Below are positions 1 through 64,000 of a DNA stretch of 64,000 nt, piece after piece (the first letter of the stretch is position 1; every line of letters starts with the position of its first letter). The stretch spans positions 24,747 to 88,746 of the forward strand of contig JBBRNK010000014.1 of NCBI GenBank assembly GCA_038230355.1, read 5' to 3'. Origin of the DNA: Mycobacteriales bacterium (GTDB taxonomy: Bacteria; Actinomycetota; Actinomycetes; Mycobacteriales; SCTD01). The notes beneath the pieces were generated by a model. The model saw only the letters and a program-made list of their open reading frames with translations, was not told where the DNA came from and did not search any database. Both the position numbers and the translations under genes were made by a program.

Positions 1-183
1 GCCCTGTTCCCCCTCGTCGTCGAAGATGCCAGCACCCTGGGGCCGATCTTCATGAACGGCCTGCCGGCCACCCACTCCAGCGTCGAGGACATCTCCGCCG
101 CCGTCGCGTGGCTCGCCTCCGACGAGGCTCGGCACGTCACGGGCGCGGCGATCCCCCTCGACATCGGCACCCTCATGCGCTGA
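1..183 (+). CDS. C-terminal fragment of a short-chain dehydrogenase/reductase (5' end outside window)
   Basis: Frame 1 is open from the window edge to TGA at 181-183. The tail ...ISAAVAWLASDEARHVTGAAIPLDIGTLMR is a typical SDR C-terminus. Confidence 0.7.
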   Translation, partial: ALFPLVVEDASTLGPIFMNGLPATHSSVEDISAAVAWLASDEARHVTGAAIPLDIGTLMR

Positions 184-189
184 GCCGCG

Positions 190-711
190 TCAGCCGCCGG
201 CGGCCAGGACGGCGTGGTTCTCGGCTTTGCGCTCGGCCTCGAGCCGGTCGTACCGGCCTCGCTCGAGGCCCTTGCCGCCGACGGTCGCAACGGCCGAGGT
301 GAACTGCTCGTAGGCAAGCTTGGCGCCGACGGTGTCCCAGTAGTCCTCCTGGTAGCCGAACAGCCCCCCGCCGGCGTGCTCGAGGACGCTGAGGCCGGCG
401 AAGTCGATCGGGGTGCCGGCCGGGTCGGGGTGGTAGTAGCGGTTCGTCATGTTGAGGACGACCCGGTCGCCCTTCACCTGGTACCAGTTCAGGACCGCGT
501 GCACATCGCCGCGGACGGCCATCAGGTCGGTGATCCAGGTGCGGACCGCGTCACGGCCGCGCATGGTGCCGAAGACGCGCTCGACGTACAGGACGTCCAT
601 GGTCAGGCAGTCCGGCCAGGAAACCCAGTCCTCGTCGATGCTGCCGGTCGTCCAGATCCGCTGGAACGCCCGCTCCGTGGTCCATCGGGCACCGGGTTCC
701 GCCGTGCTCAC
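190..711 (-). CDS. SnoaL-like / NTF2-fold protein
   Basis: 173-aa ORF with balanced, non-shadow composition. The W/Y/D-rich alpha+beta-barrel style sequence resembles SnoaL-like polyketide cyclase family proteins. Family call is from memory only. Confidence 0.5.
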   Translation of the reverse strand: MSTAEPGARWTTERAFQRIWTTGSIDEDWVSWPDCLTMDVLYVERVFGTMRGRDAVRTWITDLMAVRGDVHAVLNWYQVKGDRVVLNMTNRYYHPDPAGTPIDFAGLSVLEHAGGGLFGYQEDYWDTVGAKLAYEQFTSAVATVGGKGLERGRYDRLEAERKAENHAVLAAGG

Positions 712-832
712 GCGATCTCGCGCAGCGCCGTGACGTCCGAGACGGACAGCCCGGACGACCCGAGACGGCGGTAGTCCATGCCGGCAGGCTAACGGCCGTA
801 CATGGCTGCTGCCGACCCCAGCCGCCGGACGG

Positions 833-1324
833 TCAGACGACCTCGCGCAGGGTTCCCTTCGTGACGTCGTAGACGAAGCCGCGCACGGAGTCCTTCAGCG
901 GGATGGACGGCTCGGCGTGGATGCGCGCGATGCTCTGCCGCACGTCGATGTCGAGGTCGCTGAACGCCTCGGTCGACCAGGACGGCTTGATGCCGGTGTC
1001 GGCCAGGACGGCGGCCTTGAACTCGTCCTCGGTGAAGGTCAGCATCCCGCAGTCGGTGTGGTGGATCAGGACGATCTCCTTGGTGCCGAGCAGCCGCTGG
1101 CTGATCGCCAGCGAGCGGAGCTCGTCCTGAGTGATGACGCCACCGGCGTTGCGGATGACGTGGGCGTCGCCCTCCTGCAGCCCGAGCAGGCCGAAGGGGT
1201 TCAGCCTCGCGTCCATGCACGCGACGATGGCGATCTGCTTGGCCGGCGGCAGGGGCAGGTCACCCTTGTCGAAGCTGGCGGCATACGCCTCGGCGTTGCT
1301 GAGCAGCTGGTCGGTCACGGACAT
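833..1324 (-). CDS. beta-class carbonic anhydrase
   Basis: 163 aa. Zn-ligand motifs VACMDARL and HHTDCGM are present; size and layout match small actinobacterial beta-CAs. Confidence 0.9.
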   Translation of the reverse strand: MSVTDQLLSNAEAYAASFDKGDLPLPPAKQIAIVACMDARLNPFGLLGLQEGDAHVIRNAGGVITQDELRSLAISQRLLGTKEIVLIHHTDCGMLTFTEDEFKAAVLADTGIKPSWSTEAFSDLDIDVRQSIARIHAEPSIPLKDSVRGFVYDVTKGTLREVV

Positions 1325-1424
1325 CCACGTGCTCCTTCAGGACGGGCTCGGATGTGGCCGAGCAAAACACTGCAATCAGGTAGGGAAATAGGGTACGACG
1401 AACCGGTGTCGTCAGCCAGCGGGG

Positions 1425-2210
1425 TCAGCGAGCCCCGACCGCTGTCGCGCCACCGTCGACGGTGACGACCTCGCCGGTGGTCGCCGGGAACCAGGAGGAC
1501 AGCAGCATCACGGCGGCCTTCGCGATCGCCTCCGACGACGTGGCTGACGAGGCGTCCCAGCCGAGCGGTGCCCGGGCGGCGTACTCCTCGACCAGGCTGG
1601 TGTGGCCGGGAAGCGCGCGGGCGAGCAGGGTCACGACGGGTCCGCCGGCGACCAGGTTGACGCGGACACCACGCGGTCCGAGCTCGCGGGCCAGTGACCG
1701 CGCGGTGGCGGCGAGGGCCGCGTGCGAGACCTGGAGCCAGTCCGGGTCACCCCACACCTGGGAGGTGTTCTGGGTCAGACCGACGACCGCAGATCCTTTG
1801 ACCAGCAGGGGATCCAATGCATGGGCGACCGCCGCCAACGACCAGGCGGTCACTTCGAAAACCTGGCTGGCAAGCGACCAGGGGGTACCCGCGAAGGTGG
1901 TCGCGTCGAAGCCCTCCGGCAGGTAGCCGAGGGCGTGCACGACCCCGTCGACCCGGTCCCAGCCCGCCTCGCGCACGGCGTCGGCAAGCGCGTCGAGGTC
2001 CTGCTGGAGGGTGACGTCGAGCTCGAGCACCGGCTCGGCGACACCGAGCCGCGGTGCGACCCGGCTGGTGAGGCGGTGGGCGCGGCAGACCGGCGAGGTC
2101 AGCAGCACCTCGGCCCCCTCGGCGAGGGCCAGCCGCACGACCGCGCTGGCCAGGCTTGACTCGGTCAGGACGCCCGTCACGACCACCCGGCGCCCGGCCA
2201 GCAGGCTCAC
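1425..2210 (-). CDS. enoyl-ACP reductase (FabI/InhA)-like paralog lacking the catalytic Tyr and Lys
   Basis: 261 aa, collinear with the canonical FabI at 8204..8959 (VTGVLTESS N-terminus, ...FPATTGEVVTVDGG C-terminus). Where the canonical copy reads PGYDWMGVAK, this copy reads GDPDWLQVSH (Tyr->Pro, Lys->His). 4-nt overlap with the upstream ACP gene. Confidence 0.8.
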   Translation of the reverse strand: MSLLAGRRVVVTGVLTESSLASAVVRLALAEGAEVLLTSPVCRAHRLTSRVAPRLGVAEPVLELDVTLQQDLDALADAVREAGWDRVDGVVHALGYLPEGFDATTFAGTPWSLASQVFEVTAWSLAAVAHALDPLLVKGSAVVGLTQNTSQVWGDPDWLQVSHAALAATARSLARELGPRGVRVNLVAGGPVVTLLARALPGHTSLVEEYAARAPLGWDASSATSSEAIAKAAVMLLSSWFPATTGEVVTVDGGATAVGAR

Positions 2211-2470
2211 GACGAGGGCCGGTCAGCGACCTTGGCCGCCACGAGGTCCACGAAGGTCCCGAGGTGCCTGGTGCCCGCGATCTCGTCCTCGGGCAGGGAG
2301 ATCCCGAGAGCGTCCTCGACTGCCATGGCGAACTCGATGAGCGCGAGCGAGTCGACGCCGAGGTCGTCGACGAAGGACACGTCCTCGGCGAGCTCCTCGG
2401 GCGCCAGGTCGAGCAGGCTGACGGCCTGGTTGCGCACCACCTCGAGGACTGCCGCTCGCTCCACCCGCAC
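2207..2470 (-). CDS. acyl carrier protein (ACP-1)
   Basis: 87 aa, acidic, with phosphopantetheine attachment motif DDLGVDSLALIE. Confidence 0.9.
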   Translation of the reverse strand: MRVERAAVLEVVRNQAVSLLDLAPEELAEDVSFVDDLGVDSLALIEFAMAVEDALGISLPEDEIAGTRHLGTFVDLVAAKVADRPSS

Positions 2471-2478
2471 GACAGTAG

Positions 2479-3993
2479 TCAGCCCTTGGAGCCGATCGGC
2501 AGCCCCGCTGACTCGGCGTCGGCCAGAGCGGCGCGATCGAGCTTTCCGTTGGCATTGCGGGGGAGAGCTCCCAGGACCCGCAGTGGCCTCGGGACGGCGT
2601 GCGCCCCGAGCTCCTCCTGCACGTGACGACGCAACGCGGGCAGGTCCACCTCGACGCCGGGAAGGGCGACGACCGCGGCCGCGACGTTCTGCCCCGCGAC
2701 AGGGGACGGCACCCCGAACGCTCCCGCGTCGGCGAGCTGACCGCTGCCCATGAGGGCTCGCTCGACCTCCTGCGGGTAGACGTTGACCCCGCCACGCAGG
2801 ATCAGGTCGACGGCCCGACCAGCCAGCGACAGGTATCCGTCTGCGTTGAGCCGACCGAGGTCACCGGTCCGCAGCCACCCGTCCGAGGTGACTCGCAGCC
2901 GCTCCTGGTCACCCCAGTAGCCGGGGGTCACGACCGGCGACCTGACCCAGACCTCCCCGACCTCGCCCGCTAGGACGGCCCGATCGGTCCCGTCCACGAC
3001 CCTCAGCTCGGCGTAGGGGACGGCGCGGCCGACCGTCCCCGGCCGGTCGGCCCCGTCAGGCAGGTGCGTGACCGGGGCGCACGTCTCGGACAGGGCGTAG
3101 ACGTCATGCAGCTCGATCTTCGGGAGGGCGGCACGCACCCGGTCGAGCGTTCCTGCGGGGGCGGGGGCTCCGCCGTACACGGCGAGGCGCACAGCGGTGA
3201 GGGTCGCGAAGCCGTCGCAGCGCAGCAGGCCCTCCCAGATGCTCGGCACCACGTCCAGCCACGTCACTGCGTGCTCGCGGGCAGTCGCCACGAGCAGGGG
3301 CGCGGTGTAGTCCGCCATGGTCACCGCCGAGCCGCCGCTGTGCATCGCCGGGCCGAGCTGGGTGAGGTGGCCGGACACCCAGCTGAACGGCAGGTGGATC
3401 GCCGTCCGGTCGTCCGGCCCCAAGCCCAGTGCCGCGGCGTAGAACTCGGCGGCGTGACCGGCCATCCGCCCGGTGACGCGCACCGCCTTCGGCCTGCCCG
3501 TCGTCCCACTGGTGGGGATGAGCATGTACGTCGTGTCCTCGGCCGGCAGCTCCCCCCTCAGGTCCCACTGACGTGGTGCGGTGATCAGAACCCCTGCAGC
3601 GTCGGCGATCTCTCTTCCACCCAGGGTCCTGGCCAGCCCCGGCTGGGCGAGCACGACTGCCGGGTCCACCAGCTCGAGCAGCTCCTCGTGCCGCGCCCGC
3701 GGGGCGTCGACGGGCAGACCGACGAAGACCAGTCCGGCGCGGGCGCACGCCCAGATGGCGACAGCGCTCTCGAGCCCGTTGCGGGCGAGCAAGGCGACCC
3801 GGTCCCCTCGGCTGAGTCCGCTTCCGAGCAGCTGCGTGGCCGCGCCCTCGACCAGGTCCGCGAACTGCGCGTAGGTCACCGTGCGGCCGAGGGCAGGGTC
3901 CAGCAGCAAGGCCCGATCGGGCCAGGCCCTGCTCGCGGTGTCCAGGATCTCGACCACCGAGGTCGGCCTGGTCCCGAGCGGCCCCGCGGTCAT
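2479..3993 (-). CDS. AMP-dependent acyl ligase (acyl-CoA/acyl-ACP synthetase family)
   Basis: 504 aa. Adenylate-forming motifs TSGTTGRPKAV, YGGAPAP, GWLRTGDLG and a C-terminal NGKLDR. Confidence 0.85.
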   Translation of the reverse strand: MTAGPLGTRPTSVVEILDTASRAWPDRALLLDPALGRTVTYAQFADLVEGAATQLLGSGLSRGDRVALLARNGLESAVAIWACARAGLVFVGLPVDAPRARHEELLELVDPAVVLAQPGLARTLGGREIADAAGVLITAPRQWDLRGELPAEDTTYMLIPTSGTTGRPKAVRVTGRMAGHAAEFYAAALGLGPDDRTAIHLPFSWVSGHLTQLGPAMHSGGSAVTMADYTAPLLVATAREHAVTWLDVVPSIWEGLLRCDGFATLTAVRLAVYGGAPAPAGTLDRVRAALPKIELHDVYALSETCAPVTHLPDGADRPGTVGRAVPYAELRVVDGTDRAVLAGEVGEVWVRSPVVTPGYWGDQERLRVTSDGWLRTGDLGRLNADGYLSLAGRAVDLILRGGVNVYPQEVERALMGSGQLADAGAFGVPSPVAGQNVAAAVVALPGVEVDLPALRRHVQEELGAHAVPRPLRVLGALPRNANGKLDRAALADAESAGLPIGSKG

Positions 3994-5036
3994 GCGCGCA
4001 GGGCCTCCAGGGTGGCCGCACGGATGCCGGCGGCCTGGCTGTGCACCACCTGGAAGGCGGCCGCCCGGAGCAGCCGCTGGGCCGGGTCGGCCAAGTCCAT
4101 GCCTTGCCCGCCACGGGCCGTCAGCAGGGCCGTGGCGGACTCGATGCCCAGCAGCAGGGCTTGCGCGCGCGCGGCGAGCCGCTCGTCGTTGCGCTCGTTG
4201 AACGGGGCGGTGTCGAGGAGGTCGTAAGCGGTGGCCCGGACCGCGAGGACCCGCTCCCTCAGCGCCGCCGCCGTCTCCGGGGAGCGGACCTCGAGCAGGT
4301 CCAGCGCCGCCAGCGCGATCCCGAAGGTCGACGGCTGCACGTTGGTGTTGGCGGAGGCGTCGACGGCGAAGAAGTCCTTGTACGGCAGGAGGTTCAGCAC
4401 CTGGGAGGCTTTCATCCGGAGCCCGTCGAACGCGAGCGCGTGGGTGGAGGTGCCCCCCATCGCGGCGAGGTCCAGCAGGCCGGTGCTGCGCAGGCCGGCG
4501 CCCTCGCGGGCGGGCACGAGGCCGAAGACGATCTCGTCGGTCTCACGAACGACGGCACCCACCACGAGCACGTCGACCAGGCCCCAGCCGGTGCACCACG
4601 GCTGGGTACCGGTCAGGACGTAGGCGTCACCGTCTCGCTCGGCGAAGATGCTCGGCTTGGGCGTGCGGACGTGGCTGTAGGAGACCCCTCCCTGCACCGC
4701 CCCGCTGACCAGGTCTGCAAGGTAGGTCTCCCGGAGCGCCTGGTTGACGGTGCTCGCGACCATCTTCAGGACCGGGCCGTGCTGGAACCACACGAACCAC
4801 AGGTCCGGGCTGGCCCCGGCCAGCAACTCGATGACGGCCCGTTGCTCGTCGGTGCCGGCGCCCCCGAGCTCGACCGGGGCGTAGGTGCCGTAGAGCCCCG
4901 CCTGCGCCAGCATCTCGGTGTCGGCGCGCGTGACCCCTTCCCGCTCCAGCCGGGCGGCGTCGCCGACGAGCGCCTCCCGGAGCTCGGTGGCGCGGGTGAG
5001 CAGTATCCCGGGGGCAGTGGTGGCTGTGAGTGTCAC
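3990..5036 (-). CDS. acyl-CoA (or acyl-ACP) dehydrogenase family protein
   Basis: 348 aa with ACAD-like layout (N-terminal helical region, WCTGWG mid-domain, C-terminal helical bundle). 4-nt overlap with the ligase gene. Shorter than classical ACADs, and I could not see the usual C-terminal catalytic Glu context. Confidence 0.7.
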   Translation of the reverse strand: MTLTATTAPGILLTRATELREALVGDAARLEREGVTRADTEMLAQAGLYGTYAPVELGGAGTDEQRAVIELLAGASPDLWFVWFQHGPVLKMVASTVNQALRETYLADLVSGAVQGGVSYSHVRTPKPSIFAERDGDAYVLTGTQPWCTGWGLVDVLVVGAVVRETDEIVFGLVPAREGAGLRSTGLLDLAAMGGTSTHALAFDGLRMKASQVLNLLPYKDFFAVDASANTNVQPSTFGIALAALDLLEVRSPETAAALRERVLAVRATAYDLLDTAPFNERNDERLAARAQALLLGIESATALLTARGGQGMDLADPAQRLLRAAAFQVVHSQAAGIRAATLEALRA

Positions 5037-5073
5037 CTCTATGACGGTAACCGCCTGCGACCGGACGGGCGCG

Positions 5074-6246
5074 TCAGGGGGCCAGGACGATCGAGCCGTT
5101 GTGCCCGCCGAACCCGAAGCTGTTGCTCACGGTCGGGCCCGGCTCCCACGACCGGGGCGCGAGGACGACGTCGACCTCGAGGGAGGGGTCGACCTCGGTC
5201 GTGCCCATCGTCGGCGGCAGCTCGCGGTGGTGGAACGACAACAGCACGGCCGCTGCCTCCAGGGCGCCGGCCGCGCCCAGTCCGTGGCCGGTCACACCCT
5301 TGATCGATGTGACGGGCACCGCGCCCGGACCGAAGACGGTGGCGACAGCCTGAGCCTCCGCCTGGTCGTTCAGTGGGGTCGAGGTGCCGTGGGCGTTGAC
5401 GTGCCGCACCTGGTCGGGGGTGAGGCCGGCGTCGTCGAGGGCCAGCCGCATGCAGGCGGCCGCCCCGACCCCACCGGGGCTGGGAGCGGTGATGTGGTGG
5501 GCGTCGCAGGTCGACGCGGTGCCGACGATCTCGCCGTACACGTGGGCACCCCTGGCGAGGGCCTGCTCGCGCTCTTCCAGCAGCAGCACGCCGGCCCCTT
5601 CGGACAGGCAGAAGCCGTCCCGGCCGGTGTCGAAGGGGCGGCTGAGACCGGTCTCGGACAGCGCGGTCATCTTGGTGAACGCCCCCACGGTCACGCCGTT
5701 GACCGAGGCCTCGGCACCGCCGGCGAGCACGACGTCGCAACGCCCGTCGAAAATCATCCGGGCACCGGCACCGACGCTGTGCGTGCCCGCCGCGCAGGCG
5801 GTCGTCAGCGTTTCGCACGGGCCACGCCACCCCAGGCGGAGGCTGACCGAAGCGGCGCCCGCGTTGGGCATCACCATCGGGATCGTGAACGGCGAGACGC
5901 GACCCGGCCCGCGCTCCGCCAGCACCCCGCACTGCACCTGGAACGTGTTGATCCCGCCGATCCCGGTCCCGAGGCTGACCCCGGCGCGGTCCGGGTCGAG
6001 GTCAGGAAGGCCGCCGGCGGTCGCCATCTCGGCGGCCGCGATCGCGAAGTGCGTGAAGCGGTCGTGGTGGCGCTGCTCCTTCGGCGACAGCCACTGGCTG
6101 GCATCGAAGTCGTCGATAGTCCGGACGCGCCGCTGCCCCGGCTCGGTCTGCAGGCCCTTCCAGAACGCTTCGAGGCCGATGCCGGCCGGTGACACGACCC
6201 CGATGCCGGTGACGACGACGCGACGCGGGGGCGGGTAGGCCTTCAC
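5074..6246 (-). CDS. beta-ketoacyl-ACP synthase, elongating KAS I/II (FabF/KasA-like) type
   Basis: 390 aa, GTG start. Cys-His-His triad contexts are present: TTACAAGTHS, NAHGTSTP, KGVTGHGLGAAG. Confidence 0.9.
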   Translation of the reverse strand: MKAYPPPRRVVVTGIGVVSPAGIGLEAFWKGLQTEPGQRRVRTIDDFDASQWLSPKEQRHHDRFTHFAIAAAEMATAGGLPDLDPDRAGVSLGTGIGGINTFQVQCGVLAERGPGRVSPFTIPMVMPNAGAASVSLRLGWRGPCETLTTACAAGTHSVGAGARMIFDGRCDVVLAGGAEASVNGVTVGAFTKMTALSETGLSRPFDTGRDGFCLSEGAGVLLLEEREQALARGAHVYGEIVGTASTCDAHHITAPSPGGVGAAACMRLALDDAGLTPDQVRHVNAHGTSTPLNDQAEAQAVATVFGPGAVPVTSIKGVTGHGLGAAGALEAAAVLLSFHHRELPPTMGTTEVDPSLEVDVVLAPRSWEPGPTVSNSFGFGGHNGSIVLAP

Positions 6247-6297
6247 GGCACCGAGCCTACGTCCGGGATACGGCGCCGGGTGGGGCAGGATCTCCGG

Positions 6298-7179
6298 ATG
6301 CGCACCGCTCTCGTGTTCCCCGGGCAGGGATCGCAGCGTCCCGGCATGGGCGCCGCGTGGACCTCGACCCCCGGCTGGTCCCTCGTCGCCGAGGCCTCCG
6401 CAGCCCTGGACCGCGACCTGTCGTGGTTGCTGCTGGAGGCCGACGCCGAGCAGCTGCGCCAGACGAGGGAGGCTCAGGTCGCGACGTTCCTCGTGTCCCT
6501 GCTCGCCCTACGGGCCCTGCCGGAACTCGTCGTGAACAACGTCACGGTAGTCGCCGGTCACTCGCTCGGGGAGTACACGGCACTGGTCGCCGCCGGGGTC
6601 CTGTCCGAGGCTGACGGCCTCCGGCTGGTGGCCGAGCGCGGGGAGGCCATGCAGGTCGCCGCCGAGGCTGCGCCGGGGACGATGGCAGCTGTGTTGGGCC
6701 TGCCCGACGAGCAAGTGGCCGCGGCCTGTCCCGACGGAGTGTGGGTCGCCAACCTCAACGCCCCGAGCCATGTCGTGGTCTCGGGCGGGGTCCCGGCAAT
6801 GGCCGGGGCAGCAGACCTCCTGAAGGCCGCCGGAGCCCGCCGCGTCCTGCCGCTGCCGGTCGGTGGCGCCTTCCACACCCCGCTCATGGCGCCGGCCCGG
6901 GAGCGCCTCGACCGCGCCCTCTCGCAAGCGGTGTACGCCGCGCCGACGCTGCCCGTCCTCGCCAACGTGACCGCTTCCCCGTACCCGACAGGGGTTGCCG
7001 CCCTGCTGTCCGAGCAGCTGACCGCGCCCGTCCGCTGGCGACAGACGCTGGAGGCCCTCGACGTCGACCGGGTCGTCGAGGTCGGGCCCGGAGGTGTGCT
7101 CACCGGCCTGGTGAAGCGAACCCGGTCCGACCTGGCCGCTGGCAGCGTCACGACCCCAGCCGACCTGGCGGCGCTGTGA
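6298..7179 (+). CDS. fabD: malonyl-CoA:ACP transacylase
   Basis: MRTALVFPGQGSQRPGMG N-terminus and active-site GHSLGEYTAL. The ORF is also open from GTG 6280; ATG 6298 is preferred because a GGGGCAGGA purine tract lies 7 nt upstream. Confidence 0.9.
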   Translation: MRTALVFPGQGSQRPGMGAAWTSTPGWSLVAEASAALDRDLSWLLLEADAEQLRQTREAQVATFLVSLLALRALPELVVNNVTVVAGHSLGEYTALVAAGVLSEADGLRLVAERGEAMQVAAEAAPGTMAAVLGLPDEQVAAACPDGVWVANLNAPSHVVVSGGVPAMAGAADLLKAAGARRVLPLPVGGAFHTPLMAPARERLDRALSQAVYAAPTLPVLANVTASPYPTGVAALLSEQLTAPVRWRQTLEALDVDRVVEVGPGGVLTGLVKRTRSDLAAGSVTTPADLAAL

Positions 7180-7904
7180 CCGCCGATCCGAGCACCGCGA
7201 CCCCGAGCCGCTCGGTGCTCGTCACCGGTGGCAACCGCGGCATCGGGCTGGCGACGGCCCGGATGCTGGCAGCCCAGGGGCACCGGGTCGCCGTGACCTA
7301 CCGGTCCACGGTCCCTGAGGGCCTGTTCGGGGTGCGTTGCGACGTGACCTCGACGGCCGAGGTCGACGCGGCCTTCACCGAGGTCGAGGCTGCCCACGGG
7401 CCGGTCGAGGTGCTGGTCTCGAACGCCGGCCTGACCGACGACGGCCTGCTGCTGCGGATGTCCGAGGCGTCCTTCACTCGCGTGCTCGACGCCAACCTCA
7501 CGGGCGCCTACCGGGTCGCGAAGCGGGCCTCCCGGGGAATGCTCCGGGCCCGGTGGGGGCGCCTGGTGTTCGTGTCCTCCGTCGTGGGGCTGTCCGGCGC
7601 GGCGGGGCAGGCCAACTACGCCGCGTCCAAGGCGGGGCTCGTCGGGCTGGCGAGGTCGTTGGCGCGCGAGCTGGGGGGCCGGGGCATCACCTCCAACGTC
7701 GTGGCGCCGGGCTATGTCGACACCGACATGACCGCGGCGCTCAGTGAGGCACGCAGGACCGAGCTGCTGACGACGATCCCCGCCGGGCGGACCGCCACTG
7801 CGGACGAGATCGCCACCGTCATCGCCTTCCTGGCCGGCGACGGAGCGGCCTACGTCAACGGGGCCGTCCTACCCGTGGACGGTGGGCTCGGGATGGGGCA
7901 CTGA
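7176..7904 (+). CDS. fabG: 3-oxoacyl-ACP reductase (MabA/FabG1-like)
   Basis: GTG start in a GTGA overlap with fabD. SVLVTGGNRGIG, NYAASKAG and a PVDGGLGMGH C-terminus; closely resembles mycobacterial MabA end to end. Confidence 0.9.
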   Translation: MTADPSTATPSRSVLVTGGNRGIGLATARMLAAQGHRVAVTYRSTVPEGLFGVRCDVTSTAEVDAAFTEVEAAHGPVEVLVSNAGLTDDGLLLRMSEASFTRVLDANLTGAYRVAKRASRGMLRARWGRLVFVSSVVGLSGAAGQANYAASKAGLVGLARSLARELGGRGITSNVVAPGYVDTDMTAALSEARRTELLTTIPAGRTATADEIATVIAFLAGDGAAYVNGAVLPVDGGLGMGH

Positions 7905-7957
7905 CCCGCGCAGCCGCGTCCCGACCTCGATCGGCTGAGGCCGGATACGCTGCCGAC

Positions 7958-8203
7958 ATGGAACGCGCAGAGGTGTTGCAGGTCATGCGTGACAAGGCCG
8001 TCGAGATGCTCGAGGTCGAGGCTGACGCGGTGCAGGAGGACAAGTCGTTCGTCGATGACCTCGAGGTCGACTCGCTCTCGCTGGTGGAGTACACGATGGA
8101 GCTCGAGGACTCCCTCGGCGTCGAGCTGCCCGAGGATGAGTTGACCGACCTCACGACGATCGGCGCCTTCCTGGACCTGATCATGACCAAGGTCCCCGCG
8201 TAG
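7958..8203 (+). CDS. acyl carrier protein (ACP-2)
   Basis: 81 aa, acidic, with DDLEVDSLSLVE attachment motif. Confidence 0.9.
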   Translation: MERAEVLQVMRDKAVEMLEVEADAVQEDKSFVDDLEVDSLSLVEYTMELEDSLGVELPEDELTDLTTIGAFLDLIMTKVPA

Positions 8204-8959
8204 GTGCTGCTGGCCGGAAAGCGGTTGCTGGTGACGGGGGTCCTCACCGAGGCGAGCATCGCCTTCTCGGTCGCCCGGCTGGCTGCTGAGCAGGGAGCCG
8301 ACGTCGTGCTGTCCGGCTTCGGCCGCGCGCTGTCGCTGACCCGGCGGGTCGCCCGGCGACTGCCCGGCGACCTGCCGGTGGTCGAGCTCGACGTGACGAG
8401 CGAGGCCGACCTCGCCGCGGTGCCCGAGCGGGTCGGAGGACGGCTCGACGGGGTCCTGCACGCCATCGGGTTCGCGCCGGCGTCAGCCCTCGGGTCTGGC
8501 CTGCTCGACACCCCCTGGGCGGACGTCGGCACAGCTCTGCACGTGTCGACCTGGTCCTACGCAGCGTTGGCGCGCGCCTGCGCGCCCCTGATGCCTCCTG
8601 GCTCGTCCTACGTCGGGCTCGACTTCGACGCGCGCGTGGCATGGCCGGGCTACGACTGGATGGGCGTCGCGAAGGCCGGCCTGGAGAGCGCCAACCGTTA
8701 CCTGGCAAGGGATCTGGGCGTACGCGGGATCCGCAGCAACCTCATCGCCGCGGGGCCGGTCAAGACGATGGCCGCCAAGAGCGTCCCCGGCTTCGAGCAG
8801 TTCGAGGCCGTCTGGGACGAGCGGGCGCCCCTCGGTTGGGACGTCACCGACGCCGAGCCCGTCGCCCAGGCCTGCGTGGCCCTGCTCTCGGACTGGTTCC
8901 CCGCGACGACCGGAACCATCGTGCACGTCGACGGCGGCTTCTCGGCGGTCGGCGCATGA
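8204..8959 (+). CDS. fabI: NADH-dependent enoyl-ACP reductase (FabI/InhA type), catalytically intact
   Basis: 251 aa. GTG start abuts the ACP stop. Y-x6-K motif is intact in PGYDWMGVAKAGLES; AAGPVKT is present. Confidence 0.9.
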   Translation: MLLAGKRLLVTGVLTEASIAFSVARLAAEQGADVVLSGFGRALSLTRRVARRLPGDLPVVELDVTSEADLAAVPERVGGRLDGVLHAIGFAPASALGSGLLDTPWADVGTALHVSTWSYAALARACAPLMPPGSSYVGLDFDARVAWPGYDWMGVAKAGLESANRYLARDLGVRGIRSNLIAAGPVKTMAAKSVPGFEQFEAVWDERAPLGWDVTDAEPVAQACVALLSDWFPATTGTIVHVDGGFSAVGA

Positions 8960-9729
8960 GCACCTGGCGGCTCACCGACGCCGACTGGAACTCCTGGCCC
9001 GACGGCCTTTCCGGACCCGACCACGTCCGGCAGACCGCCGCCCTCGGTCTCGAGGGCGTCGAGCTGGGGGTTTACGACGCCTCCGTCGAGCTCGCCCCGG
9101 AGCGGCTGGCCGCGCTGCCGTCCGACGTGCCCGTCACCGACGTGCTGCTGTCGCTGACGGTCGAGCGCTGGCCAGGCGGCGCCCTGTCCGGTGACGTGGA
9201 CCGGCTCGTGACGCAGGTGCGCGCCTGCGCGGACGTCTGCCGCTCGATGGGGCTTCCCGTCCTCGGGCTCTGGCCCGGTGCCGACCCCATCGGCGCCGAC
9301 GTCGTCGAGGGAGCTCGGCGGGTCGTCGAGGCGGCCGGCGATGTCCGCGTCGCCCTCGAGTACAAGCCCGGCACAGCCGTCGAGACCGCATCGGACGCCC
9401 TCGCTCTGTGCGGGCGGGTCCCGGGCCTCGGGGTCCTGCTCGACACCGGCCACGCCTACGCAGCCGGGGAGGACCCGGCGCAGGTCGTCGACGCCCTCGC
9501 AGACCTGCTCCTGCACTGCCACCTTGGCGATGCCGACCTCGGCGGCAGCGACGACGACCTGCCCTGCGGCAGGGTGCACGACCTGAGCTCGTTCGTGGCC
9601 GCTCTCGACGCCTCGGGCTTTCGGGGCACCGCCTCCTTCGACCTGTACGGCGCGGTCGTGGCCGGGCTTGCCACCGGCCGGGAGGCCGTGCGGGAGAGCC
9701 GCGACCACGTTCTGTCGAGGCGGGTGTGA
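8956..9729 (+). CDS. sugar phosphate isomerase/epimerase (xylose-isomerase-like TIM barrel)
   Basis: ATG in an ATGA overlap with the fabI stop. Motifs VALEYKPG, LLDTGHA and HCHLGD are typical of AP_endonuc_2-type TIM barrels. Confidence 0.75.
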   Translation: MSTWRLTDADWNSWPDGLSGPDHVRQTAALGLEGVELGVYDASVELAPERLAALPSDVPVTDVLLSLTVERWPGGALSGDVDRLVTQVRACADVCRSMGLPVLGLWPGADPIGADVVEGARRVVEAAGDVRVALEYKPGTAVETASDALALCGRVPGLGVLLDTGHAYAAGEDPAQVVDALADLLLHCHLGDADLGGSDDDLPCGRVHDLSSFVAALDASGFRGTASFDLYGAVVAGLATGREAVRESRDHVLSRRV

Positions 9730-10679
9730 GGGCGGTCGTCGCCCACGGTCCCGGCGACTTCCGCCTCGAGAACCTTGACGACCCGGACGCCCCCGCCGGC
9801 GGCCTGCTGGTCCGGGTCGAGGCCACCGGGGTCTGTGCGGCCGACCGAATGCTCTGGACCGGCCGCCATCCCTGGGGCGAGCTTTCGTGGCCGTTCACGC
9901 CGGGCCACGAGGTGGTCGGGACGGTCGTCGCCGGCCGCCTGCCGGTCGGGACGAGGGTGACCGCGGAGGTCAAGCTGCCCTGCGGCTCCTGTGCGTTCTG
10001 CGCCCGTGACGAGCAGCACCTGTGCCCGCACGGCCTGCATCTGGGCAGCGGGATCCCCGGCGGCTTCGCCGAGCTGCTCGCCCTGCCGCCGGCAGCGAGG
10101 GTGCACGAGGTACCCCTGACGCTCACCCTCGAGCAAGCCGTGCTCGCCGAACCGATGGCCTGCGCGCTGCACGCGGTCCGACGGGCCGGCGTGCGCGACG
10201 GCGACCGGGTCCTCGTCGCAGGCCTCGGAGGTCTCGGGGCGCTAGCCGTCACCGCGGCCCGCCACGCGGGAGCTGCGCGCGTAACGGCACTGGTGCGGAC
10301 CGACGAGAAGGCTCGGCTGGCAACCGATCTCGGCTACGACGACGTTGTGCGCCGGCCCACCGAGTCGTCGTACGACGTGGGGGTGGACGTGAGCGGGTCG
10401 GTCGACGCGGTCGCGGCCGTGCTGGCCGCCGTGAGGCCTGGGGGTCGGGTCGGCGCGTACGGCGTCTACGACCGGCCACTCGTGCTGGACCTGAACCAGC
10501 TGGGCGAGTTCGGCGAACGCTCCCTGGCCGGCGGGCACCTCGCTCCCAGCTGCTTCCCGGAAGCCATCGCCCTGCTCGCGCAGGTGCACGGCGTCGTCAC
10601 CGGCAGCCACCCCCTGGAGCGCGTCGCCGACGCGTTCGCCCCACGACCGCAGCGCATGAAGGAGATCGTGGTCCCGTGA
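9726..10679 (+). CDS. zinc-dependent medium-chain alcohol/polyol dehydrogenase
   Basis: GTGA overlap start. Catalytic-Zn context GVCAAD...GHEVVG, structural-Zn cluster CGSCAFCARDEQHLC, and nucleotide fold VAGLGGLG. Confidence 0.85.
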   Translation: MRAVVAHGPGDFRLENLDDPDAPAGGLLVRVEATGVCAADRMLWTGRHPWGELSWPFTPGHEVVGTVVAGRLPVGTRVTAEVKLPCGSCAFCARDEQHLCPHGLHLGSGIPGGFAELLALPPAARVHEVPLTLTLEQAVLAEPMACALHAVRRAGVRDGDRVLVAGLGGLGALAVTAARHAGAARVTALVRTDEKARLATDLGYDDVVRRPTESSYDVGVDVSGSVDAVAAVLAAVRPGGRVGAYGVYDRPLVLDLNQLGEFGERSLAGGHLAPSCFPEAIALLAQVHGVVTGSHPLERVADAFAPRPQRMKEIVVP

Positions 10680-11323
10680 CGCCCCGGCAAGCCGACCTCG
10701 TGGAGCAGCTCATCACCGTCGGCCGCAAGGCCGTGGCCGCAGGCATGGTCATCGGGTCCGGCGGCAACCTGTCGGCCCGCGAGCCCGGCAGTGACGAGTG
10801 CGTGGTGACCTGCTCCGGCTCGTGGCTCGACGAGCTGCGCCCAGAAGACTTCTCGGTGGTGGCGATCGATGACGGCACCGTCCGTGGCGGTCACCCGAAG
10901 CCAAGCAGCGAGGCGATGCTTCACCTGGCGACCTACCGGGTCCGGGCGGACGTGAACGCGGTGATCCACCTGCATCCGCAGACGTCGGTCCTGCTCGACG
11001 CCCTCGGCAAGGACATCCGGCTGCTGACGATCGACCACGCCTACTACGTCCGCGAGGTCCGCTCCACCCCCTTCATCCAGAGCGGTACCCCGGAGCTGGC
11101 GGAGGCCGGGGCCGCAGCCGTCGCCGACGGCTGCAACTGCGTGATCCTCGGCCACCACGGCTGCTCGGTCCTGGGCGAGACCGTCGAGCTCGCCCACAAG
11201 CGGGCCGCCAACCTCGAGGAGGCAGCGCGGGCCACCCTGACGATGCTGCAGCTCGGGGACACGACGACCGCCTGCCCCCCGGAGTACCTTGCCCGCGTGC
11301 GTGCCGGTGAGGGCTCGGTCTAG
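10676..11323 (+). CDS. class II (metal-dependent) aldolase/adducin-family protein
   Basis: GTGA overlap start. GSGGNLSAR, SSEAMLH, VIHLHP and GHHGCSVLG match the fuculose/ribulose-phosphate aldolase-epimerase family. Confidence 0.85.
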   Translation: MTPRQADLVEQLITVGRKAVAAGMVIGSGGNLSAREPGSDECVVTCSGSWLDELRPEDFSVVAIDDGTVRGGHPKPSSEAMLHLATYRVRADVNAVIHLHPQTSVLLDALGKDIRLLTIDHAYYVREVRSTPFIQSGTPELAEAGAAAVADGCNCVILGHHGCSVLGETVELAHKRAANLEEAARATLTMLQLGDTTTACPPEYLARVRAGEGSV

Positions 11324-12709
11324 ATGCTGCTGGTCGCCGGCCTGGACCTCGGCGGGTCGTCGGTGAAGGCCTGGGTGCAACAGGTCGGTGGCCCAATGGT
11401 CGCCTCGATCACGGTTCCCACGGTGACGGATCGACAGGGGTTCCGGGCCGAGTTCGACGCCACCTCCTGGGAAGCGGCGTGCCACGAGGCACTGGGGGCC
11501 GTCACCAAGGACCTGGCGGGTGAGTGGCTGGGAGTGACCGTGAGCTCGCTGCGACAGGGCTTCGTTCTCCTCGACGCCGGCGGCGGGGTGCTCGGTCCCG
11601 GGGTCCTCAACAGCGACCGGCGAGGGGCTCCCTACGCGCACGTGCTCGACGGGCAGCACTCCCTCACCGGTCACTGGCCGGCACCGGAGCTCACGTTGCC
11701 CAAGCTGCTCGCCGTCAAGGCCGAGGAGCCGGACCGGTGGGCACTGACGGCCCGCGTCCTGTTCCTGCACGACTGGCTCGTGAACGCCATGACCGGCGAG
11801 CAGGTCACCGAGGTGTCGTACGCCTGCGCCGGCGGCATGGCCGACGTCGCCCGCAGAGGCTGGGCCCGCGACCTGCTCGCGGCCTGCGGCATCCCAGACG
11901 GCCTGCTGGCTCCGATCGTGGAGGCCGGGACCGTCGTCGGGTCGCTGCAACCGGGGTGGGCACTTCCGACCGGGCTGCCGGTCGTGGCGGGCTGCGGTGA
12001 CACCCAGCTGGCCGCGATGGGCGCCGGCGGCCTCAGCGACGCCGTCGTGACCGTCGTCGCCGGCTCGAGCACCCCGGTCCTCGCCGCGACCCGCACCCCC
12101 GTCACCGATCCGCTGGGTCGGCCCTGGATCTCGACGCACGCGGCACCGGACCTGTGGGCCGTCGAGGGCAACGCCGGCTACCCCGGGTCCTTCTCCGGCT
12201 GGTGGGCGGGCATCGTCGACGCACCGTTGGCCGACGACCCCGGCGGCGTCGTCGCCGTCACCGCGGTCGAGCTGTGGTCCCAGCGCACCTGGGAGACCAA
12301 ACCTCCCTGGTCCCTGCTCCACCTGAGCCCGACGACCACCCCGGGCCAGGTACGCCGGGCACTGCTGGAGGCGCACGCGTTCTCGGTCGCGGCAGGCGTC
12401 GACGACCTCGCCCGGTTGCTCGGACCGGCCCGCCACGTCGTGGTCACCGGCGGTGCCGCTACTGACGGGGAGCTCCCAGCGCTGCTCGCGACCGTCCTCG
12501 GCCGCGAGGTCCGCTGGGACCGCGAGCCCAGCGCCGCCGCAGCCGGCACGGCCCTCGTCGCCCGCGCCCTCGATGCCGGCCCTGCCGACGAACACACCCT
12601 CCGACTCCCCCGAACCCCCCGCTCCCCGGGCGATCTCGCTGCCCTGGGCGACAGGCGCACGCAGTGGACCCAGGCCGTCGAGGCCCTGCGCGCGGTGGCC
12701 CCCTCGTGA
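11324..12709 (+). CDS. FGGY-family carbohydrate kinase
   Basis: ATG directly after the TAG of the aldolase gene. N-terminal GLDLGGSSVKAW and GCGDTQLAAMGAG motifs. Confidence 0.85.
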   Translation: MLLVAGLDLGGSSVKAWVQQVGGPMVASITVPTVTDRQGFRAEFDATSWEAACHEALGAVTKDLAGEWLGVTVSSLRQGFVLLDAGGGVLGPGVLNSDRRGAPYAHVLDGQHSLTGHWPAPELTLPKLLAVKAEEPDRWALTARVLFLHDWLVNAMTGEQVTEVSYACAGGMADVARRGWARDLLAACGIPDGLLAPIVEAGTVVGSLQPGWALPTGLPVVAGCGDTQLAAMGAGGLSDAVVTVVAGSSTPVLAATRTPVTDPLGRPWISTHAAPDLWAVEGNAGYPGSFSGWWAGIVDAPLADDPGGVVAVTAVELWSQRTWETKPPWSLLHLSPTTTPGQVRRALLEAHAFSVAAGVDDLARLLGPARHVVVTGGAATDGELPALLATVLGREVRWDREPSAAAAGTALVARALDAGPADEHTLRLPRTPRSPGDLAALGDRRTQWTQAVEALRAVAPS

Positions 12710-13647
12710 AGGCCCTCGTCACGGCGGAGTTCACCGCCGAGGGAATCCGGCGTCTGGAGGCGCTGGGCTACACGGTCGACAGGGCCGGCTGGGGCATGAC
12801 CCGGCGGGCCCTCGACCGGGCACAGCTGGTTGCTGCCGCCGAGGGCGCCGAGCTCCTGGTGACCGAGATCGAAGTCGTCGACGCCGACGTCCTCGCGGCC
12901 CTGCCCGACCTCCTGCTCGTCGCGACGGCCCGGGGTGGACCGGTCAACGTCGACCTGGCGGCGTGCACTGCTCGCGGGATCCCCGTGCTGTTCACGCCAG
13001 GGCGCAACGCCGACTCGGTTGCCGACTTCGTGGTCGGCACCGTCCTGTCCCTGGTCCGCGGCATAGCAGCCTCCGAGCGGCACCTGCGCGACACCGGATG
13101 GAACGTCGACGACGAGCTGCCCTACCTGCACTTTCGGGGACCCGAGCTGTCCCAGCTGACGGTCGGGGTCGTGGGCAACGGCGCGATCGGGGTCCGCGTC
13201 GGGCAGCGGTTCCGCGACGGTTTCGGGACGACCGTCGTCGTCCACGACCCGGTGCAGGGCATCGGGCCGTCGCTCGGCGAGCTCGCCGACCAGGTCGACC
13301 TGCTGACCCTGCATTGCCCACGCTCGCCCGCGACCCGGGGCCTGGTCGACGCCGCCCTGCTGGACCGCCTCGGGCCGGGCTGGATCGTCAACACTGCCGG
13401 CGGCGGCATCGTCGACGAGCAGGCCCTGTGCGACGCCCTCGATGCGGGCACCTTGCGCGGCGCAGCCCTCGACGTCTTCAGCTCCGAGCCACTCCCCAGG
13501 GACAACCGCCTGCTCCGCACACCTGGGCTGCTGCTCACCCCTCACCTGGCGGGGGCGGCCGACGACGTCGTGCGCCATCACACTGACCTGATCGTCGCCG
13601 ACGTCGAGCGCTGGCACCGTGGCGAGCCCCTGCTGCACCGCGCCTGA
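12706..13647 (+). CDS. D-isomer-specific 2-hydroxyacid dehydrogenase family protein
   Basis: GTGA overlap start. GVVGNGAIGVRVG NAD fold, and catalytic His in LLLTPHLAGAA. Confidence 0.85.
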   Translation: MKALVTAEFTAEGIRRLEALGYTVDRAGWGMTRRALDRAQLVAAAEGAELLVTEIEVVDADVLAALPDLLLVATARGGPVNVDLAACTARGIPVLFTPGRNADSVADFVVGTVLSLVRGIAASERHLRDTGWNVDDELPYLHFRGPELSQLTVGVVGNGAIGVRVGQRFRDGFGTTVVVHDPVQGIGPSLGELADQVDLLTLHCPRSPATRGLVDAALLDRLGPGWIVNTAGGGIVDEQALCDALDAGTLRGAALDVFSSEPLPRDNRLLRTPGLLLTPHLAGAADDVVRHHTDLIVADVERWHRGEPLLHRA

Positions 13648-13731
13648 CCCGCTGAGCGGCACAAACGGCGGTGCATGCAACACTGGTCGTCACTCATTAC
13701 GGGCTATTCCGTACCGTCACCTAGGAGCCAC

Positions 13732-14952
13732 GTGCGCCGCCTGCTCGCCACCGCCACCCTCGCCACCCTCGCGCTGAGCGCGTGCGGCTCCGGCTCGACC
13801 AGCGCCACCCCCAAGGCCAGCGGTGCAAGCTTCGCCGACGTCCTGACCCAGGCCAAGGGCCAGACCGTCAACTGGTACATGTACGGGGGGGACGACACCA
13901 TCAACGGCTTCGTCAACGGCTACGTCGCCGACAAGCTCAAAGCCCTCGGGGTCACGCTGAACCAGGTCAAGATCACCGACACGGTCACCGCCGTCGACAA
14001 GGTGCTCGCGGAGAAGCAGGCAGGCACGAAGGACGGCTCGGTCGATGCGATCTGGATCAACGGCGAGAACTTCGCGACCGGCAAGCAGGCCGGTGCGTGG
14101 TACTGCGGCGGCGACAAGAAGCTGGCCAACGCGAAGTACGTCGACTTCACCAAGCCGGCCGTCGCCAACGACTTCGGGCTGCCCGTCGACGGCTGCGAGT
14201 CGGTGTGGCAGCAGGCCAACTCAGCCCTCGTCTACGACAGCTCCAAGCTCACCGCGGACGACGTCAAGAGCGTGAGCAGCCTGTTCGCCTGGGCGACGGC
14301 GCACCCGGGCCAGTTCACCTACCCGGCTCCCCCGGACTTCACCGGCTCGATGGCCGTCCGCACCTTCTTCTACGACACCAACGGCGGTCCGACCGGGTTC
14401 AAGGGAGCCTTCGACAAGGCCACCTACTCGCCGGCCGCCACCAAGCTGTGGGACCGGCTCAACGCCCTCAAGCCCAGCCTCTACAAGAAGGGCGCGACCT
14501 ACCCGGCCGGCCAGCCCGACGTCGAGAAGCTGTTCGCCAACGGCGAGGTCGCCGCGTTCCTCACTTACGGCCCCGGCGGGGTCGGCGACCAGGTCACCAA
14601 GGGCGTCTATCCCAAGACCACCCGCGAGGCCGTCCTCGACGTCGGCAACATCAGCAACTACAGCTTTCTGAGCATCCCCGCCAACAGCCCGCACAAGGCC
14701 GCCGCCCAGGTGCTCGAGAACGTCCTGCTCGACCCGCAGACTCAGCTGCAGTTCTACAAGCTCTCGGGCAGCTTCCCCGCCATCGACCTCGCCAAGCTCA
14801 CCACCGCTGAGCAGGCGCAGTTCGCCGCCGTGAGCACCAGCCCCTCCGTGCTGCCCCTGACCGAGTTGACCAAGAACGCCCAGCCGGAGCTCACGAGCGG
14901 TTACGTCACCGCGATCGAGAAGGACTGGAAGACCAACGTCCTCCAGAAGTAG
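13732..14952 (+). CDS. ABC transporter substrate-binding lipoprotein, YnjB-like
   Basis: GTG preceded by AGGAGC. Signal peptide with lipobox (LALSAC). The body resembles E. coli YnjB-type binding proteins (VLAEKQAG...GSVDAIWINGENFATGKQAG). The ORF is also open from 13675. Confidence 0.8.
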   Translation: MRRLLATATLATLALSACGSGSTSATPKASGASFADVLTQAKGQTVNWYMYGGDDTINGFVNGYVADKLKALGVTLNQVKITDTVTAVDKVLAEKQAGTKDGSVDAIWINGENFATGKQAGAWYCGGDKKLANAKYVDFTKPAVANDFGLPVDGCESVWQQANSALVYDSSKLTADDVKSVSSLFAWATAHPGQFTYPAPPDFTGSMAVRTFFYDTNGGPTGFKGAFDKATYSPAATKLWDRLNALKPSLYKKGATYPAGQPDVEKLFANGEVAAFLTYGPGGVGDQVTKGVYPKTTREAVLDVGNISNYSFLSIPANSPHKAAAQVLENVLLDPQTQLQFYKLSGSFPAIDLAKLTTAEQAQFAAVSTSPSVLPLTELTKNAQPELTSGYVTAIEKDWKTNVLQK

Positions 14953-15013
14953 CCGCGTTCCCCGGGGACTGCGCATCGCCCTGCTGCTGAGTCCTGCGCT
15001 CGGCCTCGTCGGC

Positions 15014-15820
15014 GTGCTGTTCCTGGGGGGACTGGGACTCGGGGTGGCGCAGTCCTTCGGCTACCTGCCCTTCCTACCCGGCTGGCACTGGTCGCTCGAC
15101 GCCTACTCGGGTCTGCTCGACGACAAGGCCGTCCGGCAGTCGTTCGTCCTCACCTTCCGGGTGGCGTTCCTGTCGACCGGCCTGGCCGTCGTGTTGGGGG
15201 TCGGCAGCGCCCTGCTGATCCGGTCCACCCGAAGGGGCAAGCGGCTGCTGTCCGCGCTGTTCCAGAGCACCCTGCCCGTACCCCACGTCGTCGGGGCCCT
15301 CGCCATGCTCCTGCTGTTGTCCCAGGGCGGCACGCTGTCGCGGCTGACCAACGCGGTGGGCCTGACGCACGGCTCGCAGAGCTTCCCGGAACTGGCCGGG
15401 GACCGGTTCGGCTGGGCGATCCTCGCCGAGTACGTCTGGAAGGAGGCCCCCTTCATCGGGGTCGTCGTCCTGTCCGCCCTCAGCTCGGGCGTGGCCGACC
15501 TCGAAGACGCCGCCCGCACCCTCGGCGCGGGTCCCGCAGCCCGGCTGCGCCATGTCGTGCTGCCCCTCATCACGCCGGGCGTGCTCGCGACCTCGATCCT
15601 GGTCTTCGCCTACAGCTTCGGCTCCTACGAGGTGCCCTATCTGCTCGGTCGGCCCTACCCTGCCACCCTGCCCGTGGTGGCCTACCAGTACTACACCGAC
15701 GTCGACCTCAACGCCCGCCCGGTGGCGATGGCGATCTGCGTCGTCATCGCGGTCCTCATCGCCTCGCTGGTGGCGCTCTACATGCTGCTCGCCGAGCGCT
15801 TCGTCCGGAGGACAGCGTGA
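15014..15820 (+). CDS. ABC transporter permease (YnjC N-half-like)
   Basis: Multi-TM protein with an EAA-loop-like ARTLGAGPAARLRHVVLP. Start is uncertain: the frame is open from 14870 and encodes TM-like residues, but has no ATG/GTG/TTG before 15014. Confidence 0.8.
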   Translation: MLFLGGLGLGVAQSFGYLPFLPGWHWSLDAYSGLLDDKAVRQSFVLTFRVAFLSTGLAVVLGVGSALLIRSTRRGKRLLSALFQSTLPVPHVVGALAMLLLLSQGGTLSRLTNAVGLTHGSQSFPELAGDRFGWAILAEYVWKEAPFIGVVVLSALSSGVADLEDAARTLGAGPAARLRHVVLPLITPGVLATSILVFAYSFGSYEVPYLLGRPYPATLPVVAYQYYTDVDLNARPVAMAICVVIAVLIASLVALYMLLAERFVRRTA

Positions 15821-16611
15821 TCCGGACGCTTCCGCGCTGGCTGCTCGCGATCGGGCTGCTGCTGCCCTTCGTCCCCCTGCTGGTCTGGGCCGGCTCCGGC
15901 CAGTGGCGGTATCCGGCCGTCGTACCGCAGCGCGGGAGCGGGCGCGGACTGCGACTGCTCCTCGACCCCGCCTCCGACATCCCCCAGGGCCTGCTCACGT
16001 CCTTGCTACTCGGCGTCACCGTCAGCGTGATCGCCTGCGCGATAGGGCTGTGCGCCGGACGGGCGCTAGGGCTGTACGCGTTCCGGGGCAAGAGGGCGGT
16101 GCGGTTCCTGCTGCTCGCCCCGGCCATCGTTCCTGGTCTCGCCGTCACGCTCGGGATCCAGGTCTTCTTCCTGCGCTACCGACTGGCGGGGACGCTGCCC
16201 GGGGTCGTGCTCGTGCAGCTGCTGCCCACGATCCCCTACGTCACGCTCGTCCTGGGGAGCGCCTTTGCCAACTTCGAGACGGGCTACGAGGAACAGGCCC
16301 GCACTCTCGGCGCCGGCCCGCTGCGCACCTTCTGGCACGTCACGCTGCCGGTGCTGCGACCCTCGCTGGTCGTGGCGGCTTTCTTCGCGTTCCTCATCTC
16401 GTGGAGTGAGTACATCCTGACCCTGCTCATCGGCGGAGGCACCGTGAAGACCCTGCCGCTGCTGCTGTTCGCCTACATCGGCAGCTCCGACCAGAACGTC
16501 GCGGCGGCACTCGCCCTGCTGGTCGTGCTGCCACCGTTCCTGCTGGTGCTGCTCACGTCGCGCTTCCTCACCGGGAGCCAGACCGGCGCCGTCGGATTCG
16601 GTCGCCTGTGA
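15817..16611 (+). CDS. ABC transporter permease (YnjC C-half-like)
   Basis: GTGA overlap start. Multi-TM, with EAA loop ARTLGAGPLRTFWHVTLP. Confidence 0.85.
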   Translation: MIRTLPRWLLAIGLLLPFVPLLVWAGSGQWRYPAVVPQRGSGRGLRLLLDPASDIPQGLLTSLLLGVTVSVIACAIGLCAGRALGLYAFRGKRAVRFLLLAPAIVPGLAVTLGIQVFFLRYRLAGTLPGVVLVQLLPTIPYVTLVLGSAFANFETGYEEQARTLGAGPLRTFWHVTLPVLRPSLVVAAFFAFLISWSEYILTLLIGGGTVKTLPLLLFAYIGSSDQNVAAALALLVVLPPFLLVLLTSRFLTGSQTGAVGFGRL

Positions 16612-17624
16612 CCACCGGTACGACGGTCGAGCTCCGTGGCCTGACCAAGTCCTACGACGGCACGCAGGTCGTGGCCGGCCTGGACCTGGTGATCCGGCCG
16701 GGGTCGCTGACCGCACTGCTGGGCCCGTCGGGATGCGGGAAGACGACGACCCTGAAGGTCGTGGCCGGGCTGCTCGACGCCGACGCCGGCGACGTCCTTT
16801 TCGACGGCCGAAGCGTGTTGTCCCTGCGCGCGGAGCAGCGGCCGGTGGCGATGGTGTTCCAGAAGCCGCTGCTGTTCCCGCACCTCTCGCTCGGCGACAA
16901 CGTCGGCTTCGGGCTGCGGATGCGCAAGGTGCCCAAGAAGGAGCGGGTCGAACGGGTGGCGCGGGCCCTCGAGCTGGTCCGGCTGCAGGACCTGGCCTCC
17001 CGGCGGGTCGGCGAGGTCTCCGGTGGCCAGGAGCAGCGGGTGGCCCTGGCCCGCGCGCTCGTGACCGAGCCGTCCGTGCTGCTGCTGGACGAGCCCTTCT
17101 CGGCCCTGGACGCCAGTCTGCGTGGAGAGGTCCGTGACCTGGTCCGCGGGCTCCAGCAGGAGCTCGGGGTCACGACACTGTTCGTCACGCACGACCAGGA
17201 GGAGGCTGTCGCCATGTCGGACGACATCGCCTTGCTGTTCGAGGGACGCGTCGAGCAGAGCGGACCGCCGAGGGACTTCTACGCGGCGCCGGCCAGCATG
17301 CGGGTGGCCCGCTTCTTCGGGGGCCGCAACGAGCTGCCGGCAACCGTGCGGACGGGCATGGTGCACTCCGCCCTCGGGCAGTGGGCGACGTCCCGGACGG
17401 AGGGGGCTGCAGTGCTCACGGTCCGGCCCGAGGCCGTCGTACTGGCAGCGGAAGGCCTGCCCGCGAAGGTGCTCGAGGCCCGCTTCCTCGGTACCCACGT
17501 GGCCGTCACGGTCGAGCTCGCCGACGGGTCACGCCTGCGGCTGCACGCCCCACCCAGCACCGCATTGCCGTCCCACGTGCACCTGTCGGTCGACCCGGCC
17601 GCGACGACCCTGCTGGAGCCGTGA
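16608..17624 (+). CDS. ABC transporter ATP-binding protein (PotA/FbpC/YnjD-like, with C-terminal TOBE-like domain)
   Basis: Walker A GPSGCGKTT, signature SGGQEQRVALAR, Walker B LLLDEPFSALD. GTGA overlap start. Confidence 0.9.
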   Translation: MTTGTTVELRGLTKSYDGTQVVAGLDLVIRPGSLTALLGPSGCGKTTTLKVVAGLLDADAGDVLFDGRSVLSLRAEQRPVAMVFQKPLLFPHLSLGDNVGFGLRMRKVPKKERVERVARALELVRLQDLASRRVGEVSGGQEQRVALARALVTEPSVLLLDEPFSALDASLRGEVRDLVRGLQQELGVTTLFVTHDQEEAVAMSDDIALLFEGRVEQSGPPRDFYAAPASMRVARFFGGRNELPATVRTGMVHSALGQWATSRTEGAAVLTVRPEAVVLAAEGLPAKVLEARFLGTHVAVTVELADGSRLRLHAPPSTALPSHVHLSVDPAATTLLEP

Positions 17625-18577
17625 TGGACCCGCTCGACCTCCCGCCCACCGACCGCGTTCTCGACGTCGTCATCGACACCGACCCGCTCAACGAGGTTGA
17701 TGACCAGTTCGCCATCGCCTGGGCCCTGCTGCGCCCTGACCGGCTCAACGTCCGGGCCCTGCTCGCCGCGCCGTGGGTCAGCGACGAGCAGGTCTACGCG
17801 AGCACCGACCCAACGGTCGACGCACCACGGCACGAGCAGGCCACCCGACCGGCAGTGGCCCCAGCCGAGGGCGTCGCGCGTGCCACCGCTGAGCTCCACC
17901 GCCTCGTCGAGCTGACCGGCAGCGGGGCAGCCGTCCACCAGGGTGCTGACCGGTTCATGACCGGGCCGGGACAGCCGGTCACCAGCGCCGCGACCGAGGC
18001 CCTCATCGCCCTCGCCCACGAGCCGCGCACCGGGCCCCTGTACGTCGTGGGGATCGCCTGCGCGACGAACCTGGCCAGCGCCCTGCTCCTGGATCCGAGC
18101 ATCGCCGACCGGATCTGCGTCGTGTGGACCAGCGCGCACCCGACGTTCTGGCCGCGGCCGACCGCGTCGTACAACCTGTCATTGGACCTGGTGGCGTCGC
18201 GGGTGCTCTTCGACTGCGGCGTGCCGCTCGTCTACCTGCCCGGCTACTACGTCGGGGAGGAGCTGCGGACGACGCGGGCGGAGCTGGCTGACCACGTCCG
18301 CGGTCGAGGACCAGTCGGCGACTACCTGTGGCAGACCTGGGAGAGCCACTGGATGACGCGGACGCGGCGGCCCGGGTTCAGCAAGGTGATCTGGGACCTG
18401 CTCAACATCGCCTACCTCGTCGAACCCGCGTGGCTGGCGACCGACCTGGTCGACTCGCCTGTGCTCGACGACGAGCTGCGCTGGCAGCACCCTCCCGGTC
18501 GGCACCAGATCCGGGAGGCGTACGACGTCGACCGCGACGCCGTCTTCGGCGACCTGTTCCGCGTCCTCGCCGGCTAG
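17624..18577 (+). CDS. nucleoside hydrolase-like protein
   Basis: ATG overlaps the ATPase stop (TGATG). The N-terminal Asp cluster VVIDTDPLNEVDDQFAI resembles the IU-nucleoside hydrolase DxDxxxDD motif but has a 5-residue spacer. Confidence 0.7.
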   Translation: MDPLDLPPTDRVLDVVIDTDPLNEVDDQFAIAWALLRPDRLNVRALLAAPWVSDEQVYASTDPTVDAPRHEQATRPAVAPAEGVARATAELHRLVELTGSGAAVHQGADRFMTGPGQPVTSAATEALIALAHEPRTGPLYVVGIACATNLASALLLDPSIADRICVVWTSAHPTFWPRPTASYNLSLDLVASRVLFDCGVPLVYLPGYYVGEELRTTRAELADHVRGRGPVGDYLWQTWESHWMTRTRRPGFSKVIWDLLNIAYLVEPAWLATDLVDSPVLDDELRWQHPPGRHQIREAYDVDRDAVFGDLFRVLAG

Positions 18578-19281
18578 CGCACGAGGCTCAGGGCGACCTC
18601 GAAGGTCGCGTCGTTGGCGCGCTGCTGGGCAGCCACCTCGACCTTGCTGAACGACTCCGTCCACGACCGCCCAGGCAGCTCGTCCCAGACGAAGAGCAAC
18701 GACACCGCCTGTGCGCCATGGCAACTGGCCGCCGAGAACACCGCGCTGGTCTCCATGTCGACGCCCAGGTGTCCCGCCTCGTTCCAACGGGTGAGCAGCT
18801 CCGGGGGCTGCGCGAGCAGCGCGTCCGTCGAGACGGTCGGGCCGACGTGGACGCGCACGGGACCGAAGGACACGGCCGCCCGTGCGACCAGGTCGGGCGT
18901 CGGCAGCGACGTACCCGAGGAGCCGTAGTACTGGGAGGCGCCCTCACCGATCGTGGCGCGCGAGGAGACGACCACGTCGCCGGTGGGGATCCCGAACCCG
19001 CCGCACGAACCGATCTGCACCACCCGGGGGGTGCCGCACGTCACGAGCACCTGCACCGGCTCGACCGCGCGGGCCGCGCCGTAGGCCGGGCAGTAGGCGA
19101 CGGGGACCCCGTCGAGACGTCCCCACCACAGGTCGGGCATCCCGGTCTCCCGGACGTCCGTCAGATAGGGCAGCCGCTTGTCGAGCGCTTTCGCGCGCCA
19201 CCAGGTGCCCTCGCAGACGAGCAGCTGCGGCACCTCATCCTCGCCGAGGCCGAGCAGGCTCAGCCATCCCGCGCGGTCCAC
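18574..19281 (-). CDS. nucleoside phosphorylase family 1 (PNP/UDP/MTAP-like) protein
   Basis: GSCGG and GVDMETSAV motifs. GTG 19281 is chosen as start. The ORF is open to 19467, but that extension is Cys/Pro/Arg-rich and unlike the family. Confidence 0.7.
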   Translation of the reverse strand: MDRAGWLSLLGLGEDEVPQLLVCEGTWWRAKALDKRLPYLTDVRETGMPDLWWGRLDGVPVAYCPAYGAARAVEPVQVLVTCGTPRVVQIGSCGGFGIPTGDVVVSSRATIGEGASQYYGSSGTSLPTPDLVARAAVSFGPVRVHVGPTVSTDALLAQPPELLTRWNEAGHLGVDMETSAVFSAASCHGAQAVSLLFVWDELPGRSWTESFSKVEVAAQQRANDATFEVALSLVR

Positions 19282-19471
19282 GCGACACAACCTACTGTTC
19301 GCCGGCGCGCGACAGGGCCATGCTGGCGGGCGTCCGCCCTGGTCGAAGGCTGCCCCAACTGGCCGACGGACACAGACCGAGGAAAGTCCGCCCGGCGCCA
19401 CCTCCGCCGACCACGGGCAGGACAGAACCTTGCAGCAGTCCCAGCCAGGCCAGCCTGGGCCCAGCAAAGGC

Positions 19472-19789
19472 CTAGCAGGGCTTGATCTTGGCTATCTCGG
19501 CAGCGTTGTCCGCCATGAGCTGCAGGCGATGAGCAAGCGCGGACAACGAGCTGGGCCGCAGGATGTAAACGGTCACCCGCTCGCACACAGTGGAGGTCAC
19601 GAGGCCCGCGTCGCGTAGCACCTTGAGATGATGGGAGACCAGAGGTTGCGACATGTCGAGTTGCTTGGACAGGTCGCGCTGGGACCGGTAGCCGAGTTCG
19701 AGCAGGCGCACCATGTCGGCGCGACGTGGCTCGGCGAGGGCGGCAAGAACCGCTCCGGAGTCGAGCTGCGAGGCGGCCATCAGCTGCAC
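19472..19789 (-). CDS. ArsR/SmtB-family transcriptional regulator
   Basis: 105 aa. LAEPRRADMVRLL...SQPLVSHHLKVLRDAGLV is a typical ArsR wHTH. Confidence 0.9.
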   Translation of the reverse strand: MQLMAASQLDSGAVLAALAEPRRADMVRLLELGYRSQRDLSKQLDMSQPLVSHHLKVLRDAGLVTSTVCERVTVYILRPSSLSALAHRLQLMADNAAEIAKIKPC

Positions 19790-19869
19790 GCGCGCCGGGT
19801 GGTGACCGGCATGGGTGGCACGGACGAGCTCATGGCGGCGAAGGGGAGCAACGGGGGCACACGCCCACT

Positions 19870-19886
19870 GTCGCGACCTTCGCGAC
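19870..19886. promoter_or_regulatory. 7-3-7 inverted repeat GTCGCGA-CCT-TCGCGAC upstream of arsR-like gene (candidate operator)
   Basis: Perfect inverted repeat read directly from the sequence, 81-97 nt upstream of the ArsR start at 19789. Confidence 0.25.
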
Positions 19887-19973
19887 GTTCGTCAAAGGCG
19901 GCCTGATGGGAGGCGCGCTCGTCAGCCGGTGGCACAGTCCATCTGCGGCCCCCGACAACGACTGGCGGGTAGG

Positions 19974-20735
19974 TCAGCGACTCAAGACGATCCGACGAAG
20001 GGGGACCGCGACCCGGTGGCCGACCCAGTTCGCCACCACCCGGCGGGCCGCGGCCAGCCGTTCAGGCGCGACCTCGGGAAGGTAGAGGGAGTCAAGCAGC
20101 AGATCCGCGCGGGCGGCCGTGTCGACGTCGAACGTGAACGCGCGGGCACTGTCGTCGACGACGCGAAGGCCGGCTACGTCAGGGAAGTCGACCAGCTCGG
20201 CATCGTTGGGGTAGCCCAGTCCACGGACCCGAAGTGCCACCAGGAGCCGCCCGTAGCGCAGCACGTCTGCGAGCGGGAGCGGCCCCGTGGCTGGCAGGGT
20301 CGCCACAAGCACACCACCGGGACGTAGAACCCGGCTGACCTCCACCAGGGTCTCGCGCAGCGGCACCAGCATCAGCGCCATCGACACGACGACCGCGTCG
20401 ATGCAGGCATCTGGCAGTGGCAGTCGCGTCGCGTCGGCCCGGACGACCGGGACACCGCGGGTCGCCGCGCGGGCCAGCTCCGCCGCCGACAGGTCGATCC
20501 CGACGTACGAGGTGGGGGTGAGCTCATCACGCAGCGGGGCGCTGCCGCAGCACAGGTCCAGGACCCGCCCCCCGGCAGGGACAGCCTGACCGGCCCAGGC
20601 GTAGGGCGTGAGGCCAGCTGCGAAGGCAAGCGACAGCAGGTCCTCGGTGATGCCCGGCCGCTCCTGGTGGAAGCCCGCGACATAGCCGGCCCAGTCGGTC
20701 ATGGGATCAGCAGCTGGTCTCGGAAGCCATGGCAA
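19974..20735 (-). CDS. class I SAM-dependent methyltransferase
   Basis: 253 aa. Motif I VLDLCCGSAPL, then post-I IDLS and a later GGVLV. Confidence 0.8.
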   Translation of the reverse strand: MPWLPRPAADPMTDWAGYVAGFHQERPGITEDLLSLAFAAGLTPYAWAGQAVPAGGRVLDLCCGSAPLRDELTPTSYVGIDLSAAELARAATRGVPVVRADATRLPLPDACIDAVVVSMALMLVPLRETLVEVSRVLRPGGVLVATLPATGPLPLADVLRYGRLLVALRVRGLGYPNDAELVDFPDVAGLRVVDDSARAFTFDVDTAARADLLLDSLYLPEVAPERLAAARRVVANWVGHRVAVPLRRIVLSR

Positions 20736-20745
20736 TGGTCACGAG

Positions 20746-22161
20746 CTACCCCCCGAGCCGGGTCACGACATGCTTGACCCGGGTGTAGTCCCGCAGGCTG
20801 TACGCCGACAGGTCACTCCCCCAGCCGCTGCTTGCGTAGCCCCCGTGGGGCATCTCGCAGGCCAGCACCGAGTGGCAGTTCACCCAGACCGCACCGAAGT
20901 CGAGGGCCTTCGCGCAGCGGGCCGCGGCGCTCGCCGAGGTCGTCCAGACCGACGCCGCCAGGCCGTAGTCGGTGGCGGCCGCCGTACTCAGGGCTTCGGC
21001 CTCGTCGGCGACCTGCGTCACCGAGACGACCGGACCGAAGACCTCCTCGCGGGCCAGCTCGTCCTCGGGCCGCACGCCCACGACGACGGTTGGAGGGTAG
21101 AAGAAACCGGCCCGGTCCAGCGGCGCGCCACCGGCGACGACCTCGACGTGGGGGCCGCGGCGGTCGACCAGCCCGGCAACCCTGGCCAGCTGGCTCGCGT
21201 TGTTGAGGGCTCCGTAGTAGCCGCCCTCATCGGGGCCGCCGGTCCGCATGGCCTTGGCGCCGGCGGCCAGCCGCTCCACGAGGGCGTCGTGGATCCCCTC
21301 GGAGGCAAGGACTTTCGTCGCTGCCGTGCACGACTGACCTGCGTTGTAGTAGCCGATGTCGAGGATCCCCTGAACGGTCAGGTCGAGGTCGGCGTCGTCG
21401 AGGACGAGCACCGGAGCCTTGCCTCCGAGCTCGAGGTGCAGCCGCTTGAGTCCCACAGCCGAGGCCGCCACGACCTCGCGGCCGGCACGTACCGACCCGG
21501 TCAGGGCGACCATCGCCGGCACCGGGTGGCGGACCATCGCCTCACCCGTACCCCGGTTGCCGCAGACGACGTTGAGGACGCCGGGAGGCAGGTGCTCAGC
21601 GCCGAGCTCGGCCAGCATGAGCGGCGTGACCGGGGTCGTCTCGGCGCTCTTGAGGACCACGGTGTTGCCCGCCGCGACGGCGGGGGCCCACTTCCAGGTG
21701 GCCATCATGAGCGGGTAGTTCCAGGGCGTGATCTGCGCGACGACCCCGACCGGCTCGCGGCGCATCACGCTGGTGAAGCCGACGACGTACTCCCCGCTCG
21801 CAATGCCCTCAGGCGCCCTGGACTGCCCTGCGGCGGACCGGATCACATCCAGGACGTGAGGCATCTCGGCCCGCATCGCCTCCCGGGGCTTGCCGGTGTT
21901 GCGGCACTCGGCGTCGACGAACTCCTCGGCCCTGTCCTCGAGGGCCTGCGCCAGCCGGAGCAGGGCCAACATCCGCGCCGAGGGCGGGGTGTCCCGCCAG
22001 CCGGGGAAGGCGGCGGCAGCGGCGGCGAACGCTCCGTCGAGGTCCTCCGGGCCCGCCACCGGCGCGACGTCGTAGCCCCGTCCGGTTGCCGGGTCGAGGA
22101 TCTCGGTGGTCGCTGCGGCCAGGGGGGTCCGGCGAGATCCGCCGTAGAAGTGATGGAGCAC
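20746..22161 (-). CDS. NAD(P)-dependent aldehyde dehydrogenase
   Basis: 471 aa. ITPWNYP, ELGGKAP and catalytic Cys in NAGQSCTA. Confidence 0.9.
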   Translation of the reverse strand: MLHHFYGGSRRTPLAAATTEILDPATGRGYDVAPVAGPEDLDGAFAAAAAAFPGWRDTPPSARMLALLRLAQALEDRAEEFVDAECRNTGKPREAMRAEMPHVLDVIRSAAGQSRAPEGIASGEYVVGFTSVMRREPVGVVAQITPWNYPLMMATWKWAPAVAAGNTVVLKSAETTPVTPLMLAELGAEHLPPGVLNVVCGNRGTGEAMVRHPVPAMVALTGSVRAGREVVAASAVGLKRLHLELGGKAPVLVLDDADLDLTVQGILDIGYYNAGQSCTAATKVLASEGIHDALVERLAAGAKAMRTGGPDEGGYYGALNNASQLARVAGLVDRRGPHVEVVAGGAPLDRAGFFYPPTVVVGVRPEDELAREEVFGPVVSVTQVADEAEALSTAAATDYGLAASVWTTSASAAARCAKALDFGAVWVNCHSVLACEMPHGGYASSGWGSDLSAYSLRDYTRVKHVVTRLGG

Positions 22162-22170
22162 GTACCGACT

Positions 22171-23712
22171 CTAGGTCCGGGCTCGCAGGGCCTGCTTGTC
22201 GGTCTTCCCGACGCCGTTGCGGGGGAGCGACTCGACCAGCTCGACGACCTTGGGGGCGGCGTAGTCGGCCATCCCCTCGCGGACCCACGCCCGCACCTCG
22301 GCAGGGGTCACGGGCGCACGCACGACGAGGTAGGCCGCGATGACCTCTCCCCCCAGCGCGTCGGGGATGCCGACAACGGCCGCGTCCTCGATGAGGGGGT
22401 GCCGTCGGAGCAGCTCCTCGAGCTCTGCCGAGAACACCTTCGTGCCACCGCGGTTGATCATGTCCTTGCTGCGGTCGAGGACCGTCACGAAGCCGTGCTC
22501 GCAGACCCGGACGATGTCGCCGGTGTCGAACCACCCGTCGATGATCGCGGCGGCGGTGGCCTCCCCGTCCCCTGCGTAGCCGGTCGTCACCAACGAGCCA
22601 CGCAGCCACAGCTCACCCGCTTCGCCTTCCCTGCAGGGCTTCCCGCTCTCGTCGCGGACCTCGGCCTGCATGCAGTCCAGTGGCCGGCCGACCGTCCCGG
22701 CGTGCTCGGCGAAGTCCTCGTCGCGCAGGATGCAGCCCGGCGAGTGCGTCTCGGACAAGCCATAGACGTCGTGCAGGCGCACGCCCGGCAGGGCAACCCG
22801 GAGCCCGTCCTGCAGGTCCAAGGGGAACGGCGCACCCCCGGCAGCCACCCGTGACAACCGTGGCAGGTCATCCAGGCCGGCCCGCAGGGCGAGCCGCCAC
22901 CAGCTCGGCACGGCGTAGGCCCAGGTGACGCCCTCCCGCCGCAGCAGCTCGACGTACTCGCGCGGACTCTGCGAGTCGACGAGCACCAACCGCGCACCGG
23001 CGAGCATCGCCGGCAGCACGTGGGCATGCATCGCCGAGATGTAATACATCGGAAACAGCACGGCCGTGACGTCGTCCGGGCCGAGGGACAGCACCCGCTG
23101 GTAGCTCATCCCGGAGTGCACCGACGCGCGATGCACGACCTGCGACGCCTTCGGCCGCCCCGTCGTCCCCGACGTGAACACCACCTGGTACGTCGCGTCC
23201 TCGGCAAGCCCCGACGGGCCTTCGGCCCAGGACCGCTCGGGTGCCTCCATCAGGACCGCCGCGAGCGGCTCGGCGCCCGAGAGGTGGTCCAGGAAGGGCT
23301 TGGACGCCAGCGTCAGCCGGGTCTTCATGTGCTCGACCATGTAGGACCATTGCGGCGGCGCGAGGCGGGTGTTCAGGCCCACCATCACACAGCCCACGCG
23401 GGCGCAGGCAAGCAGCAGCACGGCGAGGTCGACGGTGTTGCCACTTGCTACTGCGACGGCGACGCCGGGCTCTAGACCCCTGGCACGCAGGGAGTCGGCG
23501 GCGCGCTCGACCCGGTCGGCGAACTGCCGCCAGCTCAGGTGAAGGTCCCCGTCGGTCCAGCCCGGGCGGTCACCGTGCAGGCGCACCGCCCGGTCCAGGG
23601 CGTCGACGACGGTCGCCGGCCGTCGGGCGTACGACAGGGCAGGTGCACCAAGCCACTGCTCGATGGCGACCGGGTCGCCGGGTCGGTCGTCGAGGTCGTG
23701 GAGCGCTGCCAT
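22171..23712 (-). CDS. AMP-dependent synthetase/ligase
   Basis: 513 aa. FTSGTTGRPKAS, YGLSET, GWFDTGD and a C-terminal GKTDK. Confidence 0.85.
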   Translation of the reverse strand: MAALHDLDDRPGDPVAIEQWLGAPALSYARRPATVVDALDRAVRLHGDRPGWTDGDLHLSWRQFADRVERAADSLRARGLEPGVAVAVASGNTVDLAVLLLACARVGCVMVGLNTRLAPPQWSYMVEHMKTRLTLASKPFLDHLSGAEPLAAVLMEAPERSWAEGPSGLAEDATYQVVFTSGTTGRPKASQVVHRASVHSGMSYQRVLSLGPDDVTAVLFPMYYISAMHAHVLPAMLAGARLVLVDSQSPREYVELLRREGVTWAYAVPSWWRLALRAGLDDLPRLSRVAAGGAPFPLDLQDGLRVALPGVRLHDVYGLSETHSPGCILRDEDFAEHAGTVGRPLDCMQAEVRDESGKPCREGEAGELWLRGSLVTTGYAGDGEATAAAIIDGWFDTGDIVRVCEHGFVTVLDRSKDMINRGGTKVFSAELEELLRRHPLIEDAAVVGIPDALGGEVIAAYLVVRAPVTPAEVRAWVREGMADYAAPKVVELVESLPRNGVGKTDKQALRART

Positions 23713-23763
23713 GGCCGGTCAGTCTGCCAGGTCGAGTCGGTCGTCGGTGGTGGCGACGGAGGG

Positions 23764-24180
23764 TCAGGTGACGACCAGGTCCGCCTTCATGTTGCCGTGG
23801 AAGTCACAGGTGATCGAATACTTGCCTGGCTTCGCGGGCGCGGTGAGGGTGGCGGTGGCGCCGGGTTGGACGACGAGGCCCGGCATGCCCTTGAGGGTGA
23901 CCGTGTGCGCGGTTCCGTCGGCGTTCTTGACCATGACGGTGCTGCCGGCCTTGACCGAGGAGGGCACGGTGTACATGAAGTTCTTGATGGTGAGCACGGC
24001 AGCCGAGGCGGTGGCGGGTGCCGTCGTCTCGGTTGCCGGTGCGCTGGTGGTGGCCGACGTCGGGGCCGAGGCCGGGCTGCTGGCCGTGGGTGTGGTGGCG
24101 GTCGTGGTGCCGGAGCACCCGGCCAGCACGGCGGTCGCGGCGAGGGGGAGCAGGAGCGAGCTGAGCTGACGGGGCGTCAT
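23764..24180 (-). CDS. cupredoxin (plastocyanin/azurin-like) lipoprotein
   Basis: 138 aa from ATG 24180. Lipobox AVLAGCSG, a Thr/Ser/Pro/Ala linker, then type-1 Cu ligand pattern AHTV...CDFHGNM. Confidence 0.8.
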   Translation of the reverse strand: MTPRQLSSLLLPLAATAVLAGCSGTTTATTPTASSPASAPTSATTSAPATETTAPATASAAVLTIKNFMYTVPSSVKAGSTVMVKNADGTAHTVTLKGMPGLVVQPGATATLTAPAKPGKYSITCDFHGNMKADLVVT

Positions 24181-24203
24181 GGGGGCCTTTCGTGGGGGGC
24201 AGG

Positions 24204-24887
24204 TCAGAGCAGGTGTGCGAAAGCGACCACGTTGTCGAGGTAGTGACCGGTCTTTCTGTCGAAGCCGCCGCCGCAGGTGATCAGCCGCAACTCGGCGCGC
24301 TGGGTGGTGTCGCCGTAGACCGCGCTCGTCGGGAAGCGGTCCTTGGGGTAACGGGCGACCTTGTCCACCATGAAGCGTGCAGTGCTGCCGTCGGCGCGCC
24401 CGACGGTAACCGTCGCCCCGGGCCGGAGCGCCCCGAGCTGGTAGAAGATGCCGGGCCCGTTGGTGCTGTCGACGTGCCCGGCGATGACCGCGGGCCCGAA
24501 CTGGCCGGGGGCCGGCCCGTCGACGTACCAGCCGGCCTTGCCGAAGTCTGTGGGTACCTGCAGGCTGCCGTCGGCCTGCTTGCCGAGGTTGACGAGCGTC
24601 TTGCTGTCCACACCGATCGAGGCGATGGCGATGCTGACCGGGCGCGACCGGCTCAGGGTCTTGGCCGAGAAGCCGATGGCGTCCCGGGTGGTCCCCGACG
24701 TGGGTGGCGTGCCGGGGGCGCTGGGACCGGATGTGCTGGACGAAGCCGCGACCGGCGGCTGCGGCGGACCGCCACTGGGTTGTAGCCCCACGATGACCGC
24801 GGTCGTGCCGGCGACCCCGAGCGTGACCGTCACGGCCGCCGCGGCAAGTACACCGCGGCGGCCGTGGGGGGTTGCGAGAGTGCTCAC
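24204..24887 (-). CDS. class F sortase
   Basis: 227 aa. N-terminal TM anchor, Pro/Ser linker, His context VIAGHVD, active-site LRLITCGG. Its GTG start shares 1 nt with the upstream CHRD gene's stop (TAGTG). Confidence 0.8.
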   Translation of the reverse strand: MSTLATPHGRRGVLAAAAVTVTLGVAGTTAVIVGLQPSGGPPQPPVAASSSTSGPSAPGTPPTSGTTRDAIGFSAKTLSRSRPVSIAIASIGVDSKTLVNLGKQADGSLQVPTDFGKAGWYVDGPAPGQFGPAVIAGHVDSTNGPGIFYQLGALRPGATVTVGRADGSTARFMVDKVARYPKDRFPTSAVYGDTTQRAELRLITCGGGFDRKTGHYLDNVVAFAHLL

Positions 24888-25624
24888 TAGCTCCGGGCGC
24901 GGCGGGCAGCGAAAGCGCCCGTGCCGGCTGCGGCGAGCAGGCCGATGCCACCAAGGGCGAGCAGGCCCTCGTTCTGCGTCGGGGCGGTGCCACCGGCACC
25001 AGTGCCGGCGCCACCGGACGGCGACGCGGACAGCACGCCGCAGATCGCCGGGTCAGTGGCGGACGCGGGCAGCGCCGGGTTCAGGTCGCTCTTGGCCTGC
25101 GCCTTGGCACCGGTGTAGGAGACGCCGTGCACGACGACCAGGGCCTGGCCCTTCTCGATGGCGGTAGCGATCTCGGGAGCAACCGTGACGCCGCCCCGCA
25201 TGTACTGAATGCTGGTGCCGGAACCGAAGCGGTCCACGGCCAGCCCGCTGGTCGGGCTGGTGTCACCGGTCTTGGTCAGCGACACGACGACGGCACCATA
25301 TGCCGGGCCGCCCTCGGTCGTGCTCAAGCGGCCGTCGCCGTCCTTCTCATCGGACACGGCGGGGCACTCGTGACGGGCATCGGCGCCGAAGTGGATGTGG
25401 GCAGCGTGCGGACCGGCCGCCAGGCCGGAGGCGGCCAGCGTGAACTCGATCTTGTTGCCGGTGACGGTGACCATCGCCGTGCCGCTGCCGTTGGAGCCGT
25501 TCACGACGACAGGTGTGAGGTTGGCGGTGGCACTGCCATCGGCCCACGCCGTGCCGACACCGACGAAGGGGAGAGAAAGGGGAAGGGCGAGGACGAGCGG
25601 GGCAAGTCTCATCGAGCGGCGCAT
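24887..25624 (-). CDS. secreted CHRD-domain protein with C-terminal hydrophobic/basic anchor
   Basis: Signal peptide ...GVGTAWA/DGS. CHRD-like GPHAAHIHFG. C-terminal GLLALGGIGLLAAAGTGAFAARRARS is a sorting-signal-like tail, but no LPXTG precedes it. Alternative start at 25612. Confidence 0.7.
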   Translation of the reverse strand: MRRSMRLAPLVLALPLSLPFVGVGTAWADGSATANLTPVVVNGSNGSGTAMVTVTGNKIEFTLAASGLAAGPHAAHIHFGADARHECPAVSDEKDGDGRLSTTEGGPAYGAVVVSLTKTGDTSPTSGLAVDRFGSGTSIQYMRGGVTVAPEIATAIEKGQALVVVHGVSYTGAKAQAKSDLNPALPASATDPAICGVLSASPSGGAGTGAGGTAPTQNEGLLALGGIGLLAAAGTGAFAARRARS

Positions 25625-25699
25625 CTGTGCTCCAAAGTCGTGACGTGACAGCCGCTTCAGGCGGCCGTCTGAGTAGTTCTTCGCACCTACCCCCTGTTG

Positions 25700-25727
25700 C
25701 GGTTCATAAGCGCGGATGTATGAACCG
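25700..25727. promoter_or_regulatory. AT-rich 9-10-9 inverted repeat CGGTTCATA-N10-TATGAACCG
   Basis: Read directly from the sequence. Lies between tRNA-Ser (3' end at 25771) and the CHRD start (25624) on the minus-strand transcription path. Could be a tRNA terminator hairpin or an operator. Confidence 0.3.
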
Positions 25728-25770
25728 TCATGAGTACGAGGGACGTCTGACCTCGACCGGGTAGGGAGAG

Positions 25771-25859
25771 CGGAGGGTGTGGGGTTCGAACCCACGAGAC
25801 GGGATCAACCGCCTGGCCGCTTTCAAGGCGGCTGCACTAGTCCACTATGCGAACCCTCC
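25771..25859 (-). tRNA. tRNA-Ser(UGA): tRNA-Ser, anticodon UGA
   Basis: Manual cloverleaf: acceptor GGAGGGT/ACCCTCC, D-arm GCAT/GTGC, anticodon stem GCCGC/GCGGC with loop CTTGAAA, long variable arm AGGCGG..CCGTCT, T-arm GTGGG-TTCGAAC-CCCAC, discriminator G. CCA is not encoded. Confidence 0.9.
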
Positions 25860-25968
25860 AGGCCCCTGACTCACACCGCTGCCCTCGAAGAAGGGGGCGG
25901 AGCGTTTAGGGGGTGAAGCAGGAGACTACGTTCCCGCGGCCTTCCGCCGGGCTCTGGGCACACGGCCG

Positions 25969-28900
25969 TCACTGGCTGCCGTGGCCCGGTCCACCGCTTC
26001 GGTCGACCGGCTGGGACAACGGCAGGGCGGGACCTACGTCGCCGACCCACCCGCGCTCGGGGTCCAGGCGCCACAGTTGCCCGTCCGCTGGGTCCACGAC
26101 CTGCAGGGCGACCCAATCCCCGAGGACGAGGCGAGCGAGATCGGGTTGGCGGGAGAGCACGGCATCGACCGTCGAGGGCGGTGCGCACACGATCGCCAGC
26201 AGGCGCACCGGATCGTGCTGCGGGAGCCCGGTCCAGCGGCCACCGTCGGGTGCGTGCGCGGAGACTGCCTGCCACGGCAGGCCGATGCGCAGATCGCCCC
26301 GGACCCCGGTCAGGACTCCGGACAGCGCATGCTCGGTGCCCTCGGCCCCGATCACGATGTTGTGGGTGGTTTTGTCCCCCGCCCCGAAGCGTTCCGGGTC
26401 GACGGTGGAGCACCAGTAGGCCGAGCTGATCCATTGCGCGACCACCAGCGGCCCGGCCATGAGCGTTTCCAGCAGGGTCCCGTCGGGGTCGATGTCGGGT
26501 CGGTAGGACTGCAGGAATACGCGGCCACCCAGGTCGCTGTCGACGGTCAAGGAGCGAGGCCCGATCACCATGGCAGCATTGCCGGCCAGGCCCCACTCGG
26601 GTCGGACCTGCGCCCAGTCACCGGCGCGCCGGTCGAGTTGTCGCCTGAGGCGAGCCGATGATGCCGTCGGGTCCGCCTGGGGCAGGTCCTTGGCGCGCTC
26701 TCGGGCAACGCCGTCGCCGGCAACCTTCAGGTCCCTGACCAGGTGGGCGAGGGTGGATTCGGCGGCCACGTCGACGTCGAGGATCGTGACGCTGTCCCGA
26801 GTGGTGTCGTGCAGCGCAGCGACGAACTGCGTGCCGCGCACGTCCATGCCCCGCACGAACAGGCCCGCAACGACGCGGGGGTCGGACAGGACCTGCACCA
26901 TCGCGCGTGCGCTCACGTCACCGGACCGTCCGCCGCAGGCGCCACAGTCGTACGCCGCAAGGTGGGGGTTGTTGGTCGCGGCGCCACCGTGGCCGCACAG
27001 GACCACCAAGGGCGCCGGCTCGACCAACCCGGTGCTGCTCAGGAAGGCAGCGGCAAGGTCGACGAGTTCGGTGACACCGAAGTTTTCTGCTGACACCGCG
27101 CCGCCGTCGGGCCGGGGGGAGGAGAGGGAGTCCGGCGCCGTGATGACGTCAAGGGGGCCGCGGGTCGGCGCGCCTACAGCGTGTCGAAGGTCGGCGGCCC
27201 GGTGCGACCACCAGGCGGGCGCGGCGGTGCGCAGGGCGGCCAGCGGCCCCAGGACCCACCCGGACCCCTCCGCCAGGGTGAACGGCGTGAAGGGTCGAGC
27301 TTCCATGCCGTGCACGGCGTCGAAGGCCTCCGTGGTCGACCACGACCATCGACGCGGTGCCGCCGTCTCGCGAACGGTGCGGTCCGGGCGCAGGAGCACC
27401 GGGCACCGCTCGGAGACCGCCCCGGTGGGTGAGACGTGGCGCAGGGGCAGCCCAAAGAACCCGGCCGCGCCATAGGTCTCCCACGGTCCGGTCACCTCGA
27501 GCTGGCGGCGCAGCCGCTCGGAGCGAACGTCGATGCAGAGCACGACCTGGGCGTCGGGACCGCCGGGCGCTCGCGACGACACCCCGATGCCACCCCCACC
27601 GCCGGCAAGCTCTGCAGCTCGGGCCTGCACCCCCCGGACAAGGGGACGCCGCACAGCGCTCTCCCACACCTCCAGCCGAAGGCGTTCCACGCCGTACGAG
27701 ACGACCGTCGCGATCAGGGTCGTGAGCTCGTCGACGTCGCGCGCGTCGAGCCGCACGCCATCAACTTCGAGCTCGCGCAGGACGGCTGCCAGGTCTGGGC
27801 CCGGTCCAGGGTCGGCGGCGGCGGCGGCGGGACCTCGCGCAGGGTGGGTGAGCACGTCCAGCAGCCGCACCGACACGAGGTCGGCGTAGGCGTCCGCCCT
27901 CGCCCGGTCGCCCTGTTCCGCGATCACGCCGGGCAGGGCGACGCGTTGACGCAGCCTCCAGGCGACGTGCGCCGCCCACCCGGCACCCTCGGTGAGCAGC
28001 TGACCCAGCACCACCATCTCGGGTTCCCCGGACGGGTCGAGCGCCTCGAGCATGACCGCCACCGCGTCAACGGGATCGGCGGGCAGGGCTGTCGCGAGGT
28101 CCCGGGCACCGGTAACCCCGAGGCCGGCATCGAGGGCCGCGTCTGCTCGGGCGGCGGCCCAGACCCCGCCCGGCGCGGTCGGCCAGGCCGCGTCCCCGTA
28201 GACCCGGGCGAGCAGCAGGTCCGCGTACGCCGACGGCACACGTCGACTTTGCCTGCGGGGCCAGCCGTCGTGCAGCAGAACGGCGCGAACCACGTCCACT
28301 CGAGCGACCTTGCCACACAGGGGGGCACGTGGGTCGAGGAACTGCGCGCATCCCTGCAGAAGCGCCTCGTCGTCGATCCGCCCGGCCGACAGCGCGCGGC
28401 CGAACAGGTCTGCACCCGGGCCCGTGGCATTGCCCCAGACCCGTGCGGCCAGCGCCAGCGCGTCGTGGAACTCCAGGCACTCCAACGACGCGAGAGGGTT
28501 GGAGGCGACGAACGACTCGAGCGGCCAGGCCGGAGACACGATGTCGCCGGCTGCAAGCAGCAGGGCGCGGGTGCGCGCAGCCTGTTCGACTGACGGCCCG
28601 CTGGCCACCGCCGTCACAAGGTCAGGGTTGACCACCGGGGCCGACACCACCACCTGGCGCAGCGTCCGGGGGGGTAGGGACGTGGCCGCGACCGCGTCGA
28701 CGATCCAGCGGACGCCACCGGAGCGAGCTCGGCGGTCCAGCCACCAGAACGCAGCGCCGGCGGTGACCAGGAACAGCACGAGCAGGCTGACCTTCACAGC
28801 TCCGGTCTGGCCCCACGAGGGGGTGGACGAGGCCAACAGCCCGTCGGTGGCGGTGGTCAGCGCGCGCAGCCCCAGCAGGTAGCCCACCACGGCGAGCACC

Positions 28901-30099
28901 GTCACGGCTGTGGCTGCTGCATGGGCGCGCGTCCTGAGACGGTGTGCACCAAGCAGTGCGGAGCCCAACGCGGTCGCCGCCAGGATCACCGGAAGTGCGG
29001 CGGCCGGACCCACCAAGAGCGGCGAGCCCCACGGACCAGGAACCACTGCAGCGGCGGCGACCACGCCCACGGCTGCCGCCACACCCACGATGGTGCGCCG
29101 ACCACCCACGAGCGGAGGCGGAGCGACCCCGCGCCGGGCCCGCTCGACCGCGCCACCCGCACCGAGGAACAGCGACGCCTTCCACATCCCGTGGCCGACG
29201 AGGTGGGCCAGGGCGGCTGCCGGCAGGCCGAGCGCGACCTGCACGCCGAGATAGCCCATCTGTGCTGTCGTCGATCCGGCCAGTCTGCCTTTGAGGTCGG
29301 GGCGGGTCCGGACCTGCGCGGTACCCATCAGCGCAGTCGCCACCGCCAGCCCCAGAAGCACACCACGGGCTGTCGCCGAGGGCGCGAGCACCGGCCACAG
29401 CAGCAACCCGAGCACCCCGACCCCGTTGACCAGTCCTGCATGCAGCAGTGCACTCACCGGAGAGGGAGCCTCGGCGGTCTCCGGCAGCCATCGATGGGCC
29501 GGCACGAGGGCGCTGCGCGCGACACCAGCGGCCACCACGAGCAAGGCGAGCACGGTCACCGTGGAGGCAGGTGCAGAGGAGACCGCGGCAGGTAGGCCGT
29601 CCAGCCGCAGTGTGTGCAGCTGAACCCCTGTCACCACCACCGCGGCCCACAGCGCGGCATCACCCACCAGCAGCCGGGAGGTCACGATGAGGGACGAGCG
29701 GCGGGCGTCCACGGTGCCCGTGTGGCCGACCAGCGCCGCCACTGCCAGCCCGCCCACCGTCCAACCCAGCGCGAGCTGCACCAGGCTCGGCGCCACGACC
29801 GCCGAGACCAGGGCGACGACCCCGACCACCTCGAGGGCGGCGAACCGGGCCAGACGGGGCTGTCCTACGAGGTTGCGGGCCGCATACGCGGCGACAACCG
29901 CACCGATCCCCGAGACGAGGACCAGCAGGAGCCAGGAGACCAGGCCACCGACCACGCCGAACGGCGACGTGCCGAGACGCCCCAGGTCCAGCAGGACCGG
30001 CGTCCAGGCGAAGGGATGGACGACGGCCACGGGCAGTAGCACGAGGACGCCGGCCAGCAGGGCCACCAGCAGGTTCCGCGCGAAGCGAAGCAGTAACAT
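25969..30099 (-). CDS. dabBA: fused DabB-DabA inorganic-carbon transporter homolog (NuoL/MrpA-like proton-conducting module + DUF2309 module in one ORF)
   Basis: Uninterrupted 1376 codons from ATG 30099. The N-terminal ~470 aa carry HRWLPETAEAPSPVSALLHAG and HLVGHGMWKASLFLGAG (NuoL-like). The C-terminal ~880 aa carry SPAWPLESFVASNPL, VLCIDVRSERLRR, LCGHGGAATNNPHLAAYDCGACGG and WAQVRPEWGL (DUF2309/DabA hallmarks). The domain junction is near nt 28630. Confidence 0.85.
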   Translation of the reverse strand: MLLLRFARNLLVALLAGVLVLLPVAVVHPFAWTPVLLDLGRLGTSPFGVVGGLVSWLLLVLVSGIGAVVAAYAARNLVGQPRLARFAALEVVGVVALVSAVVAPSLVQLALGWTVGGLAVAALVGHTGTVDARRSSLIVTSRLLVGDAALWAAVVVTGVQLHTLRLDGLPAAVSSAPASTVTVLALLVVAAGVARSALVPAHRWLPETAEAPSPVSALLHAGLVNGVGVLGLLLWPVLAPSATARGVLLGLAVATALMGTAQVRTRPDLKGRLAGSTTAQMGYLGVQVALGLPAAALAHLVGHGMWKASLFLGAGGAVERARRGVAPPPLVGGRRTIVGVAAAVGVVAAAAVVPGPWGSPLLVGPAAALPVILAATALGSALLGAHRLRTRAHAAATAVTVLAVVGYLLGLRALTTATDGLLASSTPSWGQTGAVKVSLLVLFLVTAGAAFWWLDRRARSGGVRWIVDAVAATSLPPRTLRQVVVSAPVVNPDLVTAVASGPSVEQAARTRALLLAAGDIVSPAWPLESFVASNPLASLECLEFHDALALAARVWGNATGPGADLFGRALSAGRIDDEALLQGCAQFLDPRAPLCGKVARVDVVRAVLLHDGWPRRQSRRVPSAYADLLLARVYGDAAWPTAPGGVWAAARADAALDAGLGVTGARDLATALPADPVDAVAVMLEALDPSGEPEMVVLGQLLTEGAGWAAHVAWRLRQRVALPGVIAEQGDRARADAYADLVSVRLLDVLTHPARGPAAAAADPGPGPDLAAVLRELEVDGVRLDARDVDELTTLIATVVSYGVERLRLEVWESAVRRPLVRGVQARAAELAGGGGGIGVSSRAPGGPDAQVVLCIDVRSERLRRQLEVTGPWETYGAAGFFGLPLRHVSPTGAVSERCPVLLRPDRTVRETAAPRRWSWSTTEAFDAVHGMEARPFTPFTLAEGSGWVLGPLAALRTAAPAWWSHRAADLRHAVGAPTRGPLDVITAPDSLSSPRPDGGAVSAENFGVTELVDLAAAFLSSTGLVEPAPLVVLCGHGGAATNNPHLAAYDCGACGGRSGDVSARAMVQVLSDPRVVAGLFVRGMDVRGTQFVAALHDTTRDSVTILDVDVAAESTLAHLVRDLKVAGDGVARERAKDLPQADPTASSARLRRQLDRRAGDWAQVRPEWGLAGNAAMVIGPRSLTVDSDLGGRVFLQSYRPDIDPDGTLLETLMAGPLVVAQWISSAYWCSTVDPERFGAGDKTTHNIVIGAEGTEHALSGVLTGVRGDLRIGLPWQAVSAHAPDGGRWTGLPQHDPVRLLAIVCAPPSTVDAVLSRQPDLARLVLGDWVALQVVDPADGQLWRLDPERGWVGDVGPALPLSQPVDRSGGPGHGSQ

Positions 30100-30107
30100 A
30101 CGAACCA

Positions 30108-30121
30108 CAATACACGTATTG
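30108..30121. promoter_or_regulatory. perfect 6-2-6 palindrome CAATAC-AC-GTATTG in the dabBA/wHTH divergent intergenic region
   Basis: Read directly in an unusually AT-rich stretch. It overlaps a minus-strand TATTGT -10-like hexamer (30107..30112) that ends 7 nt before the dabBA ATG. Confidence 0.4.
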
Positions 30122-30178
30122 CAATTCAAGTGTCTGGGATCTGGCTCGATCGGTCATGATGAAGGGGTGAACAACAAC

Positions 30179-30472
30179 GTGGCACCGGAGGTGGGCCACG
30201 TGGTCAGGTCGTGGACGCTGTTGACCAACCACGGCCGACTGCTCCTGCTCATCTCAGCCAACCCCGAGGCGCGCCTGCGTGACCTTGCAGAGCAGGCCGG
30301 GATCACCGAACGTGCGGCAAGCTCGATCGTGGGTGACCTCGGAGAAGCCGGCTACGTGACCTGGACGCGGGTCGGACGCCGTAACAGCTACGTCGTCCAC
30401 CCAGACCGGCCGTTCCGTCACCCTGCCGAGGCCGGCCACGACATCGGCGAGCTCCTGTCGCTGTTCCCCTGA
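30179..30472 (+). CDS. small winged-helix (ArsR/MarR-like) transcriptional regulator
   Basis: About 97 aa. LRDLAEQAGITERAASSIVGDLGEAGYVTWTRVGRRNSY is an HTH plus wing. Divergent from dabBA. Alternative GTG starts at 30167 and 30191. Confidence 0.65.
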   Translation: MAPEVGHVVRSWTLLTNHGRLLLLISANPEARLRDLAEQAGITERAASSIVGDLGEAGYVTWTRVGRRNSYVVHPDRPFRHPAEAGHDIGELLSLFP

Positions 30473-30497
30473 CCCAGCGCCGCTGCGGAAAGACGCC

Positions 30498-30739
30498 ATG
30501 TCAGCGCATGACCACCACCACGGTCTCACCGCAGCACTGGCCACCCGGCACGGCAAGCACCCGCTGATCGCCCCGTACCTCGCCGACCCGGTGACGCCGT
30601 CAAGGGCATCACCGACCCCGAGACCCTGCACGAGGCCATCGCTACCGCCTACCGGCTCGAAGGAGTTCAGCTAGGCAACCCCTGCTCCACCTGCGGCACA
30701 CCGACGGCGGTCAAGGTGGACCTCGAGCACATCCGCTGA
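30498..30739 (+). pseudogene. frameshifted remnant of a small conserved ORF
   Basis: ATG 30498 gives MSAHDHHHGLTAALATRHGKHPLIAPYLADP.., then drifts into low-complexity sequence. A different frame continues with protein-like ..VKGITDPETLHEAIATAYRLEGVQLGNPCSTCGTPTAVKVDLEHIR ending at TGA 30737-30739. A single indel would join the two. Confidence 0.35.
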
Positions 30740-31134
30740 TCGTGCACGTAGGGACGGCCGGGGAAGTCGACGACGGGTGGGCGCGCAACATCCCGCCCCA
30801 GGCAGTGCACATGGGAGCTGCCTGCTGGCCGGGGCCCCTGACGCTCGTCCGCACCCGGGGGCCTCGATCGGGCGACCACGCAATCGGAGGTCAGACCACT
30901 TTCGGGTTGCGCGTGCCCTCGCACCCGACCGCACACGAGCTACTCCTGGCGTTCGGCGCAGTCGTGGCAGCTCCGTGTGCTGACCGCTTCGGTCGGGCCT
31001 CGCCGACGGCCGTCGAGCTCGTCCTGGACGAGCTGGGCACCTCCCTGGACTCGCGGCGCAACGTCGTACTCGCAGGCGTCGATTCCCATGTCGGTGTCGA
31101 GTCGACGATCATGGACTGCACGGGCGCCAGCCCC
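30715..31134 (+). pseudogene. N-terminally truncated, degenerate YrdC/Sua5 (TsaC)-domain remnant, in frame with plsY
   Basis: GGPRAHPLIVHV...WPGPLTLV...FGLRVPSHP...AAPCADRFGRASPT...VESTIMDCTG parallels the second half of the YrdC domain (KGRPxxNPLIVHV / WPGPLTL / RxPxHP / PSANxSG / ESTIxD). The N-terminal half (PTDTxYGL) is absent, there is no canonical start upstream of GTG 30742, and the PSAN motif is altered. Confidence 0.5.
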
Positions 31135-31275
31135 ATGACGGCGCACTGGCCGCAGCCGTTCATGACGCCTATGTCGTGCCGCCCATGCCCCAAGCTGACG
31201 TGGGCACAGCTCTTGGCCCATGACCGGCGTACCGCCCGTCGGAGCCGCGTCCGGCGGCGTGGGAGGCTCTCGGTC

Positions 31276-31890
31276 GTGACCCTGACCCGCTCGGCCGCAG
31301 CCGTCGCAGCCGGCTACCTCCTGGGGACCGTGCCCGCAGCCGACCTCGCCGGCCGGCTCGTCGGGGTGAGCGTCCGGACCGCCGGCACCGGGAACCCCGG
31401 AGCCATCAACGCCTCCGTGCTGCTCGGCAAGCGCTGGGGCACGGCGGTCGCTGGCGTCGACATGGCAAAGGGCTGTGCGGCGGGGCTGCTCGGCCGGCAG
31501 GTCGGTCCGGCGACGGCCTACGCGACGGCGACGGCCGCGGTCGTGGGACATGTCTTCCCGGTCTGGTCGAGGTTCCAGGGGGGCAAGGGCGTCGCGACGT
31601 CGTACGGCGCGGTGGTGGGGGTCTTCCCGGCCTACGCGGTGCCGGACCTGCTGGTGGCCGGGGCCGCTGCCCGGCTGACCAAGGATCCGCGCCGCGCCAA
31701 CGACATCTCCAGTGCGGCGTGGACCGGGGCGGCGTTGCTCTGGTGGGCAAGGCGCCTGCCGAACCTCTGGGGCCCGACGCCGACGGTCGCGCTCCCCCTG
31801 CACGCAGCCGCCACCAGCGCCCTGATCAGCTGGCGCTTCCGCCAGCCGGAGCGGGTCAGCGGCGGCATGCGGCTCGGGGACCCGGCGTGA
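31276..31890 (+). CDS. plsY: acyl-phosphate:glycerol-3-phosphate acyltransferase
   Basis: GTG 31276 with GGGAGG 9-10 nt upstream. AAGYLLGTVP, TGNPGAINA and FQGGKGVATSYG match PlsY motifs. The ORF as computed (30742..31890) reads through from the YrdC remnant. Confidence 0.8.
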   Translation: MTLTRSAAAVAAGYLLGTVPAADLAGRLVGVSVRTAGTGNPGAINASVLLGKRWGTAVAGVDMAKGCAAGLLGRQVGPATAYATATAAVVGHVFPVWSRFQGGKGVATSYGAVVGVFPAYAVPDLLVAGAAARLTKDPRRANDISSAAWTGAALLWWARRLPNLWGPTPTVALPLHAAATSALISWRFRQPERVSGGMRLGDPA

Positions 31891-32393
31891 CCGACCGGAT
31901 GCCCCTGCCCGGGTCGCTGTCGATCGGTCGGGACTGCTTCGCCTGCGGGCTCGACAACGACCGAGGGCTCCACATCCCTTACGAGAAGGTCGGCGACCGG
32001 GTCGAGGCCCTGTTCACCCTCGGCGAGGAGTTCTCCGGTGCACCTGCCTATGTGCACGGAGGGGTGATCATGACGGTGCTCGACGAGGGCATGGCCTGGG
32101 CCACGATCGCGCTGCGCTCCCGGTTCGCTGTCACCACCGAGTTCACCTCCGCCTTCAGACGGCCGGTGCTCGTCGGCCAGCCGCACACGCTGGTCGCCGA
32201 GTGCGGGCTTCTCGAGGAGGACGGCCGCACCCTGCGCGTGACGGCCAGCATCAGCCGCGCCGACGGCAAGCTGTGCACGCAAGCGAGCGCCCGCTACTAC
32301 GCGATGACCGTCGAGGAGACCGCCGCCTCGGCCGGGATCCCGGCGCTGCCCCAGGAGATGACGCGGGCCTTCGGCTTCGCCGAGGGCTCGTGA
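31887..32393 (+). CDS. PaaI-family hotdog thioesterase
   Basis: GTGA overlap with plsY (alternative ATG at 31899). Has a CFACG N-terminal zinc-ribbon-like element, and the YVHGGVIMTVLDEGMAWA core is typical of PaaI/4HBT thioesterases. Confidence 0.75.
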   Translation: MTDRMPLPGSLSIGRDCFACGLDNDRGLHIPYEKVGDRVEALFTLGEEFSGAPAYVHGGVIMTVLDEGMAWATIALRSRFAVTTEFTSAFRRPVLVGQPHTLVAECGLLEEDGRTLRVTASISRADGKLCTQASARYYAMTVEETAASAGIPALPQEMTRAFGFAEGS

Positions 32394-33607
32394 CCTGGGC
32401 CGTCATCGGTGCCGGCTACACCGGGATCGCCGTAGCCGCAGCCCTTCTGGACGCGGGTTTGGGCGTCGAGGTGCTCGACCGGCGACCCGTCGTCGGGGGC
32501 CTGTGGGTCGACGGGACCTACGACTCGGTCCGCCTCATCACCAGCCGCAAGGTAACCGCCTTCGACGGCCGCCCGCTCCCGAACGGACCGACCTTCCCCA
32601 CCGGCCCGGAGCTGCTCGCCTACCTCACGGGGACGGCAACGAGCACCGGGGTGCTCGACCACTTCCGGGGGTCCAGCCAGGTCCTGTCAGTCACCCCCGA
32701 GGGCGCCGGCTGGGCGGTGACCACCGCGACCGGCCACACGTCGTACGACGGAGTCGTGCTGGCGACGGGTCTGTTCCAGGTGCCTCGGATCCCCGTGCTG
32801 CCAGGCGTTCTGATCATCCCCCAGCTGCACACGTCGGCCTACCGGCACCCGGGGCAGCTCGGTGACGACGTCCTGGTGGTCGGGCTCGGCAACTCGGGGG
32901 CCGACGTCGCGCAGGACGCCGTCGCCGCCGGGAAACGGGTCACCCTCGCGGTCTCCCGCGGCCGACACGTCGTCCCCCGCAGGATCCTGGGCTCTCCGGT
33001 CGTCGAGCTGCGCCGCCCTGCCCTGCTGCCCGAGCTCCCGATGCGGCTGGGGCTGGACGCCCTGGTGCGCATGGGCTCCTGGCGCTCAGGTCGACTGCCC
33101 GCGCCACGGCACCTGGTCCTGGCCGAGTCCCCGGTGGTGCACTCCGCCCTGCTGCCGCTGGTCGCCTCGCGCGCGGTCACCGTGCGGGCGGGGGTGAGCG
33201 CACTGTGCGGCAACGAGGTGGCCTTCAGCGACGGGAGCACCAAGGGTTTCGACACCGTCGTGTGGGCCACCGGCTACGACTACGACCTTCCCATCGACCG
33301 CGCTCACCTCGACGGCGGGGCCGGGGGCTACCGCTCAGCGCCACCGAGGCTGGTCGGGGGTGCCTGGTCGGCGGTCTCCCGAGGCCTGGCGGCCGTCGGC
33401 CACCGGGAGCCGCGAGGCGGTCGCGGGCCGTACCTGTCCGCACTGGCCGGGCTGGTGGCGGCGGGGGCCCGCGCCCAGGGCTGGGTGGACGAACCCGTTG
33501 GCCGACACCTGGCCGACACGGTCCGACCGACGGCTTCGGTGTTCGTCGACAACGCCCCGGAGATCAGGACCCTGCGCCTGCTGACGGCAGCCGCAAACCG
33601 GCTCTGA
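32390..33607 (+). CDS. flavin-containing (class B-like) monooxygenase / NAD(P)-binding oxidoreductase
   Basis: GTGA overlap start. FAD fold VIGAGYTGIAVA...VGGLW and a second dinucleotide fold VVGLGNSGADVA. Confidence 0.75.
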   Translation: MTWAVIGAGYTGIAVAAALLDAGLGVEVLDRRPVVGGLWVDGTYDSVRLITSRKVTAFDGRPLPNGPTFPTGPELLAYLTGTATSTGVLDHFRGSSQVLSVTPEGAGWAVTTATGHTSYDGVVLATGLFQVPRIPVLPGVLIIPQLHTSAYRHPGQLGDDVLVVGLGNSGADVAQDAVAAGKRVTLAVSRGRHVVPRRILGSPVVELRRPALLPELPMRLGLDALVRMGSWRSGRLPAPRHLVLAESPVVHSALLPLVASRAVTVRAGVSALCGNEVAFSDGSTKGFDTVVWATGYDYDLPIDRAHLDGGAGGYRSAPPRLVGGAWSAVSRGLAAVGHREPRGGRGPYLSALAGLVAAGARAQGWVDEPVGRHLADTVRPTASVFVDNAPEIRTLRLLTAAANRL

Positions 33608-34436
33608 GGGCCGCCCCTGCGACGGGGTGGAAGACGCAGCCGACGGTACCGATCCCCACGTGCACGGCGACCGAAGGTCCCATGTCGTAGCGCACGAGCT
33701 GCTCCACGTCGCAGGCTTCGCGCAGTCCGCTCTCGAGGGCATCGGCGAGGGCAGCCGCGCCCAGATGACCGACTCCGACACGGAGGCGCACACCCGCGGA
33801 CTGCTCCCGCACATAGCCGACGAGAGCCTTCACTGCCCCGTCGACGTCACCGACCCGACCGACCGGGGTCATCCCGCCCTCAGCCAGGGCCAGCACCGGG
33901 ATCGCATCGGCGGCGGCGGACCGCGCCAGCCGACCTCCACCGACGGCCAGCGCGAGCGTGCCCACGACGAAGACGTTGCCCATCGCCTCCGCCGTGCGAC
34001 GGGCGACGTCGGCCGCCGCGAGGACGTCCCCACCGGCGGCAAGCACCTCACCCGCAGCCCATACGCACAAGGACACCGGGAAGCTCGCCGACCGGGTGTC
34101 GACGACCTCGACGGGGACCCGAGCCATCGAGGCTGCCAGCCGCGCCGAGTTGGCGACCCCGGAGATGTCCCCCCCGGCGTGGATCGACAGCACCTGCGTC
34201 GCCCCCTCGTCGGCGGCCCGCTCGTACGCTGCGAGGACCTGCCCAGGGCTCGGGGTTGACGAGCCCACAACGGCACCACGCTCGAGGGCTGCCGTGACCC
34301 CGGCCAGGTCGAGGTCCACGCCTTCCAGATGGGCGACACCGTCGACGACCACGGTCATCGGTACGACGAGGACGCCGTACTCCTGCTGCAGGGCAACGGG
34401 AAGCTGGCTGTTGGAGTCGGTGACGAGGCCGATCAC
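33564..34436 (-). CDS. DegV-family fatty-acid-binding protein (FakB-like)
   Basis: 290 aa. N-terminal IGLVTDSNSQLP, STPSPGQ, and a C-terminal GPSVAVHVGIGTVG. The 3' end overlaps the convergent monooxygenase gene by 44 nt. Confidence 0.85.
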   Translation of the reverse strand: MIGLVTDSNSQLPVALQQEYGVLVVPMTVVVDGVAHLEGVDLDLAGVTAALERGAVVGSSTPSPGQVLAAYERAADEGATQVLSIHAGGDISGVANSARLAASMARVPVEVVDTRSASFPVSLCVWAAGEVLAAGGDVLAAADVARRTAEAMGNVFVVGTLALAVGGGRLARSAAADAIPVLALAEGGMTPVGRVGDVDGAVKALVGYVREQSAGVRLRVGVGHLGAAALADALESGLREACDVEQLVRYDMGPSVAVHVGIGTVGCVFHPVAGAALRAGLRLPSAGAGS

Positions 34437-35782
34437 GACGGGCGGGCTGGGCGCGGCTTGCGGTCACCGAAGCCGAAGAGCTGCCCGGCGGCCTGTTGCA
34501 CTGCCATCGACCAGGTCGGGTAGGAGTGCGAGGTCTGCGCGAGCCGCCCCACGAGCAGCCCGCAGCGCATCACCAGGGCCACCTCGGCCATCATCTCGCC
34601 GGCCCGCTCCGCCACGATCGTGGCACCGAGCACCCGACCTCCGCCTGCGTTGCGGGTCAGCGGCTTCGGGCCGACGATCAGCTTGACGAAGCCCTCTGTG
34701 CGCCCGGCGGTGCGGGCGCGGTCGAGCTCGGCCATCGGCAGCTCCACGACGCGGGCGTCCTTGTGCTGCTCGGCGGCCTGGGCCTCGGTCAGCCCGATAC
34801 GGGCGACCTCGGGGTCGGTGAAGGTCACCCAGGGCACGGCGTTCTCGGCGAACTTCAAAGGCTTGCGGGTCAATGCGCTGGTCGCCGCGATCCGGCCCAT
34901 CTCATCGGCCGCGTGCGTGAAGGGCAGGCGGCCGGTCACGTCGCCCGCGGCATAGACGTTCTTGACGGAGGTGCGCATCCGCAGGTCGACCTCGACACTG
35001 CCCTGCTTGGTCATGGCCAGCCCGAGCGGCTCGAGACCGGCGGAGGACGGCTTGCGGCCGACGGCAACCAGCAGGTGACTCACCTCGAACGAGCCCTGGT
35101 CGGTCATGACCTGCATGCCGCCGTCGGTGCGGGCGACGGCCTCGACCTTGGTCCCAACGCGCAGGTCGATGCCCCTACGGGTCAGGGCGGCGTGCACCAC
35201 CTCGGAGGCCTCCGGCTCCTCCTTGCTCAGGATGCGGTCGGCCGACTCGAGGACGGTCACCTCGCAGCCGAGGCCGCGGAAGGCCTGGGCCATCTCACAA
35301 CCGATCGCCCCGCCGCCCAGGACCGCGAGGTGCCGGGGGGCTTCGGTGAGCCCGAACATGGTCTCGTTGGTGAGGTAGTCGACGGTCTCGATCCCAGGCA
35401 GCTTCGGGACGACCGGCGAGCTCCCGGTGGCCACCACGAGCTTGCGCGAGCGCAGGGTGCGGCCCCCGACCTGCACGGTCCCCGGACCGGTGAAGACGGC
35501 CCGACCGAGGACGACCTCGATTCCCTCGTGCTCGAGGACGGCGACATTCTCATCGGCAGCGATCCCGGCGATGGTGTCCTGCACCCGCACCATGGCGTCG
35601 CCGAAGGGCATTCCCGCCGAGGCGAGCAGCGTCTTCGACGGCACGCACCCGCTGAAGGTGCAGTCGCCCCCCGGAGGTCCGTCGGTGACCATGACGACGG
35701 TCTTGCCGAAGCGGCGTGCCGAGCGGGCGGCCGAGATGGCCGCGGCGCCCCCGCCAATGACGAGCAGGTCTGGGTCGGTCAT
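34433..35782 (-). CDS. FAD-dependent pyridine nucleotide-disulfide oxidoreductase (dihydrolipoyl dehydrogenase / mercuric reductase-like)
   Basis: 449 aa. VIGGGAAA FAD fold, redox-active GGDCTFSGCVPSK, NAD fold VLGGGAIGCE, and a C-terminal HSYPT dimerisation motif. Confidence 0.85.
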   Translation of the reverse strand: MTDPDLLVIGGGAAAISAARSARRFGKTVVMVTDGPPGGDCTFSGCVPSKTLLASAGMPFGDAMVRVQDTIAGIAADENVAVLEHEGIEVVLGRAVFTGPGTVQVGGRTLRSRKLVVATGSSPVVPKLPGIETVDYLTNETMFGLTEAPRHLAVLGGGAIGCEMAQAFRGLGCEVTVLESADRILSKEEPEASEVVHAALTRRGIDLRVGTKVEAVARTDGGMQVMTDQGSFEVSHLLVAVGRKPSSAGLEPLGLAMTKQGSVEVDLRMRTSVKNVYAAGDVTGRLPFTHAADEMGRIAATSALTRKPLKFAENAVPWVTFTDPEVARIGLTEAQAAEQHKDARVVELPMAELDRARTAGRTEGFVKLIVGPKPLTRNAGGGRVLGATIVAERAGEMMAEVALVMRCGLLVGRLAQTSHSYPTWSMAVQQAAGQLFGFGDRKPRPARPS

Positions 35783-35791
35783 CTGGCCACC

Positions 35792-37201
35792 CTAGGCCTC
35801 AGGCTGCCCTCCGTCGGCGGTAGCGACGAGCTCGGCCAGGGACTCGCGCAGGTATCCGGCGAGGACGTCGAGGTCGGGCACGTTGTCGGCGTCCGCGATC
35901 AAGCCGTAGGTGACCCGTCCGTGATAGCTGATGATCGCGATGGCGAGCGTGTGCTCGGGCGCGAGGAAGGCCAGCGGCACGAGCTCCTCGAGCTGTCGGC
36001 CGAGCAGGTAGATCGGGATCTGCGGACCGGGCACGTTGGTGACGAGCAGGTTGTAGAGCCTGCTCGAGAAGCCGAGCCGGGACGCCCGGGCGAGCATCGC
36101 CGGCGGCAAGGCGTTCTCGAGCGACGTGAGCACCTTCGCCCCCTCGGCCTGCTTGCTGGACTTGAGGTGCTCCATGGACGCCCGCACCGAGGCGAGGCGG
36201 GCGCGGGGGTCGGTCGTACCGACGGGGAGGGGAGCCATCATGATGGCGATCTCGTTGCCGAGCGCGCCCTTGTTGGCCTCGGACCGCAGCGACACCGGGA
36301 CGCAGGCCCGCAGGGTCAGCTCGCTGGTGTCCATACCGCGGTCGGTGAGGAAGCGCCCGAGAGCGCCCGCGACGGCGGCGAGGACGACGTCGTTGACCGT
36401 CGCGCCGCCGGAGGACGCCTTGACCTTCTTGTAGTCCGCGAGGGCGGTGTGGACGATCGCCACGAGGCGGTGCGGACCGGGCTTGGTGTTCAGCGGCGTC
36501 TTGGGGGCGGAGTCGACGAGCGGCTTGGCGGTCTCGGCAAGGGCCGCGAGGGCGCCGAAGGTCGACCGGACGGCGTCCTGTGGGTGAAGCGCCATGCCGA
36601 GACCGACCCTGGACAGCTCGACGACGTTGCGCACCAGGCCCTGCGTGCCGGCGGTGAGCAGCTCAACCGCTCCGGGGGTCGGCTGCGGTGACCAGGCCGG
36701 CGGGACCTCGTCGCTGACGGCGCGCTCGACGTCGAACAGCACCGTCAGGAGGTCGACGCCGCTGACGCCGTCGACCATCGCGTGATGGGTCTTGGAGATG
36801 ATCGCCCAGCGACCATCCTCGAGCCCCTCGACGAGCCACATCTCCCAGAGCGGCTTGGTGCGGTCCAGCCGCTGACCGACGACGCGGTCCACCAGGGTGA
36901 GCAGCTCGCGCTCGCTCCCGGGCGGGGGCAGCGCGGTGTGCCGGACGTGGAACTCGAGCCGGAAGGTCGTGTCCTCCACCCAGAGCGGACGGCCGGTGCC
37001 GAGAGGCATCTCCTGGATCCGCTGCCGGTAGCGCGGGAGCCGTGGCAGGCGGGCGTCGATGTGGGCGCGGAACGCCTCGATGGAGGGCGCCCGGCCCTCG
37101 AACACCCCCAGCGCGCCGATGTGCATGTGCGCGCCGTCCTCCTCCATGTGCAGGAAGCCCGCGTCGATGCTGCTGAGACGGTCGAGGTGCCCCTGTGCCA
37201 T
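35792..37201 (-). CDS. wax ester synthase/diacylglycerol acyltransferase (WS/DGAT)
   Basis: 469 aa from ATG 37201. Active-site HHAMVDG, with NVPGP downstream. The computed ORF's 5' extension to 38317 is antisense to qor and Arg/Gly/Pro-rich. Confidence 0.9.
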   Translation of the reverse strand: MAQGHLDRLSSIDAGFLHMEEDGAHMHIGALGVFEGRAPSIEAFRAHIDARLPRLPRYRQRIQEMPLGTGRPLWVEDTTFRLEFHVRHTALPPPGSERELLTLVDRVVGQRLDRTKPLWEMWLVEGLEDGRWAIISKTHHAMVDGVSGVDLLTVLFDVERAVSDEVPPAWSPQPTPGAVELLTAGTQGLVRNVVELSRVGLGMALHPQDAVRSTFGALAALAETAKPLVDSAPKTPLNTKPGPHRLVAIVHTALADYKKVKASSGGATVNDVVLAAVAGALGRFLTDRGMDTSELTLRACVPVSLRSEANKGALGNEIAIMMAPLPVGTTDPRARLASVRASMEHLKSSKQAEGAKVLTSLENALPPAMLARASRLGFSSRLYNLLVTNVPGPQIPIYLLGRQLEELVPLAFLAPEHTLAIAIISYHGRVTYGLIADADNVPDLDVLAGYLRESLAELVATADGGQPEA

Positions 37202-37260
37202 GCGTGCCCTCCAGGGCAATCGTCGGTGACAGTCGTCGCTGCAAGGCTTCGCTGGAAAGC

Positions 37261-37279
37261 AGAGTGCCAGATGCACTCT
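37261..37279. promoter_or_regulatory. 7-5-7 inverted repeat AGAGTGC-CAGAT-GCACTCT in the WS/DGAT-qor divergent intergenic region
   Basis: Perfect inverted repeat read directly from the sequence; 60 nt upstream of the WS/DGAT start and 109 nt upstream of the qor start. Confidence 0.25.
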
Positions 37280-37387
37280 CACGGGCGGGGCGGCATGACC
37301 CGGGTGCACCGACGGGCGCCCGCGGGGGGCTAGTAGAACGCCACCTTGCGGCCCTAGCGAGAGCTGGCCCCTCCTAGGGTGAGAGCC

Positions 37388-38347
37388 ATGCAGGCCATCA
37401 CCCTCCCCTCGTACGGCGGACCCGAGGTCCTCACCCTGGCTACGGTGGACGACCCTGTGGCCGGCCCGGGGGAGGTCCTCGTCGATGTGACCGCCACCGC
37501 GGTGAACCGGGCGGACCTCCTTCAGCGCCAGGGCTTCTACAACCCGCCTCCCGGCGCGTCGCCCTACCCGGGGCTGGAGTGCAGCGGCGTGATCAGCGCC
37601 CTCGGCGCGGGTGTCGCGGGCTGGGCTGTCGGCGACCAGGTGTGCGCGCTGCTGTCGGGAGGCGGCTACGCCGAGAGGGTCGCCGTACCCGTGGGGCAGC
37701 TGCTGCCCGTCCCTGCCGGTGTCTCGCTGGTCGAGGCGGCGGCGCTGCCCGAGGTGGCCTGCACCGTCTGGTCCAACGTCTTCGCGCTCGCGGGGCTCCA
37801 GCCCGGCGAGCGGCTGCTCGTGCACGGTGGTACCTCGGGCATCGGGACGATGGCGATCCAGCTGGCCGTCCGTCACGGCGCCGAGGTCGTCGTCACGGTC
37901 GGGTCGACGCAGAAGGCTGGGCGCGCCCTGGAGCTCGGGGCGAGCCGGGCGGTTCTCTACAAGGACGAGGACTTCGTCGCGGCCGGGCCCTTCGACGTCA
38001 TCCTCGACAACATGGGTGCGAAGTACCTCGCCCGCAACGTCGAGGCCCTCGCGACCGACGGCCGCCTGGTCGTGATCGGGATGCAGGGTGGTGCGTCGGC
38101 CGAGCTCAACCTGGGGCAGCTGATGCAGAAACGGGCGGCGGTGCACGCGACCTCCCTCCGGGCGCGCCCGGCGAGGGAGAAGGCCGACATCGTCGCCGCG
38201 GTCCTCGGCGCTGTCTGGCCCTGGATTGCCGCGGGCGATGTCACACCGATCGTCGACCAGGTGCTCCCGCTGTCCGCCGCCGCCGACGCCCACCGGGTCG
38301 TCGAGGCGTCCACGCACATCGGCAAGGTGCTGCTGCAGGTCCGCTGA
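37388..38347 (+). CDS. qor: NAD(P)H:quinone oxidoreductase (zeta-crystallin family MDR)
   Basis: MQAITLPSYGGPEVL..., NRADLLQRQGFY, and VHGGTSGIGT nucleotide fold. Confidence 0.85.
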   Translation: MQAITLPSYGGPEVLTLATVDDPVAGPGEVLVDVTATAVNRADLLQRQGFYNPPPGASPYPGLECSGVISALGAGVAGWAVGDQVCALLSGGGYAERVAVPVGQLLPVPAGVSLVEAAALPEVACTVWSNVFALAGLQPGERLLVHGGTSGIGTMAIQLAVRHGAEVVVTVGSTQKAGRALELGASRAVLYKDEDFVAAGPFDVILDNMGAKYLARNVEALATDGRLVVIGMQGGASAELNLGQLMQKRAAVHATSLRARPAREKADIVAAVLGAVWPWIAAGDVTPIVDQVLPLSAAADAHRVVEASTHIGKVLLQVR

Positions 38348-38396
38348 CCCGACCCCAGGATCACGAGTTCGGACGACTTCGTCCTACGGGACAGTG

Positions 38397-39251
38397 CTAC
38401 AGGCCGGGGCCCATCCGGCCGAAGGTGCCCGCCTCGGAGATCGCCTTGCTCAGCGGCCGGACCAGGTCGCGCAGCCGCGCGGCCCCGTCCTCGCCGATGC
38501 GCTCCCACGCGGGAAGGGCCAGCTGGTCGGTCAGCAGCTCGATGGCCTCGCGCCGGGCGGTGCCGTCCTCGCTCAGGCTCCCGTCAGCGTGCAGCCAGCC
38601 GCGTGCACCGAGGGAGGCGGCGGCGGCGTCCCACTCCTCGTCGCTGTAGACGCGGGTGGCCTGCAGGGCCTGGCGGTTCCACGGGGAGCCGGGCATCGCG
38701 ACGTGCAGGATGGTCGCCTCCAGTCCGGTGAGGCCGGCCGCGACGAGAGCGGCGATATGGCCGTCGCCGCGGAACTCGCGCAGCAGGGTGACGGCATGCC
38801 ACAGCTGCAGGTGCGGTGGCTCCGGCCACGTCAGCGCCGCGTGCGCGGCGTAGAGCGGACGCCCGTACGGCGTACAGCCCTCTGTTGCCTTGCGAGCCAG
38901 GCCGACGGCCTCGCCGAGGTCGGCGAGCTGGTCGCCGCAGATTCGGGTGAGGGCACGGTCGGCGCCACGCAGCCGGGCGCCCAGCAGGTCCTCCGGCGAG
39001 GCGATGTCCCAGACGCCAGTGATGCCGAACTGCACCGCGACGGGCGAGAAGTTGAAGAAGGTCGCGTGCACCGTCGGCCAGGTCACCGCACCCATGGCTG
39101 CGGCCCGCGCGGGGAAGTACCCGACGGCCCGGTTGGCCTTGCTGTCCAGGCCGAGGGCGGCGTACTCCTCCTGGGCCTCGGGGACGAAGTAGACCATCGC
39201 GTGGTAGGGCTCGAGGGTCCGGTGCGTGCTGCGGGCGATGTCCGGGTTCAC
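38397..39251 (-). CDS. conserved actinobacterial hypothetical protein (resembles the family I recall as SCO6745-type)
   Basis: 284 aa with non-shadow composition. N-terminal LEPYHAMVYFVPEA...YFPARAAAMG. Family name is from memory only. Confidence 0.55.
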   Translation of the reverse strand: MNPDIARSTHRTLEPYHAMVYFVPEAQEEYAALGLDSKANRAVGYFPARAAAMGAVTWPTVHATFFNFSPVAVQFGITGVWDIASPEDLLGARLRGADRALTRICGDQLADLGEAVGLARKATEGCTPYGRPLYAAHAALTWPEPPHLQLWHAVTLLREFRGDGHIAALVAAGLTGLEATILHVAMPGSPWNRQALQATRVYSDEEWDAAAASLGARGWLHADGSLSEDGTARREAIELLTDQLALPAWERIGEDGAARLRDLVRPLSKAISEAGTFGRMGPGL

Positions 39252-39391
39252 AGGGTGTCCAGGAGGCGGTCGACGTCGTCCGCAACGAACCCCGGGACCT
39301 GCGTCCCACCGGGTCCGTCGACGTGCGCGAGCCCCTCGGCGAGGGCGGGGAAGTGGCTTCGGATGTCCATGCCGAGAAGGTATGCGCTTGG

Positions 39392-39919
39392 ATGGGTTCC
39401 ATGAGCAGCGACACCGGTCACCCCCAGAGCATCGTTCTTGTCGGGGAGGATGGCCAGCAGGTCGTCGTACCCCAGGCGACCGGCGACGAGGAGCGCAGCC
39501 CGGCTGACCTCGTGGAGCAACCGGCGAAGGTCATGCGCATCGGCTCGATGGTCAAGCAGCTGCTCGAGGAGGTTCGCACGGCGCCGCTCGACGACGCCGC
39601 CCGGACCCGCTTGCGGGAGATCCACCAGAGCTCGATCAAGGAGCTGGAGGAGGGGCTCGCCCCGGAGCTGCACGACGAGCTCGAGCGCCTCACGCTGCCT
39701 TTCACCGACGATGTCATTCCCTCCGACGCCGAGCTGCGGATCGCGCAGGCGCAGCTGGTCGGCTGGCTCGAAGGGTTGTTCCACGGGATCCAGACGGCGC
39801 TGTTCGCGCAGCAGATGGCTGCCAGGGTTCAGCTCGAGCAGATGCGCGGTGGCCAGGCAGCCCTGCCTCCCGGCTCGTTGCCGTCCGGCCCGAACTCCAG
39901 CACCGGTCAGTACCTGTAG
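39392..39919 (+). CDS. bpa: bacterial proteasome activator Bpa/PafE
   Basis: 175 aa helical protein ending in the proteasome-docking GQYL C-terminus. GAGAAGG lies 11 nt upstream of ATG 39392. Confidence 0.85.
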   Translation: MGSMSSDTGHPQSIVLVGEDGQQVVVPQATGDEERSPADLVEQPAKVMRIGSMVKQLLEEVRTAPLDDAARTRLREIHQSSIKELEEGLAPELHDELERLTLPFTDDVIPSDAELRIAQAQLVGWLEGLFHGIQTALFAQQMAARVQLEQMRGGQAALPPGSLPSGPNSSTGQYL

Positions 39920-39969
39920 CCGTAGTGGTGTTTCCACCGGTGTGACGGCCCGCCGGCGGCAGGGAACAG

Positions 39970-40758
39970 TCAGAACCAGCGGGCGAGAACCTCGGCGACA
40001 CCGTCGTCGTCATTGGATGTCGTCACCTCGTCGGCAATGTGGAGGACCGAAGGGTGGGCATTGGCGACGGCGACACCAAGGCCTGCCCAGGTCAGCATCG
40101 GCAGGTCGTTCGGCATGTCCCCGAACGCCACGACATCGGCGGCGGGGATGCCCCTTTCGGCGGCGAGGCGAGCCAGACCGGTGGCCTTGGAGACGCCGGC
40201 CGCGCTGATCTCAAGCAGCCCGTCGCTGGAGGAGTGGGTCAGGGTCACCGCGTCGCCGACGGCGGCGACGGCGGCGGCGAGCAGCTCATCGGAGCCGAAG
40301 CCCTCGTGACGGGCGAGCAGCTTCACCACGTCGGATGACAGCAGGTCGTCGACGTGCGCGGTGCTGCGCGGGTCCGCCGAGTCCCAACGGGGGACGTACG
40401 TCGGTTCGTGGGCGAAGGGCTGACCCAGTGGCTCTACCGCGAAGGTGATGCCAGGAATCGCCTCGCGCAAGGCGGTGGCGACGTCGCGACCGACGGTGGA
40501 GGGGAGCAGGAAGGACTCGAGGACCTGCTCGGCGTGCAGGTCGTAGACCACAGCACCGTTGGCGCAGACCGCGATGCCGTGATGGCCGGTCTGGTCGGCG
40601 ACGACCTTCATCCAACGGGTCGGCCGGCCGGTGACCATGACGAACGGGACACCGGCCGCCTCCACCGCTGAGATGGCGGCCTTGGTGCGTACCGAGATGG
40701 TCCCGTCGGAGCGGACGATCGTGCCGTCGAGGTCCGAGGCGACCAGCCGGGGGGTCAC
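39970..40758 (-). CDS. Cof-type HAD-IIB phosphatase
   Basis: 262 aa. [10 protein letters not shown] motif I, VMVTGRP, and [10 protein letters not shown] motif IV. Confidence 0.85.
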
Positions 40759-42008
40759 GGCGTGAGCTCGGTGACGCCACCGAGGAAGGGGCGTAGCGCG
40801 ACGGGAACGTGTACCGACCCGTCCGCCCGCTGGTGCACCTCGAGCAGGACGGCGATGGTGCGGCCCACCGCGCAGAGCGTCCCGTTGAGGGTGGCGGCCA
40901 CGCGGGGGCCGTCCGGCGTACGACCTCGCACGTTGAGACGGCGGGCCTGGAAGTCGGTGCAGTTGGACGTGGAGGTGAGCTCGAGCCAGCGCTCCTGCGA
41001 CGGCAGCCAGGCCTCGTTGTCGAACTTGCGGCAGGCGCTGGATCCGAGGTCGCCGGCCGCGACGTCGATCGTGCGGAACGTCAGTTCGAGGTCACCGAGG
41101 AACGCCTTCTCCTGCTCGAGCAGGCGGGCGTGCTCGGCCTCGGCGTCAGCCACCTCGACGTAGGAGAACATCTCCACCTTGTCGAACTGGTGGACCCGGA
41201 TGATGCCGCGGGTGTCCTTACCGTGGCTGCCCGCCTCCCGCCGGAAGCAGGACGAGAAGCCCGCGTAGCGCAGGGGAAGCGCGTCGAGAACCTCGCCGGA
41301 GTGGTAGGCAGCGAGGGGCACCTCGGAGGTACCGACGAGGTACAGGTCGTCGGCCTCGAGCTTGTAGACCTCTGCCGCGTGGGCACCCAGGAAGCCGGTG
41401 CCCTCCATGGCCTCGGGGCGTACCAGCGCCGGAGCGATGACCGGGATGAAGCCGGCCGCGACGGCCCGGGCCATGGCCAGGTTCACCAGGGCCAGCTCGA
41501 GCAGCGCACCAGGACCGGTGAGGAAGGCGAAGCGCGAGCCGGAGACCTTGGCGCCGCGCTCGGTGTCGATGGCCTTGAGGATCTCACCGACCGCCAGGTG
41601 GTCCCGGACCTCGAAGTCGTAGGTCGGCACCTCGCCGGTCTGCCCGAGTACGACGAAGTCGGCCTCGCCACCGGGGGGCGTGAGGGGGTGCACGACGTTC
41701 GGGATCGCCAGGTGGGCCGCGCGAAGCGCCTCGTCAGCGGCGCTCTGCGCGACCTCGGCCTCCTTGACCTCGGCGGCCAGGGCCTTCGCGCGCTCGAGCA
41801 CAGCGGGACGCTGCTCGGCCGTGGCGGTGCGGACCGACTGGCTGGCGGCTTTCTGCTCACCGCGAAGGTTGTCGGCCCGACTGACCGCGGCGCGACGCTC
41901 CTCGTCGGCCTTGAGCAGGGCGTCGACGAGGGACGGATCGTCGCCGCGGGCGGTCTGGGAGGCGCGGACCCGGTCGGGGTCCTCACGCAGGAGCTTCAGG
42001 TCGATCAC
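40755..42008 (-). CDS. serS: serine--tRNA ligase
   Basis: 417 aa. [13 protein letters not shown]-terminal coiled-coil arm and class II motifs ([31 protein letters not shown]). Confidence 0.95.
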
Positions 42009-42040
42009 CCCCCCAGGCTATCGGGGCGGCAGGAGCAGGT

Positions 42041-42589
42041 TCAGTGCCGGGAGAAGCGCCCGCGGCGCTGGGGCTCGGCTTCCGTGACCTCTCGCGGCTG
42101 TACGGCGGTGCGGGTCGCGTAGCCGATCGCCTGCAGCTCCTCGGGGCTGAGCGAGTGGTCGCTCTCCCCTGCCTTGACGCCCTTGGCGTAGGTGCGGGTC
42201 TCGGACCGCCCGTTGATCGAGGTGAGCACGAGGCCGTCGCCGGCATCGTCCAGCAGAGCCGCGCTGAACGACAGGCGCCCGCCCATGTCCCCGAAGGCGT
42301 CGTACCGCACGACCGCGACGTGCCGGAGCGCATCGGACAGGTCGGCGCGGGCAGCTGACAGGTCGTCACGGAGCCGACCGACGTCGGTGCGCAGGGCCTC
42401 GGACTCGCGGTGCTGGCGGCTCACCGCGTCGACGAAGGTGGCGCTGTTGTCGCCGCCGGTCAGGTCTCGGTGCGCGCGACTGAGCTTGTTGAACCGCACC
42501 AGCAGGGCAACCGCGAGGCCGAAGGTCAGGACCGCCACCCCGGCCGCGGCGAGGGAGACGAACTCCAGGGTCTGGCGGTCGAGGAGCAC
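42041..42589 (-). CDS. DUF4446-family membrane-anchored protein
   Basis: 182 aa. N-terminal TM, then VAVVRYDAFGDMGGRLSFSAALLD...SLSPEE, typical of DUF4446. Confidence 0.7.
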   Translation of the reverse strand: MLLDRQTLEFVSLAAAGVAVLTFGLAVALLVRFNKLSRAHRDLTGGDNSATFVDAVSRQHRESEALRTDVGRLRDDLSAARADLSDALRHVAVVRYDAFGDMGGRLSFSAALLDDAGDGLVLTSINGRSETRTYAKGVKAGESDHSLSPEELQAIGYATRTAVQPREVTEAEPQRRGRFSRH

Positions 42590-42658
42590 GTGCCAAGACT
42601 ACCGACCCGACCGATGATCATTGGCTGCCCGGCGCGGACGGCTGACTAAAGTGCGCAG

Positions 42659-43516
42659 GTGGACCGGGAACAGGCATCGCGACTGCTCGAGCACGTCGCT
42701 GCCGGCGAGCTCACCCCCGCGGACGCCCTCGACCGGTTCGCGACCGCGCCGTACGACGCGCTCGCTCACTCCCTCGTCGACACCCACCGCGCGCTGCGCA
42801 CCGGCGACCCGGAGGTCGTCTACGCCGAGGGAAAGACGACCCAGCAGGTCCTCGACAACGTCGCCCAACTCCGCGCTTCCTCCGACCGGGTCCTCGTCAC
42901 CCGCTGCTCCCCCGAGGTCGCGACAGCCCTGGGTGGGTCGGGGCGGACGGTCCTGGTCGGGTCCCCACCTGCGGCCCGCGGCCTCGTGGCCGTCCTTGCA
43001 GCCGGTACGTCGGACGGACCCGTCGCCGAGGAGGCGGCGCTCACGGCGGTGGCGTTCGGGGCCGGCGTCGAGCGCGTCGACGACGTGGGGGTGGCCGGGC
43101 TGCACCGGCTGATCGCGGCCCGGCCGGTCCTCGACCGGGCCGACGTGCTCATCGTCGTGGCCGGGATGGAGGGCGCGTTGCCGTCGGTCGTGGGCGGCCT
43201 GGTCGGGACGCCGATGGTCGCCGTGCCGACCTCGATCGGCTACGGCGCATCCTTCGGGGGGCTGGCCGCCCTGCTGGCCATGCTGAACTCCTGCGCCCCG
43301 GGCGTCACCGTCGTCAACATCGACAACGGGTTCGGCGCTGGGGTGTTCGCGGCGCGGGTGGCGCGCCGGGTGGCGGCGGGGGCGCTGGCTCCCGGGGGCA
43401 GTTCTTCCTCAGGCAGCGGTTCTTCCTCAGGCAGCGGTTCTTCCTCAGGGAGCAGTTCTTCCTCAGGGAGCAGTTCTTCCTCTGGGAGCAGTTCTTCCTC
43501 TGGGAGCACGGCGTGA
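42659..43516 (+). CDS. larB: LarB-type (PurE-like) nickel-pincer cofactor biosynthesis carboxylase/hydrolase with Ser/Gly repeat tail
   Basis: DTHRALRTGDPEVVYAEGKT, AAGTSDGPVAEEA and VVAGMEGALPSVVGGL..VAVPTSIGYGA match LarB. The last ~45 aa are (G-S-[GS]-S-S-S)n. Confidence 0.8.
   Translation: MDREQASRLLEHVAAGELTPADALDRFATAPYDALAHSLVDTHRALRTGDPEVVYAEGKTTQQVLDNVAQLRASSDRVLVTRCSPEVATALGGSGRTVLVGSPPAARGLVAVLAAGTSDGPVAEEAALTAVAFGAGVERVDDVGVAGLHRLIAARPVLDRADVLIVVAGMEGALPSVVGGLVGTPMVAVPTSIGYGASFGGLAALLAMLNSCAPGVTVVNIDNGFGAGVFAARVARRVAAGALAPGGSSSSGSGSSSGSGSSSGSSSSSGSSSSSGSSSSSGSTA
43394..43507 (+). repeat. 18-bp in-frame tandem repeat, about 6.3 copies (GGN AGC RGT TCT TCC TCN)
   Basis: Counted directly: six consecutive 18-bp units plus a partial unit, encoding GSGSSS/GSSSSS at the 3' end of larB just before the larB/larC GTGA overlap. 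Confidence 0.95.
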
Positions 43517-44748
43517 TCGGCTGGCTCGACTGCCAGGCCGGCGTCAGCGGCGACATGCTGCTCGGCGCCCTGGTTGATGCCGGCGTTCCGCTGTCGGTCC
43601 TGTCGGACGGCGTTGCCGCGCTCGGGCTCGGGCTGTCCCTGGTCGCCTCGCCGGTGACCCGGGCCGGGCTCGGAGCCTGCAAGGTCGACGTGCAGCTCCA
43701 TGGTCAGAGCGCCGGTCCGGAGGATGGTCGGGGGAATGGTCCGGGGGATGGTCCGGGGGATGGTCCGGGAAATGGCAGTGCGCCCGCTGAGGAGCCCTTG
43801 CGCACCTGGGCGGTCGTCCGGGACCTCCTGCGCGACGCCCCGCCCGCGGCGCACGAGGCGTTCCGTCGGCTCGCCGAGGCCGAGGCCGCCGTCCACCGGG
43901 TGCCCGTCGAGGACGTGCACTTCCACGAGGTCGGGGCCCTGGATGCCCTCGCCGACATCGTCGGGGTCTGCACCGGCTTTGCCCACCTCGCCGCCCAAGC
44001 CGCACTGACCGAGCTGCACTGCTCGACGGTCGCGCTCGGGTCGGGGACGACTCGCGGCGCACACGGCCCGCTACCCGTGCCGGCCCCGGCGGTCCTGGCC
44101 CTGCTCGCCGGCCGTCCGGTCCTTGCCGGCCCGTCGCCGCACGAGAGCACGACACCCACCGGGGCAGCCCTGCTCGCTGCACTGGTGACCTCGTGGGGAC
44201 CGCTCCCCCCGATGAGCGTCAACGCGGTCGGCATGGGAGCCGGTGGCCGTGAGGTCGAGGAGGTGGCGAACGTCGTACGCCTCGTGCTCGGTGAGGCCCT
44301 GCCAGGTAACGGATCTGCGGTCGTCCTGGAAGCCAACGTGGACGACCTGGACCCGCGGCTGTGGCCGCATGTGCTCGCCACGCTGCTCCAGGCCGGGGCG
44401 TCGGACGCGTGGCTCACGCCGATCCTGATGAAGAAGGGGAGGCCGGCGTACACGCTGTCCGTGCTCTGCTCTACCGCCCTGGAGGAGGGGCTGCGCACGG
44501 TCGTGTTCCGCGAGACGAGCACCATCGGGCTGCGCAGCGCGCGGGTCGACAAGCACGCCCTGGCCCGCACTGACACGCAGGTCGTCGTCGGGGGTCAGCG
44601 GATCCGGGTCAAGGCTGCGTCCCTCGACGGGACGGTGGTCAACCGCAACCCGGAGTGGGAGGACGTGCTCGCGGCCGCGACCGCGCTGGGCAGGCCGGCC
44701 AAGGACGTGCTCGCCGAGGCCGTGGCGCAGGTGCAGCGCCAGCCCTGA
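43513..44748 (+). CDS. larC: LarC-type nickel insertion protein (DUF111)
   Basis: GTGA overlap start. MIGWLDCQAGVSGDMLLGALVDAG N-terminus, HFHEVGALDALADIVG, and a C-terminal EWEDV... domain. Confidence 0.85.
   Translation: MIGWLDCQAGVSGDMLLGALVDAGVPLSVLSDGVAALGLGLSLVASPVTRAGLGACKVDVQLHGQSAGPEDGRGNGPGDGPGDGPGNGSAPAEEPLRTWAVVRDLLRDAPPAAHEAFRRLAEAEAAVHRVPVEDVHFHEVGALDALADIVGVCTGFAHLAAQAALTELHCSTVALGSGTTRGAHGPLPVPAPAVLALLAGRPVLAGPSPHESTTPTGAALLAALVTSWGPLPPMSVNAVGMGAGGREVEEVANVVRLVLGEALPGNGSAVVLEANVDDLDPRLWPHVLATLLQAGASDAWLTPILMKKGRPAYTLSVLCSTALEEGLRTVVFRETSTIGLRSARVDKHALARTDTQVVVGGQRIRVKAASLDGTVVNRNPEWEDVLAAATALGRPAKDVLAEAVAQVQRQP
43714..43773 (+). repeat. 12-bp in-frame tandem repeat, 5 copies (GGT CCG GGG GAT-like) encoding GPED-GRGN-GPGD-GPGD-GPGN
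   Basis: Counted directly within larC. Confidence 0.9.
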
Positions 44749-44775
44749 GCTAGCCCTGAGCCAGCCCGGGCCGGG

Positions 44776-45312
44776 TCAGACAGCGGTGAAGAAGGCGAGC
44801 GCTCCGGCGCCCCTCGCCAGGGGCACCCCGACGACGTCGTGCGTCGACGTACGCCCGTTTCGCGTGAAGCGGACCAGACCGCGGGCCAGCGCTCCGGTCG
44901 CCAGGGCCCGCAGCGGGGGGACCTGGCGCTCCGGCTCGGTCAGGGGCAGCGCTGCGGCCGTGAAGTCGACCAGTGTCACCATGTCGACGAGCAGGGCACC
45001 GAAGACCTGACCGGGATCGACCCGCAGCAGCCCCGCGCAGCTCGCGCTCATCCCGGTGACGCGGCCGCGGGCGTCCAGCACGAGCACGGCCTCGTCGGCC
45101 TCCCGGACTCTCGTGGTCCAGGCCTGGAGACCCTCGTCCTTGGGGGCGTCGAGGTGCACCAGCCGAGGCAGCGAGGGATACGGCTCGACGAGCTCCTCGA
45201 CGAGCTCCTCGGGCTCGGCCACCACGTCGGGGACGGTCGGTCCCGCGGGCTCGACCGGTGTCAGCCGGTGCAGCGGCATGAGGAGCTGGGGGTGCAGGGC
45301 GGGCGATTTCAT
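44776..45312 (-). CDS. hypothetical protein (possible PAS-like fold)
   Basis: ATG 45312 forms an ATGA overlap with the upstream epimerase-family gene. No diagnostic motif recognised. Confidence 0.5.
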   Translation of the reverse strand: MKSPALHPQLLMPLHRLTPVEPAGPTVPDVVAEPEELVEELVEPYPSLPRLVHLDAPKDEGLQAWTTRVREADEAVLVLDARGRVTGMSASCAGLLRVDPGQVFGALLVDMVTLVDFTAAALPLTEPERQVPPLRALATGALARGLVRFTRNGRTSTHDVVGVPLARGAGALAFFTAV

Positions 45313-46277
45313 GCGGACGCCACCGTCGCGAGCCCCTCCGCCAGCGGGCGGAAGGACCACCCCAGCTCGCGCTGCGCCTTGTCGCTGCTCGCCCAGAACG
45401 TGACCCCGTCGGAGGAGGTCACGACCTCGCGCAGGTTGCTCGGAAAGCCCAGGATCGGACCCACGACCCGCCCGAAGGGCGCCAGCCCACGGAGCAGCAC
45501 CGTGGGCACCGACCCGCGGGGAGGCTTGCGGCCGGCGACCCGCGCGAGCTCAGCGACCAGGGCCCCCATCCGGGTCGGCTCACCCGCCAGGACGTACGAC
45601 GAGCCGCTGGTGCCCTTGTCGAGGGCGAGCACGATGCCGGCCGCGACGTCGTCACGGTGGACGGGGGTGACGCCGAGGTCGGGAAAGGGCATGAGGGGGA
45701 GCTTGCCCGCCAGGAGGCGATCGAACAACCCGCCGATCTCGCTGGTGTCCCCGGGCCCGTAGACGGTGCCGGGCTGCACGGTCACCAGCGGCAGGCCGCG
45801 CGCGCCGAGCTCGAGCGCGCGCTCGTGCGCCTGGACCTTCGTCTGCTCGTAGACCGACGTGTAGCCCAGACCCTGCGGACGCAGCCACTGCTCGTCGGCG
45901 ACGTCCCCACGGGTGTCCCCGAACACCGCGACCGTGCTGACGTAGACCGCCCGGCGAACGCCGGCGGCGAGCGCGGCGCCGAGGACGCGTTCGGTGCCGC
46001 GCACGTTCGCGTCGACCAGGGCCTCGCGGCGGGAAGCAGGGACGCCGATCTCGTAGACCGCGGCGCAGTGGATCACCGCGTCGGCCCCCTTCATCGAGGT
46101 CCGCAAGGCGTCCTCGTCGGACAGGTCGCCGGCTGCCAGCTCGCAGCCGAGAGCCAGGAGGGCGGTTGCCTTGGCCGGCGTCCGAACCAGCGCCACCACG
46201 TCGTCCCCGCGCTCGCGGAGCAGGCGCGCGACCTCACCACCGATGAAACCGGTACCCCCGGTCAGGAAGACGCGCAC
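45309..46277 (-). CDS. NAD-dependent epimerase/dehydratase family (extended SDR) protein
   Basis: GTG 46277. VFLTGGTGFIGGEV Rossmann motif and YEQTK (YxxxK). Confidence 0.85.
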   Translation of the reverse strand: MRVFLTGGTGFIGGEVARLLRERGDDVVALVRTPAKATALLALGCELAAGDLSDEDALRTSMKGADAVIHCAAVYEIGVPASRREALVDANVRGTERVLGAALAAGVRRAVYVSTVAVFGDTRGDVADEQWLRPQGLGYTSVYEQTKVQAHERALELGARGLPLVTVQPGTVYGPGDTSEIGGLFDRLLAGKLPLMPFPDLGVTPVHRDDVAAGIVLALDKGTSGSSYVLAGEPTRMGALVAELARVAGRKPPRGSVPTVLLRGLAPFGRVVGPILGFPSNLREVVTSSDGVTFWASSDKAQRELGWSFRPLAEGLATVASA

Positions 46278-46311
46278 CGGATGATGGTAGTGCCCCGTTA
46301 GGCTCCCGCAT

Positions 46312-47517
46312 ATGAGTGGCGTGCAGGTAACCAGCGAGGTCGGACGGCTACGCACGGTGCTGCTGCACCGGCCGGGCGCGGAGCTGCAGCGCCTGACGCC
46401 CCGCAACAGCGCCGACCTGCTGTTCGACGGCGTCCCGTGGGTGGGTCGGGCGCAGGACGAGCACGATGCCTTCGCGTCGGCACTGCGCGACCACGGGACC
46501 GAGGTGCTCTACCTGCAGCAGCTGCTGGCGCAGGCGCTGGACGTCCCCGAGGCGCGCGCGGAGGTCATCAACACGGCGGTCGCGCCGACGGTCGTGGGGC
46601 CGACCCTGGCCGCGACGTTGCGGACCTGGCTGCTCGACCTGCCGTCGACCGAGCTGGCAGCGCACCTGGCCGCCGGGCTCACCCACGACGAGCTGCCGCG
46701 CAGCGGCGCCGCGGGTGTCGTGGGCCGCCTCGCGGGTCCCCACGAGTTCCTCCTGCCGCCCCTTCCCAACCTGCTGTTCACCCGCGACTCGAGCGTCTGC
46801 GTCTTCGACCACGTCGCGATCACCAGCCCGTCGATGCGGGCCCGGCAGCGCGAGACGTCCCTCACCGGCGCGATCTACCGCTACCACCCGCGCTTCGCCG
46901 GCACCCCGTGGCTGTACGGCGAGTCGCGCGAGGAGGCGTGGTTCGAAGGTGGCGACGTCCTGCTGCTCGCCCCGGGTGTGGTCGCCGTCGGCGTGGGTCA
47001 GCGGACCACCCCCGCCGGCGTAGAAGCCTTTGCCATCCGGGCCTTCGCCGCCGGCGTTGCCCACACGGTGCTGGCGGTGCCGATCGCGCAGGAGCGCGCC
47101 ACGATGCACCTGGACACCATCTGCACGATGGTCGACGTCGACGCGATCGTGATGTTCCCCGCGGTCGCCGACACCCTCGAGGCGTGGACCGTGACGGCCC
47201 TCGACGGGTCAGTGCACGTCAGCGGACCGGAGCCGTTCCTCGTCGCGGCCGCCAAGGCGATGGGCGTCGACGAGCTGCGGGTCGTCGACACCGGCCTCGA
47301 CCCGGTCACCGCCGAGCGGGAACAGTGGGACGACGGCAACAACACCCTCGCTCTCGCGCCGGGACTCGTCGTCGCCTACGAGCGCAACGTCGTGACCAAC
47401 CACGCCCTGGAGTCCGCAGGCATCGAGGTGGTCCGGATCGCCGGGTCGGAGCTCGGCTCCGGACGGGGCGGACCCCGCTGCATGTCCTGCCCGGTCCTGC
47501 GGGATGCGCTGCCCTGA
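46312..47517 (+). CDS. arcA: arginine deiminase
   Basis: 401 aa. [16 protein letters not shown]-terminus, FTRD, and C-terminal catalytic Cys in GGPRCMSCP. Confidence 0.9.
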
Positions 47518-47595
47518 TCCGACGTACGAGCCTGGCCAGATCCGGCGTACCGGAGGAGGGTGAACCGGGAAGCCTTCCCGGGCGAAGGAAGCAGT

Positions 47596-48015
47596 GTGAA
47601 CCGATCCGTTGTCTTGCGCGTCCTCACGGCCGCTGCCCTTGTCGGCTTCGCCGTCGTCCACCTGAGCATCGCCGGAAACTACGCGGGCCTCGGCAAGCAT
47701 CCGCTGGCGCTCAGCGACCAGTTCTACGCGCAGGCCGTCATCGCCTCCGTGCTCGCGCTGGCCCTGCTGGTGCGCCCCTGGCTGCTGGTGTGGCTCGCGG
47801 CTGCGGGCTTCGCTGCCGGCTCCCTGGCCGTGCTCGTCTACAGCCGCTCGAACTGCCTGCCCATCTATGGCTTCGACGGGTGCTTCTTGGAGACCTGGAG
47901 CGTCGAGGGCGCGAAGAACGCGGCCTACTTCGAGACCGCGGCCCTCGTGCTGGCCGCTGTGGGGGCCCTGACCGCCCGCGCTACCTCGCGACGGGCGGGC
48001 GGTGTGAGTCGGTGA
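47596..48015 (+). CDS. small integral membrane protein
   Basis: Four predicted hydrophobic helices. GTG 47596 is preceded by GAAGGAAG. The ORF is also open from 47560. Confidence 0.55.
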   Translation: MNRSVVLRVLTAAALVGFAVVHLSIAGNYAGLGKHPLALSDQFYAQAVIASVLALALLVRPWLLVWLAAAGFAAGSLAVLVYSRSNCLPIYGFDGCFLETWSVEGAKNAAYFETAALVLAAVGALTARATSRRAGGVSR

Positions 48016-48943
48016 TCGTGGCGCACGCGACCGAAGCCTGGAGGCAGTTGCGCGTCAGGTAGGTCATCTCGGACGGGGTCCAGGCACTGATGTAGTCCGA
48101 GTGCAACGTGTACGGCGAGAAGCTGCCGTCGGCGGCCGCAATGACCATCGGCTTGCCGCCGTCGAAGGCTCCGACCGGGAAGCGCTCGGCGAAGGTCAGG
48201 CCGGGCAGGCGGACCGGGTGGGCTGTGTCGCACGACCCGCTCGGCGTGGCGTACGACATGTGGGACTTGTGGTCGGCGCTGTCGAGGTTCTTGCCGTCCC
48301 AACAGTTCGGGTAGATCACGCTGGCCTCGAGGAACTCCTGGTTGGCGCTGTTGCAGCTCGGGGGGGTCGCCGACTTGCCGCCGACGTTGCCGCTCGCGAG
48401 GGTCCGGCACTGCCAGCCGGCGACACCGGCCGACTGGGCGCTGGTGGCCTTGCTGTTACCGGCGATGACCTTCAGGCCGAAGGGCACCTCGTGCAGGCTC
48501 TTGCCGTTGAAGGTCTGGGCCCGGTAGTAGGCGCGGTCCTCGTACGGTTCGACGAGCGTGGCTGTGCCGTCCGGCTTGACCCTGTAGACGCTCGGCATCC
48601 AGTACGAGGACTTGTTGAGGTTGTCCGAGCAGTTGGTCCCGCCGGCGAGCAGCGAGGCGGAGGTCGAGCTCGGGTTGACGGAGGTGGCGCCGGAGAAGCT
48701 GTGGCGGTGGCCGCCGGGGACGCCGGGGGAGACGACCGGGTCGAAGTTCCCGGCCTGGGTGAGCTTGCAGGCAGTGACGAAGTCGACCTTCGTGGGGTAG
48801 GAGGAGTTGCTCGACGACAGGACGGGCCAGCTGGTGCTGGCTGAGGCGATCGGGGGGTGTACGCCGGTCAGCGCGGAGGCGACGACCGTCACGGCAGCCA
48901 GGGACAGGGCCAGGGAGACGGTCGTGATCTTCTGTAAGGTCAT
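47981..48943 (-). CDS. secreted DUF1996-domain protein
   Basis: 320 aa with signal peptide. FDPVVSPGVPGGHRHSFSG and SSYWMPSVY match DUF1996 hallmarks. The 3' end overlaps the convergent membrane-protein gene by 35 nt. Confidence 0.75.
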   Translation of the reverse strand: MTLQKITTVSLALSLAAVTVVASALTGVHPPIASASTSWPVLSSSNSSYPTKVDFVTACKLTQAGNFDPVVSPGVPGGHRHSFSGATSVNPSSTSASLLAGGTNCSDNLNKSSYWMPSVYRVKPDGTATLVEPYEDRAYYRAQTFNGKSLHEVPFGLKVIAGNSKATSAQSAGVAGWQCRTLASGNVGGKSATPPSCNSANQEFLEASVIYPNCWDGKNLDSADHKSHMSYATPSGSCDTAHPVRLPGLTFAERFPVGAFDGGKPMVIAAADGSFSPYTLHSDYISAWTPSEMTYLTRNCLQASVACATITDSHRPPVAR

Positions 48944-49058
48944 GGTTGAAAATCGGGGGGTCGCAACACTTGCTGTAGCGAATGTTCATGGAAAGTTAGC
49001 GAGTTCGCCCGATCGGGCTAGCGGGCCAGCGTCCCAACAGCCCCGGACCGCCATCTCG

Positions 49059-49931
49059 TCAGCGCAGGGTCAGCTGCCGGCTGAGCAGGCCGGAGCGGGC
49101 CCGGCGCTGGTCCTCGCTCAGGCCGCCGGAGGTCGCCAGGGCCTCGTCGAGGCGGACCCGCAGGGCCACCGCCGGCTCCTCGAGCTGCTCGGCTCCCGTC
49201 TCCAGCGGCAGGTCCCAGACGGGTACCAGCAGGCCATGGGCCCGAAACGAACCGACGTACCGGGTGGAGGGACCCAGGGACAGGCCCGCGACGCCCAGGC
49301 GGGCCATCGCGTCGAGCAGGGCGTCCTCGTCCTCCGGGAGCACCCAGCGCAGGTGCGCGCGCTCCTTCATCCGGCACCAGTAGCCGCTCTGGACGCTCGT
49401 GAGCTTGGCAGTGGGTACGACGGAGGCGTTGGCGCGCTCCATCGACGCGGCGACGTCACCGTCAGGGTCGTCGGCGCCTTCGACCCAGTAGTCGAAGCCG
49501 TCGTGGACGGTCACCACGAGGGGGGTGTTCTGGAGCAGGTCCTGCAACCGCGGGCCGGGGGCCGGCAGGTCCGTCGGGGTGACGCTGGTCCCCGGCGGGG
49601 CGGTGACCACCTGCTCCAGGACGGCAGCCAGGTCGCGGCTCGCGTCGCCGGAGCGGCTGTTGACCTGCAAGCCCAGGAAGCGGCGGCCGTCGAGGGTGAC
49701 CATCCCGGGCCAGGCCATCGGAAGGACGGTCGAGAGGGTGACCGTGACGTCGCTGCCCTTCAGGGTCAGGGGTGCCGTGGCTGCCGGGACGACCTCGCGC
49801 AGGGCGACCCAGTCGGTCTCGTCAACCCGCCCGGCGAAGGGCCGCGCGACGAACGCCGGCGTGGATGTCAGGTCGGCCTTGGCGGCTCTGGCGGCTCTGT
49901 CGGCCCTGGCGACCTTGCGTCGGGTGCTGAT
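49059..49931 (-). CDS. conserved actinobacterial protein (resembles the family I recall as DUF5926), possible ATC start
   Basis: The conserved-looking body begins ..STRRKVARADRAARAAK..FVARPFAG..VALREVVPAATA. AGGAG lies 6 nt upstream of an in-frame ATC at 49931. The nearest canonical in-frame start (GTG 50074) would overlap the divergent gene by 70 nt. Confidence 0.6.
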   Translation of the reverse strand: MSTRRKVARADRAARAAKADLTSTPAFVARPFAGRVDETDWVALREVVPAATAPLTLKGSDVTVTLSTVLPMAWPGMVTLDGRRFLGLQVNSRSGDASRDLAAVLEQVVTAPPGTSVTPTDLPAPGPRLQDLLQNTPLVVTVHDGFDYWVEGADDPDGDVAASMERANASVVPTAKLTSVQSGYWCRMKERAHLRWVLPEDEDALLDAMARLGVAGLSLGPSTRYVGSFRAHGLLVPVWDLPLETGAEQLEEPAVALRVRLDEALATSGGLSEDQRRARSGLLSRQLTLR

Positions 49932-50003
49932 GTCGAACTCCTGAGGGGTCGGCGGGGGGCGCTCGGCTCGCCGCCGGAGCGTAGTAGGCCTGACACTGAC
50001 GGC

Positions 50004-50969
50004 ATGCGAGTCGGTGTCGTCGGAGCGGGCATCTCCGGGATCGCCTGTGCCCGGGTGCTCGTCGACGCCGGCCACGAGGTCGTGGTCCTGGACCGCGGGC
50101 GGGTTCCCGGCGGCCGGATGGCGTCGCGCCGGTTCGCGAGCTCCCGGTACGTCGACCTGGGGGCGTCGTACTTCACGGTGAGCGAGCCGGCATTCGGCGC
50201 GGTCGTCGACGCGTGGGAGGCCGCCGGACTGGCCAGGCCATGGACCCACCGCTTCGCGGTCTGGGACGGAGCCTTCGGCGTCCCCAAGGACGGGCCGGTG
50301 CGTTGGGCCTCCCCTGGCGGGCTCCGGTCCCTCGTCGCCGCACTCGCCGAGGGGCTCGACGTACAGCAGGGGGTCCACGTGAAACAGGTCTCACGTCCGG
50401 CCGGCACCGGCGGCACCGCTGGCACCGCTGGCTTCGAGGTGGACGGCGACCGGTACGACGCGGTCGTGCTCGCCGTACCCGATCCGCAGGCGCTCGCCGT
50501 CCTCGACCCCGCCCTGCTCCGGGACAGTGGGCTGCCGAGCTTGGCGGACCGGGCCTGGGACCCGGTGCTCGTCCTGGCCGCCCGGTGGGACCGGCGGGCC
50601 TGGGACTTCGAGGACGGGGCGTTCGTGCACGGCTCCGAGGTGCTGTCCTGGGTCGCCGATGACGGCGCCCGACGGGGGGACGGAGCCTTCGTGCTGACCG
50701 CTCACTCGACACCGGCCTTCGCCTCCACCCGCCTCGCGGTACCCGCTGACGCCGGCCCCGACCTCATCGCGGGGCTGGCCGCCCTAGGGGTGCCCGAACC
50801 CGCGGAGGTCCTGCGGGTCCAGCGGTGGACCTTCGCCAAGCCGGTCGGTCCGCGCGAGCCGGCGTTCTTCCTCGAGGACGGCCTCGGGTTGTGCGGGGAC
50901 GGCTGGGGACGATCCCGCGTCGAGGGCGCCTGGCTGTCCGGGACCCTGCTGGGCCGAGCCCTCGCCTGA
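50004..50969 (+). CDS. FAD/NAD(P)-binding amine-oxidase/renalase-like oxidoreductase
   Basis: MRVGVVGAGISGIACARVL..VLDRGRVPGGR dinucleotide fold. The computed ORF's long 5' extension from 48807 is a shadow ORF. Confidence 0.8.
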   Translation: MRVGVVGAGISGIACARVLVDAGHEVVVLDRGRVPGGRMASRRFASSRYVDLGASYFTVSEPAFGAVVDAWEAAGLARPWTHRFAVWDGAFGVPKDGPVRWASPGGLRSLVAALAEGLDVQQGVHVKQVSRPAGTGGTAGTAGFEVDGDRYDAVVLAVPDPQALAVLDPALLRDSGLPSLADRAWDPVLVLAARWDRRAWDFEDGAFVHGSEVLSWVADDGARRGDGAFVLTAHSTPAFASTRLAVPADAGPDLIAGLAALGVPEPAEVLRVQRWTFAKPVGPREPAFFLEDGLGLCGDGWGRSRVEGAWLSGTLLGRALA

Positions 50970-51076
50970 CCTCCACGTCACCGGCGGTTGCCCGGCGACG
51001 TGTCTTGCGGGCCTGCACCACATCAGCCTGCGCTGGGCGTGCCGAGCGGCTCCCGGACGGCGGAGGGCAAGACACG

Positions 51077-51865
51077 TCAGCGGGAGAGCTGGCGCAGAAC
51101 CCGGCGGGGATGGTCGCTGATCACGGCGTCGACGCCGAGGCCGAGGACAAACGCGATGTCCTCGGGGGTGTCGACGGTCCACACGTGGAGCCGGTTCCCG
51201 GAGGCGTGGACGCGTTCGACGTACCGGGGGTGGGCTTTGAGGATGTCGAGGGAAGGGCCGGCGACGTCGATCTGCGGGGGCAGGGTGCCGTCGCGATAGC
51301 GCAGCGGGACACGGGCCATCAGCAGCACGGTCGGCAGCTCGGGGGCCATCAGGTGAATCCGCCGCAGTGAGGTCGCCGCGAACGACATCACCGTCACCCG
51401 TGACGCCGAGCGGGAGACGGGGGACGCCAGCCCGTAGCGTGCCAGCAGGTCGAGCAGGGCACGTTCGACGAGACCGCCGTACCGGGTGGGGTGCTTGGTC
51501 TCGACGTGCAGCTCGACGGGGCGGTCGTGGTCGAGGGAGAGCTGGACCAGGCGCTCGAGCGTCAGGACCGCACCGTGGTCCTGCTCGGCTTGCTCCCAGG
51601 ACGCCTCGAGCAGCCGGTCCCCGCCCTTCCAGGACGCGAAGTCGAGCTCGGCGAGGTCGGCGAGCTCCAGGGTCGACACGACCCCGCGGCCGTCCGAGGT
51701 GCGGTCGACGCGGCGGTCGTGGACGCACACGAGGACGCCGTCGCGGGTCAGGCGCACGTCGCACTCGAGCGCGTCGGCGCCCTCGGCGACGGCCTTCTCG
51801 TACGCGGTGAGGGTGTGCTCGGCATGGGCGCCGGAGGAGCCCCTGTGGGCCACGACCAAGGTCAC
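51077..51865 (-). CDS. glycerophosphodiester phosphodiesterase
   Basis: VVAHRGSSG...ENT-like HTLTAYE, LECDVRLTRDG. Start is ambiguous (GTG 51865, 51880, 51886 or upstream). Confidence 0.85.
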   Translation of the reverse strand: MTLVVAHRGSSGAHAEHTLTAYEKAVAEGADALECDVRLTRDGVLVCVHDRRVDRTSDGRGVVSTLELADLAELDFASWKGGDRLLEASWEQAEQDHGAVLTLERLVQLSLDHDRPVELHVETKHPTRYGGLVERALLDLLARYGLASPVSRSASRVTVMSFAATSLRRIHLMAPELPTVLLMARVPLRYRDGTLPPQIDVAGPSLDILKAHPRYVERVHASGNRLHVWTVDTPEDIAFVLGLGVDAVISDHPRRVLRQLSR

Positions 51866-51914
51866 GCCGCCATGGTGCCGCACTGGCACCAAACCTGAGG
51901 ACGTCGCCACGCCC

Positions 51915-52952
51915 TCACTCCCCCTCCCTCGCCCCACGTGACGAGCGGAGCGCGACGCGCGGTGAGACCCCGTTCACCACGTCCACCACCGGCTCGCCGT
52001 CGAGCGCCCGGAGCAGGTTGGCCTTGGCCTGGCCGATGATCCGCATCGCGGCTTCCTGCGTCGAGCCGGCCGTGTGCGGCGACAGCAGCAGCCCGGGTAC
52101 GTCGAGCAGGTCACTCGTGGGTGGAAGCGGCTCGACGGCGTAGACGTCCGTGGCGGCCCGGATCCGGCCGCTCCGCAGCGCCTCGAGCAGGGCCTGCTCG
52201 TCGACGACCTCACCGCGCGCACCGTTGACGAGCAGGGCGCCAGGCTTCAAGGTCGCGATCCTGGTCGCGTCGAGCAGGCCCCTCGTCTGGGCTCCGAGGG
52301 CGATGACGAGGACGACGACGTCGCTGGTCGCGAGCAGCGCGTCGAGCGGCTGGTAGGGGACGGGCGCGTCGGCGTGCTCGCTCCTGGACCAGTAGGTGAC
52401 GGTGCAACCCAGAGCCTGGAACAACGCGCTGGTCCGGCGTCCGATCGCCCCCATCCCCACGACCCCGACGTGCTGGCCGGCGAGCTCGCGGGCGCCGAGG
52501 GAGGTCTGCGGCCACTCACCCCGGCGTACCGCCGCATCGGCTTCGACGGTCCTTTTCACGAGGGCGAAGGTCGCGCCGACGCACCACTCGGCAACGCTGG
52601 TCGCGTTGGCGCCGGCGCAGTTGGCGACCGGCGTACCGCGTCGGGTGCAGGCGTCGAGGTCGATCCCGTCGACCCCGGCGCTGGGCTGCTGGACGAACGC
52701 CACCCGCGGACCCGGGTCCTTCAGGGTCAGCTGCGGTGACCAGTCGCCCAGCACCAGGTCGACCGTGGGCAACAGCGCATCGACCTGTTCCTGGGTGCGC
52801 TCGGCTGGGGTGACCAGCTCGATCCGGGGGTCGCCGAACAGCGCCTGGAGCAGGTCGTGCGGGAGGGGAGGCAGTGCCAGCAGCCGCCGGGGAGCCGGCC
52901 GGGCGCCAGCAACGCGACGGCCGGGGCCGTCAGGGCGGTCGAGTTCATCCAT
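51915..52952 (-). CDS. D-isomer-specific 2-hydroxyacid dehydrogenase family protein
   Basis: ATG 52952. GVVGMGAIGRR NAD fold and catalytic His in LLLSPHTAGST. Confidence 0.85.
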   Translation of the reverse strand: MDELDRPDGPGRRVAGARPAPRRLLALPPLPHDLLQALFGDPRIELVTPAERTQEQVDALLPTVDLVLGDWSPQLTLKDPGPRVAFVQQPSAGVDGIDLDACTRRGTPVANCAGANATSVAEWCVGATFALVKRTVEADAAVRRGEWPQTSLGARELAGQHVGVVGMGAIGRRTSALFQALGCTVTYWSRSEHADAPVPYQPLDALLATSDVVVLVIALGAQTRGLLDATRIATLKPGALLVNGARGEVVDEQALLEALRSGRIRAATDVYAVEPLPPTSDLLDVPGLLLSPHTAGSTQEAAMRIIGQAKANLLRALDGEPVVDVVNGVSPRVALRSSRGAREGE

Positions 52953-52957
52953 GCCGG

Positions 52958-53284
52958 TCAGACGATCCAGGCCGACCCGGTGTCGCTGACGACGGGCAGT
53001 GACTGGGCGGCCCAGGCCAGCATGCCGCCTTCGACGTTGCGCGCCTCGACGCCCTGCGCGAGCAGCCACGCGGTGGCGTGCGCGGAACGGCTGCCAACCC
53101 GGCAGACCACCGACAGCGGCCGGTGCGCGGGAACATCCGCGAGCCGGTCCGGCAGCTCATGGAGCGGGATGTGGACGGCCTGCGGCGCGTGACCGGCGTT
53201 CCACTCGTCGTGCTCGCGGACGTCGAGCAGGATCTCGTCGCTGGCTTCCCGGGGGGTGACGGTCGCGATCTCATGCGGGTGCAT
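52958..53284 (-). CDS. rhodanese-domain sulfurtransferase
   Basis: 108 aa with active-site loop CRVGSRS. Confidence 0.85.
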   Translation of the reverse strand: MHPHEIATVTPREASDEILLDVREHDEWNAGHAPQAVHIPLHELPDRLADVPAHRPLSVVCRVGSRSAHATAWLLAQGVEARNVEGGMLAWAAQSLPVVSDTGSAWIV

Positions 53285-53332
53285 GACTGCAGTCTCGCAG
53301 GAGCCCCCCTTCGTCAGCCCCCGGGAGTGGCC

Positions 53333-54193
53333 CTACTTCAGCAGCCGCGACATCCGACGGTCGGCGAGGGGCTTGCCGCCGGTCTGGCAGGTCGGGCAGT
53401 ACTGCAGGGACTTGGTGGCGAAGGACACCTCGCGGATCGTGTCGCCACAGCGCGGGCAGGGGACGCCGGTGCGCGCGTGCACGCTGAGGTTCGACTTCTT
53501 CTCGGCCTTGAGCTCACCCGCGGCCATCCCCTCGGCCCGAACGACGGCCTCCCGCAACGTCCTCACGAGTGCCTCGTGGAGCTGGGCCACCTCCGCGGAC
53601 GTGAGGTGGCCGGCCGGCTTGAAGGGGGACAGGCCGACCTCCCACAGGACCTCGTCGCTGTAGGCGTTGCCGACGCCGGCGATGACCGACTGGTCGGTCA
53701 GGACGCCCTTGACCTGCGCCCGGACCCCCAGGAGCAGCTCCTCCAGCCGCTCGGCGGTGAACTCCGGCGACAGCGGGTCGATCCCCAGCCGGGCCACCCC
53801 CGGGACCTCGGAGGCGTCGGACACGACGTACACGGCGAGGCGTTTCTGGGTGCCCGCCTCCGTCAGGTCGAAGCCGGAGCCGTCGTCGAGGTGGACGCGG
53901 ATCCCGATCGGACCCTTGCCCATCCGCGGCGGCGCCGGTGGCAGCGTCGCGCGCCAGTGCAACCAACCTGCACGCGACAGGTGCGTCACCAGGTGCAGGC
54001 CGCTGACGTCGAGATCGAGGAACTTCCCGTGCCGGCTCGCGCCGGTGATCTCCAGCCCGGCGAGCGACGTGACCGGCGGCGCGTAGGTCTTGAGCACGTG
54101 AAACCCCGGTACGTCGACGCGGGCCACCACCCGCCCGACGGCGCGCTCGCGCAGGAACGCGACCAGCGACTCGACCTCGGGCAGCTCCGGCAC
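53333..54193 (-). CDS. Fpg/Nei-family DNA glycosylase (endonuclease VIII-like)
   Basis: GTG 54193 gives (M)PELPEVES. H2TH region and C-terminal zinc finger CPRCG...CPTCQ. Confidence 0.9.
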   Translation of the reverse strand: MPELPEVESLVAFLRERAVGRVVARVDVPGFHVLKTYAPPVTSLAGLEITGASRHGKFLDLDVSGLHLVTHLSRAGWLHWRATLPPAPPRMGKGPIGIRVHLDDGSGFDLTEAGTQKRLAVYVVSDASEVPGVARLGIDPLSPEFTAERLEELLLGVRAQVKGVLTDQSVIAGVGNAYSDEVLWEVGLSPFKPAGHLTSAEVAQLHEALVRTLREAVVRAEGMAAGELKAEKKSNLSVHARTGVPCPRCGDTIREVSFATKSLQYCPTCQTGGKPLADRRMSRLLK

Positions 54194-54288
54194 GCCGCCC
54201 ACGCTGTCACGAGTGGCGGCGAAGGAGCAACGCCATCGGCCCGCCCACGCGCAGCTCACGGTTCACCGGTTCCGGGGATACTCAGGCG

Positions 54289-55023
54289 ATGGATGAGCGG
54301 GCCTTCCTGGCGGCCTACGACGCACGGGCCTTCCCGCCGTTCGCGGTCACGGTCGACGTGGTGCTGCTGACCGTCCGGGAGGGCGTCCTGTCGGTGTTGC
54401 TCGTCGAGCGCGAGACGCACCCGTCCCGCGGCCGGCTCGCCCTGCCGGGCGGCTTCGTACAGGTCGACGAGGACCTCGAACAGGCGGCCGTGCGGCGCCT
54501 CGAGCAGGAGACCGGCGTACGCCGGTCGGTGGCCCACGTCGAACAGCTCGGCGCCTTCGGCGACCCCCATCGGGACCCGCGGATGCGGGTCGTTTCGGTG
54601 CCGTACCTGGTGTTCGCGCCGGACCTGCCCGCCCCCGTGCCGGGTGTGCGGGCGTCCTGGCTCGCCTGGGTGCCCGTCCGCGCAGTCGAGCCGGACCGGT
54701 TGGCCTTCGACCACGCCGCGGTGCTGGCGGCCGGCGTCGAACGGGCCCGGGCCAAGCTCGAGTACTCCCCCGTCGCGACCGCCTTCTGCGGTGAGGAGTT
54801 CACGATCGGGGACCTGCGGCGGGTCTACGAGGCGGTTTGGGGGGTGCCGCTGGACCCGCGTAACTTCCACCGCAAGACGACCGGTGCCGAAGGGTTCCTC
54901 GTCCCCGCCGGCCGCGAGTCGGTCCCGGGGCCCGAGGGCGGCCGGCCGGCTGCCCTCTACCGGCGCGGCGACGCCGTCCAGCTCCACCCCGCGATGCTCC
55001 GCCCCACCCACGCACCGTCCTAG
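54289..55023 (+). CDS. NrtR-like Nudix-domain transcriptional regulator
   Basis: N-terminal Nudix fold with an altered Nudix box (GGFVQVDEDLEQAAVRRLEQETG). C-terminal wHTH with FTIGDLRRVYEAV...DPRNFHRK, typical of NrtR. Confidence 0.75.
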   Translation: MDERAFLAAYDARAFPPFAVTVDVVLLTVREGVLSVLLVERETHPSRGRLALPGGFVQVDEDLEQAAVRRLEQETGVRRSVAHVEQLGAFGDPHRDPRMRVVSVPYLVFAPDLPAPVPGVRASWLAWVPVRAVEPDRLAFDHAAVLAAGVERARAKLEYSPVATAFCGEEFTIGDLRRVYEAVWGVPLDPRNFHRKTTGAEGFLVPAGRESVPGPEGGRPAALYRRGDAVQLHPAMLRPTHAPS

Positions 55024-55077
55024 CGGCCACGCTCAGCGACGGGGGCGGTTGCTAGGACGTCACGCGGGCGCAGACCG

Positions 55078-58000
55078 TCAGGACGGTCGGCGGCGGCGGC
55101 CGGCGAGCAGCAGGAGCAGGCCCACGCCGAACAGGCTGAGCGCCCACTCGCCCTGCAGATGCACGTCCGCACCGGTGAGCGGCAGGCCGCCACCGGGGTT
55201 GCCACCGTGCCCCCCGGGGTTGCCACCCTTGCTCGGGGTGCCGGGAGCGCCATTGGGGTTGTCCCCGCCACCCTTGATGCCGGTGCCTGTCCCAGCGCCC
55301 TTGACGGTCACCGACACCGTGGCGGTGCTGGTGTGGCCGTGGCCGTCACTGATCGTGTAGGTGAACGCGTCAGCCCCGGCGAAGCCGGCATCGGGTGTGT
55401 AGGTGCAGACACCTTCAAGGGTGCAGGTCACCGTGCCGTGCGCAGGGTCGGTGGTCCTGACCACACTCAGCGGGTCACCGTCGGGGTCGGTGTCGTTGTC
55501 GGTCACCGTGATCGTCACCGGCGTCGAGGGCTGCGCGGTGACGCGGTCCGGGACGGCCGTCGGGGGCCGGTTGGTGACGGTGAGGCTGACCGTGGTGGTC
55601 GCCGTACCGCCGTTGCCGTCCGAGACGGTGTAGGTGAAGGAGTCAGGACCGGCGTAGCCGTCGTTCGGGGTGTAGCTGCACACCCCGGCGCCGGTGCAGG
55701 TGACCGTGCCGTGCTGTGGCTGCGTGTACGCCGTGACCGTCAGAGGGTTGCCCTCGACGTCGGTGTCGTTGGCCAGGACGGAGACCGCTACCGGTACGCC
55801 GGTCGTGGTGGTGCCCTTGTCGGCCTTCGCGATGGGGGCGTCGTTGACGGGCGTCACGGTGAGCGTGACGGTCGCTGTGGCAGTGCCGCCCTTGCCGTCC
55901 GACACCGTGTAGGTGAAGGAGTCGGGCCCGTTGTAGTTCGTGGCGGGCGTGTAGGTGCAGATACCGGCCGCTGGGGCGGTGGTGCAGGTAACCGTCCCAT
56001 GCGTCGGCTGGGTGTACGACGTGACGGTCAGCGGGTCGCCGTTCGGGTCGGTGTCGTTGCCCAGGACGTCGATCGCCAGGGGCGTGTCCTCGAGCGTCGT
56101 GCCGCTGTCCGGGTTGGCGACCGGCACCCCGTTTGCCGCAGAGACGGTCAGGTCGACCGTCGCGGTGTCGAAGCCGCCGTTGCCGTCGGACACCGTGTAG
56201 GTGAAGGAGTCCGGTCCGCTGTACGCCGGGTCCGGGGTGTAGGTGCAGGACCCGGCGCCGGTGCAGCTGACCGTGCCGTGCGTCGGCTGCGTGTACGACG
56301 CGACCGTCAGCGGGTTGCCGTTGGGGTCGGTGTCGTTGCCCAGGACCCCGAAGGACGTCGCGACACCCGCGACGGCCACGCTGTCATTCGTCGCGACCGG
56401 CGGGGAGTTGATCGGCGCGACGACCGTGAAGGTCACGGTGGTCGTGGCGGTGCCGCCCCTGCCGTCGGAGACGGTGACCGTCACGGTGCTGGTGCCTGGG
56501 GTGGTCGCCGTACCGGAGAAGGTGCCGTCCGGGTTGAGCGTCACGCCGGCCGGCAACGTGCCCGTCGTGACCGCGAAGGTCAGCGGGTCGCCGTTGGGGT
56601 CGGAAGCGGACAGCGGGGTCGGGGTAGCTCCGACCGGCACGCTCTGCGACGTGTTGCCCGTGCTGCCGTCGAAGGCCGGTGGGGCGTTCTGCACGGTCAC
56701 GGAGACCGTGCCGACTGCGGTGTTGCCCGTGCCGTCGGAGACCGTGTAGGTGTAGCTGTCGGCCCCGGCGTAGCCCGGGTCGGGCGTGTAGGTGCACGCC
56801 GTCGCCGTGCAGCTGACGATGCCATGGGTCGGGGCGGTGTGACCGACGACCGACAGGGTGTTGCCCGCGTCCGGGTCGGTGTCGTTGGCGAGCACCTGGG
56901 TCGTCACGGCCGTGCCCGTGGGCGTCGTCGCGGTGTCGTTCACCGCGATGGGGGGGCTGCCCGGCGCGACGACGGCGGTGACCGTGATCACGAGGGTGGT
57001 GCTGGCGGTGCCACCCTTCCCGTCGCTGACCGTGATCACGACGGTCAGCGGGCCGCCGGCGGTGGTCGCCGTCCCGGAGAAGGTGCCGTCCGGGTTGAGG
57101 GTCAGGCCCGGCGGCAGGCTGCCACTGGTGACCGTGTAGACGAGCGGGTCACCGTTGGGGTCGGTCGCCGTCACCGGGAGCGGGGTGGTACCGACCTGGA
57201 TGGTCTGCGCCGTGTTGTTGCTCGTCGGGTCGAAGACCGGCGGGTTGTTGGGCGCCGCACTGACGGTGATCCGCACCGTGCCGGTGTCGGTCAGCCCGCG
57301 GCCGTCGGAGACGACGTAGGTGTAGCTGTCCGGTCCGGTGTAGCCGGGGTCGGACGTGTAGGTGCATGTCGGCGCAGGGTGCCCGACGGTCACCGTGTTG
57401 TCGCAGCTCACGGTGCCGTTCGCGGGCTGGGTCACCGATTGGACGGTCAGCGGGTCGCTGTCCGGGTCGGTGTCGTTGCCGAGAACCGTTGTGCTGACCG
57501 GCTGGCCTGAGGTGGCCGCGGCCGTGTCGTCAGCCGCGACGGGGGCGCGGTCCGGCGGCGGCGTGACCGTGATGGTCAGTGTCGTCGTGTCGGTGCCGCC
57601 GTTGCCGTCGCTCGCGGTGATGGTCACCGTGAAGGTGCCGGCGGTCGTCGCCGTACCGGAGAAGGTGCCGTCCGGGTTGAGGGTCACCCCCGGCGGCAGG
57701 GTGCCGTTCGTGACCGCGAAGGTGACGGTCTGGCCCGGGTCCGGGTCGGTGGCCGTCACCGCGACCGGGGTGGCTCCGACCCCGATGGTCTGCGCCGTGT
57801 TGCCGCTGGCCGAGGTGAACGCCGGCGGGTTGTTCGGGCTGACGGTGAGCACCAGCGTCGTGGTGTCGGTGCCGCCCTTACCGTCGGCCACGGTCACCGT
57901 GACCGTGTAGGTGCCCGAGGTCGTCGCCGTACCGGAGAAGGTCCCGTCCGGGTTGAGGGTCAGGCCCGGTGGCAGGCTTCCGCTGGCGACCGTGAAGCTC

Positions 58001-61000
58001 AGCGGGTCACCGTTGGCGTCCGTGGCGGTCAGCGCGACCGGCGTGGTGCCGAGGCCGACGGTCTGGGCGTCGTTGGTGGAGTCGGTCGTGAAGGCCGGGG
58101 CGGTGTTGCTGACGGTGACGTTGACGGTGCCGGTCGACGACAGGCCCGTCCCGGCGGTGATCACATAGGTGAAGCTGTCCGGCCCGGCGTAGCCCGTGGT
58201 GGGCGTGTAGGTGCAGGACGTGGTCGTACAGGTGGCCGTGCCGTGCGCCGGTGTCCCGACGGACGTGAGGGTGATCGGGGTGCCACTCGGGTCGGTGTCG
58301 TTGACCCTCGGGTCGAAGGTGATGACGCCGATCGTGGTGATCGCGTCGGTGTTGGCGACCGGCGGGCCGGCCGTCGAGACCTTGATGACCAGCGTGCTGG
58401 TGTCGGTGCCCCCGCGGCCGTCGGCGACCGTGACGGTGACGGTGTAGGTGCCCGAGGTGGTTGCCGTACCGGAGAAGGTGCCGTCCGCGTTGAGCGTGAT
58501 GCCCGGAGGCAGCGTCCCGCCGGTGGCGCTGTAGGTCAGCGGGTCACCGTTGGCGTCGGTCGCGGTGAGGGCTGCCGGGGTGCCGCCGACACCGATGGTC
58601 TGCGTGGTGTTGCCGGGCGCCGCGGTGAAGGCCGGCGGGGCGTTCGGGACGGTGATGACCAACGTGGTGCTGTCGGTCCCACCCAGGCCGTCGCTGACGT
58701 CGATCGTCACGGTGTAGGTACCCGGGACGGTCGGCGAGCCGGTGAACGTGCCGTCCGGGTTGAGCGTGACGCCCGCCGGGAGGCTGCCGCCAGTGAGCGT
58801 GTAGCTCAGCGAGTCGTTGTTCGCGTCCGTCGCCACGACCGCCGTGACGGTCCCGCCCGCGGGCACGGTCTGCGTCGTGTTGCTGGCCGCCGAGGTGTAG
58901 GCCGGCGGGGCGTTCGGGGTGACCTGGTTGCCGAAGTCGGCGGTCGTGTAGATCTGCGCGGCAGCCAGGGTGACCGTCACGACCGTCGGGGTGGTCGCAC
59001 TGCGGCCGGCCGGGGTCGCGGCCGTCACCGTGTAGGTGCCGGCGGCAAGGCTGTCGAACCGGTAGGCCCCACTGGCGTCGGTGGTGGTCGTCGCGAGGAC
59101 CGTCGGGCCCTGGGTGAGGGTGACGGTGACGGTCGCGAGGCCGGGCTCACCCGCGTCCTGGACCCCGTTGCCGTTGACGTCGTCGAAGACGAGGTCACCG
59201 ATGCTCGCGACACCGAGGCCGAAGTCGACCCCCGTCCGCTGCTGGCCGGCGACCAGCGGGGTCCCGACGGTGGCCGCCGTCGTGGCGGTCGTGCCGGTCG
59301 GCAGCGTGACCGTCACGGTGTAGCTGCCTGCGGGCAGACCCGGGAACTGGTAGGTGCCGGCCGCATCCGTCGTGGCCGTGGTGAGAACGGTCGCGCCCTG
59401 CCTGAGGGTGACGGTCACGCCGGCCCGGCCTGGCTCGCCGGCCTGCTGGGTACCGGAGCCGTCACGGTCGTCATAGACCATGCCGGACAGTGCCGCGTCG
59501 GACCGCAGGATCCCGAAGTCGACGCCGGTGACGGCCTGGCTGGGCGCGACGACGCGGGTCAGGGTGACCGGGCTGGTGGCGACGTAGCCGGTCGGTGTCG
59601 TGACGGTGACGGTGTAGGTGCCGGCCGGGAGGCCGCTGAACGCATAGGCCCCACTGGCGTCGGTCGCCTGGGTCGCGACGGGGCTACCGCCTCGGCTCAG
59701 CGTGACGGTCCCGCCCGGGTAGGACGGCTCGCCCGCCTGCTGCACCCCGTCCTTGCTGGGGTCGTTGAAGACGGTGCCGGAGACCGACGCGTCAACCGGC
59801 TGGAAGCCGAAGGCCGGGCCGGTGACACCAGCTGTCGTGACCGTGACGGTGCCGGTGACCGGGGTGCTGGCAAGCGTGCCGGCCGGTGCGGTAGCCGTCA
59901 CGGTGTAGGTGCCGGCCGGCAGGTTGGCGAACGTGTAGGTCCCACTCGGGCCGGTGACGACTGTCGCGACCGTGGTGGCTCCCTGCGTGAGGGTCACGGT
60001 CACCCCCGCGAGGGCCGGGTCGACCGCTCCGTCATCGGTGCCGTTGCCGTTGACGTCAGAGAACACCGGGCCGGTGACCGCGCCGCTGGTGGTGCGGGCG
60101 CCGAAGTCGATGCCGGTGACGGCGGTGCTGACCGGCACGGTCACGGTGACCGGGTCGGGCGTGGTCGCCGTACTGCCGACCGGGACCACGAACGTCACGG
60201 TGTAGGTGCCCGGGGCGAGCGTCCCGAAGGAGTAGCTGCCGTCGGCCGCCGTGGTCGTGGCGGGCTTGCTCGTCGGGCCCCCGCTGAGCTGGACGGTGAC
60301 GCCGCCGAGGGCGGGCTCACCGGCGTTGCGGGTCTGGTCGGCGTTGGGGTCGCTGAAGACGGTGCCGGCCAGGGAGGAGTCGACCTGCTGCACGCCGAAG
60401 TCGAGCGTGTTGTCGGTCGTGCTCGCCGCGAGGGTCGTGGTCCGGCTGGCACCACCGGTGGTGGTCGTCGTCGCGCCGACGGGCACGGTGAGGGCCACCG
60501 TGTAGGTGCCGGCGGTCAGGCCGGTGAAGGAGTAGGTCCCGTCAGAGGCGGTCGTGGCGGTCGTGACCGTGGTGCCGCCCTTCGTCAGGGTGACCGTGAC
60601 GCCGCTGAGGCCGACCTCGCCGGTGTCCTGCGTACCGTTGCCGTTGGTGTCGGTGAAGACCGTGTCGCCCAGGACCGACGTGGCCGGGGCGAGCCCGAAG
60701 TCGTTGGTCGTGGAGGTCGGGGCGCCGGCGGTCAGGAGCGCGGTCCGGACGGCCGGCGTGCTGGCCGTCGTACCCGTCGGGACGGTGACCGTGACGGTGT
60801 AACTGCCCAGGGGCAGGCCGGTGAAGGAGTAGCTGCCGCCGGCGTCGGTCGTGGTCGTTCCGACGAACGCGCCGCCCCGGGTGAGCGTGACGGTGACGCC
60901 CGGGCGGTTCGGGTCAGCGCCGTTCTTGGCGCCGTCGGCGCCGAGGTCGGTGAAGGCGATCCCGCTGACGACGCCCGGGATCGGCTCGAGGCCGATGTCG

Positions 61001-64000
61001 GCGGTGCGCAGGCTCTGACCGGCTGTCACGGTCGCGACGACCGGGAGCGCGCTGGTCGCGCGGTAGTCGGCGGGGACACTCACCGAGACGGTGTAGCTAC
61101 CCGCGGCCAGCCCGCTGAACAGGTACAGGCCCGCGGCGTCGGTGGTCGTCGTCGCGGTCGCGTCGCCCCCGAGGGTCACGGTCAACGGCGACGTGTACGC
61201 CGGCTCGCCCGCGTCCCGGGTGCCGTTGCCGTTGGTGTCCACGTAGACCTCGTCGCCCACGGACGCATTGGTCTGGCGGGCCCCGAAGTCGGCTGTGGTG
61301 CTCGACGTGCCCGCGGTGACCACGACGGACAGGACCGTCGGGGTAGTCGCGGTGAAACCGGCCGGCGGGGTGAAGGTCGCCGTGTAGGTGCCGGCAGCCA
61401 GGCCGGTCACCAGGTAGGACCCGTCGGCAGCGCTGGTCGCGGTCCCGAAGCTCGTGCCACCCTGGGTGATGGCGACGGTGCCGCCCTGGAGCGGGGTGTC
61501 ACCGGTCTGCGAGCCGTCGTTGTTGGCGTCGTTGAACACCAGGTCACCGATCGAGCCACTTGTGGGGGCCAGCTCGAAGTTCACGCCCGCCGTGCCCGCG
61601 CCGGCCGTCAGGATGGCCGTCCGGGTCGTGCCGCCGTTCGCGACGTAGCCGGCCGGGACCGTCACGGTCACGGTGTAGCTGCCTGGGGCGTAGCCGTTGA
61701 AGGCGTAGCCGCCGGCCGCGTCCGTCGTCGCGGTGGCGAGCGTCGTGCCGCCCTGGCTGAGCGTGACGGTCGCGCCCGCGATGCCGGTCTCACCGGCAGT
61801 CGGCCCGTCGTTGCCCAGGTCGTTGAAGACCGTGCCGCTGACGCCCTGCGCGATGATCCCGAAGTTGACGACCCTGAGGTTCTGGCCGGCCGACAGCGTG
61901 GTCGTCAGTGTCGCCGGGGTCGTGGCGTTGTAGCCGGCCGGCGTCACCGCCTGGACGGTGTAGGTGCCGGCAGGAAGGCCGTTGAACAGGTAGCGACCGG
62001 TGGCCGTCGTCGGTGAGGTGACAGTGGCCGTCGTTGCTGTGGCGCGAGGCGCACCGGTGGCGGTCGCACCGTCGTACAGGTTGAGGGTGACGCCGTTGAC
62101 GCCGAGCTCACCGGAGTCCTGCGTGCCGTTGTTGTTGTTGTCGGCAAAGACCGTCTGCCCGATCGACGCGTTGGTCTGAAGCTCCGCGAAGTTCAGTGTC
62201 ATGGTGTCGGAGCCGGTGACCGTGGTCGTCTGGGTCGCCGGCGGAACGGCTGTGAAGCCGGTCGGCGGCGTAGCCGTCACCGTGTAGCTGCCGGCGGGCA
62301 GGCCCGGGAAGCTGTAGGTACCGGTGGCTCCGCTGGTGGTCGTCGCCACCGTCGTACCACCCTGGGTCAGGGTCACGGTCGCACCCTGCAGGCCCGGGTC
62401 GGTACCGGTCTGGCCGCTCACGCCGTCGGTCTCGGAGTAGACGGTGCCGTTGATCGTCGAGGCCCGCTGCTGCGCCCCCACGTCGTCGGTGGTGACCGCC
62501 TGACCCGGGGTCAGCGTCGTGCTGTACGTCGTGACGGTTGTGGCGACGTAGCCCGTGGGCAGCGACACCGTCACCGTGTAGGTACCAGCCGGCAGGTTGC
62601 CGACGGTCCAGGCACCGGTACCCGTCGTCGTGACGGTGCCGAGGGTCGTCGCGCCCTGCGTGACCGTCACGGTCGCACCGGCCAGCCCCGCGTCACCGGC
62701 GGTGAAGGTGCCGGAGGCGTCCTTGTCGTCGAAGACGAGGTCACCGACACTGCCGAACGGGGCGAGGCCGAAGTCGGCGTCGGTCACGACGACGCCGGAG
62801 CTGGCGATGTTCCGGTCGACCGACAGCGGCGTGGTCGCGTAGGTGCCTGCGGTCGGCGTCTCGGTCACCCGATAGGTGCCGGTCGCGAGGTTGGCGAAGG
62901 CGTACAGGCCGCCGCCCGCGGTCACCTGGGTGACCGGCGCGAGGTCGTCACCGGTGCCGAACGTGCCATCCGGCCCGGCGCCCAGCAGCGTCACGGTGAC
63001 ACCGTCCAGGCCGATCTCCGCGCCGTTCTGGAACCCGTCCCCGTTCGTGTCGCCGAAGACGGTGTCGCCGATCGAGGAGTTGGCGGCCTGGAAGCCGAAG
63101 TCGGCGGTGGCGACGACGCCGGAGGTCGCGAGGGTGACGTCGAAGAACTGCGGTGTCGTCGAGGCGCCGTACGCCGCCTGCGGGGTGACCCGGACGCGGT
63201 AGGTCCCGGCGACCAGGCCACCGAAGGAGTAGAGGCCGTTCGCGTCGGTCGTGTCGGTGCCGACGGTCGTGCCACCCTGGCTCAGGGTGACCGTGGCTCC
63301 GGAGATCCCGCTGTCACCCGCGTCCTGCGTGCCGTTGCCGTTGACGTCGTGGAAGACGGTGTCGCCGATCGACCCGTTCGCCAGCGTGAGGCCGAGGTCC
63401 TGCACGCCCGGTGTGCCGGAGGTGGTCGTGACCGACGCGACCGTGCCGAGCGGGCTGCCGGTCGTGACGACGTAGCCACTGACCGGTGAGTACCGGACCG
63501 AGTAGCTGCCCGCGGCCAGGCCGGTGAACGAGTACGCGCCGCTGGCACCGCTCGACGTGGTCTGGAGCAGCGTGCCGCCCTGGTACAGCGTGACGGTGAC
63601 GCCGGACAGGCCCGGTTCACCGGCCTGGCGAACGCCGTCCACCGTCGGGGAGGACTCGGAGAACGTCACGCCGGTGATCTGCGCGTCGAAGCGCCGGATC
63701 CCGATGTTGACGCCGGTCGTGGTCGCGCCGTCGTTGACGGTCCGGGCGGTGGTCGGGTCGGGCGTCGTGGCCTGTCGACCGGCCGGGACCGGTACCGAGA
63801 CGGTGTAGGAACCGGCCGGCAGGTTGGCGAAGGAGTAGACACCGGTCGTCGGGTCGACGCTGGCAGTGGCGATCGCGGTGCTGGCCTGGAACAGCGTCAC
63901 GGTCAGGGGTACACCGGTGCCCGCCTCCGTGCCGTTGACCGTCTGGCTGCCGTCGGCGTCGTCGAAGACCAAGCCGGTCAGGGCGCCATCGGAGCGGCGG
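55078..64000 (-). CDS. giant LPXTG-anchored repetitive surface adhesin (3' 8.9 kb; 5' end beyond window)
   Basis: The ORF is open to the window edge. The listed start at 63972 falls inside a repeat unit, so it is not the true start. Contains 17 SdrD-B/Cna-B-like units, 6 putative-Ig (He_PIG-like) units, 7 cadherin-like/Big_9-like units, a Gly/Asn/Pro spacer, then LPLTG plus a TM segment and RRRRPS. Confidence 0.9.
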   Translation of the reverse strand, partial: RRSDGALTGLVFDDADGSQTVNGTEAGTGVPLTVTLFQASTAIATASVDPTTGVYSFANLPAGSYTVSVPVPAGRQATTPDPTTARTVNDGATTTGVNIGIRRFDAQITGVTFSESSPTVDGVRQAGEPGLSGVTVTLYQGGTLLQTTSSGASGAYSFTGLAAGSYSVRYSPVSGYVVTTGSPLGTVASVTTTSGTPGVQDLGLTLANGSIGDTVFHDVNGNGTQDAGDSGISGATVTLSQGGTTVGTDTTDANGLYSFGGLVAGTYRVRVTPQAAYGASTTPQFFDVTLATSGVVATADFGFQAANSSIGDTVFGDTNGDGFQNGAEIGLDGVTVTLLGAGPDGTFGTGDDLAPVTQVTAGGGLYAFANLATGTYRVTETPTAGTYATTPLSVDRNIASSGVVVTDADFGLAPFGSVGDLVFDDKDASGTFTAGDAGLAGATVTVTQGATTLGTVTTTGTGAWTVGNLPAGTYTVTVSLPTGYVATTVTTYSTTLTPGQAVTTDDVGAQQRASTINGTVYSETDGVSGQTGTDPGLQGATVTLTQGGTTVATTTSGATGTYSFPGLPAGSYTVTATPPTGFTAVPPATQTTTVTGSDTMTLNFAELQTNASIGQTVFADNNNNGTQDSGELGVNGVTLNLYDGATATGAPRATATTATVTSPTTATGRYLFNGLPAGTYTVQAVTPAGYNATTPATLTTTLSAGQNLRVVNFGIIAQGVSGTVFNDLGNDGPTAGETGIAGATVTLSQGGTTLATATTDAAGGYAFNGYAPGSYTVTVTVPAGYVANGGTTRTAILTAGAGTAGVNFELAPTSGSIGDLVFNDANNDGSQTGDTPLQGGTVAITQGGTSFGTATSAADGSYLVTGLAAGTYTATFTPPAGFTATTPTVLSVVVTAGTSSTTADFGARQTNASVGDEVYVDTNGNGTRDAGEPAYTSPLTVTLGGDATATTTTDAAGLYLFSGLAAGSYTVSVSVPADYRATSALPVVATVTAGQSLRTADIGLEPIPGVVSGIAFTDLGADGAKNGADPNRPGVTVTLTRGGAFVGTTTTDAGGSYSFTGLPLGSYTVTVTVPTGTTASTPAVRTALLTAGAPTSTTNDFGLAPATSVLGDTVFTDTNGNGTQDTGEVGLSGVTVTLTKGGTTVTTATTASDGTYSFTGLTAGTYTVALTVPVGATTTTTGGASRTTTLAASTTDNTLDFGVQQVDSSLAGTVFSDPNADQTRNAGEPALGGVTVQLSGGPTSKPATTTAADGSYSFGTLAPGTYTVTFVVPVGSTATTPDPVTVTVPVSTAVTGIDFGARTTSGAVTGPVFSDVNGNGTDDGAVDPALAGVTVTLTQGATTVATVVTGPSGTYTFANLPAGTYTVTATAPAGTLASTPVTGTVTVTTAGVTGPAFGFQPVDASVSGTVFNDPSKDGVQQAGEPSYPGGTVTLSRGGSPVATQATDASGAYAFSGLPAGTYTVTVTTPTGYVATSPVTLTRVVAPSQAVTGVDFGILRSDAALSGMVYDDRDGSGTQQAGEPGRAGVTVTLRQGATVLTTATTDAAGTYQFPGLPAGSYTVTVTLPTGTTATTAATVGTPLVAGQQRTGVDFGLGVASIGDLVFDDVNGNGVQDAGEPGLATVTVTLTQGPTVLATTTTDASGAYRFDSLAAGTYTVTAATPAGRSATTPTVVTVTLAAAQIYTTADFGNQVTPNAPPAYTSAASNTTQTVPAGGTVTAVVATDANNDSLSYTLTGGSLPAGVTLNPDGTFTGSPTVPGTYTVTIDVSDGLGGTDSTTLVITVPNAPPAFTAAPGNTTQTIGVGGTPAALTATDANGDPLTYSATGGTLPPGITLNADGTFSGTATTSGTYTVTVTVADGRGGTDTSTLVIKVSTAGPPVANTDAITTIGVITFDPRVNDTDPSGTPITLTSVGTPAHGTATCTTTSCTYTPTTGYAGPDSFTYVITAGTGLSSTGTVNVTVSNTAPAFTTDSTNDAQTVGLGTTPVALTATDANGDPLSFTVASGSLPPGLTLNPDGTFSGTATTSGTYTVTVTVADGKGGTDTTTLVLTVSPNNPPAFTSASGNTAQTIGVGATPVAVTATDPDPGQTVTFAVTNGTLPPGVTLNPDGTFSGTATTAGTFTVTITASDGNGGTDTTTLTITVTPPPDRAPVAADDTAAATSGQPVSTTVLGNDTDPDSDPLTVQSVTQPANGTVSCDNTVTVGHPAPTCTYTSDPGYTGPDSYTYVVSDGRGLTDTGTVRITVSAAPNNPPVFDPTSNNTAQTIQVGTTPLPVTATDPNGDPLVYTVTSGSLPPGLTLNPDGTFSGTATTAGGPLTVVITVSDGKGGTASTTLVITVTAVVAPGSPPIAVNDTATTPTGTAVTTQVLANDTDPDAGNTLSVVGHTAPTHGIVSCTATACTYTPDPGYAGADSYTYTVSDGTGNTAVGTVSVTVQNAPPAFDGSTGNTSQSVPVGATPTPLSASDPNGDPLTFAVTTGTLPAGVTLNPDGTFSGTATTPGTSTVTVTVSDGRGGTATTTVTFTVVAPINSPPVATNDSVAVAGVATSFGVLGNDTDPNGNPLTVASYTQPTHGTVSCTGAGSCTYTPDPAYSGPDSFTYTVSDGNGGFDTATVDLTVSAANGVPVANPDSGTTLEDTPLAIDVLGNDTDPNGDPLTVTSYTQPTHGTVTCTTAPAAGICTYTPATNYNGPDSFTYTVSDGKGGTATATVTLTVTPVNDAPIAKADKGTTTTGVPVAVSVLANDTDVEGNPLTVTAYTQPQHGTVTCTGAGVCSYTPNDGYAGPDSFTYTVSDGNGGTATTTVSLTVTNRPPTAVPDRVTAQPSTPVTITVTDNDTDPDGDPLSVVRTTDPAHGTVTCTLEGVCTYTPDAGFAGADAFTYTISDGHGHTSTATVSVTVKGAGTGTGIKGGGDNPNGAPGTPSKGGNPGGHGGNPGGGLPLTGADVHLQGEWALSLFGVGLLLLLAGRRRRPS
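55171..55185 (-). other. LPLTG sortase recognition motif of the adhesin
   Basis: Reverse complement of 55171..55185 is CTGCCGCTCACCGGT = L-P-L-T-G. It is followed by 30 aa: a hydrophobic segment and RRRRPS. Confidence 0.9.
55300..58935 (-). repeat. array of ~90-100-aa Ig-like repeats (6 He_PIG-like + 7 cadherin-like/Big_9-like) within the adhesin
   Basis: Recurrent NAPPAFT..ATDANGDPLT..GTLPPGxTLNxDGTFSGTATTxGTYTVTVTVxDGxGGT units interleaved with PVAxxD..VLGNDTDPxGxPLTVxSxTQPxHGTVxC..CTYTPxxGYxGPDSFTYTVSDGxGG units. Boundaries are approximate. Confidence 0.8.
58936..64000 (-). repeat. array of 17 (in window) ~100-aa SdrD-B/Cna-B-like repeats within the adhesin
   Basis: Recurrent GDxVFxDxNGNGxQDxGExGLxGVTVTLxxGGTxxxTTTTDAxGxYxFxGLxAGxYTVxVTxPxG; 17 GxYxFxxLxxGxYxV cores counted. 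Confidence 0.85.

Follow-up and report, generated by a model that had tools for sequence, protein, structure and literature searches.

A conserved gene neighbourhood of about 22 kb lies at 1.4-23.7 kb of the 64-kb stretch of DNA analysed here (the window), whose host is an uncultured soil actinobacterium. Annotated genes tile all of the first 24 kb. The part described first consists of two divergent gene sets (positions are those of the window).

1425-2210, minus strand: FabI-2, FabI/InhA fold without catalytic Tyr and Lys (PF13561, 167 bits)
2207-2470, minus strand: ACP-1, the ligase module's own carrier protein (PF00550, 48 bits; DSL serine present)
2479-3993, minus strand: Lig, AMP-forming acyl ligase of the ANL family (PF00501 and PF13193; catalytically intact motifs)
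3990-5036, minus strand: ACAD-fold protein of an uncharacterised clade (weak Pfam matches; AF2 and Foldseek)
5074-6246, minus strand: KAS, KAS II-type elongating ketosynthase (Cys-His-His), in a clade distinct from KasA
6247-6297, no strand: divergent control region, 51 bp separating the KAS start (6246) from the fabD ATG (6298)
6298-7179, plus strand: FabD-type malonyl-CoA:ACP transacylase (GHSLGE motif; N-terminus MRTALVFPGQGSQ)
7176-7904, plus strand: FabG, MabA-like 3-oxoacyl-ACP reductase (GTG start overlapping the fabD stop)
7958-8203, plus strand: ACP-2, carrier protein of the window-type FAS set (PF00550)
8204-8959, plus strand: FabI-1, bona fide InhA-like enoyl-ACP reductase (F149, Y158, and K165 all kept)

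All nine genes first described were confirmed at their coordinates by the ORF listing, Pfam, and NCBIfam, and the 4-nt overlaps and the 51-bp divergent gap of the initial annotation are as claimed. The minus-strand genes form one operon in the order KAS, ACAD-fold, Lig, ACP-1, and FabI-2, with real overlaps at 3990-3993 (ACAD-fold and Lig) and 2207-2210 (ACP-1 and FabI-2). On the plus strand, fabD and fabG overlap in GTGA, and the fabI-1 stop overlaps the next start in ATGA at 8956. The plus-strand operon had been given as fabD, fabG, ACP-2, and fabI. These genes are present, but the operon runs on past 8959, with tight coupling as far as 13647; from fabD to the 2-hydroxyacid dehydrogenase gene the junctions are 4-nt or zero-gap, as they are inside the minus-strand operon. 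The gene order of the window is identical in an independent MAG, L028 (L numbers denote the loci compared). When the divergent region is aligned with those of L001, L003, L028, and L030, -10-like boxes are conserved on the minus strand (TAGGCT) and the plus strand (CAGGAT), 6-7 nt ahead of either start codon. A sigma-70 consensus scan gave no match, and the spacing of the boxes would suggest a leaderless-type arrangement. Chromosomal housekeeping genes, for example those for SerRS and Fpg, flank the locus, and a carbonic anhydrase gene adjoins it.

KAS keeps the Cys-His-His residues (TACAAG, NAHGTSTP, and GVTGHGLG in an alignment to Thermus FabF, its best PDB match at 352 bits), while KasA scores just 228 bits. 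It passes PRK07314 (417 bits, cut-off 387) but not TIGR03150 (430 bits, cut-off 494). FabD is slightly under its cut-off (TIGR00128, 257 bits against 261). FabG carries the YAASK motif and matches NF040605 (369 bits) and PRK12826.1-2 (230 bits, cut-off 222). Neither of the two window ACPs passes an ACP equivalog cut-off of NCBIfam; the best score of ACP-2 is 59 bits against 84. Both ACPs, KAS, and FabD are not the canonical actinobacterial orthologues, and the earlier description of a housekeeping-style core is not borne out. FabI-1 is well above its cut-off (PRK07889, 402 bits against 299), its catalytic dyad is conserved, and it is the sole catalytically competent FabI seen. KAS (76-96% identity across many MAGs), ACP-2 (100% in L028 and about 80% in distant MAGs), and FabI-1 (78-95%) are the most conserved proteins of the neighbourhood.

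A Pfam scan of genes across all 64 kb of the window revealed no KAS III gene and no FabZ/FabA/MaoC-type (hot-dog) dehydratase gene, so the reported absence of FabH and dehydratase genes extends beyond the locus itself. The window-type clusters inspected (window, L045, L050, and L051) have no FabH either. Actinobacterial had genes are normally unlinked, and therefore the missing dehydratase is not anomalous in itself. The 64 kb also contain no NRPS, PKS, or acyltransferase acceptor. Within the cluster there is no thioesterase, acyltransferase, or other off-loading enzyme, and the genes therefore define no specialised product.

Lig has the P-loop TSGTTGRPK and the A10 lysine. A second ligase, Lig2, is encoded at the far end of the neighbourhood; it shares 38% identity with Lig and its motifs are likewise intact. 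On the question of a FAAL-type or a FACS-type ligase, raised earlier, Lig aligns with FadD13 from end to end with no large insertion. Both ligases resemble the CoA ligases FadD13 and MenE and lack the FAAL insertion, and therefore they could yield CoA thioesters rather than acyl-ACPs. In distant MAGs, Lig2 heads an operon Lig2-(ACP)-FabI-2-ACAD-Lig. Lig2 orthologues (67-79% identity) are found upstream of FabI-2 in L012, L014, L017-L019, L023-L025, and L037, and, in L050 and L051, beside FAS clusters of the window type. ACP-1 falls into one group with the ACPs that L018, L025, L007, and L038 carry in their Lig2/FabI-2/Lig operons, apart from the ACP-2 group, and its orthologues always lie within the ligase/FabI-2 operon. 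The pairing of a ligase with a private ACP, as first proposed, is thus supported.

The two remaining proteins of the minus-strand operon keep a fold but not the catalytic residues that go with it. FabI-2 scores 264 bits against PRK07889, under the cut-off of 299. Its best PDB match is InhA (163 bits), and in the alignment Y158 is replaced by P and K165 by H. The dyad is absent in all orthologues of the fetched loci and in 118 of 120 database homologues, with variable replacements. FabI-2 is therefore, judging from its residues, a degenerate enoyl-reductase paralogue: the locus has two FabI paralogs at the level of fold only, and a second enoyl reductase is not supported. For the ACAD-fold protein, SfnB is the best full-length NCBIfam match (48 bits). 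The AF2 model (pLDDT 91) has IVD as its top Foldseek match (TM 0.77-0.82), and a desulfinase and DszC are also among the structural matches. The fold is genuine, yet the ACAD assignment holds at fold level only. The position of the catalytic Glu of IVD is T231, and that of E376 of MCAD is S333; no Glu or Asp is aligned with the base positions of either the MCAD type or the IVD/LCAD type. The R-x-x-F-G FAD-contact loop is deleted, and 115 of 123 representatives of the wider family have A, G, or S at the position of E376 of MCAD. A dehydrogenase assignment, and with it the desaturating step suggested before, is not supported.

Beyond 8959, the conserved neighbourhood includes sugar-phosphate-type enzymes, an ABC transporter, nucleoside-cleaving-type enzymes, an ArsR regulator, a methyltransferase, an aldehyde dehydrogenase, and Lig2. 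The run of the operon into sugar, transport, and aldehyde genes was missed in the initial annotation.

8956-9729, plus strand: xylose-isomerase-like TIM-barrel enzyme (PF01261, 77 bits), start overlapping the fabI stop (ATGA)
9726-10679, plus strand: Zn-dependent medium-chain alcohol/polyol dehydrogenase (PF08240 and PF00107)
10676-11323, plus strand: class II aldolase/epimerase family protein (PF00596, 139 bits), GTG start overlapping the previous stop
11324-12709, plus strand: FGGY-family sugar kinase (PF00370 and PF02782)
12706-13647, plus strand: D-isomer-specific 2-hydroxyacid dehydrogenase (PF02826 and PF00389)
13675-17624, plus strand: ABC importer, with a YnjB-like binding protein (13675-14952), permeases (15014-15820 and 15817-16611), and an ATPase (16608-17624)
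17621-18577, plus strand: inosine/uridine-preferring nucleoside-hydrolase-family protein (PF01156, 50 bits)
18574-19467, minus strand: PNP_UDP_1 (nucleoside phosphorylase/nucleosidase superfamily) protein (PF01048, 75 bits)
19472-19891, minus strand: ArsR/SmtB-family regulator (PF01022, 53 bits; NF033788, 62 bits, cut-off 55)
19974-20735, minus strand: class I SAM-dependent methyltransferase (PF08241, 58 bits; weak NCBIfam matches only)
20746-22161, minus strand: aldehyde dehydrogenase, aminobutyraldehyde/betaine-aldehyde DH type (PF00171, 469 bits)
22171-23712, minus strand: Lig2, second AMP-forming ligase, motifs intact (PF00501 and PF13193)

The TIM-barrel enzyme has no NCBIfam equivalog match; in L028 its gene is in the same order as in the window. 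The class II aldolase scores best against FucA-type (103 bits) and ribulose-1-P aldolase (79 bits) models but reaches no cut-off, and the FGGY kinase is under the cut-off for XylB (161 bits). Since the sugar-type enzymes reach no equivalog cut-off, any substrate or acid named for them is a guess. The YnjB-like protein passes PRK11622 (409 bits, cut-off 203), and the importer ATPase is PotA/PhnT-like. The aldehyde dehydrogenase is under the cut-off of PRK13473 (588 bits against 615). The start of the PNP_UDP_1 gene is probably internal, because its orthologues are of 238 aa.

Many of these genes recur beside the module in other genomes. The Zn-dependent dehydrogenase gene follows FabI-1 also in L025 and the distant MAG L018. 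The 2-hydroxyacid dehydrogenase adjoins the ligase module in L012/L046, L004/L048, and L020/L045, and the ABC importer does so in L012/L046 and L029. Orthologues of the nucleoside-hydrolase-family protein are found in L029 and L034, and HTH_5 genes at the spot of the regulator in L046, L048, and L050. The aldehyde dehydrogenase gene comes directly after KAS in L019 and L039; in L004, L012, L020, and L024 it lies close to the module.

Synteny was compared among 16 loci of uncultured actinomycetes with at least 7 kb on either side, counting genes up to 10 kb away. The neighbourhood is known so far only from uncultured Frankiales/Mycobacteriales-type Actinomycetota. The genes for the ligase, ACP-1, and the FabI-like and ACAD-like proteins stay together: in 14 of the 16 loci the ACAD-fold gene comes with FabI-2 and Lig, and Lig is its immediate neighbour in 14. 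A PNP-like gene is found no more than 10 kb from the ACAD-fold gene in eight loci, Lig2 in seven, and sugar genes in five. The orders and orientations are many. Despite this rearrangement, a FAS gene remains within 10 kb in ten of the 16 loci, or 11 if the canonical operon of L054 is counted, and the two operons are therefore not adjacent in this strain alone. Common descent, not function, may account for some of this adjacency.

The related MAG L054 has a canonical operon, regulator-fabD-fabH-acpP-KasA-like-accD, beside its FabI2-ACAD-Lig triad. Its FabH and AcpP pass NCBIfam cut-offs, and a FabI-1 orthologue (75-79% identity) is near the operon. The canonical proteins are only 34-49% identical to those of the window (FabD 43%, ACP-2 34%, and KAS 49%), while the window-type KAS is 76-79% conserved over an equal phylogenetic distance. 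The set of the window thus represents a second FAS-II-like system, paralogous to the canonical one; this indirectly favours the earlier view that it serves a specialised lipid rather than bulk synthesis.

These observations can be brought together in a tentative scheme, to which we give somewhat less than an even chance: a ligase would load a non-standard acid onto ACP-1 to prime elongation by KAS. A second type II FAS-like elongation set without FabH (the non-KasA KAS II, FabD, the MabA-like FabG, and ACP-2, plus FabI-1) would work together with a module for acid activation, namely the two intact AMP-ligases and the private carrier ACP-1. Lig and/or Lig2 would adenylate a free carboxylic acid and load it on ACP-1. 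The acyl-ACP-1 would serve as KAS primer for condensation with malonyl-ACP-2 supplied through FabD, and each cycle would be completed by FabG, an unlinked dehydratase, and FabI-1 to give a specialised acyl chain. The acid would probably be provided by genes co-transcribed or co-localised with the set: a compound resembling a sugar or nucleoside, imported or salvaged, may be isomerised, phosphorylated, and cleaved by the class II aldolase, and the resulting aldehyde converted to the acid by the aldehyde dehydrogenase. The ACAD-fold protein and FabI-2 are not a dehydrogenase and a reductase working as a pair: the residues defining both activities are lost. Most likely, they hold the acyl group on ACP-1 or convert it by some non-canonical reaction, or else serve as scaffolds.

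Alternatively, the two parts may be neighbours only. The FAS-type genes would then make ordinary fatty acids. Lig2, ACP, FabI-2, ACAD, and Lig would belong, along with the genes for transport and for sugar, nucleoside, and aldehyde enzymes, to a separate salvage or degradation pathway for an imported compound. This could be, for example, a nucleoside or pentose that is split into DHAP and a C2 aldehyde, or else an acid of the organosulfur or organophosphonate kind. The role of the ACAD-fold protein would resemble that of enzymes with this fold that are not dehydrogenases (SfnB/DszC-type oxygenases or 3-sulfinopropionyl-CoA desulfinase), in keeping with its SfnB, desulfinase, and DszC matches. 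Five of the 16 loci have the module with no FAS gene within 10 kb; in L012/L046, L004/L048, and L029 such a module is accompanied by ABC importers, PNP-like, aldehyde dehydrogenase, and 2-hydroxyacid dehydrogenase genes, and an FGGY kinase. In L018, L047, and L048, the module is flanked by genes for binding proteins of the NMT1/SsuA or phosphonate type. The TIM-barrel enzyme, FGGY kinase, class II aldolase, and the two dehydrogenases of aldehydes and 2-hydroxyacids make a self-consistent RhaA/B/D-like or Ru1P-aldolase-like catabolic set, and stress and salvage operons typically carry ArsR-type regulators like the one present. However, an ACP dedicated to the module is unusual for catabolism. 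KAS is co-operonic with the module or divergent from it in the window, L003, L030, L007, and L038 (divergent from ACP-FabI2-Lig with no further FAS gene nearby in the last two) and is co-operonic with aldehyde dehydrogenase in L019 and L039. In addition, translational coupling joins fabI-1 to the sugar genes (window and L028) or to the Zn-dependent dehydrogenase (L018), and FAS genes persist within 10 kb in 11 loci. We regard mere neighbourhood as rather unlikely.

It also seems unlikely that the lineage has in KAS, FabD, FabG, ACP-2, and FabI-1 its main, or even its only, fatty-acid synthase, with the ligase and ACP-1 replacing FabH or recycling exogenous fatty acids as acyl-ACP synthetase does. 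The strong conservation of the FAS proteins, FabI-1 as the sole competent FabI, the FabH-less window-type clusters, the housekeeping flanks, and a carbonic anhydrase that could supply bicarbonate for malonyl-CoA synthesis would all fit. As the canonical operon is seen in a related MAG only, the organism of the window might use the window set for bulk synthesis. The paralogy to that operon, the ACPs that fail all AcpP cut-offs, and a KAS that is not KasA-like argue against it. The model proposed first is very improbable. It takes the module for a starter cassette of the JamABC or lipopeptide type, with desaturation of the acid on ACP-1 by the ACAD, FabI-2 as another enoyl reductase, and delivery to a reductive core of the housekeeping kind. 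The genes for the ligase, ACP, and ACAD-fold protein do adjoin with 4-nt overlaps and comparable cassettes exist (MbtM/L/N, LipA/D/B, and ZmaJ/H/I type), but neither look-alike has its catalytic residues, no acceptor is encoded in the 64 kb, and the core differs from the canonical housekeeping set.

Ligase-primed elongation by a second FAS-II-like set is therefore the reading we prefer. A cluster that looks like another fatty-acid synthase without FabH, with acid-activating ligases that would feed it and two look-alikes deprived of catalytic residues, points to an undescribed lipid pathway in these actinobacteria, not to ordinary fatty-acid synthesis.

All nine genes that the initial annotation placed in a FAS-II-like locus were recovered as open reading frames with Pfam and NCBIfam matches, and the sequence showed both 4-nt overlaps, as well as the divergent gap of 51 bp, as it had described them. 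The window has a G+C content of 72%, and its closest relatives are uncultured 'Frankiales/Mycobacteriales' MAGs. The genes of the locus and those that follow it are listed below; the first nine are supported by ORF, Pfam and NCBIfam, and the others by Pfam except where another basis is given.

Genes of the FAS-II-like locus and its downstream region
1425-2210, minus strand, FabI-like gene (FabI-2)
2207-2470, minus strand, carrier protein of the ligase operon (ACP-1)
2479-3993, minus strand, AMP-ligase (Lig)
3990-5036, minus strand, ACAD-fold protein
5074-6246, minus strand, KAS II
6298-7179, plus strand, fabD
7176-7904, plus strand, fabG
7958-8203, plus strand, carrier protein of the fabD operon (ACP-2)
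8204-8959, plus strand, fabI (FabI-1)
from 8956, plus strand, xylose-isomerase-like TIM-barrel gene (ATGA overlap with the fabI stop)
9726-10679, plus strand, Zn-dependent dehydrogenase
10676-11323, plus strand, class II aldolase-family gene
11324-12709, plus strand, FGGY kinase
12706-13647, plus strand, D-2-hydroxyacid dehydrogenase
13675-17624, plus strand, YnjB-like ABC importer (PRK11622, 409 bits)
17621-18577, plus strand, nucleoside-hydrolase-family gene
18574-19467, minus strand (convergent operon), PNP_UDP_1 protein
19472-19891, minus strand (convergent operon), ArsR regulator (Pfam, NCBIfam)
19974-20735, minus strand (convergent operon), methyltransferase
20746-22161, minus strand (convergent operon), aldehyde dehydrogenase, aminobutyraldehyde-dehydrogenase-like (Pfam, NCBIfam)
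22171-23712, minus strand (convergent operon), second AMP-ligase (Lig2), 38% identical to Lig

fabD and fabG overlap by GTGA, and from fabI to the end of the D-2-hydroxyacid dehydrogenase gene (13647) every junction is a 4-nt overlap or a zero gap. The unit exceeds the extent given in the initial annotation and continues past 8959. L028, an independent MAG contig, matches the window in gene order all the way from the binding protein via fabD to KAS, with proteins 86-100% identical; therefore, the arrangement in the window is not an assembly artefact. The divergent KAS/fabD region (6247-6297 in the window) is 40-52 bp long in the window and in the related loci L001, L003, L028, and L030. Two boxes are kept in all of these, TAGGCT lying 7 nt upstream of the GTG of KAS and CAGGAT 6 nt upstream of the start of fabD, an arrangement that suggests back-to-back leaderless transcripts. 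A scan of 1-20 kb gave no sigma-70 promoter-like sites and terminator-like sites at chance level. An Rfam gathering scan of the whole window found no riboswitch or other RNA element; its sole match is a tRNA gene of 89 nt (25771-25859, minus strand), of the long-variable-arm type judged by its length.

Several other genes of the window may be noted. A beta-carbonic anhydrase gene (833-1324, minus strand) directly adjoins FabI-2, an adjacency also found in L001. A single ORF of 1386 aa (25969-30129, minus strand) joins a Proton_antipo_M (DabB-like) region to a complete DabA domain and looks like a fused DAB inorganic-carbon pump. Three further lipid genes lie within 15 kb (30742-38317): a PlsY domain that seems to be fused to one of the Sua5/YciO/YrdC type (30742-31890, plus strand; a weak ORF call), a DegV protein of the FakB fatty-acid-binding type (33564-34436, minus strand), and a WS/DGAT of 841 aa whose N-terminus is extended by about 380 aa (35792-38317, minus strand). 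A sortase gene is found at 24204-24887. An ORF of more than 2973 aa (55078-63999, minus strand), which runs off the end of the window, has repeated SdrD_B, Big_9, cadherin-like, SpaA, and He_PIG domains and looks like a very large surface adhesin.

The gene content of this cluster is both unusual and conserved. A pattern scan built on the ACAD-fold alignment, with one genome per species, returned 44 loci, all from uncultured Actinomycetota MAGs. Where the ACAD-fold identity is 53-64%, the MAGs share the conserved operon Lig2-(ACP)-FabI-2-ACAD-Lig. Synteny was counted over the 16 loci that have 7 kb or more on either side. In 14 of these the ACAD-fold gene is found together with FabI-2 and Lig, and in 10 a window-type FAS gene lies within 10 kb of it; a PNP-like gene is present in 8, Lig2 in 7, and sugar genes in 5. 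Gene orders and orientations vary widely among the related loci. The adjacency is therefore not confined to this strain, and the synteny that the initial annotation named as refuting its reading was not found. No description of the cluster was found in the literature on degenerate FabI paralogues, actinobacterial ligase/ACP/acyl-ACP dehydrogenase modules, or DHAP-shunt variants.

One alternative, which seems unlikely to us, is that the adjacency reflects neighbourhood only and that the ligase module belongs to a salvage or catabolic pathway. Among the rearranged loci, L046 has the ligase module alongside an importer and genes for an aldehyde dehydrogenase, an ArsR regulator, a PNP-like protein, a 2-hydroxyacid dehydrogenase, and an FGGY protein, and no FAS genes. 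In L047 ACP-FabI2-Lig is divergent from a KAS with no other FAS genes nearby. In L045 all elements are packed together in an arrangement unlike that of the window, in L019 and L039 an aldehyde dehydrogenase gene directly follows KAS, and in L018 the operon fabD-fabG-ACP2-fabI1 ends with a Zn-ADH gene.

In L048, from a Mycobacteriales MAG, unusual genes flank the FabI2-ACAD-Lig operon (3771-9173 and 13347-17887): a Metallophos_2+Radical_SAM fusion, a phosphonate-type ABC importer, a 389-aa methyltransferase, a PBP_like_2 ABC system, and an FAD oxidoreductase. These genes hint at organo-heteroatom chemistry. The idea of an arsenolipid, raised by the ArsR regulators, the methyltransferases, and the radical-SAM fusion of L048, was dropped because the window has no ArsM-/ArsS-type evidence; nothing on such a link was found in the literature.

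The members of the FAS core are assigned as follows. FabD matches PF00698, reaches 257 bits with TIGR00128 (cut-off 261), and has the GHSLGE active-site motif. KAS scores 417 bits with PRK07314 (cut-off 387), and its Cys-His-His triad is seen in the alignment to 1j3n. FabG scores 369 bits with NF040605 and has the YAASK motif, and FabI-1 scores 402 bits (cut-off 299) and keeps the catalytic Tyr and Lys as Y-x6-K. Neither a FabH-type KAS III nor a hot-dog dehydratase was found by Pfam among the called genes of all 64 kb, in agreement with the initial annotation. KAS III is likewise absent from the window-type clusters L045, L050, and L051, and no hot-dog/MaoC dehydratase (FabZ/FabA/HadABC) is found in the annotated related loci. 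Note that actinobacterial had genes are normally unlinked to the rest of FAS-II.

The initial annotation regarded this core as housekeeping in style, which the comparison with L054 does not support. In L054, a MAG contig of 917 kb, the FabI2-ACAD-Lig operon is followed by a PucR-type regulator, fabD, fabH, ACP, KAS, and an accD-like gene encoding a carboxyltransferase. The fabH product scores 296 bits with TIGR00747 (cut-off 292), the ACP passes the AcpP equivalog cut-off (91.6 against 84), and the frameshifted KAS has M. tuberculosis KasA as its best solved relative (267 bits over 236 residues). The canonical operon is fasR-fabD-fabH-acpP-fabF in Streptomyces and mabR-fabD-acpM-kasA-kasB-accD6 in M. 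tuberculosis, and by its predicted products the run in L054 is such an operon. Its proteins are only 43% (FabD), 34% (ACP), and 49% (KAS) identical to those of the window, whereas the window-type KAS is 76-79% identical across MAGs as distant as L054. The window KAS matches Thermus FabF (352 bits) better than it matches KasA (228 bits). Neither ACP of the window passes any ACP cut-off: these are 66-146, and the highest score is 59 bits. FabD, ACP, and KAS are thus not orthologous to those of the canonical operon, and the window genes make up a second, paralogous FAS-II-like set. L054 also has a FabI-1 orthologue (75-79% identity) close to its canonical operon, so this genuine enoyl reductase may serve both systems.

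Like the mycobacterial and actinobacterial FAS-II (mabR/fasR-fabD-[fabH]-acpM/acpP-kasA-kasB-accD6; mabA-inhA), the window system is dissociated, with FabD, ACP, a Cys-His-His KAS, a MabA-like FabG, an InhA-like FabI-1, and no linked dehydratase (hadABC is likewise unlinked in the canonical system). It differs in that its KAS, FabD, and ACPs are paralogous (34-49% identity to the L054 operon), its order is fabD-fabG-acp-fabI divergent from KAS, FabH, the PucR-type regulator, and accD are missing, and its genes share operons with ligase, ACAD-fold, FabI-fold, and sugar-type genes. The set could still be the housekeeping FAS of this lineage, with ligase-based initiation or fatty-acid recycling. 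FabH is missing from the window and the three window-type clusters, as such initiation would have it, and the paralogy to the L054 operon speaks against it; we judge this explanation rather improbable.

The two accessory proteins have the folds expected but not the catalytic residues. The AF2 model of the ACAD-fold protein (pLDDT 91, pTM 0.90) has the three-domain ACAD fold, and Foldseek gave TM scores of 0.74-0.82 to IVD, SCAD, and BCAD. The sequence match is weak: 51 bits to IVD over the N-terminal and middle domains only, and the best NCBIfam match is SfnB at 48 bits. Kinship with the FkbI/ZmaI type was rejected, as the nearest matches, in sequence and in fold alike, do not include these proteins. 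The catalytic base of ACADs is at E254/E261 in the IVD/LCAD type and at E376 in the MCAD type. In the HMMER alignment the catalytic Glu of S. meliloti IVD (DYER motif) corresponds to T231, whose loop (N230-Q234) is N-T-N-V-Q and thus free of acidic residues, and the place of MCAD E376 is taken by S333, within an invariant VHSQA motif. Of the features that bear on FAD binding, the beta-domain W-x-T motif and the GGxG motif are kept, and the alignment to 4kto shows a deletion of the R-x-x-F-G (R-x-Q-F-G) loop that follows helix G. The wider family has 292 representatives at E≤1e-30 among 1.84 billion, and the catalytic Glu is also missing in 115 of 123 representatives.

Other MAGs carry a paralogue of this protein, 36-39% identical and likewise without the catalytic Glu, at the following positions.

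Paralogues of the ACAD-fold gene in related loci
L016, 18640-19698, just downstream of ACP-2, in the slot of FabI-1 in the window
L017, 16136-17146, same slot (fabD-ACP2-ACAD')
L020/L045, 8046-9128, adjoining the TIM-barrel gene
L050, 7008-8075, one or two genes from ACP-2
L051, 6174-7274, one or two genes from ACP-2

Cultured members of the family are distant only (Streptomyces, Rhodococcus). The nearest is in Streptomyces sp. NBC_00356 (CP107981.1; locus L052, 9387-12845), where a TetR regulator gene stands on one side of the ACAD-like gene and a methylmalonyl/isobutyryl-CoA-mutase-family gene on the other. The window has quite another context, and the Streptomyces gene was rejected as a cultured handle for the family.

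FabI-2 aligns with InhA over its full length (163 bits) and retains the fold and the N-terminal dinucleotide loop. At Tyr158, Lys165, and Phe149 of InhA it has Pro, His, and Gln. None of the FabI-2 orthologues in the fetched loci has the dyad (Y158 is replaced by P/Q/L/A/S, and K165 by H/Q/R/A), whereas FabI-1 and its orthologues keep F-Y-K. Among the closest 120 database homologues of FabI-2 the Tyr is missing in 118 and the Lys in 118, and FabI-2 scores 264 bits with PRK07889, under the cut-off of 299. In this family 97 other columns are at least 95% conserved, which argues that it is under selection, though not as a canonical enoyl reductase. Public databases label FabI-2 homologues as 'enoyl ACP reductase', 'meromycolic acid enoyl-ACP reductase', or 'FabI', and the ACAD-fold family as 'acyl-CoA/acyl-ACP dehydrogenase' or 'AidB-like'. 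Because the catalytic residues are missing, these labels are probably systematic mis-annotations. The literal model of the initial annotation, in which a desaturating ACAD and a second FabI act as their names imply, fits the folds and loses its support with the residues degenerate in both proteins, and we consider it very improbable.

The ligases are intact. Both Lig and Lig2 retain the P-loop, the A5/A7/A8 motifs, and the A10 lysine. Lig (504 aa) aligns end to end with FadD13 (33-516) with short gaps only. The check for the FAAL insertion proposed in the initial annotation was run: the FAAL-specific insertion of about 20 residues, which blocks CoA transfer, is not present, and the FAAL class was rejected for Lig. 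Some ACP-loading ligases also lack this insertion, so its absence is compatible with ACP loading, and sequence alone does not tell CoA from ACP loading here. An intact adenylating ligase adjoins a stand-alone ACP, and this synteny is conserved. When the ACPs were clustered, ACP-1 grouped with ACPs embedded in ligase operons, and ACP-2 fell in a separate, very conserved group. A third type (motif LGVDSLAAIEW) directly precedes the window-type KAS in L016, L017, L019, L020/L045, L039, L050, and L051. The window has no such ACP; there, KAS opens its operon.

The system as a whole would work like a dissociated FAS-II joined to a ligase/ACP priming cassette. A ligase, a stand-alone ACP, and an ACAD-fold protein stand side by side, as in the window, in MbtM/MbtL/MbtN (mycobactin), LipA/LipD/LipB (friulimicin), ZmaJ/ZmaH/ZmaI, and FkbI-type cassettes. 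Unlike in these, the ACAD-fold protein of the window lacks the catalytic carboxylate, the partner is a KAS II/FAS-II set, and the module also contains a FabI-fold protein that is degenerate, as well as a second ligase; in 1-24 kb, Pfam found no NRPS, no PKS, and no dedicated acyltransferase to accept the product. In JamABC a ligase activates a free acid, a private ACP carries it, and a ketosynthase extends it, and the same is proposed for the window. However, JamB is a membrane desaturase rather than an ACAD-fold protein, the acceptor in the Jam system is a modular PKS, and a desaturating activity is not inferable for the window module. The ACAD fold without the canonical catalytic Glu is also known from the flavin monooxygenases SfnB/DszC and the 3-sulfinopropionyl-CoA desulfinase AcdDPN7. 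SfnB is the weak best full-length family match of the window protein, and sulfonate-/phosphonate-type importers lie nearby in several MAGs; however, the score is 48 bits against a cut-off of 431, no flavin reductase or sulfur-assimilation genes are found in the window, and an ACP and a KAS stand alongside. FAS-II without KAS III needs another primer supply, as with P. aeruginosa FabY, the malonyl-ACP decarboxylase MadA/B, and AasS/Aas, and an acyl-ACP synthetase-like step would suffice. The window differs from these in having no FabY-type KAS or YiiD-type decarboxylase, its ligases are not close to AasS, and canonical FabH is present in at least one related genome.

The reading that we prefer, tentatively and at somewhat less than an even chance, is ligase-primed elongation, with its function, substrate, and product inferred. 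Lig and/or Lig2 would place a carboxylic acid on ACP-1. KAS would take acyl-ACP-1 as the primer together with malonyl-ACP-2 supplied by FabD, and FabG, FabI-1, and a dehydratase encoded elsewhere would complete the cycles. As for the ACAD-fold and FabI-fold proteins, they could perform non-redox chemistry on the tethered acyl group or act as a scaffold or gate.

The acid could come from the products of the linked genes. Enzymes of the nucleoside-cleaving type, the isomerase-type TIM barrel (PF01261), the FGGY kinase, and the class II aldolase would yield DHAP and an aldehyde, and the aldehyde dehydrogenase would oxidize the latter. Together with the aldehyde dehydrogenase and the 2-hydroxyacid dehydrogenase, these enzymes make up the same parts list as RhaA/RhaB/RhaD, FucI/FucK/FucA with AldA, the DHAP shunt of 5'-deoxynucleosides, and the haloarchaeal ribulose-1-P aldolase route. 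The isomerase and kinase families are not MtnA/MtnK as in the DHAP shunt, the sugar-type genes are co-transcribed with fabI, unlike in these routes, and every NCBIfam match of the sugar-type enzymes is below the equivalog cut-off. A bolder version, which we regard as doubtful and give a small chance, is that a salvage-derived, possibly heteroatom-bearing short acid, the two ligases, and the private ACP prime the FabH-less second FAS-II toward an omega-functionalized or otherwise unusual fatty acid, with the redox-stripped ACAD and FabI folds in new non-redox roles on acyl-ACP. In that version the aldolase would split a compound of the nucleoside or pentose type, oxidation of the aldehyde would give the acid, and the two folds could serve in dehydration, isomerization, lyase chemistry, or primer gatekeeping.

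If ligase-primed elongation is correct, widespread uncultured soil and freshwater Actinomycetota would own an elongation system apart from the canonical FabH-dependent one, implying an undescribed class of membrane or storage lipids. Two families automatically annotated as 'enoyl-ACP reductase' and 'acyl-CoA dehydrogenase' would be unable to carry out those reactions in the known way, and recognizing this would help correct systematic mis-annotation in metagenome-based reconstructions of lipid metabolism. The cluster would also offer an expressible gene set for testing FabH-independent priming and for studying repurposed redox folds.

Follow-up and report, generated by a model that had tools for sequence, protein, structure and literature searches.

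A clade of actinobacterial FabI/InhA-derived proteins that lacks the catalytic tyrosine and lysine and is encoded next to an acyl ligase

Introduction

The enoyl reductases FabI and InhA are among the best-studied antibacterial targets, and their Y-x6-K pair is treated as universal. According to a 2022 review, there are few signs of paralogy within the InhA family (PMC9260719). The stretch of DNA analysed here, a window of 64,000 nucleotides, encodes a canonical FabI and a second FabI/InhA-like protein (the target), in which a sequence-only reading had seen both catalytic residues replaced and for which it had offered three options: a pseudoenzyme partner, an NADH- or ACP-binding regulator, or an enzyme with a different chemistry. 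The locus raises the question of whether the replacement is real and selected and, if so, what a protein built on the enoyl reductase fold may be doing in this gene cluster.

Results

The target matched the enoyl-reductase type of the SDR Rossmann fold (PF13561, E = 5e-49), and its closest solved relative was InhA of M. tuberculosis (HMMER, E = 6e-47). It was 48% identical to the canonical FabI of the window (BLASTP, E = 5e-71), with an alignment that was ungapped from 'VVGL' through 'RVNLVAGGP'. The same gap-free register around the catalytic sites was obtained with BLAST, HMMER (against InhA) and MAFFT; InhA F149 corresponds to Q147 of the target (codon 1770-1772), Y158 to P156 (codon 1743-1745) and K165 to H163 (codon 1722-1724). 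These alignments confirmed the earlier reading of Y-x6-K as P-x6-H; the translation and the BLASTP alignment likewise bore out the changes of DF to TQ and of PVKT to PVVT, and the retention of the N-terminal VVVTGVLTESS and of FPATTGEVVTVDGG. The target has tyrosines only at positions 96 and 210 and lysines only at positions 138 and 231, none of them close to the catalytic positions; with no spare residue near the site and the gap-free alignments in agreement, a register error was ruled out.

The AF2 model of the target (pLDDT 84.1) had InhA as its top Foldseek fold match (TM 0.87-0.90, at 37-38% identity). Against the NCBIfam models, the target scored 264 bits for FabI (NF005908), under the 299-bit cut-off, and 203.4 bits for InhA (NF040631), under the 430-bit cut-off; the canonical FabI of the window scored 402.6 bits against NF005908, above the same cut-off.

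The target gene lies in a cluster of fatty acid synthesis-like genes (Table 1). The overlap of 4 nt between the target and ACP-1 that had been described was read directly in the DNA as GTGA, in which the ACP-1 stop codon (2207-2210) overlaps the GTG start of the target. Upstream, the stop region of the ACAD-fold gene overlaps the start of ligase-1 by 4 nt, and the first gene of this minus-strand operon encodes a FabF-like ketosynthase (KS) that scored 417 bits against NF005589, above the 387-bit cut-off. The top PDB match of ligase-1 was FadD13. Among the plus-strand genes, the FabD-like protein scored 257 bits against TIGR00128, for which the cut-off is 260.9 bits, and the GTG start of the FabG-like gene overlaps the fabD stop codon.

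Table 1. Features of the window around the target gene
Feature	Position	Strand	Basis or remark
Beta-carbonic anhydrase	833..1324		100 bp downstream of target
Target, FabI/InhA-derived protein without catalytic Tyr and Lys, 261 aa	1425..2210	-	GTG start; PF13561
ACP-1, 87 aa	2207..2470	-	PF00550, E = 1.3e-12; DSL phosphopantetheine site
Ligase-1, adenylate-forming acyl ligase, 504 aa	2479..3993	-	PF00501 and PF13193
ACAD-fold protein, 348 aa	3990..5036	-	Weak PF02771/PF02770 matches
FabF-like beta-ketoacyl-ACP synthase, 390 aa	5074..6246	-	PF00109 and PF02801
FabD-like malonyl-CoA:ACP transacylase	6280..7179	+	PF00698; divergent from KS operon
FabG-like SDR, 242 aa	7176..7904	+	Translation; L001 ortholog matches adh_short and KR
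ACP-2, 81 aa	7958..8203	+	PF00550, E = 1.7e-11
Canonical FabI with F, Y and K, 251 aa	8204..8959	+	NF005908; alignments
Aldehyde dehydrogenase	20746..22161	-	PF00171
Ligase-2, second acyl ligase, 513 aa	22171..23712	-	PF00501

The target is not the single odd paralog that it had been taken for but belongs to a whole conserved clade of 121 sequences. Both the Tyr, which stabilises the enolate and donates a proton, and the Lys were missing in 117 of these 121, and both were present in approximately 74 of the 80 representatives of other FabI clusters (50% identity) that formed the comparison set. When these 80 representatives were searched for more distant lineages without the pair, the only ones to deviate were P0209 (Q and A at the Tyr and Lys sites), P0258 (Tyr retained, Lys replaced by Thr) and a handful of sequences that look frameshifted. 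Loss of the catalytic pair is thus a clade-wide trait, beyond chance. The earlier reading had asked whether the P and H substitutions are conserved in orthologs; they are not, and the loss alone is conserved while the replacements differ across the clade. At the Y158 site, which has no Tyr in 119 of the 121 members, Q, L, A, P, H, S and M occur freely, with P or A in the subclade of at least 77% identity; the K165 site holds Q (51 members), R (42), H (24) or K (2), so that Q, R and H together account for 117 of the 121. The F149 and Y158 positions vary freely while the remainder of the protein is conserved, including the clade-specific invariant residues Cys42, Tyr96 (at InhA F97) and Leu97 and a lid segment, 'GP.(R/K)TLL', with its basic residues.

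In a neighbor-joining tree (Kimura distance), the clade was monophyletic, with a bootstrap value of 100/100, and nested within actinobacterial FabI diversity. At 50% identity, it collapses into one representative (433 bits; the next match had 202 bits), and at 90% identity it still divides into more than 100 clusters, whose members are conserved in length. Its sources are metagenomes and metagenome-assembled genomes (MAGs) only, of Frankiales/Mycobacteriales type. A scan of GTDB species representatives found no cultured host: there were five true family loci, all in MAGs, while a shared C-terminal motif accounted for the remaining 75, which held ordinary FabI genes. The literature searched held nothing relevant on FabI pseudoenzymes or paralogs without the catalytic residues, and the clade was undescribed in the literature and family libraries searched. 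We conclude that the target clade is a previously undescribed offshoot of actinobacterial FabI.

The dN/dS ratio of the target was 0.088 against its relative in L089 (L numbers denote family loci) and 0.19 against that in L001; for canonical FabI compared between the same two genomes, it was 0.17. The target is under purifying selection, like canonical FabI, and as judged by these sequence comparisons it is a functional, selected member of its clade.

The positions that contact NADH in InhA were examined in the 121 sequences. The Gx5SxA dinucleotide motif is present in the target and in the clade; G14, S20, A22, D64, G192 and P193 (InhA numbering; G13, S19, A21, D65, G190 and P191 of the target) are invariant, and V65 and T196 (V66 and T194 of the target) are almost so. 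With most of the contact positions checked kept invariant, the predicted cofactor pocket is retained. InhA K165 is the residue that holds the cofactor (PMC9260719). The invariant cofactor contacts, together with the restriction of the Lys site to hydrogen-bonding residues, suggest that the cofactor is used and is not merely structural.

Ligase-1 adjoins the FabI-like gene in every assessable family locus, its orthologs (62-72% identity) being adjacent in L001, L003-L010 and L089-L092. The ACAD-fold gene adjoins in 10 of the 12 assessable loci; in L006 and L092, the FabI-like gene and ligase-1 occur without an adjacent ACAD-like gene, so that the presence of the flavoprotein next door is not a strict requirement. 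In most loci the gene order is FabI-like, ACAD-like, ligase, with no ACP between. Of the five loci in which genes were called, four have gaps of 7-19 nt between the genes; the ACAD-like gene and the ligase gene share 4 nt. The coupling to an ACP gene noted for the target recurs in other family loci: an ACP lies directly upstream of the target gene or its ortholog in the window, L001, L089 and L091. KS orthologs are close to the module in L001, L008/L090 and L009. The suggestion that the target forms heterotetramers with the canonical FabI finds no support in the synteny, since a canonical FabI occurs within approximately 8-10 kb in 3 of the 12 loci counted (the window, L001 and L009), the ligase and the ACAD-fold protein being the neighbours instead. 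No conventional flavin-reductase Pfam family was found in any neighbourhood listed. The family loci occupy core-like chromosomal positions (aroA-rsgA, suf-ABC-F), not contexts like those of mobile biosynthetic gene clusters (BGCs).

More distant genes of the window also recur. Orthologs of the aldehyde dehydrogenase that are 75% identical occur in L009, L010 and L090, which makes it a recurrent neighbour of the module. Ligase-2 shares 67-72% identity with the ligase that L007, L010, L090 and L091 encode directly upstream of their FabI-like gene, and it is possible that ligase-2 is a distal member of the same conserved neighbourhood. The carbonic anhydrase neighbour was found elsewhere only in L089, the 94%-identical relative.

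The AF2 model of the ACAD-fold protein (pLDDT 93.9) matched IVD and SCAD in Foldseek (TM 0.70-0.82), and true ACADs ranked first. In HMM alignments, the position of the IVD catalytic Glu is a variable T231 and that of MCAD E376 is S333, so that neither canonical catalytic-base position holds a Glu. S121, W147 and T149, aligned with the ACAD motifs 'MSE' and 'WIT', are conserved; we take these sites to be flavin contacts. Among 37 members, the C-terminal domain matched PF08028, the DszC/SfnB type, in 22 and PF00441 in one; the PF08028 signal was weak (best E = 0.001). The top NCBIfam match was SfnB, also weak at 48 bits against a 430-bit cut-off, and RedW was a further weak match.

Discussion

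[quoted passage not shown] Of the options offered by the sequence-only reading, what found support is that the target is not a canonical reductase, that its NADH-site residues are kept and that it is under purifying selection; the FabI heterotetramer found none. It is probable that the target, while not a canonical reductase, is a functional cofactor-binding partner of the module in which it is encoded.

As to its role, we tentatively favour the view that the target is a former FAS-II enoyl reductase that has become an NAD(P)H-binding component of an acyl-tailoring module of ligase, ACP and flavoprotein, with a hydride-donor mechanism. The ligase would load an acid on the ACP, and the FabI-derived protein, with bound NAD(P)H, would hand a hydride to an acceptor without Tyr-assisted enolate chemistry. 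The likeliest acceptor would be the flavin of the neighbouring ACAD-fold protein, an arrangement like that of the reductase component in a two-component flavin system, and the reduced flavoprotein would next act on the acyl-ACP. The narrower proposition, that FabI was co-opted to serve a two-component flavoenzyme specific for acyl-ACP as its NAD(P)H:flavin reductase, is somewhat more doubtful. To our knowledge, no FabI-family protein is known to reduce flavin, and the proposed mechanism is therefore a matter of inference only; among the models matched, the target hit FabI and SDR models only and had no homology to known flavin-reductase families.

These features can be compared with those of known systems. 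Like FabI/InhA (EC 1.3.1.9), the target keeps Gx5SxA, D64/V65, P193/T196, 'RAPLGW' and the C-terminal 'W(F/L)PATTG..DGG' and has a similar length; however, the Y-x6-K pair and F149 are absent clade-wide, and the ligase and the ACAD-like protein are the fixed neighbours in place of fabG or the FAS-II core. BLVRB has an SDR-type fold and works without the classical Tyr-Lys pair. As a promiscuous NADPH-dependent reductase of FAD and FMN (PMC10461185), it may serve as a functional analogy for the flavin reduction proposed here; however, it is a eukaryotic, stand-alone enzyme from a different SDR branch, and its relation to the target is one of fold only.

Two-component monooxygenases of the DszC/SfnB/HsaA type each have a separate NAD(P)H:flavin reductase. 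The module may resemble them in that an ACAD-fold neighbour without the catalytic Glu, and with weak PF08028 and SfnB signals, is encoded in the same operon as a predicted NAD(P)H-binding protein. It differs in that the family matches are far under the cut-offs, Foldseek favours true ACADs and the presumed substrate is a ligase-loaded acyl-ACP; furthermore, the reductase partners known to us are all members of the Flavin_Reduct, SsuE or nitroreductase families, and none is a FabI. In the mycobactin mbt-2 module (the MbtM/FadD33 ligase, the MbtL ACP and the MbtN/FadE14 acyl-ACP dehydrogenase) and the prolyl-PCP dehydrogenase set of RedM, RedO and RedW, a ligase loads a dedicated carrier and an ACAD-fold enzyme modifies the tethered acyl group, and by analogy the module studied here may work in a similar way. 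Unlike the ACAD-fold protein of this module, however, those of mbt-2 and Red are true dehydrogenases, and no FabI-derived protein is known there. Noncatalytic paralogous partners are represented by KS/CLF of type II PKS, by HadA and HadC with HadB, and by the structural pseudo-KR subdomain. The target may be likened to these as a duplicate that has lost catalytic residues and is conserved; it differs from them in that its active paralog is usually not adjacent and its cofactor site is strictly conserved.

Such partners bring to mind a noncatalytic subunit: a scaffold, an acyl- or enoyl-ACP binder or a gatekeeper that needs NAD(H) for stability only and holds the ligase product or enters mixed tetramers with canonical FabI. 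Sites F149 and Y158 left free in an otherwise conserved protein are what is typically seen in pseudoenzymes, the target gene is translationally coupled to that of an ACP, and the window, L001 and L009 also carry a canonical FabI. FabI-ACP docking is the basis for a further analogy, by which the conserved lid and its basic residues could keep ACP binding. Nevertheless, a canonical FabI is near in only the three loci counted above, and the strict invariance of the cofactor contacts, with hydrogen-bonding residues at the Lys site, suggests cofactor use; we regard a purely noncatalytic role as unlikely, if a serious contender. Slightly less likely, in our estimation, is that the target is still an enoyl-thioester reductase, either slow or with a substrate that is reduced independently of Tyr, acting on the product that the ligase and ACAD-like steps would leave on the ACP. 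The fold is intact, as are the NADH pocket and T196, and the gene context is one of acyl-ACP. Parikh et al. reportedly found in 1999 that InhA K165Q and K165R were still active. The role of that Lys is in cofactor holding (PMC9260719). In InhA, kcat falls to 1.8% with Y158F and to 0.16% with Y158S (PMC6222099), so that residual enoyl reduction is possible. Against this, there is no fixed replacement at the Tyr site, P and A alternating even at 77% identity or more; the target scores under the curated FabI cut-off; the window already has a canonical FabI; and the neighbouring ACAD-like protein lacks a base for making an enoyl substrate.

That missing base also counts against a reductase without a proton donor, in which a C2-ene adduct of NADH and enoyl, or an enolate, on an ACP-bound substrate would be diverted to another electrophile, such as CO2. 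As a carboxylase, such an enzyme could supply alkylmalonyl-ACP to the adjacent KS, an SDR-fold counterpart of the MDR-fold crotonyl-CoA carboxylase/reductases. InhA Y158F, in which protonation is impaired, builds up a covalent C2-ene adduct (PMC6222099); in many clade members, the Y158, K165 and I194 sites have acquired side chains with an amide or imidazole group; and the cluster holds a KS, FabD and ACPs. However, the target subclade has P/A, H and V at these three sites, not the Q/H pattern, and the SDR superfamily offers no precedent. The carbonic anhydrase gene downstream of the target was considered as support and dropped, this adjacency being shared only with the 94%-identical relative in L089. 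We judge the idea very improbable. We give an equally slim chance to a thioester reductase like those of CAR or NRPS R domains, with aldehyde release, even though the translationally coupled order of ligase-1, ACP-1 and target in the window, L001 and L089 mimics A-T-R and a conserved aldehyde dehydrogenase recurs close by. R domains require their own Thr-Tyr-Lys triad, and the target has no Tyr or Lys available; its lineage is that of FabI and not of the extended-SDR R domains, and in most loci no ACP lies between the FabI-like, ACAD-like and ligase genes. The slightest chance of all goes to a pseudogene in decay, an ordinary FabI that was misaligned, or a decoy for an inhibitor. With both catalytic residues lost, decay suggests itself at first sight, and a gene cluster can carry an additional FabI as a resistance gene. 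Decay is nevertheless ruled out by dN/dS values of 0.09-0.19, at the level of canonical FabI, and by more than 100 clusters of conserved length, and the reading frame is unbroken; misalignment is countered by the agreement of three independent ungapped alignments. The loci also lie in core-like positions, not in contexts like those of mobile BGCs.

A selected clade without either residue but with the predicted NADH pocket preserved indicates that the scaffold has been reused for something else. Tied to this clade are a ligase, an ACP and an ACAD-fold protein that is just as "de-catalysed". If its function is resolved, the enoyl reductase family would gain a new activity or a new pseudoenzyme role, and a lineage-specific acyl-tailoring pathway would be added for abundant uncultured soil Actinomycetota. 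Some clade proteins are labelled "enoyl-ACP reductase FabI" or "meromycolic acid enoyl-ACP reductase" in their sources, and these labels are probably wrong.

Results

The FabI-like protein was assigned to the enoyl-reductase-type SDRs (PF13561, E = 5e-49), and its nearest solved relative is M. tuberculosis InhA (E = 6e-47). The sequence-only reading had claimed that Pro and His replace the catalytic Tyr and Lys and that the gene is coupled by 4 nt to the ACP-1 gene; all of its details were borne out. BLASTP alignment with the canonical FabI of the window (48% identity) was ungapped from 'VVGL' to 'RVNLVAGGP', and this alignment, HMMER alignment with InhA, and two MAFFT alignments agreed on one register, in which InhA F149, Y158, and K165 correspond to Q147 (codon 1770-1772), P156 (codon 1743-1745), and H163 (codon 1722-1724), respectively. 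The whole protein has two Tyr and two Lys residues, none close to the catalytic site. The GTGA overlap of its start with the ACP-1 stop codon is visible directly in the sequence. With 264 bits, it falls short of the 299-bit cut-off of the NCBI actinobacterial FabI model; the score of the canonical copy is 402.6 bits.

Features of the window
Feature	Coordinates	Strand	Remark
Beta-carbonic anhydrase	833-1324	(-)	100 bp downstream of FabI-like gene
FabI-like gene	1425..2210	(-)	GTG start, 261 aa
ACP-1	2207..2470	(-)	same operon
Ligase-1 (adenylate-forming)	2479..3993	(-)	same operon
ACAD-like	3990..5036	(-)	same operon, 348 aa
KS, FabF-like	5074..6246	(-)	same operon
FabD	6280..7179		divergent
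FabG	7176..7904		divergent
ACP-2	7958..8203	(+)	divergent
Canonical FabI	8204..8959	(+)	divergent; F/Y/K present
Sugar or polyol-type operon	8956-17624	(+)	directly after canonical FabI
PNP_UDP_1 phosphorylase family	18574-19467	(-)	
Aldehyde dehydrogenase	20746-22161	(-)	
Ligase-2 (second acyl ligase)	22171..23712	(-)	
tRNA-Ser (anticodon TGA)	25770-25859	(-)	
DabB-like/DabA ORF	25969-30129	(-)	1386 aa
Giant ORF	55078-63972	(-)	at least 2964 aa

The FabI-like group is a clade, not an oddity. Its best 120 homologs in a collection of 5.8 billion proteins are 59 to 94% identical to the window protein, the canonical FabI being more distant. Tyr and Lys are both missing from 117 of the 121 sequences (window protein included); two keep Tyr alone and two keep Lys alone. 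The Tyr site is occupied by Q (56), L (19), A (17), P (10), H (7), S (5), or M (3), with P and A alternating even at 77% identity or more to the window protein, and the Lys site is limited to Q (51), R (42), and H (24). Both residues are present in approximately 74 of 80 full-length representatives of other FabI clusters, where the exceptions are mostly frameshift-looking. A library clustered at 50% identity has one representative for the entire clade (433 bits; following match, 202 bits), and a neighbor-joining tree places it as a single group within actinobacterial FabI diversity (bootstrap, 100/100), with two sequences at its base that keep Lys and carry Trp for Tyr. All members come from uncultured organisms; when one genome was scanned for each GTDB species, only five clade loci appeared, all in MAGs labelled Frankiales or Actinomycetota.

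The gene is functional: dN/dS was 0.088 in the comparison with the 94%-identical ortholog, 0.19 with a 78% ortholog, and 0.17 for canonical FabI in the same genome pair. The cofactor contacts G14, S20, A22, D64, G192, and P193 (InhA numbering) are invariant in all 121 sequences, and V65 and T196 nearly so. The InhA residue K165 serves to hold the cofactor; Y158 has a role at the substrate carbonyl and in protonation (PMC9260719). InhA retains 1.8% of its kcat as Y158F and 0.16% as Y158S, and a covalent NADH-substrate adduct builds up in the Y158F mutant (PMC6222099). The free Tyr site, the hydrogen-bonding residue at the Lys site, and the fixed cofactor pocket argue that the clade would still need to bind a nicotinamide cofactor but not Tyr-assisted enoyl chemistry. 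An AF2 model (pLDDT 84.1, pTM 0.86) superposed on InhA with a TM score of 0.87 to 0.90. Clade-specific invariant residues are Cys42, Tyr96, and Leu97. Cys42 (codon 2085-2087) lies in the beta2-alpha2 adenine-ribose loop (motif 'SPVCR') and Tyr96 (codon 1923-1925) at InhA F97, close to the major portal; both occur in 121 of 121 clade sequences and are unfixed in canonical FabIs.

In the window, the FabI-like gene ends a minus-strand operon. The FabF-like KS, FabD, FabG, ACP-2, and canonical FabI constitute a FAS-II-like set (5074-8959, both strands), near which no FabH or dehydratase was found; the set accompanies the module again in L001 and, in part, in L008/L090 and L009. In independent loci from metagenomes and MAGs, a ligase-1 ortholog (62 to 72% identity) adjoins the clade gene wherever this could be assessed, and the ACAD-like gene does so in 10 of the 12 loci where its presence could be judged. 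The commonest order is FabI-like, ACAD-like, ligase-1. Of the five loci with this order and with gene calls, four have a gap of 7 to 19 nt after the FabI-like gene; a 4-nt overlap joins the ACAD-like and ligase genes. In the window, L001, L089, and L091, the gene immediately upstream of the FabI-like gene encodes an ACP, and a second ligase (approximately 40% identical to ligase-1; window ortholog, ligase-2) lies upstream in L007, L010, L090, and L091. The window, L001, and L009 are the only loci with a canonical FabI close by. The chromosomal setting is core-like, not mobile (aroA-rsgA-trk, or the suf operon and ABC-F). The carbonic anhydrase carries little weight, since only the 94%-identical relative shares it.

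Orthologs (52 to 75% identity) of the phosphorylase-family, aldehyde dehydrogenase, and ligase-2 genes (18574-23712) occur near the FabI-like gene in L004, L007, L009, L010, L090, and L091, which suggests that the conserved neighbourhood extends further. A recurrent feature directly upstream of the module is an ArsR-type HTH_5 regulator (L091, 7811-9727; L004, 9690-10007; L090, 7841-8173), in L091 called as a 638-aa fusion with ligase-2. L092 (5418-8774) represents the basal subfamily, in which Trp replaces Tyr and Lys is kept; its ligase-1 ortholog lies in divergent orientation to the FabI-like gene and overlaps a 343-aa 'BCD' (PF15461) protein, not an ACAD-like gene.

The ACAD-like family is as compact as the clade and has the same distribution of MAG and metagenome sources. 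Its confidently modelled fold is that of an ACAD (pLDDT 93.9); Foldseek matched it to IVD and SCAD (TM, 0.70 to 0.82; 16 to 22% identity). S121, W147, and T149 are invariant and align with the ACAD 'MSE' and 'WIT' motifs, presumably flavin contacts. The IVD-type catalytic Glu position holds a variable residue (T231), and the MCAD-type position an invariant S333 adjoining an invariant H332. The C-terminal domain gives weak matches to PF08028, a family of the DszC/SfnB type, in 22 of the 37 members examined, and one of the 37 matches PF00441; the top NCBIfam match, SfnB, is far under its cut-off. With Tyr and Lys lost from one protein and Glu from the other, both partners have lost the acid/base residues that alpha-carbon chemistry on thioesters requires, their cofactor sites apparently being kept.

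Discussion

We have demonstrated that a FabI-derived clade is conserved and selected without the catalytic pair and with an intact NADH pocket, and that it is fixed beside one ligase, usually with an ACAD-fold protein and an ACP as well. From these features, we infer that the window protein is not a FAS-II enoyl reductase; rather, it is predicted to bind NAD(P)H as part of a module that tailors acyl-ACP. Some members are labelled FabI or even 'meromycolic acid enoyl-ACP reductase' at source; no NCBIfam or Pfam family sets the clade apart, and literature searches found no description of FabI/InhA homologs without the catalytic pair. The clade is a clear, testable example of the repurposing of a textbook enzyme scaffold, its function being a prediction.

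Our tentative preference is that the protein would pass a hydride to an acceptor without needing to stabilise an enolate, the likeliest acceptor being the flavin of the ACAD-like partner. The fold of BLVRB is of the SDR type. This enzyme provides a precedent, reducing both FAD and FMN promiscuously with NADPH (PMC10461185), and no clade neighbourhood examined contains a conventional flavin reductase gene; however, the ACAD-like gene is absent from two loci, and its monooxygenase-type signals are weak.

A purely non-catalytic subunit binding acyl-ACP and NAD(H) is rather unlikely, if less so than a residual or specialised enoyl reductase, which we doubt. An adduct-forming or reductive-carboxylating enzyme is highly improbable, as is, to the same degree, a CAR-like thioester reductase. 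Decay, misalignment, or a decoy role, even taken together, is scarcely credible for a selected gene aligned in a single register.

Other features of the window

The sugar or polyol-type operon encodes a xylose-isomerase-like TIM barrel, Zn-ADH, class II aldolase, FGGY kinase, D-2-hydroxyacid dehydrogenase, and an ABC transporter; its aldolase and FGGY pair is also found in L001 and L009. The tRNA-Ser gene is the sole RNA gene detected in the window. A Proton_antipo_M (DabB-like) region and a complete DabA inorganic-carbon-transporter domain share a single ORF, which could be a fusion or could represent two genes taken as one. The giant ORF lies where GC skew is strong and extends almost to the window end; it contains SdrD_B, Big_9, cadherin-like, and CarboxypepD_reg repeats and presumably encodes a surface adhesin.
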